Assembly: GCA_002713585.1 (NCBI GenBank) | Contig: PATD01000042.1 | Coordinates: 1 to 19,367, forward strand | Direction of reading: 5' to 3' | DNA length: 19,367 bases | DNA from: Methanobacteriota archaeon | GTDB lineage: Archaea > Thermoplasmatota > Poseidoniia > Poseidoniales > Thalassarchaeaceae | Part shown: one piece after another, positions 1-19,367 of the stretch | Numbering within the stretch: the first letter of the stretch is position 1 | How the letters are laid out: each line of letters starts with the position of its first letter | The notes under the pieces: model-generated | What the model was told of the DNA's origin: nothing | The model's database searches: none | The model's input: only the letters and a program-made list of their open reading frames with translations | Program-made: the position numbers and the translations under genes

Positions 1-99
1 ACACAAGTTCCTCAGACACAAGTTCCTCGGACAGCAGTTCCTCGGACACAAGTTCCTCAGACACAAGTTCCTCGGACAGCAGTTCCTCTGACACAAGTC
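1..99 (+). repeat. In-frame 15-bp tandem repeat organised as a 45-bp super-unit (DTSSS-DTSSS-DSSSS), truncated by the window edge
   Basis: Units gacacaagttcctca / gacacaagttcctcg / gacagcagttcctcg occur twice in the same order, followed by a partial unit. Confidence 0.9.
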
Positions 100-305
100 A
101 ACATTCAGAGGGGACCGGTCACAATCCGAATCATAATCCAGCGAATGAAGAATCTGATTCAGTCGATCCCAATTCAGTTTCCCTACAAAATACGGATTCA
201 GAATCTTTCGACCTTTCTGATACGTTACTCATTTTGATACTAATCTCTTTGATTATAATCATCGGTTTGTTGGGCTTCAATTTCTTGAAAGATAGTAGCG
301 ATTAA
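1..305 (+). CDS. 3' end of a truncated surface-protein gene: (D-T/S-S-S-S)n repeat, acidic spacer, C-terminal hydrophobic membrane anchor
   Basis: The frame starting at nt 3 is open from the window edge to TAA at 303-305. It reads DTSSSDTSSSDSSSS... and ends ...SDTLLILILISLIIIIGLLGFNFLKDSSD. It is absent from the ORF track because no start codon lies in the window. Confidence 0.6.
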   Translation, partial: TSSSDTSSSDSSSSDTSSSDTSSSDSSSSDTSQHSEGTGHNPNHNPANEESDSVDPNSVSLQNTDSESFDLSDTLLILILISLIIIIGLLGFNFLKDSSD

Positions 306-1969
306 GAATCCAACCAACGAACTCTCTTGTACACATCTATCTGTCCTTCAGTGAAGTAGTAACTTTGCTCTAATTCATAACTTCCATTGAGGACAAATGT
401 TAGCTCATCATAATTCCACATGTCCTTTTTGTGACCTCGGATATGTATCACTGAATCAGATTCATCATCGATAATTGGCATCAGTTGTCCGATGCCTAAA
501 TCGCCCCAACTCCCATGGGTGTCGATTTCAACATCACTACCCATTCTGCCTAGATAGAGATCCCAAAATCGGGAATATGGTTGACTTACAATGAATACAT
601 CATCCTGGTTTTCAGGCGTATTTTCATCTAACCATTCACTCATCCCTCTGAAATCACATCTCCCCCCTTGTTCATAGTATTCGAAATCATTCACCAACCA
701 ATGCAAGCTGTTTGACGCGAATATTGCCGTGAATGCTAATGCAATCGCCCATGACCATGTTGTCGTACTATCGAGTTTACTTCTTTGAGAATTGAATGCA
801 GAATCCATTAGGTCTATGGTTTTAGAAATCGAACTCCCAAACAAAATGTACCATGCAGGCATTGAGAACACGAAGTATCTCGACACCCAAAGTGGCCGAA
901 CAAGAACAGAGTAGATTACGACCATCAACATACTCCCGCCTCCTACAAACCAAACAAACCATTCAATTTCATTCTCTAATTCACGTTCAGTTTTCATTTT
1001 TCGATGCAAGTACAATATCAACGGAGAAAGAAGCACGAAGTACCACAATGATTCTGCAATGTCAGTTATTGTTCCCCGGTCGTCAAATGCAACAAAATAA
1101 TCGAATAGAGAAACCACGGGTCTTCTCGGTGTATCATTAATCCACATACTATGGTTTGTGCTTGAGGAGTCAAGAAACATCTTCTCCAGCATGAAAATTG
1201 CAACAGATGCCAGAGAGAAGCATATCATCAATCTTTGACCGTGGTTAGAGTTTAGGTAATCACGGATTTTATCGCTTAATCCGATTGGTTCCTGTGTACC
1301 GTGATTGGAAATCGTGGTCTTGATACGGATTATGAAATCACAAATCAGGCCTAGGACGATAGCTAATCCTGCGAGATAGTGAATTAAGTATGCTAGCGTC
1401 AATAATGTGACACTGGTTGCAATCTGTGGTTTTGTCAACCTCTCAGGTTTCCGAATTAAGTAGAACGAGATCCAAATGAATAGTGTCGTGAACATGTAGG
1501 GTCGAAATTCTTGACTGTAGAGTATCGAGAGATATGATACACTCATCATTCCGGCTGCAATGATTCCTGCCTTTTCGTCAGTGTGCTTGCGTGTAAATTC
1601 GCTTACAATGTAAATCAGAATTACTCCGGCAATTGCACTCACAGAGCGGAGCGCATAATCGGATTCAGTACCTACTATTTGGGCCCACCAATATAGTAGC
1701 CAAGTGCCCATGCCTACCATCGAAAGCCATCCTTCCATTGTGTCTCTCCAGTCTCCTCCATCGACTGCATCGAGTGTCGTTAATTCATCAAGCCAGAACG
1801 ATTCTACACCAAGTCCCCGGAATCGTAACATAGCCGAAATAATCAGGATCATGAACAATGAGATTCGATATGCTGCGCTCGCGTCTCTCGGGATGATGCC
1901 CCCAATCTGATTTCTCCCCATACCGATTTCACCACATCTAATCTGCGCATTCTTAGTGTTCTTTGACAT
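302..1969 (-). CDS. Polytopic membrane glycosyltransferase, GT-C fold (family 39/83, PMT/ArnT-like)
   Basis: 555-aa ORF with many hydrophobic segments. The N-terminal region LRFRGLGVESFWLDELTT resembles the first-loop acidic motif region of PMT/ArnT-like enzymes. A soluble C-terminal domain follows. The call rests on motif recognition only. Confidence 0.55.
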   Translation of the reverse strand: MSKNTKNAQIRCGEIGMGRNQIGGIIPRDASAAYRISLFMILIISAMLRFRGLGVESFWLDELTTLDAVDGGDWRDTMEGWLSMVGMGTWLLYWWAQIVGTESDYALRSVSAIAGVILIYIVSEFTRKHTDEKAGIIAAGMMSVSYLSILYSQEFRPYMFTTLFIWISFYLIRKPERLTKPQIATSVTLLTLAYLIHYLAGLAIVLGLICDFIIRIKTTISNHGTQEPIGLSDKIRDYLNSNHGQRLMICFSLASVAIFMLEKMFLDSSSTNHSMWINDTPRRPVVSLFDYFVAFDDRGTITDIAESLWYFVLLSPLILYLHRKMKTERELENEIEWFVWFVGGGSMLMVVIYSVLVRPLWVSRYFVFSMPAWYILFGSSISKTIDLMDSAFNSQRSKLDSTTTWSWAIALAFTAIFASNSLHWLVNDFEYYEQGGRCDFRGMSEWLDENTPENQDDVFIVSQPYSRFWDLYLGRMGSDVEIDTHGSWGDLGIGQLMPIIDDESDSVIHIRGHKKDMWNYDELTFVLNGSYELEQSYYFTEGQIDVYKRVRWLDS

Positions 1970-2003
1970 ATTGAAGAGTCATTTGAATATGAATTGTGCT
2001 GGT

Positions 2004-2021
2004 TTTTAGGCTCACCTAAAA
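2004..2021. promoter_or_regulatory. Candidate operator 1: perfect palindrome TTTTAGG-ctca-CCTAAAA
   Basis: 7-bp arms with a 4-bp spacer in the 110-bp divergent intergenic region between the genes at 302..1969(-) and 2080..3567(+). It shares the TTTAGG-N4-CCTAAA core with the site at 2059-2074. Confidence 0.35.
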
Positions 2022-2058
2022 TGCCCTAAATATCATATATGACCTAATTGTCGGACGT

Positions 2059-2074
2059 TTTAGGCGAGCCTAAA
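2059..2074. promoter_or_regulatory. Candidate operator 2: perfect palindrome TTTAGGC-ga-GCCTAAA
   Basis: The 16-bp palindrome ends 5 bp upstream of the ATG at 2080. It lies about 25 bp downstream of the AT-rich TATA-like stretch aaatatcatatat (2028-2040). Its centre is 54 bp from the centre of site 1. Confidence 0.35.
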
Positions 2075-2079
2075 CTCGT

Positions 2080-3567
2080 ATGGAATGGATACAAATGAAA
2101 ACGCGAACAATGCAAGGAATGACACTAGTTTTACTGATGTTGATGGCAGCTTTTGCCGGATGCGTTGCAGATGACACATCTGATGACACATCTACTAGCA
2201 CAGCAGACACCAGCACAAGTACTGCTGATAGCACCAACAGCACCGCCGATAGCAGTTCATCTGATAGCAGCTCATCTGATAGCAGTTCATCAGATAGCAG
2301 TTCATCTGATAGCAGCTCATCTGATGGTAGTTCTTCAGATGGCAGCAGCAGCGATTCCTCTTCCAGTGGAGGTGCAGCAGTTAGCACAATGGATTCCGAA
2401 GATGGAGGCTACACATACGCTTCCAATGTGGATAACCATCGATCTCTGATGGCTGACATGTGCGACATCAAGACCTACGCCAGCAATGCCCAGTGGACTG
2501 CAGCAAAGGACGTCTACCAGAATGGTAAGAATGCACCTAAGAGCGACGGTTCCTACCGCACCCTTGCAGGATTCGCTGCAGCAGCTGGAAAGCAACACAA
2601 CTACGACATGTTCTACGGAATGAACGGTTCAGTCGATGCTCACATCATGGCCGCTCTAGACGGAACTGGCGACTTTGCGAACACTTCCGACACAGTCCGA
2701 TACCAGGGTGTTGCTAAGCTAACTGCTAACATGGCAATGGTCGCATACACCATCCACGAGTTGAACACTGCAGTCAACAAGGCTGAGGCTGGCAACTGGG
2801 AAAACAATGACTCTGGAGCACCTCACAACTGGGACGAAGGATGGGCATTCTTCCATGGTCCTGATGAGAACGTTGGCTGTGGGCCAGTATCGACTCTCAA
2901 CAAGAGAGCCAACGACTTCGGCACCAAGACCAATACATCATTTGGAGATGTAGCCAACACCACTCATGCTATCACAGACGCAATGGTCGGTGGACTTGCT
3001 GCTCTACAGACAAACGACAGCACTGGATACAATGATGCTGGCGGCGTCGTCGTCAAGAACGTGATCATTGCATACTCTCAGGCAGTCCTGAAGTACACAT
3101 ACAAGATGGACTCCACCACTGATGCTGCTAAGTATCAGGCTGAAGGATACGCATTCTGGAAGACCATCGAAGCTTACGCAGCTGACTACACCGATGCATG
3201 CTACAACAACAAGACCCACACAATGGCTTACGTTGGAGATGCAGCCGATGCTACTGTTTGTGATAACTTTGCATGGTATACCGACTTCTCTATGGGTGGC
3301 GGACCTGCATTCACTGGATGTTACAACGTTGTAAGTCACACTGTGGCTACTGGCGTGAATGAATCCCAGTGTAACGATGGGTTCGGCGCAGTTGGTTCTA
3401 CTGGCATGCCGATGTACTACAACAACTACGGCGCTAGCCAGATGAATGAAGTTCTAGACCTAACGGACGCTACCCAGCTTGGCACATCGTATGATGTGTC
3501 TGCCTGGCTCGCTCCAGTATGGGCTCATTACGGCATCACATCTGATGACATCGGGTCTTACTCCTGA
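2080..3567 (+). CDS. Secreted lipoprotein of unknown function: S/T/D-rich linker plus a ~390-aa globular domain (possibly iron-related)
   Basis: Signal peptide with lipobox (LMAAFAGC), then a ~75-aa low-complexity T/S/D linker including (SSSSD)n. The globular part carries paired motifs NWDEGWAFFHG and AEGYAFWKTIEAY and six further Cys. The ATG at 2095 (MKTRT...) is a plausible alternative start. Confidence 0.75.
   Translation: MEWIQMKTRTMQGMTLVLLMLMAAFAGCVADDTSDDTSTSTADTSTSTADSTNSTADSSSSDSSSSDSSSSDSSSSDSSSSDGSSSDGSSSDSSSSGGAAVSTMDSEDGGYTYASNVDNHRSLMADMCDIKTYASNAQWTAAKDVYQNGKNAPKSDGSYRTLAGFAAAAGKQHNYDMFYGMNGSVDAHIMAALDGTGDFANTSDTVRYQGVAKLTANMAMVAYTIHELNTAVNKAEAGNWENNDSGAPHNWDEGWAFFHGPDENVGCGPVSTLNKRANDFGTKTNTSFGDVANTTHAITDAMVGGLAALQTNDSTGYNDAGGVVVKNVIIAYSQAVLKYTYKMDSTTDAAKYQAEGYAFWKTIEAYAADYTDACYNNKTHTMAYVGDAADATVCDNFAWYTDFSMGGGPAFTGCYNVVSHTVATGVNESQCNDGFGAVGSTGMPMYYNNYGASQMNEVLDLTDATQLGTSYDVSAWLAPVWAHYGITSDDIGSYS
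2248..2367 (+). repeat. In-frame 15-bp tandem repeat encoding (DSSSS)n
   Basis: gatagcagYtcatcW occurs 5 times nearly perfectly (2248-2322), followed by three degenerate units (gatggtagttcttca, gatggcagcagcagc, gattcctcttccagt). Confidence 0.9.
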
Positions 3568-3706
3568 TGATATGGAGTGAATTACAATCGCGAACACGCA
3601 CCGTACGCGGTCTACCGGCTGATCCGTTTGAGAGGCGAACCAACTCTCAATGTCCTCGGACGGGGACGGTGGACCGCGCACTGGTCTGGTGATTAGAGAA
3701 TAAGGA

Positions 3707-5812
3707 ATGATTGAGATGATAGCGAATAAAAAAAGAGCAATTTCCCTGGCAATTCTGATGGTTGTTGGGATGTCTGCCGGATGCCTTTCTGATGACACCG
3801 TTTCGTCTACAGATGACGGTTTGGCTGAGAATCCCGTGGATAGTTTGGTTATTGCATTTGAAGTGAAGGATACTTACACTAACATCGATGACAACCCCCA
3901 ACGTTTAGCTGACTATCTCGCTGAGAAGCTGGATGCTCCCGTAACTTTGTACCCGGTTGATTCCGAAGGTGCAGCCATGGAGGCTTTGCGCTTTGGTAAT
4001 GCGGATATCGGTTTCATGGATGGTGGGGCCGCATGGATTGGCTGGCAACAGTATGATCTTGGTGTGCTTGCTTCTGAGACCAAACCTGATGGGCGAACAT
4101 GGTATGGGGCTCGTGCAGTTGTAATGGCTGATTCAGATATTGCCGCTGCTGATCTTGATAATGATTCAGTCACCGATCCATTTGCTCTTTTCCAGGGTAA
4201 GACCCCGTGTCATACTGGTTGGTTGAAGTCAGCTGGAATGTTGCTTCCCATGGGCTACCTCATTGGAAATGGATATGCAAATGTAATCGGAGATCCGAAT
4301 GATGTTGATTCAATGAGAAATACAATTTTCAATTATTTCAATGAAAACGCTTCAATCCCTGAGTCAGGAGAATTGTACTATAGTTACAAGGGTGCACTTC
4401 GTTGTCTTTCCGAAGATCGTGGCGATATTGCATTTGTTGCAGATTCAACACTTGACTACTATTGTGTTGATCGTAAAGAGAGCAACTCTTGGTGCCTAGA
4501 TGAGGATTTGTATCACGAATTGCCTTTGTTTGGAAAGGCTCCTGGACACCCAGTCATGTATAATCCAGCATTGATGAGCACTGAGAAGGCAGATGCCATA
4601 CGTGATGCATTGGTTGAGATGGATGATGATGATGTAGGCGATGATATCCTAGACGACATCGTGAATTCACCACGTGGTATTGTGGATGTAGGTGGCACTG
4701 AAGCTCACCTTGGCACATATTCGGCAGCGATTCGGAATATTCCCGGAATCCAGGCATACTTCGGCGGTAACTATGGCGTTGTATCAAACTCAACACCTAC
4801 TAAGGATACAATCAGAATTGCATACGAGGTCAAGGATACCTACACAAATGTGGATTCTAACCCTCAGATTCTAGCAGATCGCCTTTCTGATAGATTGGGC
4901 GTTAATGTGGAACTTTACGATGTTAGTTCTGAAGGTGCTATTCTCGAGGCTCTTAGATTCGGTAATGCAGATATTGGATTCATGGATGGAGGAGCTGCAT
5001 GGGTAGGTTGGAAGGAATACGGTCTAGCTGCGTTAGCTGCTGATTTGAAGCCTGATGGCCGTTCATATTACGGTGCACAAGCGTATGTTCGAGCAGATAG
5101 TGACATAGCAGCAGCATATCTTGATGATGATCCATCTACTGATCCTTACGAACTATTCAGAGGAAAGACACCTTGCCACACTGGCTGGCTGAAATCAGCA
5201 GGTATGCTTCTACCGATGGGCTACTTGATTGGTAACGGATATGCCGAAGTTGTCGGCGACCCAGATGACGTCTCTTCTCTCAGAGATACCATCTATAATT
5301 TCTTCAACGAAAATGCATCTATTCCCGAATCTGGTGATTTGTATTACAGTTACGAAGGTGCGCTACGTTGCATGTCATCAGGTCGAGGAGATATCGCATT
5401 TATCGCTGACTCAACTTACGAATTCTATTGTGTTGATCGAAACCGAAATTGGTGCCTAGAGGATGGCGAATATTTGGCCCTCCCTATCTTTGGTAAGGCG
5501 CCGAGCCACCCTGTAATGTATAATCCTGAATTGCTTGATATGGCCACAAGGGCAGCACTGCTTGAAGAGCTGATGGCGATGAATTATGAATCTTGGATTG
5601 AGGAGGGAGATGGTTATTGTTACAACACTAATTCGCGTTCTATTGACGCTAATCTTACTCAGAGTTCCTGTGGTAGTTCGATACTTTCTGAGGTGTTGAA
5701 TACTGGAGGTTTGATTGCAGTGAATACTCAAGAGCACATGGGGAGTTATTCTGATTCAATTTCTTATGTTCCAGGTATTTCTTCATATTTCGAAGATAGA
5801 TACGATATCTGA
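3707..5812 (+). CDS. Bilobal transferrin-family / PhnD-superfamily substrate-binding lipoprotein (putative Fe3+ binding)
   Basis: Signal peptide plus lipobox (GMSAGC). Two tandem ~320-aa copies each carry transferrin-lobe motifs: NADIGFMDGG, (W/Y)YGA(R/Q)A, GKTPCHTGWLKSAG, YYSY(K/E)GALRC, GDIAF(V/I)ADST and AP(G/S)HPVMYNP. The TAAGGA just upstream suggests the ATG at 3716 may be the true start. Confidence 0.85.
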   Translation: MIEMIANKKRAISLAILMVVGMSAGCLSDDTVSSTDDGLAENPVDSLVIAFEVKDTYTNIDDNPQRLADYLAEKLDAPVTLYPVDSEGAAMEALRFGNADIGFMDGGAAWIGWQQYDLGVLASETKPDGRTWYGARAVVMADSDIAAADLDNDSVTDPFALFQGKTPCHTGWLKSAGMLLPMGYLIGNGYANVIGDPNDVDSMRNTIFNYFNENASIPESGELYYSYKGALRCLSEDRGDIAFVADSTLDYYCVDRKESNSWCLDEDLYHELPLFGKAPGHPVMYNPALMSTEKADAIRDALVEMDDDDVGDDILDDIVNSPRGIVDVGGTEAHLGTYSAAIRNIPGIQAYFGGNYGVVSNSTPTKDTIRIAYEVKDTYTNVDSNPQILADRLSDRLGVNVELYDVSSEGAILEALRFGNADIGFMDGGAAWVGWKEYGLAALAADLKPDGRSYYGAQAYVRADSDIAAAYLDDDPSTDPYELFRGKTPCHTGWLKSAGMLLPMGYLIGNGYAEVVGDPDDVSSLRDTIYNFFNENASIPESGDLYYSYEGALRCMSSGRGDIAFIADSTYEFYCVDRNRNWCLEDGEYLALPIFGKAPSHPVMYNPELLDMATRAALLEELMAMNYESWIEEGDGYCYNTNSRSIDANLTQSSCGSSILSEVLNTGGLIAVNTQEHMGSYSDSISYVPGISSYFEDRYDI
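3839..5797 (+). repeat. Internal tandem duplication of a whole binding-protein lobe (aa ~45-352 and ~367-697)
   Basis: The two halves align colinearly and are roughly two-thirds identical by eye. Long identical runs include KTPCHTGWLKSAGMLLPMGYLIGNGYA and FNENASIPESG. Confidence 0.85.
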
Positions 5813-5838
5813 AATCAGGATGGGGGGTCAGACCAAAT

Positions 5839-8199
5839 ATGGTCAGCACTAGAGTTGTAGTCTTCTGTATCTTCGTCCTGGTATGTTCATCCATTAACGT
5901 CCATTCTGAATCAAATACATCGGAGAGTTACACTGTATCTGGCTACGTCCTGCTCCCTGATGGATCTCCTGCGAATGCAACTTCAGTCAAACTTGTTCCA
6001 ATGGATTCCGTTTGGACGGATCAAACAGGTTTCTATTCCATTTCCGGTGTATCTAATGGTGAGCACATAATTCGTGCTTATTTCATGAATGACGGGCACA
6101 CAGTCGCTTATCGTTCGGTAGTTGTAGACGATGATGTTGAATTAAATTGGACCGTAGGTAAGAATTGGGTCATTCCAAGATTGAGTGATAATTTAACAGT
6201 CAATGACTACAACATCACATCAGTCTCGATAAATGAGAACGGTGATATTACTGATTTAGGTGAGAGTGTTGCGTACCTGGGTCCATATGCTATTGGAGAT
6301 TATTACACATTGATAGGCACATTTGATGATGCTGAGGGAACAACTCAGCAGTTCCATTTCCAAGTATCTGAAGGTTCTACCACGTATCCTCGTCCGAATG
6401 AATTCATTTTCCAATACGGCATGAATAACCTGTATGGTTTTCTTACAGATTCAACAGGTGCACCGATGAATGAGGTGCTGGTTAGTATCGAGAATCAGAC
6501 AGTATCCACAAATACTGATGGATTCTATCTTCTTCGTAATCTTGTGATTGGAGATACATACAATGTAAGTTTCAAGCAAGGTAATGTTGAGGTGTTCCAA
6601 ACGGTGAGCCAACAAATCTATTCCGGACCTGGATGGTTAAATGTGTCATCAATAGTGGATGTTGAATTACCCGAATCACCGTATTTCCACCTCTCACTAG
6701 ATACTTCTTCCAATGAATCGTATGAAATTAGGTGGGATGGAGGGAACTTTACAGAATATTTCTCTGTGTATGAAGGTGAAATTTCTGATGATAACACCCC
6801 CATTTACACAGGTACGCAAAGATCGATTGACTGGGTTCCCAGCGAATCTGGAACATTTGTGTTCAACATTATTGCAGTGAATTCGAATGGATCCACAGAA
6901 TCTCCTCAATCCTTCGTTCTAATTGTACTTCCTGATTCTCAATCAGACGATTTGTGGTCAGAAGGTATGAGTTGGGATTATGCCTTGACACATACACCTT
7001 TGAGCTCTTACGGAGTTCACAACAGAACAGTTACTGCGATATCAACTGAAACAGTTCAGGATGCATTTGGCAATACCAGAGAATCTTACTTGGTGAGGGT
7101 TACAGATGGCATTGATGAGGAAGGCGAACAGAGATATCGTTGGGTTGACAAGGATAACTTGCTGAATATCAAGACATATTGGGCAGACGCCCCTAGTTCA
7201 TCGTCCTACTATCAAGAAGGCACACTAGGTTGGGAATTTGTGGATTCCGAAGGTGCAGAGGCATCTTTACTATCTGGGCCAGAGCCCACTGAACTTCATT
7301 TCAATCGAACCAATATCATTGGTGTTCCAGGTCATCCAAATGGTTACGATGATACCATGAATAATGTGTCTATATCCTATGACGTAGAGGTATCAACACC
7401 TGCTGGTTCGTTCATGACCACTTACATCTCGATAACAGATGCGTCTGATGGAATTAGGTCATGGGAATTGTGGTACAACCATACTGTCAGGAATTGGGTG
7501 AAAATCATCGACAGGCTCCCTGGCTCACATTCCGACTCAGTCGAATATGTGTTGACTGCATTCGAGGTGCCTTTGTCTCCCCAATTCTTAGTCGAGGACT
7601 CATCTATTGATACGAAAAATTTCACAATCCGTTGGTCTGATTTCCAAGGGGCTGAATCGTACGAATTGAGCCATAATGGGGTTGTGACTTATGCGGGTTC
7701 TTCCAATTTTTATGAGGCGATGGATCTGGAGGATGGCGAGCATCATTTTGAGATTGTCGCGGTTATGAATTCCGACTATTCAGTTATTGGAAATAGTCTG
7801 AACCTTTCAGTTCTATTCGTTCAACAGCCACCGATTCTTGAAATCGAGAATCAGAATCTAACTATTGGTTCATCCAAGTTAGTTACTTGGTCAGAAATTC
7901 ATGATGCTCAAGCCTATGTTCTAGGAGTAGTGCTTCCGGATGGATCGTATTATGAGGCTTACAATGGGAGTGCAAATAGCTTTGATTTGGAGATTGAAAA
8001 TATTGGGCAACACAGGATTCGAGTTTTGGTGTTAATGGAAGATGGCCCAAATTCTGGATGGTCTGAATCTGTATTCATACTAGCTGAGGATAGTAATTTA
8101 GTAGCAGAGGGTACCAGCGCTTCTTTTTCTTCAGTGGTTTTTGGATTCGTTCTTTTACTAATTCTGCTGATAGCAATTTCAAAACCAAGGAGGGCTTGA
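5839..8199 (+). CDS. Large secreted, C-terminally membrane-anchored surface glycoprotein (CarboxypepD_reg-like and fn3/Ig-like beta-sandwich repeats)
   Basis: N-terminal signal peptide. Two segments look like carboxypeptidase-regulatory folds (YTVSGYVLLPDGSPANATSVKL...GFYSISGV and LYGFLTDSTGAPMNEVLVSI...DGFYLLRNL). At least three segments of the type (Y/F)xIRW...YxV/L look fn3-like. I count 19 N-X-S/T sequons. The C-terminus has a hydrophobic helix plus a KPRRA tail. Confidence 0.7.
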   Translation: MVSTRVVVFCIFVLVCSSINVHSESNTSESYTVSGYVLLPDGSPANATSVKLVPMDSVWTDQTGFYSISGVSNGEHIIRAYFMNDGHTVAYRSVVVDDDVELNWTVGKNWVIPRLSDNLTVNDYNITSVSINENGDITDLGESVAYLGPYAIGDYYTLIGTFDDAEGTTQQFHFQVSEGSTTYPRPNEFIFQYGMNNLYGFLTDSTGAPMNEVLVSIENQTVSTNTDGFYLLRNLVIGDTYNVSFKQGNVEVFQTVSQQIYSGPGWLNVSSIVDVELPESPYFHLSLDTSSNESYEIRWDGGNFTEYFSVYEGEISDDNTPIYTGTQRSIDWVPSESGTFVFNIIAVNSNGSTESPQSFVLIVLPDSQSDDLWSEGMSWDYALTHTPLSSYGVHNRTVTAISTETVQDAFGNTRESYLVRVTDGIDEEGEQRYRWVDKDNLLNIKTYWADAPSSSSYYQEGTLGWEFVDSEGAEASLLSGPEPTELHFNRTNIIGVPGHPNGYDDTMNNVSISYDVEVSTPAGSFMTTYISITDASDGIRSWELWYNHTVRNWVKIIDRLPGSHSDSVEYVLTAFEVPLSPQFLVEDSSIDTKNFTIRWSDFQGAESYELSHNGVVTYAGSSNFYEAMDLEDGEHHFEIVAVMNSDYSVIGNSLNLSVLFVQQPPILEIENQNLTIGSSKLVTWSEIHDAQAYVLGVVLPDGSYYEAYNGSANSFDLEIENIGQHRIRVLVLMEDGPNSGWSESVFILAEDSNLVAEGTSASFSSVVFGFVLLLILLIAISKPRRA

Positions 8200-8204
8200 T
8201 TTAG

Positions 8205-9305
8205 ATGGATAAGGGAAAACTTGCCTTAATCCAAGTATCCATTCTCTTGATTGGTTTCTTTGGATGGTACATTCTATCTGATCAAGACATACAAGAATCA
8301 GAGCAGCCTTACTCGATTACTGTAACTGATTCAAATGGAGTGGTACACCAGTTCGAAGAATCTCCTTCGCGTGTTGCTATTTCCAATACCTATATTGCGA
8401 GTGCAATGAGAATGTTGAATGTCTCTTCGTCCGTAGTTGTAGGAGTTTCTGGTGACTTCGATGATTCGATATTATGGCCTGAATATAATGAGACAAAGAT
8501 AGTTCAGAATTCGGCCCATTCTGAGATTGATTTTGAGGCATTGTACGATGCTCGACCCGATGTATACATCGTTTTCGCTACCAATGGTATGGTCGATACT
8601 AGTGCCATACGAAACAAACTTGATGAGGTAGGTATCAGGGTTATTGCATTGGATTTTTACAAATATGATTACCTCCGAACCGAGTTTCAGGTAATTGCTG
8701 AATTGTTCAATAAGCAAGAAGAAATGAATGATCTTTTAGCAGATTTTGATTCGATAGAATTACTAATTGAAGGAAGGATTTCTTCTCTTGAATCCGACAA
8801 CCGTCCAACTGTTGTTATGGAACATCATGCTTCCCTTACTCGTGATCCAGTAGTTTTGACCGGAACATCTCAATGGACTGATATGATAGAAAAAGCAGGA
8901 GGGATAAATTTCTTTGCTGAACTTCCGGGACATACCACTCATGTTGACATGGAGGCAATCCTTGATGCGGATCCTGATGTAATCCTATTTGACGGAATAA
9001 CATTTGATATTGGATTCAATCGATTTGATACAGACGGAATTTCTTGTGATCAACATATAGAATTCGTGTCCGAACGTCCTGGTTTTGATGGAGTTCAAGC
9101 TGTAATAGATGATAGAATGCTAATTTTTTCTGGTGAATTTGCAGGTCCTATGATGATTCATGGTCTTCCAACACTTGCCAAGCACTTACATCCTGAAAAA
9201 TTCCTTGACATTGATACAGATTCGTATCTAGACGAATATTTCTCCGAATATCATGGTGTTGAGAGAATAGGAAAGTTCGTTTGCCAATCAGGTAATGGAG
9301 ATTAA
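8205..9305 (+). CDS. ABC substrate-binding protein, FecB/BtuF/HmuT class (iron-siderophore / heme / cobalamin type), N-terminal TM anchor
   Basis: N-terminal hydrophobic anchor, then the family-typical ITVTDSNGVVHQFEESPSRVAISNTYIASAMRMLN opening and the PDVYIVF and DPDVILF motifs. An AGGAGG sequence lies upstream. The gene overlaps the permease gene by 11 nt. Confidence 0.8.
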   Translation: MDKGKLALIQVSILLIGFFGWYILSDQDIQESEQPYSITVTDSNGVVHQFEESPSRVAISNTYIASAMRMLNVSSSVVVGVSGDFDDSILWPEYNETKIVQNSAHSEIDFEALYDARPDVYIVFATNGMVDTSAIRNKLDEVGIRVIALDFYKYDYLRTEFQVIAELFNKQEEMNDLLADFDSIELLIEGRISSLESDNRPTVVMEHHASLTRDPVVLTGTSQWTDMIEKAGGINFFAELPGHTTHVDMEAILDADPDVILFDGITFDIGFNRFDTDGISCDQHIEFVSERPGFDGVQAVIDDRMLIFSGEFAGPMMIHGLPTLAKHLHPEKFLDIDTDSYLDEYFSEYHGVERIGKFVCQSGNGD

Positions 9306-10404
9306 TCCAATGGAGTCGATCACTGAACGTCATATCCAGAATGGATATGTACAGATTCTCATAATGGCAGTAGTTGCAAGTTGTACCATAATACTGGGTC
9401 TATTTGCAATGGGTATCGGTTCTTCTGAACAGTTAGATCAACTATCGACACTGAAAATAATTCTAGGTATTTCAGAGCCTGACTCATTACAGTCCGATAT
9501 AATCTGGCATCTCAGATTTCCTAGAATACTAATGGCAATTACATGTGGAGTTGCTCTTGCCACTGCTGGAGCACTTATGCAGGGATGTTTGGGAAACCCC
9601 CTGGTTTCCCCACTTACTCTTGGAGTTGCATCCGGTGCATCACTAGGTGCCGCCCTTGCAATTGTATTGGGTTTGCAAGTAATCGATTTCCTTGAACCTT
9701 TTTTGTCAAACCTCCCCGGTCCGCTTTCAAATTTGGATTTTGAATCGATAGGAATCGTGGCCAATGCATTTTTCTTTTCGTTAATTGTGGTTGTAATTAT
9801 CATACAATTGGGGAAAATGCGTTCTATATCTCCTGAATCATATATTCTTGTAGGCATTGCAATCACATTCATCTGTGGAGCAATAGTATCAACAATTCAG
9901 TATTTTGCATCTGATGCTGAGATTTCTCAACTGACGCATTGGTCCTTTGGTTCACTGTCAAGGCCAGATCTTGGTCAGACAATGTGGATTGCTGCACTGA
10001 TTATTTGTCTAATGCCCTATGCAATCATATTTGCTTGGGATTTGAATTCGATGGCTTTAGGGGGTGACGATTTTGCAATTTCAACAGGTGTAGACCCACA
10101 AGCTACAAGGGTTACAATATTGGTATTGTCAGCTGGCATGACATCTATTGTCATAGCATTCACTGGTTTGATTGGTTTTGTCGGTCTTGCTGCACCTCAC
10201 ATGACTCGTCTAATTATAGGAAATGATTATCGTAAATTGTTACCATGTTCCGCGGTTTCTGGGGCATTTTTGGTATTAATAGCAGACACTATTGGTCGTA
10301 CTATTGTTGCCCCAATCATCATTCCAGTCGGAGTGATGTTATCCGTAATTGGGGGGCCATTTTTCATGTATCTCCTCCTTGCAAATAAGGGGGTGTCACA
10401 TTGA
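9295..10404 (+). CDS. ABC permease, FecCD/BtuC/HmuU family
   Basis: Polytopic protein with the hallmark RFPRILMAITCGVALATAGALMQGCLGNPLVSPLTLGVASGASLG. Its stop overlaps the next gene's TTG start. Confidence 0.9.
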   Translation: MEINPMESITERHIQNGYVQILIMAVVASCTIILGLFAMGIGSSEQLDQLSTLKIILGISEPDSLQSDIIWHLRFPRILMAITCGVALATAGALMQGCLGNPLVSPLTLGVASGASLGAALAIVLGLQVIDFLEPFLSNLPGPLSNLDFESIGIVANAFFFSLIVVVIIIQLGKMRSISPESYILVGIAITFICGAIVSTIQYFASDAEISQLTHWSFGSLSRPDLGQTMWIAALIICLMPYAIIFAWDLNSMALGGDDFAISTGVDPQATRVTILVLSAGMTSIVIAFTGLIGFVGLAAPHMTRLIIGNDYRKLLPCSAVSGAFLVLIADTIGRTIVAPIIIPVGVMLSVIGGPFFMYLLLANKGVSH

Positions 10405-11207
10405 ATTCGATACTCGAGGCCAAGAATCTGAGTTTCAGTTGGGGCAATAAACAAGTTTTTTCTGGCGTTGGTTTTGATATTCAGCCAAACCAGATAGTTG
10501 CTATTGTCGGGGTTAATGGGGCAGGTAAATCTACACTATTGAAATGCCTAAATCGTATACTTGTTCCTTCTACAGGTAGTATATCCATCAATTCTGAAGA
10601 AGTTAGTACAATGCCTATTCTTGAATTAGCGAAACAAGTATCCTATGTTCCACAGTCAGTATCTACAAGTTTCCCATTAGATGTATATGACGTTGTTATG
10701 CTTGGAAGGAGGCCATACATTTCTTGGAGAATTAGTGATGAAGACCGGGAGTTTGTTTCTAACACTATTTCTTTATTCGATTTAGAAGATTTTGCTTTCA
10801 GAAGATTTGATCAGTTATCTGGAGGAGAGAGGCAACGTGTGATTATTGCTAAGGCGGTTGCCCAAAACCCTTCATTATTTCTTTTCGATGAACCTACCAG
10901 TGATCTTGATCTTAAGAATCAGATTATTGTGATGAAATCAATTCGTAAACTCGTGGACAATAAGGACAACAATTGTTCGGCTTTGATTGCGATTCACGAT
11001 CTAAATACTGCTGCAAGGTTTGCAGATTCTATTTTGATGTTACATGAGGGTGAAATGAAGGCGTTTGGCTCCCCAGAGATAGTTTTCACTGAAGAAAATA
11101 TTTCAGAAGTTTTTGGTGTGACCAGTGACTTGATATCATCGAATGATGGTGCACCAATGAGGATACATGTTCTCGATATCCCCAATGACGAGTCGGCGGG
11201 AAATTGA
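10401..11207 (+). CDS. ABC ATPase, FepC/HmuV/BtuD type
   Basis: Walker A GVNGAGKST, signature LSGGERQRV and Walker B LFLFDEPTSDLD. The TTG start overlaps the permease stop (tTGA). Confidence 0.9.
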   Translation: MNSILEAKNLSFSWGNKQVFSGVGFDIQPNQIVAIVGVNGAGKSTLLKCLNRILVPSTGSISINSEEVSTMPILELAKQVSYVPQSVSTSFPLDVYDVVMLGRRPYISWRISDEDREFVSNTISLFDLEDFAFRRFDQLSGGERQRVIIAKAVAQNPSLFLFDEPTSDLDLKNQIIVMKSIRKLVDNKDNNCSALIAIHDLNTAARFADSILMLHEGEMKAFGSPEIVFTEENISEVFGVTSDLISSNDGAPMRIHVLDIPNDESAGN

Positions 11208-11226
11208 AACTTAAAGTGGTGAAAAA

Positions 11227-11679
11227 ATGACTGAAAAAGAACTAATGATTATTTTTGGAACAGAGACTGGAAATGCAGAAATGGTTGCTGAAGATGCTCA
11301 ACGAATGGCGCCAGATTATGGTTTGAATGCTACTATCCATGACATGGATGATTTGAGTGTGGATGATCTTTCCGGAGCCACACGTCTCCTAGTAACTTGC
11401 AGCACCTGGGGCGATGGTGATCAGCCAATGAATGCTGAAGATTTGTATGAATCTATGGAGGATGCAGATGGTGGAACTATGGATGGCATAAATTTTGCAG
11501 TCCTAGCATTAGGGGATACCGCCTACGAACTGTTCTGTGAATCAGGAAAGCAATGGGATGCAGTTCTTGAGGAAAAGGGCGGGAACCGAGTTGCGGAAAG
11601 AATTGACCTTGACACAGATTTTGAAGATTTCACAGAAGAGTGGCTTCAGTCTGCATTGGAAGCATTCCAGAATGTGTGA
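11227..11679 (+). CDS. Flavodoxin (short FMN-binding, MioC/CysJ-FMN-domain-like)
   Basis: IFGTETGNAEMVAED, LVTCSTWGDGDQP and FAVLALGDTAYELFCESGK are classic flavodoxin FMN-loop motifs. A GGTGA sequence lies upstream. Confidence 0.85.
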   Translation: MTEKELMIIFGTETGNAEMVAEDAQRMAPDYGLNATIHDMDDLSVDDLSGATRLLVTCSTWGDGDQPMNAEDLYESMEDADGGTMDGINFAVLALGDTAYELFCESGKQWDAVLEEKGGNRVAERIDLDTDFEDFTEEWLQSALEAFQNV

Positions 11680-11705
11680 TAGTCCTCATTTCTAAGGTGA
11701 ATTGA

Positions 11706-12527
11706 ATGACTGAAAAATCAGCTGACATACCTCGTCATGCTCCACCTAAGGGCGCGAGTACAAGACAACAGGAGTTGTTGTATGATCCAAATGTGGCTAC
11801 CTCATCACACGCTGAACAAGCTAGGACTCTTATTGAGAGGGTAGGTACTGCAACATTATGCACGATTTCACACAGCCATGAGGGTCATCCTTACGGTTCA
11901 TTTGTTACATTCGCAATGGATGGCGAGCATCCTATCTTTTTGATAAGTCGACTAGCAGAACACACAAAGAATCTGCTTCAGAATTCTAAATCCTCACTTT
12001 TGGTTGCAGAAGGAGGGGATGGCAATCCACTTGCTTTGGGCCGAGTGACATTAGTTGGAATTTGTGAACAAGTTTCGGACGATGAACGGCCCCGCTTGAA
12101 GGAAATCTTTGTTCAACGACACCCTGATTCAAAATTCTATGCTGATTTCGGCGATTTCCTATTTTTCCGTCTTGAGGTAGATTCTGTGCGATATATCGGA
12201 GGTTTTGGTCGTATGTCGTGGTTCGGAGATGTGGATTGGGCTGAGGCTGAACCAGATCCGTTGTATTCATCTGCTGATGGGATAATCGAACACATGAATG
12301 ATGATCATCAGGATGCTATGCTATTGATTTGCCATACTATGTCGAAGGCAACTGATGCTACAGAACCTGTGATGACGGGAGTGGACCGGTATGGGTTTGA
12401 GATGTCGGTTATGACAGGGGATGGAAGGCGTCCGATTCGAGTTGCGTTTGAGAATACATGCGATAATCCAGATGATGTTAGAAGTGCCATGGTCAATTTG
12501 GTAAAAATCGCTCGTTCAAAGGTATGA
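11706..12527 (+). CDS. HugZ/HutZ-like heme-utilisation protein (PNPOx-like split barrel + C-terminal DUF2470)
   Basis: The N-terminal ~170 aa match the pyridoxamine-5'-phosphate-oxidase-like pattern (GTATLCTIS...GHPYGSFVTFAMD...PIFLISRLAEHTKNL...SSLLV...LGRVTLVG...DFLFFRLEVDSVRYIGGFGRMSWF). The C-terminal IIEHMNDDHQDAMLLICH is the DUF2470 signature. An AAGGTGA sequence lies upstream. Confidence 0.75.
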   Translation: MTEKSADIPRHAPPKGASTRQQELLYDPNVATSSHAEQARTLIERVGTATLCTISHSHEGHPYGSFVTFAMDGEHPIFLISRLAEHTKNLLQNSKSSLLVAEGGDGNPLALGRVTLVGICEQVSDDERPRLKEIFVQRHPDSKFYADFGDFLFFRLEVDSVRYIGGFGRMSWFGDVDWAEAEPDPLYSSADGIIEHMNDDHQDAMLLICHTMSKATDATEPVMTGVDRYGFEMSVMTGDGRRPIRVAFENTCDNPDDVRSAMVNLVKIARSKV

Positions 12528-12625
12528 CTGGTCGATGGTGATGACTAAATCAGTTGTCCGTTTCGTAGGGTTTAGGCTAGTTCTACAAATACTCTAGTTA
12601 GGCATGATTTCAGGTTCGTGAGTTT

Positions 12626-13345
12626 ATGTCTAAATCAGTGGTACATATCGAGAATGCTTCGATAGGTTTCTCACCAGATGAACCCCTCATCAAAAATCTC
12701 AATCTGGAAATCAATCAGGGCGAGATTGTCGCCATTGCTGGCCCATCAGGTATTGGGAAGACAACACTTCTCCGTACGATTGCAGGTCTCGTTCCAATGC
12801 TTGAAGGAGAAATGACTCTCTTTGGTCGAAATAGCAAAGCATCTCGTGGTGAACTTGGATACATACCACAAAGGCTTGGCCTCATCCGGCACGCATCTGT
12901 CTATCACAATGTGTTAATGGGCGCCTTGACAAGTACAGCTGGCGTATGGTTCCCGTTTTCATTTGAGGCCAGACGTCGTACATTAGAATCGATTGATGCA
13001 ATGGGTATTAGTGAGAAAAAAAGAACTCCAATTCGACTTTTATCTGGAGGTCAACAGAGACGCGTTGCAACCGCAAGAACACTAGCCCAACAACCGTCAA
13101 TCATTCTTGCTGATGAATTCCTTGGAGAATTAGATGAAGAAACAATGGAAAGCGTCCTATCAAAGGTCACCAATTATGTTCGTACAAATAATGCGACGTT
13201 AATCGTAGTGGAACACGATATATCGCGTGCTAAGAGGATGGCGGACCACCTTCTTATTCTTGATGATGGCCAATTAAATCCATTTGTCGATCAACCAATT
13301 TCTATGCAGATTTCCATGCGTTTAGATAAGGAGTTGAACGTATGA
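12626..13345 (+). CDS. phnC: ABC ATPase, PhnC-like
   Basis: Walker A GPSGIGKTT, signature LSGGQQRRVATAR and Walker B IILADEF. A PhnC-style insert follows the Q-loop (LGYIPQRLGLIRHASVYHNVLMGAL...). The gene is translationally coupled (ATGA) to a PhnE-type permease. Confidence 0.75.
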   Translation: MSKSVVHIENASIGFSPDEPLIKNLNLEINQGEIVAIAGPSGIGKTTLLRTIAGLVPMLEGEMTLFGRNSKASRGELGYIPQRLGLIRHASVYHNVLMGALTSTAGVWFPFSFEARRRTLESIDAMGISEKKRTPIRLLSGGQQRRVATARTLAQQPSIILADEFLGELDEETMESVLSKVTNYVRTNNATLIVVEHDISRAKRMADHLLILDDGQLNPFVDQPISMQISMRLDKELNV

Positions 13346-14277
13346 GCGACTCTGGTTCTAAAGTTGATTTTACTACCCTCGCCTCTAGATTGTGGTACTC
13401 ATCTCGTTGGTTTCTTCTGTTTATCGGCTTGTTAGTTGTAGCTTTTCGAGTAACTAACAGCATGGATCCCAACTGGGGGCGATTAGCTAATACGAATAAC
13501 AATCTGGTTACCTTCTTCCAAGAATCTCTGTGGCCTCCTGACTGGAGTGTTATTGAAGCACAAGCATACCCTCCTTGTTTGGCGGCTCCAGGCCTATCTT
13601 TCACCTGCTCAACAGCATGGTTGGGTATGATTGAGACTCTCAAAATTGCATTCGTTGCAACTATTCTAGGTATGACGATATCGTTCCCATTGTCATTGCT
13701 CGCTTCCCGTAATCTTAGCCCTAATTGGGTTAGTTACCCTGCTCGTTTCTTACTCGCAGGGTCTCGAAGTTTGCCAAGTATCATTTGGGCTCTTTTCTTC
13801 GTTATCGTGATAGGTTTCGGGCCATTATCCGGAATATTAGCTATGACTGTCTATACGATTGGGTATCTCGGTAAACTACAGTACGAAACCATCGAGGGTA
13901 TCGATCGTGGACCCTTGGAAGCATCCAAGGCGATGGGCCATGGATGGTTTGAGCGTTCTTTTGGTGTAATTCTCCCTGAATCCGCAAATGGCCTAATCTC
14001 GCAGGTGATTTTCATGTTTGAATATAATTTCAGACATGGGACTGTGATTGGAATTGTGGGTGCAGGTGGGATCGGATATTACATCAATCTCTATCTCAAA
14101 TTCCTACAATATGACAAGGTAATCGCCTACCTGATCATTATCTTCGTTGTAGTATTAATTCTAGATGTGATATCCATTTATGCCCGGTCTTTGTTTACCG
14201 AGGATGGCGATGTACGACGTCAATCTTGGTGGTCAATTTTACTCCCTCCCTCTATGTTGAGGAATGAAGATGACTGA
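13342..14277 (+). CDS. phnE: ABC permease, PhnE-like
   Basis: Matches the PhnE pattern: IETLKIAFVATILGMTISFPLSLLASRNL, RSLPSIIWALFFVIVIGFGPLSGILAMTVYTIGYLGKL, EASKAMG, FEYNFRHGTVIGIVGAGGIGY. Confidence 0.8.
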   Translation: MSDSGSKVDFTTLASRLWYSSRWFLLFIGLLVVAFRVTNSMDPNWGRLANTNNNLVTFFQESLWPPDWSVIEAQAYPPCLAAPGLSFTCSTAWLGMIETLKIAFVATILGMTISFPLSLLASRNLSPNWVSYPARFLLAGSRSLPSIIWALFFVIVIGFGPLSGILAMTVYTIGYLGKLQYETIEGIDRGPLEASKAMGHGWFERSFGVILPESANGLISQVIFMFEYNFRHGTVIGIVGAGGIGYYINLYLKFLQYDKVIAYLIIIFVVVLILDVISIYARSLFTEDGDVRRQSWWSILLPPSMLRNEDD

Positions 14278-14329
14278 AGCGGGTCTAGAGTTGCCACTAA
14301 TCCATCTTCTGAAATTACAAAAATTGGGT

Positions 14330-14521
14330 TCACTCAATCTTTCGGACGTTGATTGCGTTTGGTCCCTTAGGGCCCTCGCCGACATCGAATTCTACTGAGT
14401 CACCGTCTCTGATGGTTCCCTCGACTTGACTCTTGTGGACGAATAGATCGTCCCCTTCTTCTTGTTCGATGAAACCGAACCCCTTTGTCTGATTGAACCA
14501 CTTTACTGTTCCTTGTGCCAT
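14330..14521 (-). CDS. Cold-shock domain protein (CspA family)
   Basis: [33 protein letters not shown] contains the RNP1 (KGFGFI) and RNP2 (VFVH-like) motifs. I prefer the ATG at 14521, which is preceded by AAGGAA, over the ORF-track start at 14542. Confidence 0.9.
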
Positions 14522-14634
14522 AGTTCCTTGGCGCATCGACATAATACTTGAACAGGACTGGAGGAATTACACGTTTACCCCCGAAAGTAATCAATTCTCA
14601 AAGATGCGGAGTTTTTACTTCCAAGCCGAGAATT

Positions 14635-14874
14635 CTAATTTTCTTCAGGGTCTTCTGCTTTGATTCGTATGCCACCGTCCTTGTAGTGGACATAGATGTG
14701 GTGTGGTATTTTCTCAGTAAGAGCAGCTAGCGCCTCATACACTTCATCTTCATCAACTTTGAATGCCTTGGCAGCCTTCTTAGTTGACCATGGATTGTTG
14801 ACGAAGTCGTTGTCCTCCAAGCAAATCCACTTGAACATCCGCTTCTCGAACTTGGTCAAGTCCGCCATCGCCAT
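14635..14874 (-). CDS. Small hypothetical protein (79 aa), immediately downstream of gpsA
   Basis: Clean ORF 38 bp downstream of the gpsA stop on the same strand. I recognise no motif. The antisense ORF 14696..14887 is shorter and low-complexity. Confidence 0.5.
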   Translation of the reverse strand: MAMADLTKFEKRMFKWICLEDNDFVNNPWSTKKAAKAFKVDEDEVYEALAALTEKIPHHIYVHYKDGGIRIKAEDPEEN

Positions 14875-14912
14875 GTATGCGGGATGACGGTATCATGCAT
14901 GAACATCGCGGC

Positions 14913-15914
14913 TTAATTTCCGGTTTCGATCATACGGTCGATTGCTTCGTCAACTTCGATTCCTCCATCGAGAAGATCACACAATGCATGGAGGAATGGA
15001 GTTGAAATTCCGAGTACTGCGGCTCTTGAGAGGAACATTCGGGCTGCTCGGACCCCTTCCGCAACCATATGCATCTTCCCAAGGGCTTCTTCAAGGCTGA
15101 GTCCTGAACCAATCATCTCACCTAGGGTGCGATTGCGGCTACTTGGGCTTGTGGAGGTGACATAGAGGTCGCCGATACCTGCTGCCGAACTCGAGGTCTC
15201 AGGTTTCGCACCTAGTGCCGGAAGAAGGCGCTGCCCTTCTTGAAAACCAGCGGTTACTAGTGCCGCTTTGAGGTTGTCACCTGATGAATTTCCTAGTCCG
15301 TCTACTATTCCACAAGCAAGTGCTATCGGATTTTTGAACGCGCCCCAAAGTTCGGCACCGAGTGGGTCATCTGCGGGATGTAACTTGAGAGTCTTTGTTG
15401 TAAGGCGGTCCGCCATTCTACGGGCCATTGTTCTATCATGAGCGGCGATTAGAGCGATGGTACTTACTCCGCGGGCTACCTCTGGAGCAATTGTCGGTCC
15501 AGTCATCACAAAGATGGGGTTGGCACACTTCGCTGCTGCGAGTTTTTTCTCCATCACTGCACTGATGAAAGGCTCCTCCTCTGTTTCCGGAGCTAGCCCC
15601 TTCGCTAGATCGAGTATGGCGTGAGAGGGTCTTAGATGCGGGATTACATCGTCGAGGACACTCAGAACCACTCCTGATGGGAGCGAGAGTACGAGGATTT
15701 CTGATGCATCACAAATTGTGGCTAAATCCATCGTGGCCTCTACATTTTCAAGGACTTCCCCAGGAAGGTATTTTTCGTTAATCCCAGTCGATGTAATCGA
15801 GGCATATACCTCCTCTTCTATGGTCCAACCCATTACTGAATGTCCAGTGCCACCCCACACCTTAGCGAGTGCAGTGCCCCAGTTCCCCAGACCAACGATG
15901 CCTATGCGCGCCAT
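14913..15914 (-). CDS. gpsA: NAD(P)H-dependent sn-glycerol-3-phosphate dehydrogenase
   Basis: N-terminal Rossmann motif IGIVGLGNWGTALA. Also LAKGL, GPTIAPEVA, NPIALACGIVDGLG, GIGDLYVTSTSPSSRNRTLG and VAEGV, all typical GpsA blocks. Confidence 0.9.
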   Translation of the reverse strand: MARIGIVGLGNWGTALAKVWGGTGHSVMGWTIEEEVYASITSTGINEKYLPGEVLENVEATMDLATICDASEILVLSLPSGVVLSVLDDVIPHLRPSHAILDLAKGLAPETEEEPFISAVMEKKLAAAKCANPIFVMTGPTIAPEVARGVSTIALIAAHDRTMARRMADRLTTKTLKLHPADDPLGAELWGAFKNPIALACGIVDGLGNSSGDNLKAALVTAGFQEGQRLLPALGAKPETSSSAAGIGDLYVTSTSPSSRNRTLGEMIGSGLSLEEALGKMHMVAEGVRAARMFLSRAAVLGISTPFLHALCDLLDGGIEVDEAIDRMIETGN

Positions 15915-16015
15915 CGAGCAGGTCCGGTTTCAGGGGGTCTTGACCGTTGGGGATGGAGCCGGGGTCAAAGGACCAATTCCGGCAGGACTGTAAGGGCACG
16001 GTGAGGAACCGTATC

Positions 16016-17206
16016 ATGGGGCGGCCTCAACGAAGTGAACTTGCCCATCATTGGGATATTGACCCAGAGGTTGTCTTTCTCAATCACGGTTCTTTTGGTG
16101 CAGCCCCCCGGGCAGTCATTGAAGAACAGCGACGTTGGCAGAATTTGATGGAATCTGAACCAGTCCGCTTCTTTGAAGAGATTCTACCATCGGCTCTGAT
16201 TGATACGCGCCATGCGCTTGCTCAGATGTTATCTTGTGATGCAGATGATCTTGCATTAGTCGAGAATGCAACAAGTGGAGTCAACACAGTACTCCGATCA
16301 CTTTCCTTCGCTCCAGGTGATGAGATTCTTGTACCTGATCATGCTTACCAAGCGTGCCGTAACGCCATCGACTTTGTTGCATCCAGAGGGGGTGCATCTG
16401 TTGTTACCGTCCGAATTCCTTTCCCTATAGAGGGCCCTGGGGTCGTGATAGATCGGATGTTAGCCGCTGTAACCGATCGAACAGTCCTTGCGATGATTGA
16501 CACAGTCACAAGTCCAACGGGACTTCGGATGCCGTTTGAAGATCTGACCTCAGCTTTGGAGGGTCGTGGTGTGCAGGTCCTTTTGGACGCGGCTCATGGA
16601 ATTGGCATGCTCCCACTTTCTCTTGGAGAACTCGGTGCTTCGTATGTTACAAGTAATGCACACAAGTGGCTTTGTGCTCCAAAGGGTGCCGCCTTCCTGT
16701 ATGTACGAAAAGATCGACAACAGGCCATCCATCCTCTTACGATTAGTCACGGTATGACATTCCCACTCGGGGATACAACCCGCTTTCGGCATGAGTTTGA
16801 TTGGACTGGTACACGTGACCCCACAGCCTGGTGTGTCCTTCCATTCGTTATCGATCATATCGCCGACTTTGTCGATGGCGGTTGGCCTGAGATAATGAAA
16901 CGGAACCGTTCACTCACGCTCGAGGCAAGGTCTCTGTTATGTGAACGTCTAGGGGTGACAGTTCCCTGCCCTGATGAGATGGTCGCAACCATTGCGACAA
17001 TGATACTTCCAGCGGGAGGTTCAGGGGGGATTCCGTTGCATGAACCAGATCCATTGCATGCAAGTTTACTGGAGCGTGGTATTCAGATTCCAGTTTGGTC
17101 ATGGCCTTCTCCTGCTGGCAGATATTTCAGAATCTCCGCGCATCTTCACAACCATATCGATGAGTATTCTTACCTTGCTGATGTGCTACAGGACGAGTTG
17201 TCTTGA
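16016..17206 (+). CDS. Class-V aminotransferase-fold PLP enzyme (isopenicillin-N-epimerase / cysteine desulfurase-like)
   Basis: LNHGSFGAAP opening, and SNAHKWLCAPKGAAFLYV with the PLP lysine in HK. The ATG at 16016 is preceded by GGTGAGGAA. The ORF-track start at 15947 is a TTG lying close to the divergent gpsA start. Confidence 0.8.
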   Translation: MGRPQRSELAHHWDIDPEVVFLNHGSFGAAPRAVIEEQRRWQNLMESEPVRFFEEILPSALIDTRHALAQMLSCDADDLALVENATSGVNTVLRSLSFAPGDEILVPDHAYQACRNAIDFVASRGGASVVTVRIPFPIEGPGVVIDRMLAAVTDRTVLAMIDTVTSPTGLRMPFEDLTSALEGRGVQVLLDAAHGIGMLPLSLGELGASYVTSNAHKWLCAPKGAAFLYVRKDRQQAIHPLTISHGMTFPLGDTTRFRHEFDWTGTRDPTAWCVLPFVIDHIADFVDGGWPEIMKRNRSLTLEARSLLCERLGVTVPCPDEMVATIATMILPAGGSGGIPLHEPDPLHASLLERGIQIPVWSWPSPAGRYFRISAHLHNHIDEYSYLADVLQDELS

Positions 17207-17259
17207 GGAAATTTTTGATGCGTTGCATTGAAGCATATGAGCCCCGCCTCACGGGTTAA

Positions 17260-17344
17260 GCAGGGGTACCCGAGTGGTCAAAGGGGTTGGGTTTAGGTCC
17301 CAATGCGTAGTGCTTCGCAGGTTCGAATCCTGTCCCCTGCACCA
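17260..17344 (+). tRNA. tRNA-Leu, anticodon UAG, class II (long variable arm), CCA encoded
   Basis: Acceptor GCAGGGG/CCCCTGC, discriminator A plus CCA. Anticodon stem TTGGG/CCCAA with loop TTTAGGT (anticodon TAG, G37). T-arm GGTTCGAATCC. D-region CCCGAGTGGTCAAAGGG resembles archaeal/eukaryal Leu tRNAs. Confidence 0.9.
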
Positions 17345-17493
17345 CCATGACTACCCAATTTCGTCTAACGAATAGGCGTGTAGTAAAATTGCGCATATGC
17401 GGTGAATTATTCCCTCTGCATCGATAAGTAAAATCAATGAGGACTCTTTGAGAATCCGAATGATTATGCCTATCCTGATTTTGTTCGAAGGTA

Positions 17494-19161
17494 ATGGAAA
17501 TAAAATTGTCCGCAGTCCCGCTTGTCTTACTGATGTTGATTCTGCTATCAGCCGGGTTTGTAATTGATGGAACTGAGGGGCCACAAGGACCTCCTGGAGC
17601 AGATGGTGCCAACGGAATAGATGGTGTAGACGGTGTAGATGGCACCCCCGGAGCCGACGGGACGAATGGAATGGATGGGCAGGATGGAGCCGACGGGACG
17701 AATGGAACGGAGGGACAGGATGGTGCTGATGGTGCCGATGGTGCGGATGGTGCAGATGGTGCGGATGGTGCGGATGGTGCGGATGGTGCTGATGGTGCCG
17801 ATGGTGCCGATGGTGCCGATGGAAGCGCGTCCCCCAACACCATGCTCACAAGTGTCTCAACACCAACCCTCGAAGATTGCTCTGCTGGTGGCAGAATTAT
17901 CGAGCAGGGACTCGACAATGGCGATGGTGGAGGAACTGCCCAGAACGGTATTCTAGAGGCTGGAGAAGTGGACTATACTACGACTTACTGCAGCCACTTC
18001 GTTGTCAAGCAGGTAGCCGACATCAACAGCGGTAGCAACGACGCAGATCCGAATGGCTTCATAGTCATGGGAACACGACTGTACTTTGAGGCGAACGGAG
18101 GCAGCGGCGACGACCTGTGGGCGTACGATACTACAAACGGCTCGGCTTGGCAGGTTGCGGACATCAACCCAACCCCATTAGCATTCTCGGCTGTGAACGA
18201 CATGGTAGTCGTGGGAACACGACTGTACTTCGAGGCGACCGACGGCGTGACCGGCTTCGAAGTGTGGGCGCACGAGACTACAAACGACTCGACTTGGAGG
18301 GTTACAGACATCAACAGCGGGGGCAGCTCGTCCCCGGATTCTATGGTAGTCATGGGAACACGACTGTACTTTGAGGCTTACGACGGAAACGTATACGACC
18401 AACTGTGGGCGCACGAGACTACAAACGACTCGACTTGGCAAGTTACAGACATAAACACCGATGGCTGTAGCGATGCGAATCATATCGTAGTCATGGGAAC
18501 ACGACTGTATTTTGAGGCGTACGGCGACACCACCGGCGGCGAACTGTGGGCGCACGAGACTACCAACGACTCGACTTGGCAGGTAGCCGACATCAACAGC
18601 GGTAGCAGCAGTGGGGGGGCTAATGATATCATAGTCATGGGAACACGACTGTACTTTGAGGCGGACGACGATATCAGCGGCGGCGAACTGTGGGCGCACG
18701 AGACAACAAACGGCTCGACTTGGTTGGTTGCCGACATTTACAGTGGTGTCGACGGCAGTGAGGCGAGAGATTTCGTGGCCATGGGCACACGACTGTACTT
18801 TGAGGCGAACGACGACATCCACGGCTTCGAACTGTGGGCGCACGAGACTACAAACGACTCGACTTGGCAGGTAGCCGACATCCGGAGCGGCGGCGGAAGT
18901 GGGTATGCGGGCGATATCGTAGTCATGGGAACACGACTGTACTTCGAGGCGTATGACGGCATCACCGGCTCCGAACTGTGGGTACACGAAACGACCAATG
19001 GATCTACTTGGCAGGTAGCCGACATCAAAAGCGGTAGCAGCAGTGGTATGGCGAGCGGTATGGTAGTCATGGGAACACGACTGTACTTTGAGGCGGACGA
19101 CGGCAGCTTTGGCGACGAACTGTGGATGATGGAAATCGAGCATACGATTACTTACAGTTGA
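17494..19161 (+). CDS. Secreted/anchored collagen-like protein with an eight-repeat ELWxxDGT-type (propeller-like) C-terminal domain
   Basis: N-terminal hydrophobic signal/anchor. Gly occurs at every third residue from aa 26 to 110. A Cys-bracketed linker follows (EDCSAGGRIIEQGLDNGDGGGTAQNGILEAGEVDYTTTYCS). Then come eight ~48-aa repeats of the form GTRLYFEA-x6-8-ELWAHETTNxSTWQVADInSG. A GAAGGTA sequence lies upstream. Confidence 0.85.
   Translation: MEIKLSAVPLVLLMLILLSAGFVIDGTEGPQGPPGADGANGIDGVDGVDGTPGADGTNGMDGQDGADGTNGTEGQDGADGADGADGADGADGADGADGADGADGADGADGSASPNTMLTSVSTPTLEDCSAGGRIIEQGLDNGDGGGTAQNGILEAGEVDYTTTYCSHFVVKQVADINSGSNDADPNGFIVMGTRLYFEANGGSGDDLWAYDTTNGSAWQVADINPTPLAFSAVNDMVVVGTRLYFEATDGVTGFEVWAHETTNDSTWRVTDINSGGSSSPDSMVVMGTRLYFEAYDGNVYDQLWAHETTNDSTWQVTDINTDGCSDANHIVVMGTRLYFEAYGDTTGGELWAHETTNDSTWQVADINSGSSSGGANDIIVMGTRLYFEADDDISGGELWAHETTNGSTWLVADIYSGVDGSEARDFVAMGTRLYFEANDDIHGFELWAHETTNDSTWQVADIRSGGGSGYAGDIVVMGTRLYFEAYDGITGSELWVHETTNGSTWQVADIKSGSSSGMASGMVVMGTRLYFEADDGSFGDELWMMEIEHTITYS
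17569..17829 (+). repeat. Collagen-like G-X-Y tract (about 28 triplets)
   Basis: GTEGPQGPPGADGANGIDGVDGVDGTPGADGTNGMDGQDGADGTNGTEGQDG(ADG)n has uninterrupted Gly periodicity. Confidence 0.9.
17722..17820 (+). repeat. 11 tandem 9-bp units ggtgcNgat (Gly-Ala-Asp)
   Basis: The 11 units are ggtgctgat ggtgccgat ggtgcggat ggtgcagat ggtgcggat ggtgcggat ggtgcggat ggtgctgat ggtgccgat ggtgccgat ggtgccgat. They differ only at the Ala wobble position. Confidence 0.95.
18001..19158 (+). repeat. Eight tandem ~141-144-bp coding repeats with long identical nucleotide cores
   Basis: The string atgggaacacgactgtacttYgaggcg recurs with GTR codons at aa 193, 241, 288, 335, 383, 431, 479 and 527. ctgtgggcgcacgagacNacaaacgactcgacttgg also recurs. 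Confidence 0.9.
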
Positions 19162-19262
19162 ACTCAGTAATCCTTGTTGATTCGAGGGTGAAATCGAAGG
19201 TGCAGGCCATGTGGCTGGAGAACCTCCAATTTGGTTATCACTAATGATGGATTTCGAGTATC

Positions 19263-19367
19263 ATGGACAAACCCATATTCAGCCCAGATGGGAAGTGGCT
19301 TTGGGATGGATCAACATGGGTCCCCGTCCCTGATGAAACACCTTCAGTTGTTATTCCAGAAGGGATG
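19263..19367 (+). CDS. 5' end of an ORF running off the window (MDKPIFSPDGKWLWDGSTWVPVPDE...)
   Basis: The ATG at 19263 opens 35 codons that run exactly to the window end. The SPDGxWxWDGxxWxP pattern resembles short Trp-rich N-terminal modules seen in many prokaryotic proteins. There is no clear ribosome-binding site. Confidence 0.3.
   Translation, partial: MDKPIFSPDGKWLWDGSTWVPVPDETPSVVIPEGM

Follow-up and report, generated by a model that had tools for sequence, protein, structure and literature searches.

What holds together ten consecutive plus-strand genes (2080–14277) in the genome of an archaeon of the Poseidoniales (Marine Group II), which are abundant in the ocean, and is iron their common thread? 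An earlier note on this DNA had described them as a composite iron-related array, co-directional, tightly spaced and forming one putative regulon. We re-measured the ORF coordinates and gaps in the window, i.e. the whole stretch of 19,367 nucleotides analysed here, and they agree with that layout, the intergenic distances from g1 to g10 being 139, 26, 5, -11, -4, 19, 26, 98 and -4 bp. Our analysis leads us to view the array as quite probably a Marine Group II iron-acquisition island, made of three modules and governed by a putative DtxR-family repressor via TTAGG-N4-CCTAA boxes. The genes concerned are:

g0, 302–1969, minus strand: PMT_2-family membrane glycosyltransferase (PF13231 match)
g1, 2080–3567, plus strand: FEA1-related (phytotransferrin-family) lipoprotein (NF038033, PF07692)
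g2, 3707–5812, plus strand: bilobal transferrin-family substrate-binding lipoprotein (PF00405, PF12974)
g3, 5839–8199, plus strand: surface glycoprotein anchored by a C-terminal transmembrane helix (CarboxypepD_reg domains)
g4, 8205–9305, plus strand: Peripla_BP_2 substrate-binding protein with an N-terminal membrane anchor (PF01497, 91.9 bits)
g5, 9295–10404, plus strand: FecCD-family permease (PF01032, 273 bits)
g6, 10401–11207, plus strand: ABC ATPase of the haem/corrinoid/Fe-chelate class (NF010068)
g7, 11227–11679, plus strand: short-chain flavodoxin, CysJ-FMN/MioC-like (PF00258, 108 bits)
g8, 11706–12527, plus strand: split-barrel and DUF2470 haem-binding protein of the MSMEG_6519/HOZ type (CREG_beta-barrel, DUF2470)
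g9, 12626–13345, plus strand: PhnC-like ABC ATPase (TIGR02315, 155 bits, below the cut-off of 266)
g10, 13342–14277, plus strand: PhnE-family permease (TIGR01097, 236.7 bits, above the cut-off of 216.7)

The first lipoprotein, g1, had been left as unknown and now has an identity, since it reaches 339.4 bits with the NCBI 'FEA1-related lipoprotein' model NF038033 (cut-off 250), with a further 88 bits for PF07692. It displays a lipobox-like AFAGC, a Ser/Asp-rich linker and nine N-glycosylation sequons, while a sequence search for solved relatives returned none. The Fea1 family match and the above-cut-off model make it akin to two algal proteins, the diatom phytotransferrin ISIP2a and FEA1 from Chlamydomonas. 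Low iron induces both of these, and at the cell surface they concentrate Fe(III) or take it up; g1, in contrast, is a prokaryotic lipoprotein encoded beside a transferrin and ABC importers, and the likeness is one of family models. A Fea1 gene occurs within 10 kb in 16 of 79 loci. The divergent gene g0, which lies beyond the coordinates covered previously, has in common with g1 a box-bearing intergenic region; the same PMT_2/Fea1 layout is seen in loci L002, L003, L064 and L085, and g0 is a probable eleventh member of the array.

Module C comprises the glycoprotein g3 and the importer g4–g6, in which Peripla_BP_2, FecCD and ABC ATPase domains bear out the proposed FecB/FecCD/FepC class. The glycoprotein reading of g3 also holds, but not its description as 'giant', the protein having 786 aa with 19 N-X-S/T sequons. 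It is predicted to form a string of beta-sandwiches built around a strongly conserved beta domain in its centre (about aa 373–576); the model is all-beta (pLDDT 75.7) and a fold search returned generic Ig/Fn3 strings only. Homologues of about 780 aa number 310; in the few cases where a source is named, it is a euryarchaeotal MAG. As the first gene of the importer block, g3 always lies immediately 5' of the Peripla_BP_2 gene. We propose that it may act in capture or as a receptor.

As to what this block imports, none of g4–g6 reaches the cut-off of a substrate-specific model. No equivalog cut-off is reached by g4; the BtuC, FhuB and FecD models all stay under their cut-offs for g5, with BtuC the best NCBIfam model; and g6 scores 221 bits with the haem ABC ATPase model NF010068 (cut-off 261), followed by 218 bits with the corrinoid model. 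These scores leave room for a block that imports cobalamin, or another corrinoid or tetrapyrrole, and was placed here by operon shuffling. We judge this unlikely, since in L081, where the block stands alone, the glycoprotein gene has an exact iron box 39 bp upstream, ferrochelatase adjoins the block in two lineages (L081 and L084), and the best solved relatives of g4 are the iron/siderophore binding proteins 9hrj and 6b2x, not BtuF. Besides, a haem-binding HOZ-type gene follows the block in every arrangement but that of L082/L083, where it is placed in a convergent transferrin operon. Module C, found within 10 kb in 8 of 79 loci, would thus rather take up haem or another iron chelate. Bacterial haem-uptake loci of the HmuTUV/HutBCD plus HutZ/HugZ kind likewise encode a Peripla_BP_2/FecCD/ATPase importer followed by a split-barrel haem-binding protein; unlike them, the archaeal block has no outer-membrane receptor, is led by the conserved 780-aa glycoprotein and embeds a flavodoxin.

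The two cytoplasmic proteins called for some revision of what had been claimed. The HugZ-like candidate g8 is not HugZ proper (69 bits with the HugZ equivalog, cut-off 240); its domains come in the order typical of the MSMEG_6519/HOZ type, the reverse of that in HutZ/HugZ of bacterial haem-uptake loci. Its solved relatives, retrieved by sequence, are 5bnc (1.3e-43), AtHOZ1 (6m09, 1.5e-33) and PtHOZ1 (9bl1, 3e-30), and they bind haem. The flavodoxin g7 is a flavodoxin indeed (Flavodoxin_1), while the iron-sparing role given to it has a rival: g7 matches the CysJ FMN-domain region TIGR01931 with 120 bits, whereas the long-chain FldA/IsiB models fall far below cut-offs. Since this gene keeps company with either the haem-binding protein or the transferrin operon, donating electrons for iron release is no less likely a role for its product than replacing ferredoxin.

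The transferrin-like lipoprotein at the centre of module B proved to be a bilobal transferrin homologue. It carries a lipobox-like SAGC26 and tandem Phosphonate-bd/Transferrin domains, its two lobes share 58% identity, and the six ligand positions are present in both lobes (D105, Y133, T170, K174, Y227 and H281; D427, Y455, T492, K496, Y549 and H601). Across 29 homologues each of these positions is either invariant or conserved to at least 90%, while some divergent orthologues (about 45% identical) have lost ligands, chiefly in the C-lobe. Transferrins come on top of the solved relatives found by sequence, with the ligand motifs aligned, and they make up all of the best 50 Foldseek PDB matches of the AlphaFold2 model, a model of moderate confidence (pLDDT 70). 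Serum transferrin, lactoferrin, melanotransferrin and the multi-lobe ichthyosporean proteins belong to the same Pfam family, and are two-lobed as g2 is; their iron ligands (Asp, Tyr, Tyr, His) line up with those of g2, as does the Thr of the anion site. Where vertebrate transferrins have an anion-site Arg, g2 has Lys, a residue often seen there in lobes from Ichthyosporea, amphioxus and echinoderms too. A rough neighbour-joining tree places the archaeal-type lobes as sister group to the eukaryotic ones, with support from 97 of 100 bootstraps, and not nested among them; with the archaeal lobes 58–62% identical to each other, the sequences point to a lobe duplication separate from the eukaryotic one. 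In contrast to eukaryotic transferrins, g2 has a lipid anchor holding it to an archaeal cell, and its operon also encodes an ABC translocator; delivery would therefore involve docking to a permease in place of endocytosis through a receptor.

That translocator is predicted to be g9/g10. The earlier note had set the PhnC/PhnE pair apart, but it belongs with g2: in 60 of 64 loci the transferrin, PhnC-like and PhnE-like genes stand side by side, the g9 homologue coming directly after the g2 homologue. In most genomes module B is the only one found within 10 kb, and this trio is the ancestral unit across the order. The gene order of the window arose by insertion of a four-gene block, the glycoprotein and FecB/CD/E-type importer of module C, between the transferrin gene and the remainder of its operon, i.e. 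its transporter genes.

Could module B instead be a PhnCDE-type importer of phosphonate, phosphite or phosphate that happens to sit beside iron genes, its box belonging to another nutrient regulator? The likeness to PhnCDE is real, as g2 scores higher with the phosphonate-binding PF12974 (137.9 bits) than with the transferrin PF00405 (96.7 bits), g10 passes the PhnE equivalog cut-off and g9 is PhnC-like; JGI names the g2 homologues 'ABC-type phosphate/phosphonate transport system substrate-binding protein', and phosphonate transport has been described as a core trait of Marine Group II (Tully 2019). We nonetheless consider this distinctly unlikely. Both the PhnD equivalog (51.9 bits, cut-off 261) and the subfamily model TIGR01098 (87 bits, cut-off 112) fall short, as does the PhnC model, and transferrins account for every one of the best 60 solved relatives found with a single lobe, without PhnD or PtxB. 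The N-lobe has only 310 matches among 1.84 billion representative proteins, which puts ordinary bacterial PhnD out of reach; the nearest non-archaeal matches are not PhnD but ichthyosporean and animal transferrins, i.e. those of unicellular animal relatives first, with E = 7e-100 for the ichthyosporean ones. Both lobes keep the four iron ligands as well as the Thr of the anion site, Fea1, flavodoxin and haem genes repeatedly join the transferrin operon, and the promoter holds a metal box of the DtxR/TroR type, giving the trio an iron and haem context. No C-P lyase or phosphonatase gene was seen among the neighbours with Pfam families listed.

The transferrin-fed reading of module B has a bacterial counterpart in its logic. 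FbpA has a Tyr-rich Fe(III) site with a synergistic anion and feeds an ABC translocator under an iron repressor. The logic of the FbpABC/FutABC/HitABC ferric importers, with their extracytoplasmic binding protein, is the one proposed here for g2 and its translocator; yet FbpA, the 'bacterial transferrin', is single-lobed and of another binding-protein family, whereas g2 is a true PF00405 transferrin and is served by membrane parts of the PhnC/PhnE family.

The control of these genes can be followed through the 14-bp DtxR/IdeR box TTAGGNNNNCCTAA, of which two exact copies, both in the 110-bp gap 5' of g1, are the only matches in the window when up to one mismatch is allowed (2 versus 0.34 expected). 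A further trace of it lies between g8 and g9:

Distal iron box, 2006–2019, no strand: TTAGGCTCACCTAA, exact match to TTAGGNNNNCCTAA, extended form TTTAGG-N4-CCTAAA, 37 bp upstream of the g0 start codon
Proximal iron box, 2060–2073, no strand: TTAGGCGAGCCTAA, exact match to TTAGGNNNNCCTAA, 7–20 bp upstream of the g1 ATG (2080)
Decayed operator remnants, 12571–12603, no strand: half-sites TTTAGGC (12571–12577) and TTAGGC (12598–12603)

The two intact boxes flank an AT-rich, TATA-like stretch (about 2027–2042). Their start-to-start spacing of 54 bp fits one of the three helical-phase classes of box pairs found across loci (33–35, 43–46 and 54–56 bp). Exact boxes number 154 in the related loci (about 80 loci, 1.27 Mb), where 1.4 are expected, and with its flanking bases the motif becomes a palindrome of 16 bp. 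Within 79 GTDB loci, 130 of 145 exact boxes lie at most 400 bp upstream of module genes, and such a box is present in 65 of the 72 loci having upstream sequence. Relatives carry independent boxes 5' of the Fea1, transferrin, glycoprotein and phnC genes, L017 has a one-mismatch box 89 bp upstream of its flavodoxin gene, and a few boxes also occur in glycosylation-gene promoters. The g8–g9 gap of the window holds no box at up to two mismatches, while in about 22 loci the phnC homologue is preceded by intact boxes at 34–78 bp (157 bp in L072), and the half-sites in that gap are the decayed form of this operator.

The box matches published motifs of iron repressors. TTAGG-N4-CCTAA is the proposed one-dimer consensus of IdeR/DtxR (PMC8464063), and TTTAGGC-NNN-CCTAAA is the ChIP-seq motif, tandemly arranged, of TroR, which represses iron-uptake genes in Haloferax volcanii (PMC10783522); the Poseidoniales box is the same as the latter, tandem arrangement included. 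The TroR and actinobacterial IdeR/DtxR regulons thus have the same motif, in tandem tens of bp apart, at iron-uptake promoters, but the boxes here are not of the 19-bp two-dimer form typical of IdeR, and transferrin and FEA1 are not known targets of either. Altogether, the cluster appears to be under the control of a DtxR-type iron-repressor site.

No DtxR-family gene is found in the window, nor in the 10 kb around any of the Poseidoniales loci examined. On another Thermoplasmatota contig, such a gene lies 1.4 kb from a homologous single-lobe transferrin/PhnC/PhnE operon with a near-consensus box. The neighbouring DtxR-family regulator in L086 is short (142 aa) and MntR-like, and its Thermoplasmatota homologues are 'Mn-dependent' in JGI naming. 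DtxR-family regulators can sense Mn instead of Fe. A regulon answering to manganese or another metal, with a transferrin-like protein that carries a non-iron metal, is compatible with these names, with the many MntR-like members of the family, with the range of tri- and tetravalent ions that transferrins bind, and with a box that by itself is silent on metal specificity. It is very unlikely in view of the iron-specific company of FEA1, the HOZ-type protein, ferrochelatase, the Fe-chelate-class importer and flavodoxin, of the Asp/Tyr/Tyr/His and anion site, which is the Fe(III) site of transferrins, and of the nearly identical archaeal motif, which is that of an iron-responsive repressor.

The ten families co-localise in other Poseidoniales genomes too, in at least five gene orders including that of the window, from distant lineages. 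A chance gathering of the ten genes in a variable region, with no common function or control, is barely credible: glycosylation genes do break up the region in some lineages, GC3 falls inside the array and the exact order is limited to the window, L003 and L016 (L002 and L064 being incomplete loci), but the families cluster in at least four other orders with the same operator on each module, and this recurrence together with a common upstream palindrome makes the array more than chance. The claim of a composite iron array in one putative regulon is thereby strengthened.

The likely working of the island can be pictured as follows. The only intact boxes now lie 5' of g1, flanking the TATA-like stretch, so the ten genes would probably be de-repressed together when iron is scarce. 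The FEA1-related lipoprotein of module A would concentrate or capture Fe(III) at the surface; in module B the lipid-anchored transferrin would bind Fe(III), the synergistic anion probably being carbonate or another of its kind, and hand the iron to the PhnC/PhnE-type translocator; module C would probably bring in haem or another iron chelate through its glycoprotein and importer; and in the cytoplasm the flavodoxin and the HOZ/MSMEG_6519-type protein may free the iron. The ABC transporter type that goes with g2, which the literature lists as a phosphonate importer, would then be fed by a transferrin in these archaea.

The ten open reading frames of the array, g1 to g10, are co-directional on the plus strand at the places proposed in the earlier note, with gaps of 139, 26, 5, -11, -4, 19, 26, 98 and -4 bp. 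The left part of the window has an identical copy on a Tara Oceans contig.

The g2 product reaches 96.7 bits in four stretches on PF00405, well over the gathering cut-off of 20.3, and thus belongs to that family; it also exceeds the cut-off on PF12974 (Phosphonate-bd, 137.9 bits). Both models match a tandem duplication, the two lobes being 58% identical to each other. In a sequence search against solved structures the best 60 of 94 matches to g2 were all transferrins (lactoferrin, E = 1.6e-24), and a single lobe gave the same outcome, with neither PhnD nor a phosphite-binding protein in its best 60. A moderately confident AlphaFold2 model (pLDDT 70, pTM 0.52) likewise retrieved only transferrins among the best 50 Foldseek matches in the PDB, with both lobes aligned (E 7e-25 to 4e-20). 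The motifs FMDGG, WYGA, CHTGWLKSAG, YSYKGALRCL and APGHPVM align to the Asp, Tyr, Thr/Arg, Tyr and His site motifs of lactoferrin. One lobe supplies D105, Y133, Y227 and H281 as putative Fe(III) ligands, the second lobe D427, Y455, Y549 and H601. Across 29 homologues, down to 61% identity, each of these residues is either invariant or conserved to at least 90%, and in the alignment with ichthyosporean and animal lobes they share the ligand columns. At the anion site the Thr is kept (T170, T492) and the Arg is replaced by Lys (K174, K496), as it is in many eukaryotic lobes. Single-lobe forms with the full ligand set are also present in the order Poseidoniales.

Some g2 orthologues at about 45% identity have lost ligands. 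Divergent bilobal relatives (P0241, P0242, P0244, P0248 and P0250; 34-45% identical to g2, orthologues or paralogues) lack several of them, above all in the C-lobe, and the related loci L054-L058 carry an extra minus-strand single-lobe transferrin gene with its own iron box (a DtxR/IdeR/TroR-type site, TTAGG-N4-CCTAA). Ligand loss and the extra single-lobe copies suggest subfunctionalisation or a change of ligand.

In order to compare gene order, the proteins of the window were mapped onto 79 loci obtained from a scan with one genome per species, essentially all from Poseidoniales (Marine Group II); homologues of g2 carry the names of Poseidoniaceae, Thalassarchaeaceae or Euryarchaeota MAGs, and on these grounds the window is assigned to an archaeon. 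The PhnC-like gene lies directly 3' of the transferrin gene and is followed by PhnE in 60 of the 64 loci with enough downstream sequence, and beyond this trio there is usually a minus-strand gpsA. The remaining four loci comprise the window-like arrays L002, L003 and L016 as well as L017, where the order is transferrin-flavodoxin-PhnC-PhnE. Such adjacency argues that the transferrin would serve as the binding protein of the PhnC/PhnE transporter and that the trio would be the ancestral core. Among equivalog models, g10 passes the PhnE cut-off (TIGR01097, 236.7 vs 216.7 bits), g9 is PhnC-like yet below its cut-off (TIGR02315, 155.3 vs 266.1 bits), and g2 falls below both TIGR03431 for PhnD (51.9 vs 261.1 bits) and TIGR01098 (87.2 vs 112). 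No phosphonate catabolism gene was present among the Pfam-annotated neighbours in L046, L081, L082, L084 and L085. We consider it rather likely that the transferrin/PhnCE module moves Fe(III).

The first gene of the array had been taken for an unknown lipoprotein, an assignment that has to be replaced. The g1 product scores 339.4 bits on NF038033 (cut-off 250) and 88.2 on PF07692 (Fea1, cut-off 25), and its N-terminus contains the stretch LMAAFAGC, which identifies it as a FEA1-related lipoprotein. The sequence search against solved structures gave nothing for either g1 or the surface glycoprotein g3. A long hairpin (-50 kcal/mol) is predicted in the 139-nt gap between g1 and g2 (3568-3706), a GC-rich stretch that lacks a T-run; with a z of only -2.2, and a gap of just about 55 bp in relatives, we set this feature aside.

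Two palindromes were spotted by eye in the 110-bp gap upstream of g1 and then confirmed by pattern search as exact matches to the 14-bp box TTAGGNNNNCCTAA:

2006-2019: first box, TTAGGCTCACCTAA
2060-2073: second box, TTAGGCGAGCCTAA

Even with one mismatch allowed, the window has no further copy of TTAGGNNNNCCTAA, and its two matches compare with an expectation of 0.34. An inverted-repeat tool returned nothing in three gaps within or upstream of the array; arms of 5 nt escape its minimum seed of 6 bases. Exact boxes number 154 in the 1.27 Mb of 84 sequences, where base composition predicts 1.4; a flanking T and A extend the box to a 16-bp palindrome (TTTAGG-N4-CCTAAA), and the spacings of box pairs cluster at 33-35, 43-46 and 54-56 bp, which correspond to helical steps. 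The 79 GTDB loci contain 145 boxes, 130 of them no more than 400 bp upstream of homologues of Fea1, transferrin, g3 or PhnC, and such a box precedes the Fea1 or the transferrin gene in 65 of the 72 loci with upstream sequence. Boxes also stand before single modules, namely g3 in L081 and Fea1, the single-lobe transferrin and PhnC in L082 and L084, while L017 has a one-mismatch box 89 bp upstream of its flavodoxin gene. The 98-bp gap before g9 in the window holds half-sites only, which would fit a decayed former internal operator.

The box pattern equals the 14-bp one-dimer consensus proposed for IdeR/DtxR (PMC8464063). In Haloferax volcanii, TroR is a DtxR-family repressor of iron-uptake genes whose ChIP-seq motif is TTTAGGC-NNN-CCTAAA, with tandem copies about 30 bp apart (PMC10783522); the island box is the same motif, and its pairs resemble the tandem copies of the TroR regulon. 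Using DtxR, MntR, Fur and the L086 regulator as tblastn queries, we found no regulator gene in the 1.27 Mb of loci, including the window, nor within 10 kb in Poseidoniales loci; in L046, the divergent ABC-2 transporter and the open reading frames upstream of the g2 homologue contain no transcription factor. L086 itself is a high-GC (69%) Thermoplasmatota contig on which a gene for a 142-aa DtxR-family regulator (2170-2598) lies 1.4 kb from a single-lobe transferrin/PhnC/PhnE operon (3936-6640) with a one-mismatch box 27 bp upstream. Between the two boxes of the window there is an AT-rich, TATA-like stretch, and the end of the proximal box is 7 bp from the ATG, an arrangement from which a bound repressor of the predicted DtxR type would be expected to block initiation at the g1 promoter.

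On the other side of the box-bearing gap (boxes 2006-2073), which is common to both genes, a PMT_2-family membrane glycosyltransferase (302-1969, minus strand) is divergent from the Fea1 gene, a layout kept in four other loci (L002, L003, L064 and L085); this enzyme may glycosylate exported iron proteins under the same control. In some lineages a sugar-nucleotide/glycosyltransferase cluster (NTP_transferase, DegT, WbqC) parts the two halves of the island, and exact boxes occur in its promoters (L007, 4197 and 6094; L008, 4209; L010, 4207; L011, 4218; L014, 4282; L015, 4429; L085, 18021; L064, 3080). In L064 the box at 3080 and a one-mismatch copy near 3136 form a pair about 56 bp apart just upstream of the WbqC-like gene, laid out as upstream of g1.

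The importer genes g4-g6 form, together with g3, an inserted block. The complete FecB/FecCD/FepC-class importer described in the earlier note was confirmed, each subunit scoring above its family cut-off (PF01497, 91.9; PF01032, 273.3; PF00005, 107.7 bits). None of the three reaches a substrate-specific equivalog (BtuC, FhuB, FecCD or haem ATPase), the nearest being the haem ATPase model NF010068 (221 vs 261 bits), and among solved structures g4 is closest to iron/siderophore binding proteins. The g3 gene is always first in the block and encodes a secreted protein of 786 aa with a C-terminal anchor and 19 N-glycosylation sequons, from a conserved family of about 780 aa (310 matches). The model of this protein shows beta-sandwich domains strung around a central domain of strong conservation; a fold search with it returned generic beta-sandwich strings only, which say nothing of function, and a role in capture or as a scaffold at the cell surface is conjecture.

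Downstream of the block, g8 consists of a split barrel followed by DUF2470. It had been thought HugZ-like, and this did not hold: TIGR04109 gives 69.4 vs 240 bits, and the DUF2470-like part is C-terminal, whereas in HugZ it is N-terminal. The closest solved relatives (E 1e-43 to 3e-30) are the haem-binding protein MSMEG_6519 (1.3e-43), Arabidopsis AT3G03890 (AtHOZ1, 6m09) and 'Heme-binding protein, PtHOZ1' (9bl1), and g8 is of their type. Haem would be the somewhat favoured substrate of the inserted block, with a ferric chelate or a corrinoid as further candidates. Ferrochelatase adjoins the importer block in two separate lineages (L081, 8846-9880; L084, 7386-8402), in L084 divergently from Fea1 across a box-bearing gap. 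A GSDH-family gene (soluble glucose/sorbosone dehydrogenase-like) also travels with the island (L082, 15333-16520; L084, 2790-3989).

The g7 product belongs to the flavodoxin family (PF00258), as the earlier note proposed. It is a short-chain flavodoxin of 150 aa, closest to the CysJ FMN domain and MioC, and not a long-chain FldA/IsiB protein (TIGR01752, 39.5 vs 146.75 bits). CysJ/P450-reductase-type FMN domains donate electrons to haem oxygenases; by this analogy, a role for g7 as electron donor would be at least as likely as one as iron-sparing substitute. The flavodoxin gene stands beside the HOZ-type gene in the window, L003, L016, L082 and L084, and inside or adjoining a transferrin operon that has no HOZ gene in L017, L050, L051, L078 and L080.

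The earlier note had asked whether the array is syntenic in related genomes. The exact ten-gene order is limited to a small clade, while the gene set itself recurs widely, all ten families being found in other orders in other lineages (L059, L085 with L007, L082/L083, and L084). The arrangements of these loci, and of L081, are as follows:

L059: Fea1-g3-g4-g5-g6-HOZ-transferrin-PhnC
L085 with L007: the same left block as L059, with an 8-kb glycosylation cluster between block and trio
L082 and L083: Fea1-g3-g4-g5-g6, convergent with an operon of single-lobe transferrin-flavodoxin-HOZ-PhnC-PhnE
L084: single-lobe transferrin divergent from PhnC-PhnE; nearby, ferrochelatase divergent from Fea1-g3-g4-g5-g6-flavodoxin-HOZ
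L081: the block standing alone after ferrochelatase

From these orders, the window would represent the L082 operon with g3-g6 put between the transferrin and flavodoxin genes. Across g2-g9 the GC3 values run from 0.29 to 0.37, and in the right flank from 0.43 to 0.59. Protein identity between the window and its close relative L017 climbs across the region from 63% (g2) to 98% (gpsA). The GC3 contrast (5839-13345 vs 14330-19161) and this gradient point to recombination or transfer within the island. The proposal of a composite iron island under one putative regulon was supported and sharpened, and we regard a composite uptake island regulated by metal, most likely by iron, as highly probable.

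To the right of the array the window holds the following features, the first two lying between PhnE and gpsA; the tRNA was the only match in an Rfam scan:

14330-14542, minus strand: cold-shock-domain gene
14635-14874, minus strand: 79-aa open reading frame with no family match
17260-17344, plus strand: tRNA-Leu gene
17494-19161, plus strand: secreted protein with a collagen-like G-X-Y run, then about nine repeats of about 45 aa that end GTRLYFEA...ELWAHETTN.STWQVADI
17256-17918 and 18178-19143, minus strand: antisense open reading frames over the repeat protein, probably repeat artefacts

An exhaustive phmmer search with the N-lobe of g2 against 1.84 billion representative proteins gave only 310 matches. 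Besides archaeal and unnamed environmental proteins, the nearest were multi-lobe transferrin-like proteins of Ichthyosporea (Chromosphaera, Amoebidium, Creolimax, Ichthyophonus, Abeoforma and Sphaeroforma), the green alga Bryopsis, amphioxus and a crinoid. A rough neighbour-joining tree built from 69 lobes sets the eukaryotic lobes apart from the archaeal-type ones in 97 of 100 bootstraps, which argues that the archaeal proteins are a sister group and not a recent import from an animal relative. We rejected a recent eukaryote-to-archaea transfer of the transferrin: the archaeal-type lobes do not branch from within the eukaryotic ones, and the genomic context of the gene is conserved across both families of the order. 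Three multi-lobe eukaryotic chains, P0245 (Chromosphaera, 1894 aa), P0257 (Bryopsis, 2619 aa) and P0280 (Branchiostoma, 2661 aa), range from at least four to about seven in their count of transferrin lobes, most of those inspected having the full ligand set.

The proposed working mode of the island is like that of FbpABC/FutABC ferric importers and of DtxR-controlled iron regulons. Unlike FbpABC/FutABC, it uses a true transferrin-family binding protein, two-lobed and lipid-anchored, with PhnC/PhnE-type membrane parts, and this protein is paired with a phytotransferrin-family lipoprotein, so that an archaeon has the two families as neighbours under a single iron box. Marine Group II, as yet uncultured, ranks with the most abundant archaea of the plankton. 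In the literature searched, whose coverage did not extend to the phylogeny of McQuaid et al. 2018, we found no description of a transferrin or phytotransferrin in Marine Group II or Poseidoniales or of an archaeal FEA1 lipoprotein, no paper naming the Marine Group II proteins transferrins or tying them to iron, and no account of how these archaea obtain iron.

Phosphonate transport is described as a core trait of Marine Group II (PMC6336850). As a tentative joint reading, the core 'phosphonate transporter' would instead be a transferrin-based, probably carbonate-dependent Fe(III) uptake system; paired with the phytotransferrin-family lipoprotein, it could be the main high-affinity iron route of a highly abundant archaeal group of the surface ocean. 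In the same guarded terms, the archaeal proteins would be a prokaryotic lineage sister to the transferrins that animals and their unicellular relatives possess, showing the ancestral mode, a binding protein that docks on an ABC translocator. If true, the trait listed as core would be reassigned from phosphonate to iron, and an archaeal Fe(III) pathway, which may depend on carbonate chemistry like the diatom pathway, would be added to iron-cycle models and metatranscriptome marker sets. The conserved box would be a ready predictor, from genomes alone, of the iron regulon of Marine Group II archaea, and the transferrins would acquire a sister group among prokaryotes, with forms of one and of two lobes, that ties their evolution directly to ABC transport.

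What the first reader, a model, noticed from the sequence alone, without database searches (positions are those of the whole stretch)
3707..5812. Prokaryotic two-lobed transferrin homologue with the full Fe3+/carbonate ligand set in both lobes
Each ~320-aa half aligns motif by motif with a human serotransferrin lobe. NADIGFMDGG matches EADAVTLDAG (Asp63). WYGARAVV / YYGAQAYV matches FYYAVAVV (Tyr95). GKTPCHTGWLKSAG matches GKKSCHTGLGRSAG (Thr120, with Arg124 replaced by Lys, plus the SAG helix N-terminus). YYSYKGALRCL...GDIAFVADST matches YFGYSGAFKCL...GDVAFVKHST (Tyr188 and the Cys118-Cys194 pair). APGHPVM matches VPSHTVV (His249), and the lobes even end alike (AIRNIPG versus AIRNLREG). Candidate ligands are D105/Y133/Y227/H281 and D427/Y455/Y549/H601. 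Bacterial FbpA, the so-called bacterial transferrin, is single-lobed and uses a different His/Glu/Tyr/Tyr-phosphate site, so this protein is not of that type. Transferrins are generally treated as a eukaryotic family derived from PhnD-type anion-binding proteins. This version carries a lipobox for membrane tethering and sits in one gene array with PhnC/PhnE-type transporter parts. The two lobes are far more alike than vertebrate N and C lobes, which suggests an independent and more recent duplication.
Basis: partly seen in the sequence, partly recalled or inferred. Interest (0 to 1): 0.9.

Follow-up and report, generated by a model that had tools for sequence, protein, structure and literature searches.

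The report
Archaeal two-lobed transferrin-like iron binder
A marine archaeon (Marine Group II) encodes a membrane-anchored, two-lobed protein that keeps every iron- and carbonate-binding residue of animal transferrin in both lobes but is wired as the capture subunit of an ABC importer, so it looks like the prokaryotic form of transferrin and a route by which abundant ocean archaea take up iron.

Summary
ORF 3707-5812 (+) encodes a 701-aa lipoprotein made of two lobes that are 58% identical. It passes both Pfam Transferrin (96.7 bits) and Phosphonate-bd (137.9 bits). Against solved structures, the 60 best hits shown are all transferrin-family proteins (best 1.6e-24). Lactoferrin Asp60/Tyr92/Thr117/Arg121/Tyr192/His253 align with D105/Y133/T170/K174/Y227/H281, and the same set recurs in the C-lobe.

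These residues are invariant in 22 homologues and complete in both lobes in 60 of 80 species-level genomes, all Poseidoniales (Marine Group II/III). In 63 of 67 loci the gene is followed directly by PhnC/PhnE-type ABC genes. In this window a 6.8-kb block of iron-related genes separates them.

A palindrome, TTAGG-N4-CCTAA, marks the promoters of these genes and is 33-fold enriched there. A more distant single-lobed operon ends with a DtxR-type repressor gene.

My best reading is a Fe3+/carbonate substrate-binding protein feeding an ABC importer. Metal binding is inferred, not shown. The lobe duplication happened within MGII, independently of animals. In a rough tree the archaeal clade groups with eukaryotic transferrins. 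The most similar eukaryotic sequences come from unicellular holozoans. I found no paper describing this family.

The parts
2006..2019 (.). Palindrome TTAGGCTCACCTAA, candidate metal-repressor operator 1, 74 bp upstream of the ATG of the FEA1-like gene
   Evidence: The window has only two matches, both in this 110-bp intergenic region. The same motif is 33-fold enriched in the 200 bp upstream of transferrin-like genes in 80 related loci, present in 57 of 74.
2060..2073 (.). Palindrome TTAGGCGAGCCTAA, candidate operator 2, 20 bp upstream of the ATG at 2080
   Evidence: Pairs spaced 33-56 bp apart are the usual arrangement in related loci.
2080..3567 (+). FEA1-related lipoprotein (Fea1/ISIP2a phytotransferrin-type domain), probably first gene of the transcription unit
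   Evidence: Pfam Fea1 88.2 bits. NCBIfam NF038033 339.4 bits against a cut-off of 250. Lipobox FAGC. The same gene order occurs in L010, L011 and L024.
3707..5812 (+). Two-lobed transferrin-like lipoprotein, the finding itself; proposed Fe3+/carbonate substrate-binding protein
3707..3784 (+). Signal peptide and lipobox (aa 1-26, ...GMSAG|C), followed by an acidic linker up to aa 44
   Evidence: Read directly from the sequence. G25 and C26 are invariant.
3839..4792 (+). N-lobe (aa 45-362). Candidate ligands D105 (4019-4021), Y133 (4103-4105), Y227 (4385-4387), H281 (4547-4549). Anion site T170 (4214-4216), K174 (4226-4228), S175-A176-G177
   Evidence: Alignment to lactoferrin with numbering. 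Invariance. AlphaFold model with pLDDT 94.3. Foldseek top hits are transferrins. Pfam per lobe.
4805..5809 (+). C-lobe (aa 367-701). D427 (4985-4987), Y455 (5069-5071), Y549 (5351-5353), H601 (5507-5509), T492 (5180-5182), K496 (5192-5194). Carries an extra Cys-bounded insertion at about aa 626-660
5839..12527 (+). Lineage-specific 6.8-kb block between the binding-protein gene and its ABC partners. It holds a 786-aa surface protein (CarboxypepD_reg, C-terminal TM; 5839-8199), a Peripla_BP_2/FecCD/ATPase importer (8205-11207), flavodoxin (11227-11679) and a HugZ-like protein (11706-12527)
   Evidence: Pfam and NCBIfam. The block is absent from 63 of 67 related loci and present in L010, L011 and L024.
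12626..13345 (+). PhnC-like ABC ATPase, proposed partner of the transferrin-like binding protein
   Evidence: Best NCBIfam hit TIGR02315, 155 bits, below its cut-off. It is 47-58% identical to the ATPase directly downstream of transferrin-like genes in L001, L002 and L005.
13342..14277 (+). PhnE-type permease, proposed partner
   Evidence: TIGR01097 236.7 bits against a cut-off of 216.7. It is 66-69% identical to the permeases in L001, L002 and L005.

Best explanation
The gene encodes the extracellular, lipid-anchored substrate-binding protein of a PhnC/PhnE-type ABC importer in a Marine Group II (Poseidoniales) archaeon. Each of its two lobes is a transferrin-type site.

Shown here:
- It belongs to the transferrin/PhnD superfamily and passes the Pfam Transferrin threshold.
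- It carries the complete transferrin ligand set in both lobes, conserved across the family.
- Elsewhere it sits in a conserved operon with an ABC ATPase and permease.
- Its promoters share a palindrome.

Inferred:
- Each lobe closes on one Fe3+. The ligands are Asp, two tyrosinates and His. A synergistic carbonate is held by Thr170/492, Lys174/496 and the N-terminus of the S-A-G helix.
- The loaded lobe docks on the PhnE-type permease, and ATP-driven opening releases the iron for import. This resembles FbpABC-type transport rather than receptor-mediated endocytosis.
- Having two lobes, or three in some relatives, doubles the capture sites held at the membrane.
- Transcription in this genome starts upstream of the FEA1-like gene and is controlled by a metal-responsive repressor that binds the TTAGG-N4-CCTAA pair.
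For: Family placement:
- Pfam Transferrin scores 96.7 bits (cut-off 20.3) and Phosphonate-bd 137.9 bits. Each lobe alone passes both thresholds.
- The 60 PDB sequence hits shown (of 94 matched) are all transferrin-family proteins, best E 1.6e-24, and the ligands align residue for residue.
- D/Y/T/K/Y/H are invariant in 22 homologues of 61-98% identity.
- The set is complete in both lobes in 60 of 80 species-level genomes. Another 7 have Asp replaced by Glu in the C-lobe.
- The same pattern, plus the Cys pair equivalent to hTf C118-C194, is shared with ichthyosporean and animal transferrins. E. coli PhnD has G,Y,F,D,H,D at these positions.
- NCBIfam PhnD equivalogs fall far below cut-off, 51.9 against 261.1 and 87.2 against 112.05.
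- An MGII lobe HMM misses E. coli PhnD at E <= 1e-3 but hits animal transferrins.
- The N-lobe AlphaFold model has pLDDT 94.3. Its best Foldseek hits are melanotransferrin, apo-lactoferrin and the apo-hTf N-lobe.

Transporter link:
- ABC_tran and BPD_transp_1 genes lie directly downstream in L001-L003 and L005-L008, and in 63 of 67 species loci.
- The window's PhnC/PhnE-like proteins are 47-69% identical to these neighbours.

Iron link:
- The window neighbours are a FEA1-like lipoprotein, a FecCD-type importer, flavodoxin and a HugZ-like protein.
- A single-lobed Thermoplasmatota operon ends with a DtxR-type Fe_dep_repress gene.
- 94 of the 133 TTAGG-N4-CCTAA matches lie within 200 bp upstream of transferrin-like genes. 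Where a FEA1-like gene comes first, the pair sits in front of that gene instead.
Against: - There are no binding or expression data.
- Per lobe, Pfam Phosphonate-bd outscores Transferrin, 79.3 against 55.8 and 65.7 against 46.9.
- The permease passes NCBIfam's PhnE equivalog cut-off.
- In L002 and L003 the operon lies next to PHO4/PhoU phosphate genes.
- Foldseek scores apo-PtxB and AioX almost as well as transferrins (E 1e-12, TMq 0.65-0.67). The model is in an open form, and coordinates could not be read, so convergence of the four side chains was not shown.
- In this window the binding-protein gene is 6.8 kb from the PhnC/PhnE genes.
- The regulator that binds the palindrome is unidentified, and DtxR-family repressors can respond to Mn as well as Fe (from general knowledge).
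Confidence: 0.72

Rival explanations
1. It is what the databases call it: a PhnD-type binding protein for phosphonate, phosphite or phosphate that happens to be duplicated, feeding a phosphorus ABC importer.
For: Pfam Phosphonate-bd is the top family. The permease passes the PhnE equivalog cut-off and PhnC is the best ATPase model. JGI and NCBI name relatives as phosphate/phosphonate binding proteins. PHO4 and PhoU genes flank the operon in L002 and L003. hhalign to E. coli PhnD gives 97.7% probability.
Against: PhnD equivalog scores are far below cut-off. The E. coli PhnD residues at the ligand positions differ, whereas the transferrin metal ligands are strictly conserved. No C-P lyase, phosphonatase or phosphite dehydrogenase gene was seen in the window or the neighbour loci inspected. 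The neighbours and the DtxR-type gene point to metals.
Confidence: 0.08
2. It is a transferrin-type site that is used in nature for another hard metal ion or metal-anion pair, for example Mn3+/Mn2+, Al3+, Ti4+, V or Ga-like ions, rather than iron.
For: Transferrin sites bind many hard cations, and DtxR-family regulators include Mn sensors (both from general knowledge). The regulator and metal for the palindrome are unknown. In 10 of 80 species the C-lobe has a different residue set, N/E, S, D, D, which suggests that specificity has diverged within the family.
Against: A site of two tyrosinates, Asp, His and carbonate is the classic Fe3+ site. The co-located genes (FEA1-like, FecCD-type, flavodoxin, HugZ-like) are all tied to iron economy.
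Confidence: 0.12
3. It binds Fe3+ but does not deliver it to the PhnC/PhnE-type importer. It would act as a surface iron concentrator or store, or hand iron to another system such as the FEA1-like protein or the FecCD importer next to it.
For: In this window it sits next to the FEA1-like gene and a FecCD-type system, 6.8 kb from PhnC/PhnE. It shares a Cys-bounded 'CYNxxTHxV' module with the FEA1-like lipoprotein.
Against: In 63 of 67 related loci PhnC/PhnE follow it directly and no other binding-protein gene for them is seen. The FecCD system has its own Peripla_BP_2 binding protein.
Confidence: 0.08

Closest known systems
Eukaryotic transferrins (serotransferrin, lactoferrin, ovotransferrin, melanotransferrin; Pfam PF00405)
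   Same: Two homologous type-II binding-protein lobes. The Asp/Tyr/Tyr/His ligands and the Thr + Arg/Lys + helix-N-terminus anion site lie at aligned positions. The Cys pair equivalent to hTf C118-C194 is present. These proteins give the best PDB sequence and fold hits.
   Different: Identity is only about 24%. The protein lacks the N-terminal 'WC' disulfides and most of the other cystine bridges. It is lipid-anchored rather than secreted. It is encoded with ABC transporter genes, so delivery should be by docking on a permease, not by receptor-mediated endocytosis and acid release. The lobes are 58% identical and duplicated independently.
Multi-lobed transferrin-like proteins of unicellular holozoans (Chromosphaera, Amoebidium, Creolimax, Abeoforma, Sphaeroforma)
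   Same: These are the most similar eukaryotic sequences: about 29% identity on average, 33-36% in phmmer matches. They share the ligand set and Lys at the anion site. Their lobe starts resemble the archaeal ones, without the 'WC' motif.
   Different: They are eukaryotic secreted proteins with 1 to at least 5 lobes and extra Cys-rich inserts. Pfam Transferrin outscores Phosphonate-bd in them, the reverse of the archaeal lobes.
PhnD/PtxB/HtxB/AioX family (Pfam PF12974), the binding proteins of phosphonate, phosphite and arsenite systems
   Same: Same fold and superfamily: hhalign 97.7% to E. coli PhnD, and apo-PtxB gives TMq 0.65-0.67. Same operon logic with PhnC/PhnE-type partners. The anion-binding helix N-terminus is homologous.
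   Different: Identity to E. coli PhnD is 17-18%. The equivalog models are not met. There are metal ligands where PhnD has G/F/D/D. The context is iron, not phosphorus.
FbpA/FutA/SfuA 'bacterial transferrins' with FbpBC-type ABC importers
   Same: This is the closest working analogy: a free-Fe3+ binding protein with a synergistic anion that feeds an ABC importer (general knowledge).
   Different: FbpA is single-lobed and belongs to a different binding-protein family, with a His/Glu/Tyr/Tyr + phosphate site. No SBP_bac-type Pfam family is hit here.
Phytotransferrin ISIP2a / FEA1 (Pfam PF07692)
   Same: It is described as a carbonate-dependent Fe3+ uptake protein of marine algae, said to share an origin with transferrin among phosphonate-binding proteins (PMC7676907, citing McQuaid 2018). 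A FEA1-related lipoprotein is the gene directly upstream and apparently co-regulated.
   Different: It is a different domain family. The protein studied here does not hit PF07692.

Membership tests
Transferrin (Pfam PF00405) | Scores above the family's curated profile threshold | tested here: met
   Whole protein 96.7 bits against 20.3. N-lobe 55.8 bits and C-lobe 46.9 bits on their own.
Transferrin (Pfam PF00405) | Metal ligands Asp, Tyr, Tyr, His at the canonical positions of a lobe | tested here: met
   D105/Y133/Y227/H281 align with lactoferrin D60/Y92/Y192/H253. D427/Y455/Y549/H601 fill the same positions in the C-lobe. All are invariant in 22 homologues and complete in both lobes in 60 of 80 species.
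Transferrin (Pfam PF00405) | Synergistic-anion site: Thr, a basic residue four positions later, and the N-terminus of the following helix | tested here: met
   T170/K174/S175-A176-G177 align with lactoferrin T117/R121/T-A-G. Lys or Arg occurs at this column across eukaryotic lobes.
Transferrin (Pfam PF00405) | Type-II periplasmic-binding-protein lobe fold most similar to solved transferrin lobes | tested here: inconclusive
Transferrin (Pfam PF00405) | The four ligand side chains converge on one site in three dimensions | not testable with these tools
   Model coordinates are not exposed, and the model resembles open (apo) forms.
Transferrin (Pfam PF00405) | Reversible, carbonate-dependent Fe3+ binding | not testable with these tools
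   This needs protein chemistry.
Transferrin (Pfam PF00405) | Two lobes descended from the ancestral animal N/C-lobe duplication | tested here: not met
   All MGII lobes plus a single-lobed MGII protein form one clade (97.5% bootstrap) apart from eukaryotic lobes. A single-lobed orthologue occupies the same locus. The duplication is therefore independent.
PhnD phosphonate-binding protein (NCBIfam TIGR03431 / TIGR01098; Pfam PF12974) | Scores above the curated thresholds | tested here: inconclusive
   Pfam PF12974 is met at 137.9 bits. NCBIfam is not met: PhnD equivalog 51.9 against 261.1 and the subfamily model 87.2 against 112.05.
PhnD phosphonate-binding protein (NCBIfam TIGR03431 / TIGR01098; Pfam PF12974) | Encoded with PhnC ATPase and PhnE permease | tested here: met
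   PhnE scores 236.7 against 216.7 and PhnC is the best ATPase model. These genes are directly adjacent in 63 of 67 related loci.
PhnD phosphonate-binding protein (NCBIfam TIGR03431 / TIGR01098; Pfam PF12974) | Phosphorus context (C-P lyase, phosphonatase, phosphite dehydrogenase, Pho regulation) | tested here: not met
   No such gene occurs in the window or in loci L001-L008. Only PHO4/PhoU lie beside the operon in L002 and L003. The promoter element is shared with FEA1-like genes.
FbpA-type 'bacterial transferrin' | SBP_bac-type fold family with a His/Glu/Tyr/Tyr + phosphate site | tested here: not met
   There is no Pfam hit to such families. The PDB hits shown are all eukaryotic transferrin-family proteins.

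The most novel reading that the evidence does not exclude
The transferrin Fe3+/carbonate site arose inside archaeal PhnD-type ABC-transporter binding proteins, not in eukaryotes. Tandem multiplication of lobes has also happened there independently. Eukaryotic transferrins, first seen in unicellular holozoans, would then descend from such an archaeal gene. On this reading Marine Group II archaea, and possibly Nitrosopumilus and Heimdallarchaeota with their cysteine-free D-Y-T-G-Y-H 'PhnD' proteins, use carbonate-dependent transferrin-type iron uptake that is currently mis-annotated as phosphonate transport.
Probability: 0.35. Interest if true: 0.9.

Novelty: new variant of a known kind. Interest (0 to 1): 0.8.

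Why it matters
I found no paper describing a transferrin in archaea.

This family keeps the full iron/carbonate site. At the same time it keeps the ancestral life of a periplasmic-type binding protein: a lipid anchor and an ABC importer operon. That makes it the transitional form the 'transferrin came from PhnD-like binding proteins' idea predicts, and it makes the question of transferrin's origin testable with real sequences and proteins.

There is also an ecological side. A relative was found in 400 of the 185,579 species-representative genomes scanned, and the 80 best are all Poseidoniales, among the most abundant archaea of the surface ocean. If their iron uptake depends on carbonate, as reported for diatom phytotransferrin, it would be sensitive to ocean acidification.

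Genes now counted as phosphonate transporters in marine archaeal genomes and metagenomes may in fact report iron demand.

Tried and rejected
- Full-length AlphaFold run with 22 close homologues. It gave a poor model (pLDDT 63.8) and I did not use it. A single lobe with 36 diverse lobes gave pLDDT 94.3.
- First bootstrap run. It produced NaN distances and meaningless 0/100% values, so I discarded it and repeated with capped distances.
- Sister relation of this protein's own N- and C-lobes. It appears in one NJ tree but has only 41% bootstrap support, so whether there was one duplication or several, or gene conversion, is open.
- A promoter or operator of its own for the transferrin-like gene. 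No palindrome occurs in 3568-3706. That spacer is a species-specific GC-rich hairpin, absent from L011 and L024 where the gap is about 45 nt.
- Rfam scan. It found only a tRNA-Leu.
- Genome scan with the diverse lobe alignment. It failed because no stretch was conserved enough, so I used the MGII alignment instead. The distribution outside Poseidoniales is therefore under-sampled.
- Literature. Ten full-text searches found no paper linking transferrin with MGII, Poseidoniales or Thermoplasmatota. The searches combining transferrin with other archaea or with PhnD listed nothing relevant either. McQuaid et al. 2018 is not held, so I could not check whether its trees already include these sequences.
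Full report
**What is there**

ORF 3707-5812 (+) encodes 701 aa. The N-terminus has a basic n-region, a hydrophobic core and the lipobox-like SAG|C. G25 and C26 are invariant in 22 homologues. An acidic linker follows, and then two lobes (aa 45-362 and 366-701) that are 58% identical. The C-lobe carries an extra Cys-bounded insertion at about aa 626-660.

**Checking the observation**

Pfam reports two families above threshold: Phosphonate-bd (137.9 bits) and Transferrin (96.7 bits against a cut-off of 20.3). A sequence search of all solved structures matched 94 distinct chains. The 60 shown are all transferrin-family proteins, best E 1.6e-24.

The printed alignment, which carries chain numbering, places the residues as follows:
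- D105 opposite lactoferrin Asp60
- Y133 opposite Tyr92
- T170 opposite Thr117
- K174 opposite Arg121
- Y227 opposite Tyr192
- H281 opposite His253

The C-lobe repeats the set as D427, Y455, T492, K496, Y549 and H601. All twelve residues, plus S-A-G after the Lys, are invariant in 22 homologues of 61-98% identity.

Homology-based alignments put AIRNIPG opposite the animal '..LxRLP..' segment.

**Transferrin or PhnD?**

It is both, and the gradient is informative. The table gives Pfam scores in bits, Phosphonate-bd then Transferrin.

| Protein | Phosphonate-bd | Transferrin |
|---|---|---|
| E. coli PhnD | 268 | none |
| Nitrosopumilus 'PhnD' | 151 | none |
| Heimdallarchaeota protein | 95 | 36 |
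| Single-lobed Thermoplasmatota protein | 91 | 79 |
| Single-lobed MGII protein | 84 | 68 |
| This N-lobe | 79 | 56 |
| This C-lobe | 66 | 47 |
| Abeoforma (ichthyosporean) | 47 | 113 |
| Amoebidium (ichthyosporean, two lobes) | 92 | 216 |
| A vertebrate-type transferrin | 24 | 670 |

Further points:
- NCBIfam's PhnD models are far below cut-off.
- A profile of MGII lobes finds animal transferrins but not E. coli PhnD at E <= 1e-3. Profile-profile comparison still shows superfamily homology, 97.7% probability at 18% identity.
- An exhaustive phmmer search of 1.84 billion representatives with the N-lobe found only 308 proteins at E <= 1e-3. They comprise archaeal one-, two- and three-lobed lipoproteins; multi-lobed proteins of unicellular holozoans (Chromosphaera, Amoebidium, Creolimax, Abeoforma, Sphaeroforma) and a green alga; animal transferrins; and a few cysteine-free archaeal proteins.
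- In an alignment of 128 lobes, D-Y-T-K/R-Y-H and the Cys pair equivalent to hTf C118-C194 are shared by the archaeal, holozoan and animal lobes. E. coli PhnD has G,Y,F,D,H,D at these positions.

**Structure**

The full-length model was poor. The N-lobe with a diverse alignment gave pLDDT 94.3 and pTM 0.89. The Foldseek top hits are melanotransferrin, apo-lactoferrin and the apo-hTf N-lobe (TMq 0.63-0.67). Apo-PtxB and AioX are close behind. The fold therefore agrees with the assignment but does not discriminate. The model is in an open form and I could not read its coordinates, so ligand geometry remains untested.

**Who has it**

The hits come from marine metagenomes and from Poseidoniaceae and Thalassarchaeaceae MAGs. 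A scan of 185,579 species-representative genomes found 400 with a relative. The best 80 are all Poseidoniales (MGII/III), apart from two obviously mis-binned 'Rhodobacter*' MAGs. They include the 2012 MG-II genome CM001443.1, and UBA40 at 98% identity.

Ligand status in these 80:
- 60 keep the full set in both lobes.
- 7 have Asp replaced by Glu in the C-lobe.
- 10 have a degenerate C-lobe, echoing the loss of sites in some animal family members.
- 3 are truncated by contig ends.

**Context and mechanism**

In L001-L003 the gene is followed at once by an ABC ATPase and a BPD_transp_1 permease. The same holds for single-lobed orthologues in about 2-Mb Poseidoniaceae contigs, with the same downstream gpsA as in this window. 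It also holds for a more distant Thermoplasmatota single-lobed gene, whose operon ends with a DtxR-type Fe_dep_repress gene. Across the 80 species loci, PhnC- and PhnE-like genes follow directly in 63 of the 67 with enough sequence downstream.

In this window the PhnC-like gene (12626-13345) and the PhnE gene (13342-14277, above the NCBIfam cut-off) are 47-69% identical to those neighbours. They are separated from the binding-protein gene by a 6.8-kb block, which holds:
- a 786-aa surface protein
- a Peripla_BP_2/FecCD/ATPase importer
- flavodoxin
- a HugZ-like protein

Upstream lies a FEA1-related lipoprotein with a phytotransferrin-type domain. This arrangement recurs in L010, L011 and L024.

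**A shared promoter element**

TTAGG-N4-CCTAA occurs exactly twice in the window, both times in the 110 bp before the FEA1-like gene. In the 80 loci, 94 of 133 matches lie within 200 bp upstream of the transferrin-like gene. That is 33-fold enrichment, with the motif present in 57 of 74 loci, usually as two copies 33-44 bp apart. Where a FEA1-like gene precedes, the pair sits in front of that gene instead. The single-lobed loci carry variant palindromes.

The outer half-sites recall the DtxR/IdeR iron box (from memory), but the spacing differs and the regulator is unknown. The window's transferrin-like gene has no such site of its own. The spacer has no T-run (read directly from the sequence) and is only about 45 nt in L011 and L024. 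Co-transcription with the FEA1-like gene is therefore likely.

**Evolution**

I built a distance tree with 200 bootstraps. It is a rough method with a single distant outgroup. The support values were:
- 85.5% for Thermoplasmatota lobes plus eukaryotic lobes, against the cysteine-free archaeal proteins plus E. coli PhnD
- 74.5% for eukaryote monophyly
- 97.5% for a clade holding all MGII N- and C-lobes together with a single-lobed MGII protein

Lobe duplication in MGII is therefore independent of the animal one. A three-lobed relative (P0080) shows a further, very recent duplication with 100% support. The direction of any archaea-eukaryote transfer is unresolved. The ABC-operon setting and the existence of single-lobed forms argue for a prokaryotic origin of the site.

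**Verdict**

What is shown:
- family placement between PhnD and transferrin
- the complete and conserved ligand set
- operon linkage
- a shared promoter palindrome
- independent lobe duplication

What is inferred:
- Fe3+/carbonate binding
- delivery to the PhnE-type permease
- metal-responsive repression

I found no paper describing this family, although the literature I could search is incomplete.

Noticed in passing
window 2006-2019 and 2060-2073; L001 9921-9934 and 9965-9978; L002/L003 9945-9958, 4459-4472, 694-707/539-552: The palindrome TTAGG-N4-CCTAA marks promoters of transferrin-like genes, FEA1-like genes and a 147-aa membrane-protein gene in MGII genomes. It looks like the operator of an unidentified metal regulon. 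Single-lobed loci have variants: TTTTCGGGCGCCCTAAAA and TTTTCGGGGGCCCGAAAA.
   Followed up: yes
window 2080-3567 (C-terminal part) and 5615-5671 (aa 637-655 of the finding); P0080 last lobe: A Cys-bounded module 'C-Y-N-x-x-(T/S)-H-x-V...C' occurs twice in the FEA1-like lipoprotein and once as an insertion in the transferrin-like C-lobe. The three-lobed relative has 3-4 copies. It may be a shared docking or anchoring element.
   Followed up: no
window 2080-3567: A prokaryotic FEA1/ISIP2a-type (phytotransferrin-domain) lipoprotein lies directly upstream. Its N-terminal linker is a long Ser/Asp/Thr-rich repeat whose length differs from the 98%-identical relative L010.
   Followed up: partly
window 3568-3706: The GC-rich spacer between the FEA1-like and transferrin-like genes folds into a long hairpin (-50.3 kcal/mol, z -2.75). 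It is present in L010 but absent from L011 and L024, where the gap is about 45 nt. It may be a small inserted element or an mRNA processing or stability signal.
   Followed up: partly
window 5839-8199: A 786-aa protein with a signal peptide, a CarboxypepD_reg domain and a C-terminal transmembrane anchor is wedged between the transferrin-like gene and a FecCD-type importer. It recurs in L010, L011 and L024. Its role in the iron gene array is unknown.
   Followed up: no
L090 6001-7089 (Nitrosopumilus) and L091 6001-6984 (Heimdallarchaeota): Cysteine-free 'PhnD' proteins of Nitrosopumilus (including cultured species; 1615 relatives) and of a Heimdallarchaeota MAG align with D-Y-T-G-Y-H at the transferrin ligand positions. 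They sit in binding-protein/ATPase/permease operons. The Nitrosopumilus one lies next to CbtA/CbtB cobalt-transporter genes, with no phosphonate catabolism genes in view. They may be metal binders mis-annotated as phosphonate binders.
   Followed up: partly
P0121, P0122, P0124, P0128, P0130; L079, L080, L083, L086: MGII genomes also carry two-lobed paralogues (34-45% identical) in which one or both ligand sets are degenerate. Some lie in tandem with the canonical gene. P0130-type paralogues appear to lie on the same contigs as the 95%-identical relatives of this protein (inferred from matching contig lengths), but none is in this window.
   Followed up: partly
P0080 (1156 aa): This is a three-lobed version in which all three lobes keep the full ligand set. 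Lobes 1 and 2 are near-identical recent duplicates (100% bootstrap). It parallels triplicated algal transferrins.
   Followed up: partly
window 15000-19367: GC content rises from about 0.40-0.45 to 0.51-0.56 after about 15 kb. A tRNA-Leu lies at 17260-17344 (+). ORF 17494-19161 encodes a protein with collagen-like triple-helix repeats.
   Followed up: no
L013, L083, P0045: Contigs carrying this archaeal operon are deposited under 'Rhodobiaceae' and 'Rhodobacteraceae bacterium' MAG names. This is probably a binning error rather than bacterial ownership.
   Followed up: no

Follow-up and report, generated by a model that had tools for sequence, protein, structure and literature searches.

Prokaryotic genes for HOZ-like proteins commonly adjoin FecCD, BPD and transferrin-like genes, and these neighbourhoods have been read as possible haem-uptake or haem-utilisation clusters (Grosjean et al., 2024, J Biol Chem; PMC11602992). 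The association of HOZ-like genes with FecCD and transferrin genes is thus already published, in a text that names neither archaea nor flavodoxin. The locus described here has the same kind of neighbours and the same domain order, a split barrel and then DRI/DUF2470; it differs in being archaeal, in containing an invariant 786-aa surface protein, in its DtxR-like box and in its tracking of ferrochelatase. Under our leading reading, it also resembles HugZ, ChuZ or HutZ with HutBCD/ChuBCD-type importers, where an iron-regulated ABC importer precedes a split-barrel haem-degrading protein. In HugZ, however, the DRI domain is N-terminal and the axial His lies near the C-terminus, HutZ is devoid of DRI, and the substrate-binding protein (SBP) of our locus appears to fall outside the ShuT/PhuT/HutB group. 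Finally, the Gram-positive haem relays (Isd and HtaA-HmuTUV, with IsdG/IsdI and the reductase IruO) lead from a surface receptor through an SBP and a FecCD importer to a degrading enzyme. The likeness is a functional analogy only, consisting of a monoderm logic with anchored receptor and SBP, importer, enzyme and separate reductant; the haem-degrading enzymes of these relays belong to a family other than HOZ, and neither NEAT nor HtaA domains were detected in our domain searches.

The window, i.e., the whole stretch of DNA analysed, is the entire contig (19,367 nt) of a Marine Group II (MGII) archaeon, which is marine and planktonic (Table 1). A sequence-only reading of it had singled out five genes, from the SBP to the HOZ-type protein, as a haem importer followed by a flavodoxin and a HugZ-like protein. 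The coordinates then given agree exactly with the open reading frames, from which we also recover the overlaps of 11 nt (SBP/permease) and 4 nt (permease/ATPase) and the gaps of 19 nt (ATPase/flavodoxin) and 26 nt (flavodoxin/HOZ). The chosen gene starts are supported, as protein alignments to orthologues in 40 related loci begin at residue 1-11. The five genes lie in the downstream portion of a co-directional gene run and do belong to an iron-related uptake block.

Table 1. Genes and operator-like palindromes of the locus, with positions in the window.
Feature	Position	Strand	Basis or remark
Palindrome TTAGGCTCACCTAA, DtxR/IdeR-like box, first of two	2006..2019	.	5' of the first gene of the run
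Palindrome TTAGGCGAGCCTAA, second of two	2060..2073	.	7 nt 5' of the FEA1 start codon
FEA1-related lipoprotein, module A context	2080..3567	+	NCBIfam NF038033 2e-101; Pfam Fea1 7e-25
Two-lobed PhnD-like/transferrin-like binding protein, module A context	3707..5812	+	Pfam Phosphonate-bd 5e-40, Transferrin 2e-27
786-aa surface glycoprotein, first gene of module B	5839..8199	+	Domain matches; synteny
Substrate-binding protein (SBP)	8205..9305	+	Peripla_BP_2 5e-26 (Pfam); class III, membrane-anchored, YiuA-like fold
FecCD-type permease	9295..10404	+	FecCD 3e-81 (Pfam)
ABC ATPase	10401..11207	+	ABC_tran 9e-31 (Pfam); TTG start
Flavodoxin, short-chain, CysJ/CPR FMN-domain type	11227..11679	+	Flavodoxin_1/PF00258 4.8e-31
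HOZ-type split-barrel + DRI/DUF2470 protein	11706..12527	+	Pfam, profile and sequence matches
PhnC-like ATPase and PhnE-like permease, membrane part of module A	12626..14277	+	Profile matches; Tf>Fld>PhnC>PhnE operons elsewhere

The importer and the HugZ-like gene do form a unit, as had been proposed, with a near one-to-one tie across Poseidoniales, but its boundary had been drawn too narrowly. The 786-aa surface glycoprotein, encoded directly 5' of the SBP gene in 31/40 loci, is an invariant member. It is composed of a signal peptide, two transthyretin-like and three Fn3-like domains and a C-terminal membrane anchor, and contains a conserved central beta domain (residues ~366-580) without assigned family. 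The order surface protein > SBP > FecCD > ATPase > [flavodoxin] > HOZ is found in ~30/40 Poseidoniales loci, contig permitting, and two HOZ lineages, of only ~30% mutual identity, fill the same slot. FecCD is present in 52 of 301 genomes (~17%), almost always as a single copy, and 47 of these 52 genomes possess HOZ, at coordinates adjoining it; the FecCD-type permease is the sole copy in the present genome, and in the order no other kind was found. These results show that surface glycoprotein, SBP, permease, ATPase and HOZ-type protein constitute one real and conserved accessory uptake module (module B). In the present genome, module B sits inside a commoner transferrin-like/PhnCE/flavodoxin iron module (module A), and one congener locus has the layout of the window without importer and HOZ.

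The distribution of the palindromes points to iron control. TTAGG-N4-CCTAA, which we take to be IdeR-box-like, occurs in just three copies in the 1.72-Mb genome, versus 50 in 560 kb of orthologous loci, where most are located 14-200 nt 5' of FEA1, surface-protein, PhnC or transferrin-like genes. The third genomic copy precedes a ferredoxin gene, and the genome contains two matches to DtxR-type C-terminal domains (PF02742). The co-directional run would thus be iron-controlled, behind an iron-box-like operator, as part of a putative DtxR/IdeR-type regulon.

The last protein of module B belongs, as the sequence-only reading had it, to the haem-binding split-barrel family, more precisely as a HOZ-type member. 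Its barrel (CREG_beta-barrel/PNPOx_N, residues 33-173; PF13883 2.8e-23, PF01243 2.7e-13) is followed by DUF2470 (PF10615 8.9e-21) at residues 191-265, i.e., the HOZ-like or 'C-extension' architecture (as defined in PMC11602992 and PMC13715372). Its similarity to characterised members of the HOZ family (in the sense of IPR037119) is full-length. The best solved relative is MSMEG_6519 of Mycobacterium smegmatis (5BNC, E 1.3e-43, residues 30-270), a haem-binding/degrading, HOZ-like protein that is bacterial and has the same domain order, a comparison that concerns the protein and not its neighbourhood; AtHOZ1 (6M09, 1.5e-33), PA4388 (2ARZ, 6.7e-31) and PtHOZ1 (9BL1, 3.3e-30) come next. H86, R113, Y145, R162-Y163, W172 and the H196-M-N-x-D-H201 pair are invariant, the barrel H86 and the DRI pair H196/H201 across 25 sequences. 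H86 occupies, judged by spacing, the position of PtHOZ1B His61, and where AtHOZ1 has His135, the present protein has Val and MSMEG_6519 has Ala; the roles of the barrel His and of the DRI His pair in HOZ have been described (PMC11602992). By family placement, the protein is thus a predicted haem binder.

Assignment to HugZ sensu stricto can be set aside. The TIGR04109 model scores 69.4 bits (cut-off 240), and the DRI part alone aligns, residues 193-272 corresponding to model positions 2-78. The DRI domain is therefore not N-terminal, and the domain order is reversed relative to HugZ, in agreement with the Pfam order and with the earlier remark. Furthermore, there is no invariant His at residues 160-190; C-extension HOZ proteins are described as lacking the axial His of HugZ/HutZ (PMC13715372).

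That the importer class by itself does not identify the cargo had been anticipated, and the scores agree. Those of the ATPase put it in the haem/corrinoid/FecE group but are non-discriminating (haem 221 bits, corrinoid 218, F420-0 210, FecE 199, all under curated cut-offs), and for permease and ATPase alike BtuC/corrinoid models score as well as haem models. This would suit an importer of cobalamin or of another metal complex (Ni, Co, Mo), with HOZ unrelated to it, as would the His-rich cleft of the SBP and its structural neighbours MolA and Ni-His CeuE. We nevertheless hold such a cargo to be highly improbable: BtuF shows no sequence match to the SBP and comes at Foldseek rank 48 (TM ~0.57), the module is restricted to ~17% of genomes, and its probable control by an iron box, the surrounding iron island and its close coupling to HOZ all speak against it.

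The SBP appears to group with the YiuA iron-chelate binders and not with haem or B12 binders. YiuA, of the Yersinia YiuABC system (6B2X/6B2Y, 9HRJ/9HRP/9HT5/9IF3), is its nearest match both by profile (E 2.6e-25, ~20% identity) and by fold (Z 29.6-31.4 over 307-322 residues), compared to Z 21.1-23.5 for haem binders. In the profile search, IsdE was matched only partially (5.5e-8; 29.5 bits against the IsdE model, cut-off 298), and ShuT, PhuT and HmuT were not matched. Small-ligand binders, MolA and Ni-His CeuE, are also found in its group. Unlike YiuA, which has an outer-membrane receptor as partner, the SBP stands beside an anchored Ig-like protein. Its invariant residues include Tyr63/152/154, His105/207/208/243/246 and Met129/316/317, which are candidates for axial haem ligands. 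The invariant cleft, as read from the sequence, appears to be acidic and rich in His, Tyr and Met, and not basic as haem propionates would suggest. The motifs SAHSEIDFE, DFYKYD, MEHHASLTRDP and GHTTHV form this MGII-invariant cleft and are absent from YiuA, two Arg of which align with Tyr152 and His208, so that the pocket chemistry is probably unlike that of YiuA too. A clear placement with cobalamin or hydroxamate-siderophore binders, which the sequence-only reading had said would count against haem, does not emerge, but the SBP moves part of the way in that direction, toward the iron-chelate binders.

We tentatively retain haem uptake and degradation as the leading reading, since the final gene of the module always encodes a member of a family in which haem binding is common to every characterised protein. 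Iron starvation would derepress the run; surface protein and anchored SBP would then take an iron-bearing ligand from outside, the type-II ABC importer would carry it inward, and the HOZ protein could bind the tetrapyrrole and help to free or redistribute its iron. The claim of haem as cargo is weakened: the constant presence of HOZ favours it, and the apparent grouping of the SBP, by sequence and predicted fold, with YiuA, MolA and Ni-His CeuE rather than with ShuT/PhuT/HmuT/IsdE/BtuF argues against it, as does the occurrence of the module in haem-making genomes (see below). The acidic, His-rich cleft counts against the leading reading as well, and so do the missing axial His of C-extension HOZ proteins and the existence of non-enzymatic family members. 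The main alternative, a close rival that we consider somewhat unlikely, is that the cargo of module B is a small Fe(III) chelate, e.g., a catecholate fragment or some other weak organic iron complex found in seawater. HOZ, not supplied by the importer, would then be a protein of haem homeostasis or sensing in cells that synthesise haem themselves, where it degrades or buffers endogenous haem and reallocates its iron in shortage. YiuA, the best match of the SBP, was solved with Fe, Fe-NTA and Fe-DHB-Arg-Ser, the island context (FEA1, transferrin-like SBP, PhnCE) is one of Fe(III) uptake, and the GluTR-binding protein and Dri1 are haem binders of the same family without enzymatic role (PMC11602992). 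The near one-to-one coupling of HOZ and importer, which read in the same direction and often lack an intervening flavodoxin, nevertheless exceeds what homeostasis would need. The replacement of two YiuA Arg also weighs against a small chelate, and monoderm siderophore importers usually have no large surface receptor.

The link to haem synthesis bears on both cargoes. Ferrochelatase is present in 62/70 module genomes versus 69/331 others, and the module in 48/96 genomes with a complete pathway, 14/35 with a lone ferrochelatase and only 5/267 without any haem-synthesis marker; it is often located ~0.1-21 kb from ferrochelatase or a full hem operon. The module thus goes with haem-capable genomes and not with haem auxotrophs, the reverse of what a role in supplying haem to auxotrophs would predict, and this co-occurrence suits Fe-chelate import. 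A further possibility, which we regard as very unlikely, is tetrapyrrole salvage, where the importer would take protoporphyrin-like porphyrins (or haem), HOZ would act as tetrapyrrole carrier in the cytoplasm, and a lone ferrochelatase would make haem with transferrin-derived iron. The present genome and three module-bearing congeners indeed possess ferrochelatase and COX1 but lack the seven further hem genes tested, the module is enriched in lone-ferrochelatase genomes over those without markers, and a HemH-DUF454 pair lies within the iron island of another genome (G375). Against salvage, the module is commoner still in complete-pathway genomes, and an iron-starvation switch suits iron gain more than porphyrin gain. 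For the lone-ferrochelatase lineages in particular, we put forward as a long shot that the MGII-specific surface protein, through its central beta domain, and the YiuA-like SBP capture porphyrin or haem that phytoplankton release; it is equally a long shot that HOZ then carries the ligand, with ferrochelatase and transferrin-imported iron completing or re-making haem. If true, one of the most abundant groups of archaea in the surface ocean would run its haem economy in a new way, with a new archaeal type of surface receptor.

The flavodoxin had been proposed as a candidate for a dedicated electron donor. It is a flavodoxin by family, with an FMN-phosphate loop (GTETGNAE) and the motifs STWGDGDQP and LGDTAYELFC, and it matches the FMN part of TIGR01931 (9e-35). 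In its strict version, the proposal makes it the dedicated physiological reductant of HOZ, in a self-contained pair releasing iron from haem. The flavodoxin is of the CysJ/CPR FMN-domain type, and in eukaryotes haem oxygenase receives its electrons from the FMN domain of CPR. Flavodoxin is immediately 5' of HOZ in ~25/40 loci, with gaps of -8 to 26 nt, and the adjacency persists after rearrangement in two of them (L027 and L029). For the HOZ family, no physiological donor is reported, ascorbate being the only reductant used in PMC13715372. Across the loci, the pairing is frequent but partial: in 12/40 HOZ loci there is no flavodoxin within ~10 kb, and in three (L016, L018 and L024) it adjoins FEA1 instead. 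Conversely, orthologues (51-87% identity) occur in HOZ-less genomes within the transferrin-like/PhnC/PhnE operon, in at least 7 of the genomes examined, including a congener (G327) with 87% identity. Flavodoxin has its own iron box in L139, and one farther off in L131, and no homologue was found near 60-odd bacterial HOZ homologues (tblastn, E <= 1e-6). A dedicated pair is therefore improbable, and the occurrence in HOZ-less iron operons indicates a general regulon member. The protein would rather be an electron carrier of the iron regulon, a candidate iron-sparing substitute for ferredoxin and general reductant, which could plausibly serve HOZ in vivo without being dedicated to it. This is reminiscent of the isiB-type flavodoxin/ferredoxin iron-stress switch of marine phototrophs and bacteria, where a flavodoxin gene stands beside iron-uptake genes with an iron-box-like site, a site of the same type preceding a ferredoxin gene here; our host, however, is a heterotrophic archaeon, its regulator would be of DtxR type, and the likeness is known from sequence.

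All these results modify how such loci should be interpreted. Where a flavodoxin adjoins HugZ-like genes in MGII archaea, it should not be taken for a reductase dedicated to them. The functional unit takes in an uncharacterised surface protein, and the SBP appears to lie outside the haem-binder types known so far. Should the cargo be haem, module B would amount to haem uptake by an archaeon through a new receptor; should it be something else, the presence of HOZ in iron operons needs a reading beyond 'haem utilisation'. As module B carries the sole FecCD-type importer found in the order, is present in about one sixth of genomes and is tied to a patchy haem synthesis, it points to ecotypes that differ in their economy of iron and haem.

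All genes between 2080 and 14277 of the window, which is the whole of contig C43 of a genome (G000) of 1.72 Mb and 77% completeness, are on the plus strand in the ORF list, in the order FEA1-related lipoprotein, two-lobed PhnD/transferrin-like binder, 786-aa protein, the five genes of the importer, flavodoxin and split-barrel protein, and finally PhnC-like and PhnE-like genes (see the table). For these five genes, the coordinates proposed by the sequence-only reading exactly match the ORF list, as do the overlaps (11 nt between binding protein and permease, 4 nt between permease and ATPase) and the gaps (19 nt before the flavodoxin, 26 nt before the split-barrel protein, hereafter HOZ), and each family call is upheld by both Pfam and NCBIfam. 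The closest HOZ homologues are labelled Candidatus Thalassarchaeaceae or Euryarchaeota, i.e., Marine Group II (MGII), order Poseidoniales, and the host archaeon has no outer membrane. Further downstream, the window encodes a collagen-repeat protein whose C-terminal part is beta-propeller-like; it is unrelated to the importer/HOZ finding.

Features of the window and of the related loci, with their coordinates
Feature	Coordinates	Strand	Basis
Transferrin-like binder	3707-5812	+	ORF list
786-aa surface protein	5839-8199	+	ORF list
Binding protein	8205-9305	+	ORF list, Pfam/NCBIfam
Permease	9295-10404	+	ORF list, Pfam/NCBIfam
ATPase	10401-11207	+	ORF list, Pfam/NCBIfam
Flavodoxin	11227-11679	+	ORF list, Pfam/NCBIfam
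Split-barrel (HOZ-type) protein	11706-12527	+	ORF list, Pfam/NCBIfam
PhnC/PhnE-like genes	12626-14277	+	ORF list
Collagen-repeat protein	17494-19161		Pfam Collagen 4e-15
Third palindrome, TTAGGCTAGCCTAA	G000 C31:3744-3757 (locus L127)
4Fe-4S ferredoxin, 100 aa	ORF 3785-4087
HemH + DUF454 membrane-protein gene pair	G000 C17:77160-78176 (L046:9137-10195); L025:2237-3662
Haem operon of genome G191	L042, G191:C24:9400-22570; 139-9818	minus
Haem_oxygenas_2/TENA-PQQC-family gene	L059:8789-9466

Among 401 Poseidoniales genomes, all compared as incomplete MAGs (60-98%), the HOZ gene is detected in 70; roughly 45 of these genes are close orthologues, and roughly 25 belong to a second lineage that is only ~30% identical. 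When the window proteins are mapped by tblastn onto 40 fetched HOZ contexts, the order surface protein, binding protein, FecCD, ATPase, optional flavodoxin and HOZ is recovered in about 30 of them, wherever the contig is long enough, and it is common to both Poseidoniales families and both HOZ lineages. The FecCD-type permease, detected in 52 of 301 genomes and nearly always in one copy, belongs in 47 cases to a HOZ-positive genome and then adjoins HOZ; the window's own genome contains a single FecCD gene and a single binding protein of the importer's type. Given this conserved order and the coupling of FecCD to HOZ, the unit is thus formed by the surface protein, the importer and HOZ. These results show that a YiuA-like binder (see below), a FecCD importer, a surface protein and HOZ make up an accessory module, which contains the sole type-II ABC importer detected in Poseidoniales and is nested here within a transferrin-like/PhnCE/flavodoxin module. 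The G+C content of the surface-protein/importer block (0.39-0.43 in window 6001-11000, versus 0.49 upstream, in 2001-4000, and 0.43-0.46 downstream) is consistent with a separable block, the same locus being present without it in the congener G327.

Bacterial HOZ homologues (Vicinamibacterales, Myxococcota, Actinomycetota) are 35-56% identical; FecCD/ATPase genes are close by in just a few cases, and no flavodoxin homologue is detected beside any of them. In a Myxococcales MAG, a haem-oxygenase-like gene lies directly 3' of the HOZ homologue. Two loci filed under bacterial MAGs, L051 (DBHI01000069, 'Anaerolineales') and L056 (NZEQ01000021, 'Verrucomicrobiales'), are arranged as in MGII, GpsA included, with identities of 52-63%, and are probably binning errors.

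A signal peptide, numerous N-x-S/T sequons and a C-terminal anchor are features of the 786-aa protein, whose model (pLDDT 80.7) is a chain of transthyretin-like and Fn3-like domains flanking a central beta domain. The latter (residues ~366-580) is the most conserved part, with 58-70% identity across MGII versus 40-45% overall, and is a candidate ligand-capture domain. Fold searches return generic Ig/Fn3/transthyretin-like domains only, the central domain being outside the matched regions. In an Atlas search, residues 365-585 score 0.84 to unnamed clusters and 0.80-0.82 to DUF3108-like ones, a likeness that we take as a lead only; its homologues are all unnamed MGII proteins of ~770-830 aa, and neither named relatives nor an assigned fold is found for it in the fold, Atlas and homologue searches.

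In HOZ, DUF2470 (residues 191-265) follows the barrel (33-173), and its match in the HugZ model is the N-terminal stretch, positions 2-78. The domain order is therefore reversed compared to HugZ, as the sequence-only reading had proposed; this order, named HOZ-like or 'C-extension', is the commonest prokaryotic form (PMC11602992; PMC13715372). The closest solved relatives are MSMEG_6519, AtHOZ1, PA4388 and PtHOZ1. No variation is seen, the 30%-identical lineage included, at His86 (in an AEHTKN motif), Arg113, Tyr145, Arg162-Tyr163, Trp172 or the DRI pair His196/His201; by their spacing, His86 and the DRI pair match residues of PtHOZ1B that belong to its metal site or are predicted to belong to its haem site (PMC11602992). 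At the position of AtHOZ1 His135, the protein has Val and MSMEG_6519 has Ala; the axial His found in HugZ/HutZ is missing, which is also reported for all C-extension types (PMC13715372). The protein thus belongs to the HOZ-like clade and not to HugZ proper.

The flavodoxin, which is of the CysJ/CPR FMN-domain type, had been proposed to be dedicated to its HOZ neighbour. In about 25 of the 40 loci, its gene is flanked by those for the ATPase and HOZ, with gaps of -8 to 26 nt, and still adjoins HOZ in the two rearranged loci L027 and L029, but it adjoins FEA1 instead in L016, L018 and L024, no flavodoxin is found within ~10 kb in 12 loci, and stand-alone orthologues (51-87% identity) are also present in HOZ-less genomes. 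Seven of the ten fetched HOZ-less sites are inside a transferrin-like (Tf)/PhnC/PhnE operon. The G327 locus (box-box, Tf > Fld > PhnC > PhnE < GpsA > aminotransferase, Fld being the flavodoxin) is indeed that of the window minus the importer block and HOZ; other HOZ-less orders are PhnC > PhnE > Fld, FEA1 > Fld > Tf > PhnC > PhnE, and FEA1 > Fld > PhnC > PhnE, and at locus L139 the flavodoxin gene is preceded, at a distance of 83 nt, by an iron-box-like site. As the flavodoxin occurs in such operons without HOZ, it is a member of the putative iron regulon independently of HOZ, and its adjacency is no evidence for a dedicated pair. It may well serve as the in vivo reductant of HOZ. In the window, the importer block keeps the transferrin-like binder apart from the PhnC/PhnE-like genes; in HOZ-less genomes, Tf > Fld > PhnC > PhnE is found as a single operon (L134).

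Two palindromes, TTAGGCTCACCTAA and TTAGGCGAGCCTAA, are present within 110 nt upstream of FEA1, so that the module sits in a gene run starting behind an operator-like, iron-box-type palindrome. Their motif, TTAGG-N4-CCTAA, which we take to be akin to DtxR/IdeR iron boxes, has only three copies in the whole genome, where two DtxR-type C-terminal domains are encoded, at C32:31036 and C31:8361. The third copy, which is perfect, is located ~40 nt upstream of a 4Fe-4S ferredoxin gene and directly upstream of a TATA-like stretch. Across the 40 orthologous loci (560 kb), 50 copies are found, most of them 14-200 nt upstream of a FEA1, surface-protein, PhnC or transferrin-like gene. A putative box before both the ferredoxin gene and the flavodoxin-bearing run fits a classic iron-sparing switch, whose direction of control we infer.

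An N-terminal membrane helix precedes the ectodomain (residues ~30-366) of the binding protein. The protein's relatives in a large protein collection are almost exclusively from MGII, and the near-invariant loops that form its cleft contain many His, Tyr, Met and acidic residues. Its model (pLDDT 88.9) is closest to Yersinia YiuA (Foldseek E ~1e-24, TM 0.71-0.76; VIA-align Z 29.6-31.4 over 307-322 residues); among the matched entries are structures in complex with Fe, Fe-NTA and Fe-DHB-Arg-Ser. The literature search returned no publication on the recent YiuA structures (such as 9HRJ). Next in VIA-align come uncharacterised binders, MolA (27.6) and the Helicobacter Ni-His binder CeuE (~25), then the haem binders PhuT (23.5), IsdE (21.5), ShuT and HutB (both 21.1) and the classical siderophore binders (~20-21); the match to BtuF is weak (Foldseek rank 48, TM 0.57). 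The family profile retrieves YiuA (2.6e-25) and, partially, IsdE (5.5e-8), and none of ShuT, PhuT, HmuT and BtuF. By profile and model, the binding protein would thus fall outside the known haem-binder group. Since two Arg of YiuA align with Tyr152 and His208, the pocket chemistry probably differs from that of YiuA as well. The likeness to YiuA is better accounted for if the module takes up an iron chelate, with HOZ acting on endogenous haem, a reading that we consider possible, if somewhat unlikely, and place close behind that of haem uptake with HOZ-mediated iron release. Haem uptake is tentatively ranked first because the importer is inseparable from a protein of a haem-binding family and because bacterial analogues exist.

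HemB (ALA dehydratase) and HemH (ferrochelatase) are found in only 99 and 131 of the 401 genomes, in agreement with the haem-pathway gaps reported in MG-IIb (Kim et al., bioRxiv 10.1101/2021.01.11.426183), which had prompted the idea that haem import covers auxotrophy. HemH is present in 62/70 HOZ-positive versus 69/331 HOZ-negative genomes, HemB in 51/70 versus 48/331, and the module in 5/267 genomes with neither marker versus 65/134 with at least one, all these statistics being inflated by genome relatedness and physical linkage. The module is thus confined to the haem-making third of Poseidoniales, which rules out haem supply for auxotrophs as its general role; unexpectedly, it accompanies haem synthesis and not its absence. 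The match is often exact within genera (the same 3 of 24 genomes in g6, 1 of 18 in g7, 2 of 11 in g13), and in ten sampled genomes HemH lies at most ~21 kb from HOZ on the same contig. In genome G191, a complete protoporphyrin-dependent operon (HemA-HemCD-HemB-HemL-HemE-HemF-HemY-HemH) begins 87 nt past HOZ and is convergent with it; this operon is of bacterial/eukaryotic type in an archaeon, HemB occurring in just about a quarter of the 401 genomes. This ferrochelatase link, too, is better accounted for by iron-chelate uptake.

HemH is present without HemB in 35 of the 401 genomes. The window's genome and three module-bearing congeners have HemH and COX1, with HemB and HemE missing, and no other hem gene among seven searched by tblastn is found in the former, where the solitary HemH gene forms a pair with a DUF454 gene. 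This pair occurs in genomes without any other hem gene tested, and is inside the iron island in genome G375. One minor but interesting possibility is that porphyrin salvage would supply the lone ferrochelatase.

HOZ-like genes beside FecCD, BPD and transferrin-like genes have already been published (PMC11602992). In the papers searched, there is no precedent for the archaeal setting, in which the module has a surface protein of its own, for the grouping of the binder with YiuA, for the evidence against a HOZ-specific flavodoxin, for the operator common to the module's run and the ferredoxin gene, or for the co-occurrence of module and ferrochelatase. On the basis of the common operator type, we suggest that MGII archaea use a ferredoxin/flavodoxin iron switch.

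What the first reader, a model, noticed from the sequence alone, without database searches (positions are those of the whole stretch)
12626..14277. Orphan PhnC/PhnE transporter with no adjacent PhnD and no phosphonate catabolism: likely membrane partner of the transferrin-like binding protein
PhnC- and PhnE-type genes are translationally coupled (ATGA) but lack the usual neighbouring phnD. The only PhnD-superfamily binding protein in the window is the bilobal transferrin-like lipoprotein about 7 kb upstream on the same strand. No C-P lyase, phosphonatase or phosphite/hypophosphite oxidation gene is present in the window. If the pairing is real, a Phn-type ABC translocator would import iron, or an iron-anion complex, delivered by a transferrin-fold protein. 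This pairing would be mechanistically novel. Automated annotation would also mislabel it as phosphonate transport.
Basis: inference. Interest (0 to 1): 0.65.

Follow-up and report, generated by a model that had tools for sequence, protein, structure and literature searches.

The report
Archaeal transferrin-dependent iron ABC importer
Two genes that databases label as a phosphonate transporter in a marine archaeon are most likely the membrane pump for metal, probably iron, delivered by a true transferrin-like surface protein, so a supposed core "phosphonate uptake" trait of abundant ocean-surface archaea is probably iron uptake.

Summary
A PhnC-like ATPase gene (12626-13345) and a PhnE-type permease gene (13342-14277) overlap by ATGA. 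No binding-protein gene is adjacent and the window holds no phosphonate catabolism genes. The window comes from a Marine Group II archaeon (Thalassarchaeaceae).

The proposed pairing with the bilobal lipoprotein at 3707-5812 is strongly supported:
- In 61 of 70 informative related loci, a homologue of that protein lies directly upstream of phnC-phnE.
- In the window and close relatives, a ~6.8 kb iron/haem-type module separates them.
- A 14-bp palindrome, TTAGG-N4-CCTAA, occurs about 90 times more often than in shuffles. It lies almost only upstream of the binding-protein, FEA1-like and phnC genes.
- Distant homologous operons begin with a DtxR/MntR-family metal regulator.

The binding protein is a genuine transferrin-family member:
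- Its best solved-structure matches are lactoferrin and transferrin (profile E = 5e-39; the top 50 fold hits are all transferrins).
- Both lobes keep the Asp-Tyr-Tyr-His iron ligands, the anion-binding Thr and the signature cysteine pair. Lys replaces the anion-binding Arg.
- Its match to E. coli PhnD is marginal.

The most likely function is Fe(III) import, probably with a carbonate-type anion. This parallels FbpABC but uses different protein families. No binding or transport was measured. I found no publication describing this system.

The parts
2005..2020 (.). Operator-like palindrome TTTAGGCTCACCTAAA (core TTAGG-N4-CCTAA). It is the first of two boxes upstream of the FEA1-like gene.
   Evidence: This is an exact match, and the window holds only two exact matches. 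In related loci the core motif occurs 130 times in 1.14 Mb, against 0-4 in shuffles. Of those, 123 lie within 300 bp upstream of transferrin-like, FEA1-like or phnC genes.
2059..2074 (.). Second operator-like palindrome, TTTAGGCGAGCCTAAA, ending 6 bp before the FEA1-like start codon.
   Evidence: Tandem pairs of boxes are also common upstream of the FEA1-like and transferrin-like genes of related loci.
2080..3567 (+). FEA1-related lipoprotein with a lipobox (AGC) and a Ser/Asp-rich linker. It is the first gene of the co-directional cluster and carries the shared upstream boxes.
   Evidence: NF038033: 339 bits against cut-off 250; Pfam Fea1 E = 7e-25. All 15 FEA1-like genes in related loci carry the box. 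The AlphaFold2 model is all-helical and has no PDB fold match.
3707..5812 (+). Bilobal transferrin-family lipoprotein. It is the inferred substrate-binding protein of the PhnC/PhnE translocator. N-lobe is about residues 41-365 and C-lobe about 366-701.
   Evidence: Pfam: Phosphonate-bd 137.9 bits and Transferrin 96.7 bits. PDB phmmer: lactoferrin E = 1.6e-24. Foldseek: the top 50 hits are all transferrins. Ligand positions are D105/Y133/T170/K174/Y227/H281 in the N-lobe and D427/Y455/T492/K496/Y549/H601 in the C-lobe. The lobes are 58% identical to each other. The lipobox G25-C26 is invariant.
5839..8199 (+). 786-aa surface protein with CarboxypepD_reg domains and a C-terminal membrane anchor. 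It is the first gene of the module that separates the binding protein from phnCE.
   Evidence: The same arrangement occurs in L009 and L012.
8205..11207 (+). Complete type II (FecCD-type) ABC importer made of three genes: Peripla_BP_2 binding protein (8205-9305), FecCD permease (9295-10404) and ATPase (10401-11207). It is a separate, self-sufficient siderophore/haem-type system.
   Evidence: (PF01497, PF01032, PF00005).
11227..11679 (+). Flavodoxin gene.
   Evidence: PF00258, E = 5e-31. In L008 a flavodoxin gene with its own box lies between the transferrin-like gene and phnC.
11706..12527 (+). CREG beta-barrel/DUF2470 protein, HugZ-like (haem-utilisation type).
12572..12585 (.). Degenerate remnant of the box, TTAGGCTAGTTCTA, 41 bp upstream of the phnC start codon.
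   Evidence: The left arm is intact and the right arm is decayed. The homologous site in the close relative L007 reads TTAGGCTAGCCATA. Calling it a remnant is an inference.
12626..13345 (+). PhnC-like ABC ATPase.
   Evidence: PF00005. Best NCBIfam hit is TIGR02315 at 155.3 bits, below the cut-off of 266.1. It is 33% identical to E. coli PhnC.
13342..14277 (+). PhnE-type permease (type I importer membrane domain), translationally coupled to phnC by an ATGA overlap.
   Evidence: TIGR01097: 236.7 bits against cut-off 216.7. Nearest solved relative is MetI. It is 34% identical to a reconstructed E. coli PhnE.

Best explanation
The phnC/phnE pair encodes the ATPase and the (probably homodimeric, MetI-like) permease of a binding-protein-dependent type I ABC importer. 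Its cognate binding protein is the lipid-anchored bilobal transferrin-family protein encoded at 3707-5812.

Proposed mechanism:
- Each lobe captures Fe(III) through Asp, two Tyr and His, together with a carbonate-type synergistic anion held by Thr, Lys and a helix N-terminus.
- A loaded lobe docks on the PhnE dimer.
- ATP binding and hydrolysis by PhnC opens the lobe and moves the metal, with or without its anion, into the cell.

The ancestral arrangement is a three-gene operon: binding protein, phnC, phnE. In this lineage a second iron/haem acquisition module (surface protein, FecCD-type importer, flavodoxin, HugZ-like protein) lies between the binding-protein gene and phnCE. The whole co-directional cluster from 2080 to 14277 sits behind two operator-like palindromes, which are probably bound by a DtxR-family metal regulator.

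Shown here: the gene content, the synteny, the shared motif, transferrin-family membership and conservation of the ligand residues.

Inferred, not shown: metal binding, docking, transport, the identity of the metal, and the identity of the regulator.
For: Synteny:
- A transferrin-like binding-protein gene lies directly upstream of phnC-phnE in 61 of 70 informative non-redundant Marine Group II loci. Of the first 60 scored, 39 are bilobal, 19 are single-lobe and 2 show three lobe matches.
- L008, a close relative (PhnE 92% identical), has transferrin-like gene, flavodoxin, phnC, phnE.
- L009 and L012 have the window's arrangement, and the truncated L007 matches what it covers of it.
- Distant single-lobe relatives (31-41% identical) on high-GC contigs again show binding protein, PhnC-like gene and PhnE (TIGR01097 234-253 bits). 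A DtxR/MntR-family regulator gene lies upstream: adjacent in L088 and L089, about 1.4 kb upstream in L090.

Co-regulation:
- Exact TTAGG-N4-CCTAA occurs 130 times in 1.14 Mb, against 0-4 in shuffles.
- 123 of the 130 lie within 300 bp upstream of transferrin-like, FEA1-like or phnC genes.
- With one mismatch allowed, the box is found at 46 of 79 phnC genes, 44 of 62 transferrin-like genes and 15 of 15 FEA1-like genes.

Transferrin identity:
- phmmer against PDB finds lactoferrin at E = 1.6e-24.
- A profile of 22 lobes gives E = 5e-39, and the best 60 hits are all transferrins.
- The Foldseek top 50 are all transferrins, E about 1e-26.
- hhalign against E. coli PhnD gives only 51% probability over 80 columns.
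- The TIGR03431 PhnD equivalog scores 51.9 bits against a cut-off of 261.
- phmmer of one lobe against 1.84 billion representatives finds only 310 clusters. These include eukaryotic multi-lobe transferrins at 33-36% identity.

Ligands:
- The positions equivalent to lactoferrin D60, Y92, T117, Y192 and H253 are conserved in both lobes. R121 is replaced by Lys.
- 78 of the 109 lobes extracted from related loci, and both window lobes, carry the full D-Y-T-K-Y-H signature, at only 50-60% overall identity.
- The cysteine pair equivalent to lactoferrin C115/C198 is present in all 111 lobes.

Context: the surrounding genes are a FEA1-related lipoprotein, a FecCD-type importer, a flavodoxin and a HugZ-like protein.
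Against: - No experiment exists. Metal binding and transport are inferred from residues and context only.
- The permease is a bona fide PhnE-family member, and the known substrates of that family are oxyanions (established knowledge).
- The transferrin anion site is homologous to the PhnD phosphonate site, so an anion-only ligand is not formally excluded.
- The anion-site Arg is replaced by Lys.
- In the window itself there is no intact box upstream of the transferrin-like gene or phnC. The two genes are 6.8 kb apart, and co-transcription across that distance is unproven.
- A clade of related bilobal proteins has degenerate ligand sets, especially in the C-lobe.
- L075 and L079 have no binding-protein gene next to phnCE. 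In L083 and L084 only the FEA1-like gene is adjacent.
- The regulators next to the distant operons score best against MntR (manganese) models, all below cut-off.
- Tully 2019 reports a phosphate binding-protein gene only in a subset of Marine Group II clades, so a role in phosphorus uptake would fill a plausible gap.
Confidence: 0.68

Rival explanations
1. It is what the annotation says: a phosphonate, phosphite or phosphate importer. Under this reading the transferrin-like protein is a divergent PhnD-type oxyanion-binding protein, and Marine Group II archaea use it for phosphorus acquisition.
For: - PF12974 is the top Pfam hit for the binding protein (137.9 bits).
- PhnE passes its equivalog cut-off.
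- Sources and Tully 2019 annotate the system as phosphonate transport.
- E. coli PhnCDE and picocyanobacterial PhnD1 also handle phosphate (abstracts of PMC6469041 and PMC10284923).
- A Pst-type binding protein is reported only in some Marine Group II clades.
Against: - The binding protein fails the PhnD equivalog (51.9 against 261 bits).
- It barely aligns with E. coli PhnD and gets no tblastn hit from it.
- It matches transferrins at E = 5e-39.
- It conserves four metal-ligand residues that an oxyanion site does not need.
- The system shares its upstream box with an FEA1-type iron protein. Distant homologous operons sit beside DtxR/MntR metal regulators rather than Pho-type regulators.
- No catabolic phn genes occur in 1.27 Mb of flanking DNA.
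Confidence: 0.12
2. The same transporter architecture imports a different hard metal ion rather than iron, for example manganese or another tri- or tetravalent cation.
For: - The regulators beside the distant operons score higher against MntR than against DtxR models, all below cut-off.
- Transferrins are known to bind many metals. The PDB hits include Al, Ti, Cr, Bi, Yb and Cu complexes.
- One distant relative has Ser in place of the ligand Asp and Thr in place of the Lys.
Against: - A two-tyrosinate, Asp, His plus carbonate site is the classical Fe(III) site (established knowledge of transferrins).
- The co-regulated and neighbouring genes are iron-type: FEA1-like protein, FecCD/haem-type importer, HugZ-like protein, flavodoxin.
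- Iron is the scarce metal in surface sea water (established knowledge).
Confidence: 0.1
3. The transferrin-like lipoprotein is only a surface scavenger, store or sensor that does not dock on PhnE. Under this reading phnCE in this genome works with another binding protein encoded elsewhere, or is a decaying remnant.
For: - The genes are 6.8 kb apart in the window.
- The phnC box is degenerate here.
- Some relatives lack an adjacent binding-protein gene.
- A bilobal binding protein is unusual for an ABC importer.
Against: - Adjacency is the rule across Marine Group II, including single-lobe forms of ordinary binding-protein size.
- It also holds in distant lineages.
- phnC and phnE are intact, translationally coupled and highly conserved: PhnE is 62-98% identical across the 120 best hits.
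- The other ABC importer in the window has its own binding protein.
Confidence: 0.05

Closest known systems
PhnCDE phosphonate/phosphate ABC importer (E. coli type)
   Same: The permease is a PhnE-family type I membrane domain (TIGR01097 passed; 34% identical to E. coli PhnE). The ATPase is closest to PhnC (33% identical). The binding protein belongs to the same broad PF12974 superfamily. The usual operon logic of binding protein, ATPase and permease is kept in relatives.
   Different: The binding protein is not a PhnD equivalog; it is a transferrin-family member with metal ligands. No phosphonate catabolism genes are linked to it. Regulation appears metal-type rather than Pho-type. PhnC falls well below its equivalog cut-off. 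Marine Group II PhnE carries an extra extracellular loop segment with two invariant cysteines.
Eukaryotic transferrins (serum transferrin, lactoferrin, ovotransferrin, melanotransferrin; multi-lobe protist and algal transferrins)
   Same: - Significant sequence and fold matches.
- Asp/Tyr/Tyr/His ligands.
- The anion-site motif T-x3-(R/K)-x-A-G.
- A conserved cysteine pair.
- Bilobal architecture.
- Some family members have degenerate lobes, as melanotransferrin does.
- An ichthyosporean transferrin (Amoebidium) also has Lys at the anion site.
   Different: This protein is a lipoprotein of an archaeon and is encoded in an operon with an ABC translocator. Delivery would therefore be by docking on a permease, not by receptor-mediated endocytosis. 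The two lobes are 58% identical, so the duplication is independent of and much younger than the animal one. Single-lobe forms also exist. Lys replaces the vertebrate Arg.
FbpABC / HitABC / FutABC ferric-ion ABC importers ('bacterial transferrin' FbpA)
   Same: The proposed mechanism is the same: a Venus-flytrap binding protein holds Fe(III) with tyrosinates and a synergistic anion and passes it to a type I ABC importer.
   Different: The families differ for every part. FbpA belongs to another binding-protein cluster, and no such family appears among the hits. FbpB is a fused two-domain permease, whereas this permease is a single 311-aa PhnE-type domain. This is functional analogy, not membership.
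Algal phytotransferrin ISIP2a / FEA1
   Same: An FEA1-domain lipoprotein is encoded immediately upstream and carries the same upstream boxes. A review reports that phytotransferrin and transferrin histories trace back to phosphonate-binding periplasmic proteins (PMC7676907, citing McQuaid 2018).
   Different: Here the FEA1-like protein coexists with a true transferrin homologue and an ABC translocator. Its AlphaFold2 model is all-helical with no solved fold match, so I could not show that it acts as a binding protein for PhnE.

Membership tests
PhnCDE phosphonate ABC transporter | PhnE-type permease (NCBIfam TIGR01097 equivalog at or above cut-off) | tested here: met
   236.7 bits against cut-off 216.7.
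PhnCDE phosphonate ABC transporter | PhnC ATPase equivalog (TIGR02315 at or above cut-off) | tested here: not met
   It is the best hit, but at 155.3 bits against cut-off 266.1. It is 33% identical to E. coli PhnC.
PhnCDE phosphonate ABC transporter | PhnD-type phosphonate-binding protein (TIGR03431 equivalog) | tested here: not met
   51.9 bits against cut-off 261.1. hhalign against E. coli PhnD gives 51% probability over 80 columns. No tblastn hit from E. coli PhnD.
PhnCDE phosphonate ABC transporter | Linkage to phosphonate, phosphite or hypophosphite catabolism genes | tested here: not met
   No such Pfam family in the window or in the precomputed gene tables of L001-L006. E. coli PhnG, PhnH, PhnI and PhnJ give no hit in 1.27 Mb of loci. 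Whole genomes, phosphonatase and PtxD were not searched.
PhnCDE phosphonate ABC transporter | Transport of phosphonate, phosphite or phosphate | not testable with these tools
   Requires binding or uptake assays.
Transferrin family (PF00405) | Significant match to the family by sequence and by fold | tested here: met
   PF00405: 96.7 bits against cut-off 20.3. PDB: E = 1.6e-24 for the single sequence and 5e-39 for the lobe profile. Foldseek: top 50 all transferrins.
Transferrin family (PF00405) | Iron ligands Asp, Tyr, Tyr, His in each lobe | tested here: met
   D105/Y133/Y227/H281 and D427/Y455/Y549/H601 align with lactoferrin D60/Y92/Y192/H253. The full signature is present in 78 of 109 related lobes.
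Transferrin family (PF00405) | Synergistic-anion site: Thr and Arg at the N-terminus of a helix | tested here: inconclusive
   Thr (T170, T492) and the A-G of the helix start are conserved. Arg is replaced by Lys (K174, K496), as in an Amoebidium transferrin. Whether Lys supports carbonate binding is untested.
Transferrin family (PF00405) | Conserved cysteine pair (lactoferrin C115-C198 equivalents) | tested here: met
   C168 and C233 (and C490 and C555) are present in 111 of 111 lobes. Disulfide formation itself is not testable here.
Transferrin family (PF00405) | Reversible Fe(III) binding | not testable with these tools
   Requires spectroscopy or metal analysis.
FbpABC-type ferric ABC importer | FbpA-type binding protein and fused two-domain FbpB permease | tested here: not met
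   No FbpA-type family appears among the Pfam or NCBIfam hits of the binding protein. The permease has one BPD_transp_1 domain in 311 aa. The resemblance is functional only.
DtxR-family metal regulon | Operator bound by a DtxR/IdeR/MntR-type repressor | tested here: inconclusive
   The conserved TTAGG-N4-CCTAA palindrome is specific to these genes. DtxR/MntR-family genes lie next to homologous operons in L088-L090. The likeness of the arms to IdeR/DtxR boxes is from memory. No regulator gene lies in the window, and binding is untested.

The most novel reading that the evidence does not exclude
A true transferrin and a phytotransferrin-type (FEA1) lipoprotein belong to one metal-regulated regulon with a PhnE-type ABC translocator, and this is a core trait of Marine Group II archaea. 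That would make this system a surviving example of the state from which eukaryotic transferrins arose, or from which they were exchanged: a PhnD-superfamily binding protein still coupled to its ABC importer. It would also mean that carbonate-dependent uptake of inorganic Fe(III), so far described for diatoms, operates in the most abundant archaea of the surface ocean. What has been counted as phosphonate uptake there would then be iron uptake.
Probability: 0.3. Interest if true: 0.9.

Novelty: new variant of a known kind. Interest (0 to 1): 0.72.

Why it matters
Marine Group II archaea are among the most abundant heterotrophs of the surface ocean and have never been cultured. Their physiology is therefore read from annotations. 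One published core trait, "transport of phosphonates" (Tully 2019), rests on this very system.

If it is an iron importer fed by a transferrin, several things follow:
- Their phosphorus and iron ecology needs re-reading, and metagenomic counts of phnC, phnD and phnE as phosphonate markers are inflated by these genes.
- The transferrin family gains prokaryotic members that still work with an ABC transporter. This makes the long-discussed origin of transferrin from periplasmic binding proteins directly testable.
- A PhnE-type permease would be shown to move a metal or a metal-anion complex.
- A simple, very specific operator motif becomes available for defining a metal regulon in an uncultured archaeal order.

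Tried and rejected
1. FEA1-like lipoprotein as an alternative Venus-flytrap binding protein. In L083, L084 and L021 it lies directly upstream of phnC (gap of about 200 bp in L083), and in L083/L084 it takes the transferrin-like gene's place. Its AlphaFold2 model is all-helical (core pLDDT about 85-95), with no significant PDB fold or sequence match. I therefore do not claim that it docks on PhnE. It remains a co-regulated partner of unknown role.

2. Tying the palindrome to iron through flavodoxin. Only the flavodoxin inserted inside the operon of L008 carries a box. The flavodoxins near gpsA in eight other loci do not.

3. Looking for an intact box upstream of the transferrin-like gene or phnC in the window. 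None was found with up to 2 mismatches, only a decayed half-site at 12572-12585.

4. The extra cysteine-containing loop of PhnE as a marker of transferrin association. It is specific to Marine Group II and absent from the transferrin-linked PhnE of L089 and L090.

5. The sigma-70 promoter and intrinsic-terminator scan. Promoter-like sites are fewer than in shuffles and terminator-like sites are only modestly above them. The scan is not applicable to an archaeon.

6. Literature. Eight full-text searches found no description of a prokaryotic transferrin coupled to PhnCE or of FEA1-like proteins in Marine Group II. The McQuaid 2018 paper is not held, so I cannot exclude that it mentions archaeal homologues.

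7. Rfam found only a tRNA in the window.

8. Not attempted: mirror-tree co-evolution (confounded by shared species phylogeny), complex prediction (no tool available), and whole-genome searches.
Full report
**What is in the window.**
Best protein matches carry Candidatus Thalassarchaeaceae and Poseidoniaceae names, so the window comes from a Marine Group II archaeon. Genes from 2080 to 14277 all lie on the + strand with short gaps. In order they are:
- FEA1-related lipoprotein (2080-3567).
- A 701-aa bilobal lipoprotein with Phosphonate-bd and Transferrin Pfam matches (3707-5812).
- A 786-aa anchored surface protein (5839-8199).
- A complete FecCD-type importer with its own Peripla_BP_2 binding protein (8205-11207).
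- Flavodoxin (11227-11679).
- A HugZ-like CREG/DUF2470 protein (11706-12527).
- A PhnC-like ATPase (12626-13345).
- A PhnE-type permease (13342-14277).

Downstream, on the opposite strand, lie a cold-shock gene, a small conserved ORF and gpsA.

**Observation check.**
The two genes sit at the stated coordinates and overlap by ATGA. PhnE passes its NCBIfam equivalog cut-off (236.7 against 216.7 bits). PhnC is the best hit for the ATPase but is far below cut-off (155.3 against 266.1). No binding-protein gene is adjacent, and no phosphonate catabolism family appears in the window.

**Is the transferrin-like protein the partner?**
I fetched PhnE-centred loci from metagenome assemblies and from one genome per GTDB species (508 relatives found, best 80 kept). 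I then mapped the window's proteins onto them by tblastn. Of 82 non-redundant loci, 70 have at least 1.1 kb upstream of phnC.

- In 61 of the 70, a homologue of the transferrin-like protein lies directly upstream of phnC, with a median gap of 122 bp. Of the first 60 scored, 39 are bilobal, 19 are single-lobe and 2 show three lobe matches.
- L008, a close relative (PhnE 92% and GpsA 98% identical), has transferrin-like gene, flavodoxin, phnC, phnE.
- L009 and L012 have exactly the window's arrangement. L007 (PhnE 97% identical) matches it as far as its truncated contig reaches.
- In L021, L083 and L084 the FEA1-like gene is the one directly upstream of phnC.
- L075 and L079 have no binding-protein gene nearby.

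The gene order downstream of phnE (small ORF, then gpsA) is conserved throughout. The common and probably ancestral arrangement is therefore binding protein, phnC, phnE. In the window's lineage a ~6.8 kb module has been inserted, or the upstream part has been replaced.

The same three-gene operon appears around distant single-lobe relatives (31-41% identical to the window's N-lobe) on high-GC contigs. There PhnE again passes TIGR01097 (234-253 bits). A DtxR/MntR-family metal regulator gene lies upstream, adjacent in L088 and L089 and about 1.4 kb upstream in L090.

**Co-regulation.**
Two perfect palindromes, TTTAGGC-N2-GCCTAAA, lie just upstream of the FEA1-like gene in the window (2005-2020 and 2059-2074).

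- In the related loci, the core TTAGG-N4-CCTAA occurs 130 times in 1.14 Mb, against 0-4 in each of 20 shuffles.
- 123 of the 130 lie within 300 bp upstream of a transferrin-like, FEA1-like or phnC gene.
- None lies upstream of gpsA, the small ORF or phnE.
- With one mismatch allowed, 46 of 79 phnC genes, 44 of 62 transferrin-like genes and 15 of 15 FEA1-like genes carry it.
- L090 has a one-mismatch copy about 20 bp upstream of its binding-protein start codon.

The arms resemble the outer arms of IdeR/DtxR iron boxes. That likeness is from memory and was not tested. In the window itself, phnC is preceded only by a decayed copy (12572-12585; the close relative L007 has a better one). The transferrin-like gene has none. 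Here the cluster may therefore depend on the boxes at 2005-2074; this is an inference.

**What the binding protein is.**
By sequence its nearest solved relatives are lactoferrins and transferrins (E = 1.6e-24).

- A profile of 22 archaeal lobes reaches E = 5e-39, and the best 60 PDB hits are all transferrins.
- An AlphaFold2 model (mean pLDDT 76.5) has only transferrins among its top 50 Foldseek hits, at E about 1e-26.
- Profile comparison with E. coli PhnD gives 51% probability over 80 columns.
- The PhnD equivalog model scores 51.9 bits against a cut-off of 261.
- E. coli PhnD finds nothing in 1.27 Mb of these loci.
- phmmer of one lobe against 1.84 billion representative proteins finds only 310 clusters, not the very large PhnD family.
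- Beyond archaea, the named relatives are multi-lobe transferrins of Chromosphaera, Amoebidium and Bryopsis, at 33-36% identity.

From the alignment with human lactoferrin and motif positions:

| Lactoferrin residue | Role | N-lobe | C-lobe |
|---|---|---|---|
| Asp60 | iron ligand | D105 | D427 |
| Tyr92 | iron ligand | Y133 | Y455 |
| Tyr192 | iron ligand | Y227 | Y549 |
| His253 | iron ligand | H281 | H601 |
| Thr117 | anion binding | T170 | T492 |
| Arg121 | anion binding | K174 (Lys) | K496 (Lys) |

The helix-start Ala-Gly and the Cys115/Cys198 pair are also present. Of the 109 lobes extracted from the related loci, 78 carry the full D-Y-T-K-Y-H signature, as do both window lobes, at only 50-60% overall identity. 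Both cysteines are invariant in all 111 lobes. An Amoebidium transferrin also has Lys at the anion site. The two lobes of the window protein are 58% identical, and Poseidoniaceae have single-lobe forms. The duplication is therefore independent of the animal one. The N-terminus has a lipobox with an invariant Gly-Cys.

**How it most likely works.**
PhnE's nearest solved relative is MetI, a type I importer membrane domain that works as a homodimer. I propose that a metal-loaded lobe of the lipid-anchored transferrin docks on a PhnE dimer. ATP turnover by PhnC then opens the lobe and passes Fe(III), with or without its synergistic anion, through the permease. The logic is that of FbpABC, built from different families. 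The iron assignment rests on three things:
- The ligand set.
- The co-regulated FEA1-type protein.
- The neighbouring iron/haem-type genes, plus DtxR/MntR regulators beside distant homologous operons.

None of these is a measurement.

**Rival explanations.**
- A true phosphorus oxyanion importer. The permease family, the Pfam superfamily and the reported patchy distribution of Pst in Marine Group II speak for it. The ligand conservation, transferrin affinity, metal-type regulation and absence of catabolic genes speak against it.
- Another metal as substrate.
- A scavenger protein that does not dock on PhnE.

**What is known.**
Sources name these proteins PhnE, [quoted passage not shown] or "PhnD/SsuA/transferrin family substrate-binding protein". 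Tully 2019 lists phosphonate transport as a core Marine Group II trait. A survey of marine phosphonate metabolism does not mention Poseidoniales, Euryarchaeota or Marine Group II in its main text. A SAR11 binding-protein study excluded PF00405 when counting binding-protein transcripts. [quoted passage not shown] I found no paper describing a prokaryotic transferrin coupled to PhnCE. The primary phytotransferrin paper could not be read.

**Verdict.**
I file this as a new variant of a known kind: a binding-protein-dependent ferric-type ABC importer that uses a genuine transferrin-family binding protein and a PhnE-type translocator in archaea. The pairing is close to settled by comparative genomics. 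The substrate is a well-founded inference that needs biochemistry.

Noticed in passing
window 2005-2020 and 2059-2074; related loci L004-L086: A 14-bp palindrome, TTAGG-N4-CCTAA, marks a small regulon (transferrin-like, FEA1-like and phnC genes) across Marine Group II. It often occurs as two boxes about 44 bp apart. Seven further exact copies lie elsewhere, for example L027:1329 between a nucleotidyltransferase gene and a membrane-protein gene. Those could be further regulon members.
   Followed up: partly
window 2080-3567; L083:7333-8985: The FEA1-related lipoprotein has a long Ser/Asp-rich linker, and its C-terminal part contains repeated C-Y-N motifs. Its AlphaFold2 model is all-helical, with no significant solved fold or sequence match. 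In L083 and L084 it occupies the slot directly upstream of phnC, where the transferrin-like gene normally sits.
   Followed up: partly
L024, L038, L040, L043, L048, L049, L052, L053, L057, L058, L060, L069, L071, L072, L076, L082, L085: In one clade the bilobal binding proteins next to phnC have degenerate metal-ligand sets. The C-lobe has usually lost all ligands, and the N-lobe often has Phe, Asp or Asn in place of Tyr or His. These loci usually carry an FEA1-like gene upstream. Several also hold a separate single-lobe copy with the intact D-Y-T-K-Y-H signature on the opposite strand. This recalls the inactive lobes of melanotransferrin.
   Followed up: partly
window 5839-12527 compared with L008: This locus is a hotspot of gene-content change. 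L008 shares 98% GpsA and 92% PhnE identity with the window, but its transferrin-like protein is only about 64% identical and it lacks the surface-protein/FecCD/HugZ-like module. The window's transferrin-like protein is closest (about 80%) to those of more distant genomes such as L009 and L012. This suggests replacement or recombination of the upstream part. G+C is also slightly lower across 6-11 kb (0.39-0.43).
   Followed up: partly
window 13555-13620 (PhnE residues about 72-93): Marine Group II PhnE has an insertion of about 18-24 residues in the first extracellular loop, with two invariant cysteines (YP-C...FTCSTAW). It is absent from E. coli PhnE and from the transferrin-linked PhnE of the high-GC contigs.
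   Followed up: partly
window 3606-3677: A long hairpin, predicted as RNA, lies in the 139-bp gap between the FEA1-like and transferrin-like genes. The 146-nt region folds at -50.3 kcal/mol, with a z-score of -2.2 against shuffles. It could be a processing or attenuation element, or nothing.
   Followed up: partly
P0200; P0245, P0257: A 1156-aa relative that is 50% identical over the whole query may be a three-lobed archaeal form. Eukaryotic relatives reach 8-14 matched stretches in one protein (Chromosphaera 1894 aa, Bryopsis 2619 aa).
   Followed up: no
L017, L035, L044, L076: Contigs carrying this typical Marine Group II locus are deposited in genome bins named Salinimicrobium, Rhodobiaceae, Flavobacteriaceae and Rhodobacteraceae. 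One binding protein is also named as from a Rhodobiaceae bacterium. Binning contamination is the likely cause.
   Followed up: no
window 14635-14874 (-): A 79-aa ORF with no Pfam match is conserved (about 50-97% identity) between phnE and gpsA in most related loci. The cold-shock gene beside it (14330-14542) is present only in the closest relatives.
   Followed up: no
window 15000-19367: G+C rises to 0.51-0.56 here. The region holds a tRNA at 17260-17341 (+) and a 555-aa ORF with collagen-type triple-helix repeats (17494-19161), overlapped by long antisense ORFs.
   Followed up: no
L063, L064, L066, L068, L070, L074, L078, L086 (upstream of flavodoxin): Flavodoxin genes located between the small ORF and gpsA share their own conserved upstream element (about ACTTYGTWAACAA, followed in five of the eight by TYATTGAAAGCAG). 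It is distinct from the TTAGG-N4-CCTAA box.
   Followed up: no
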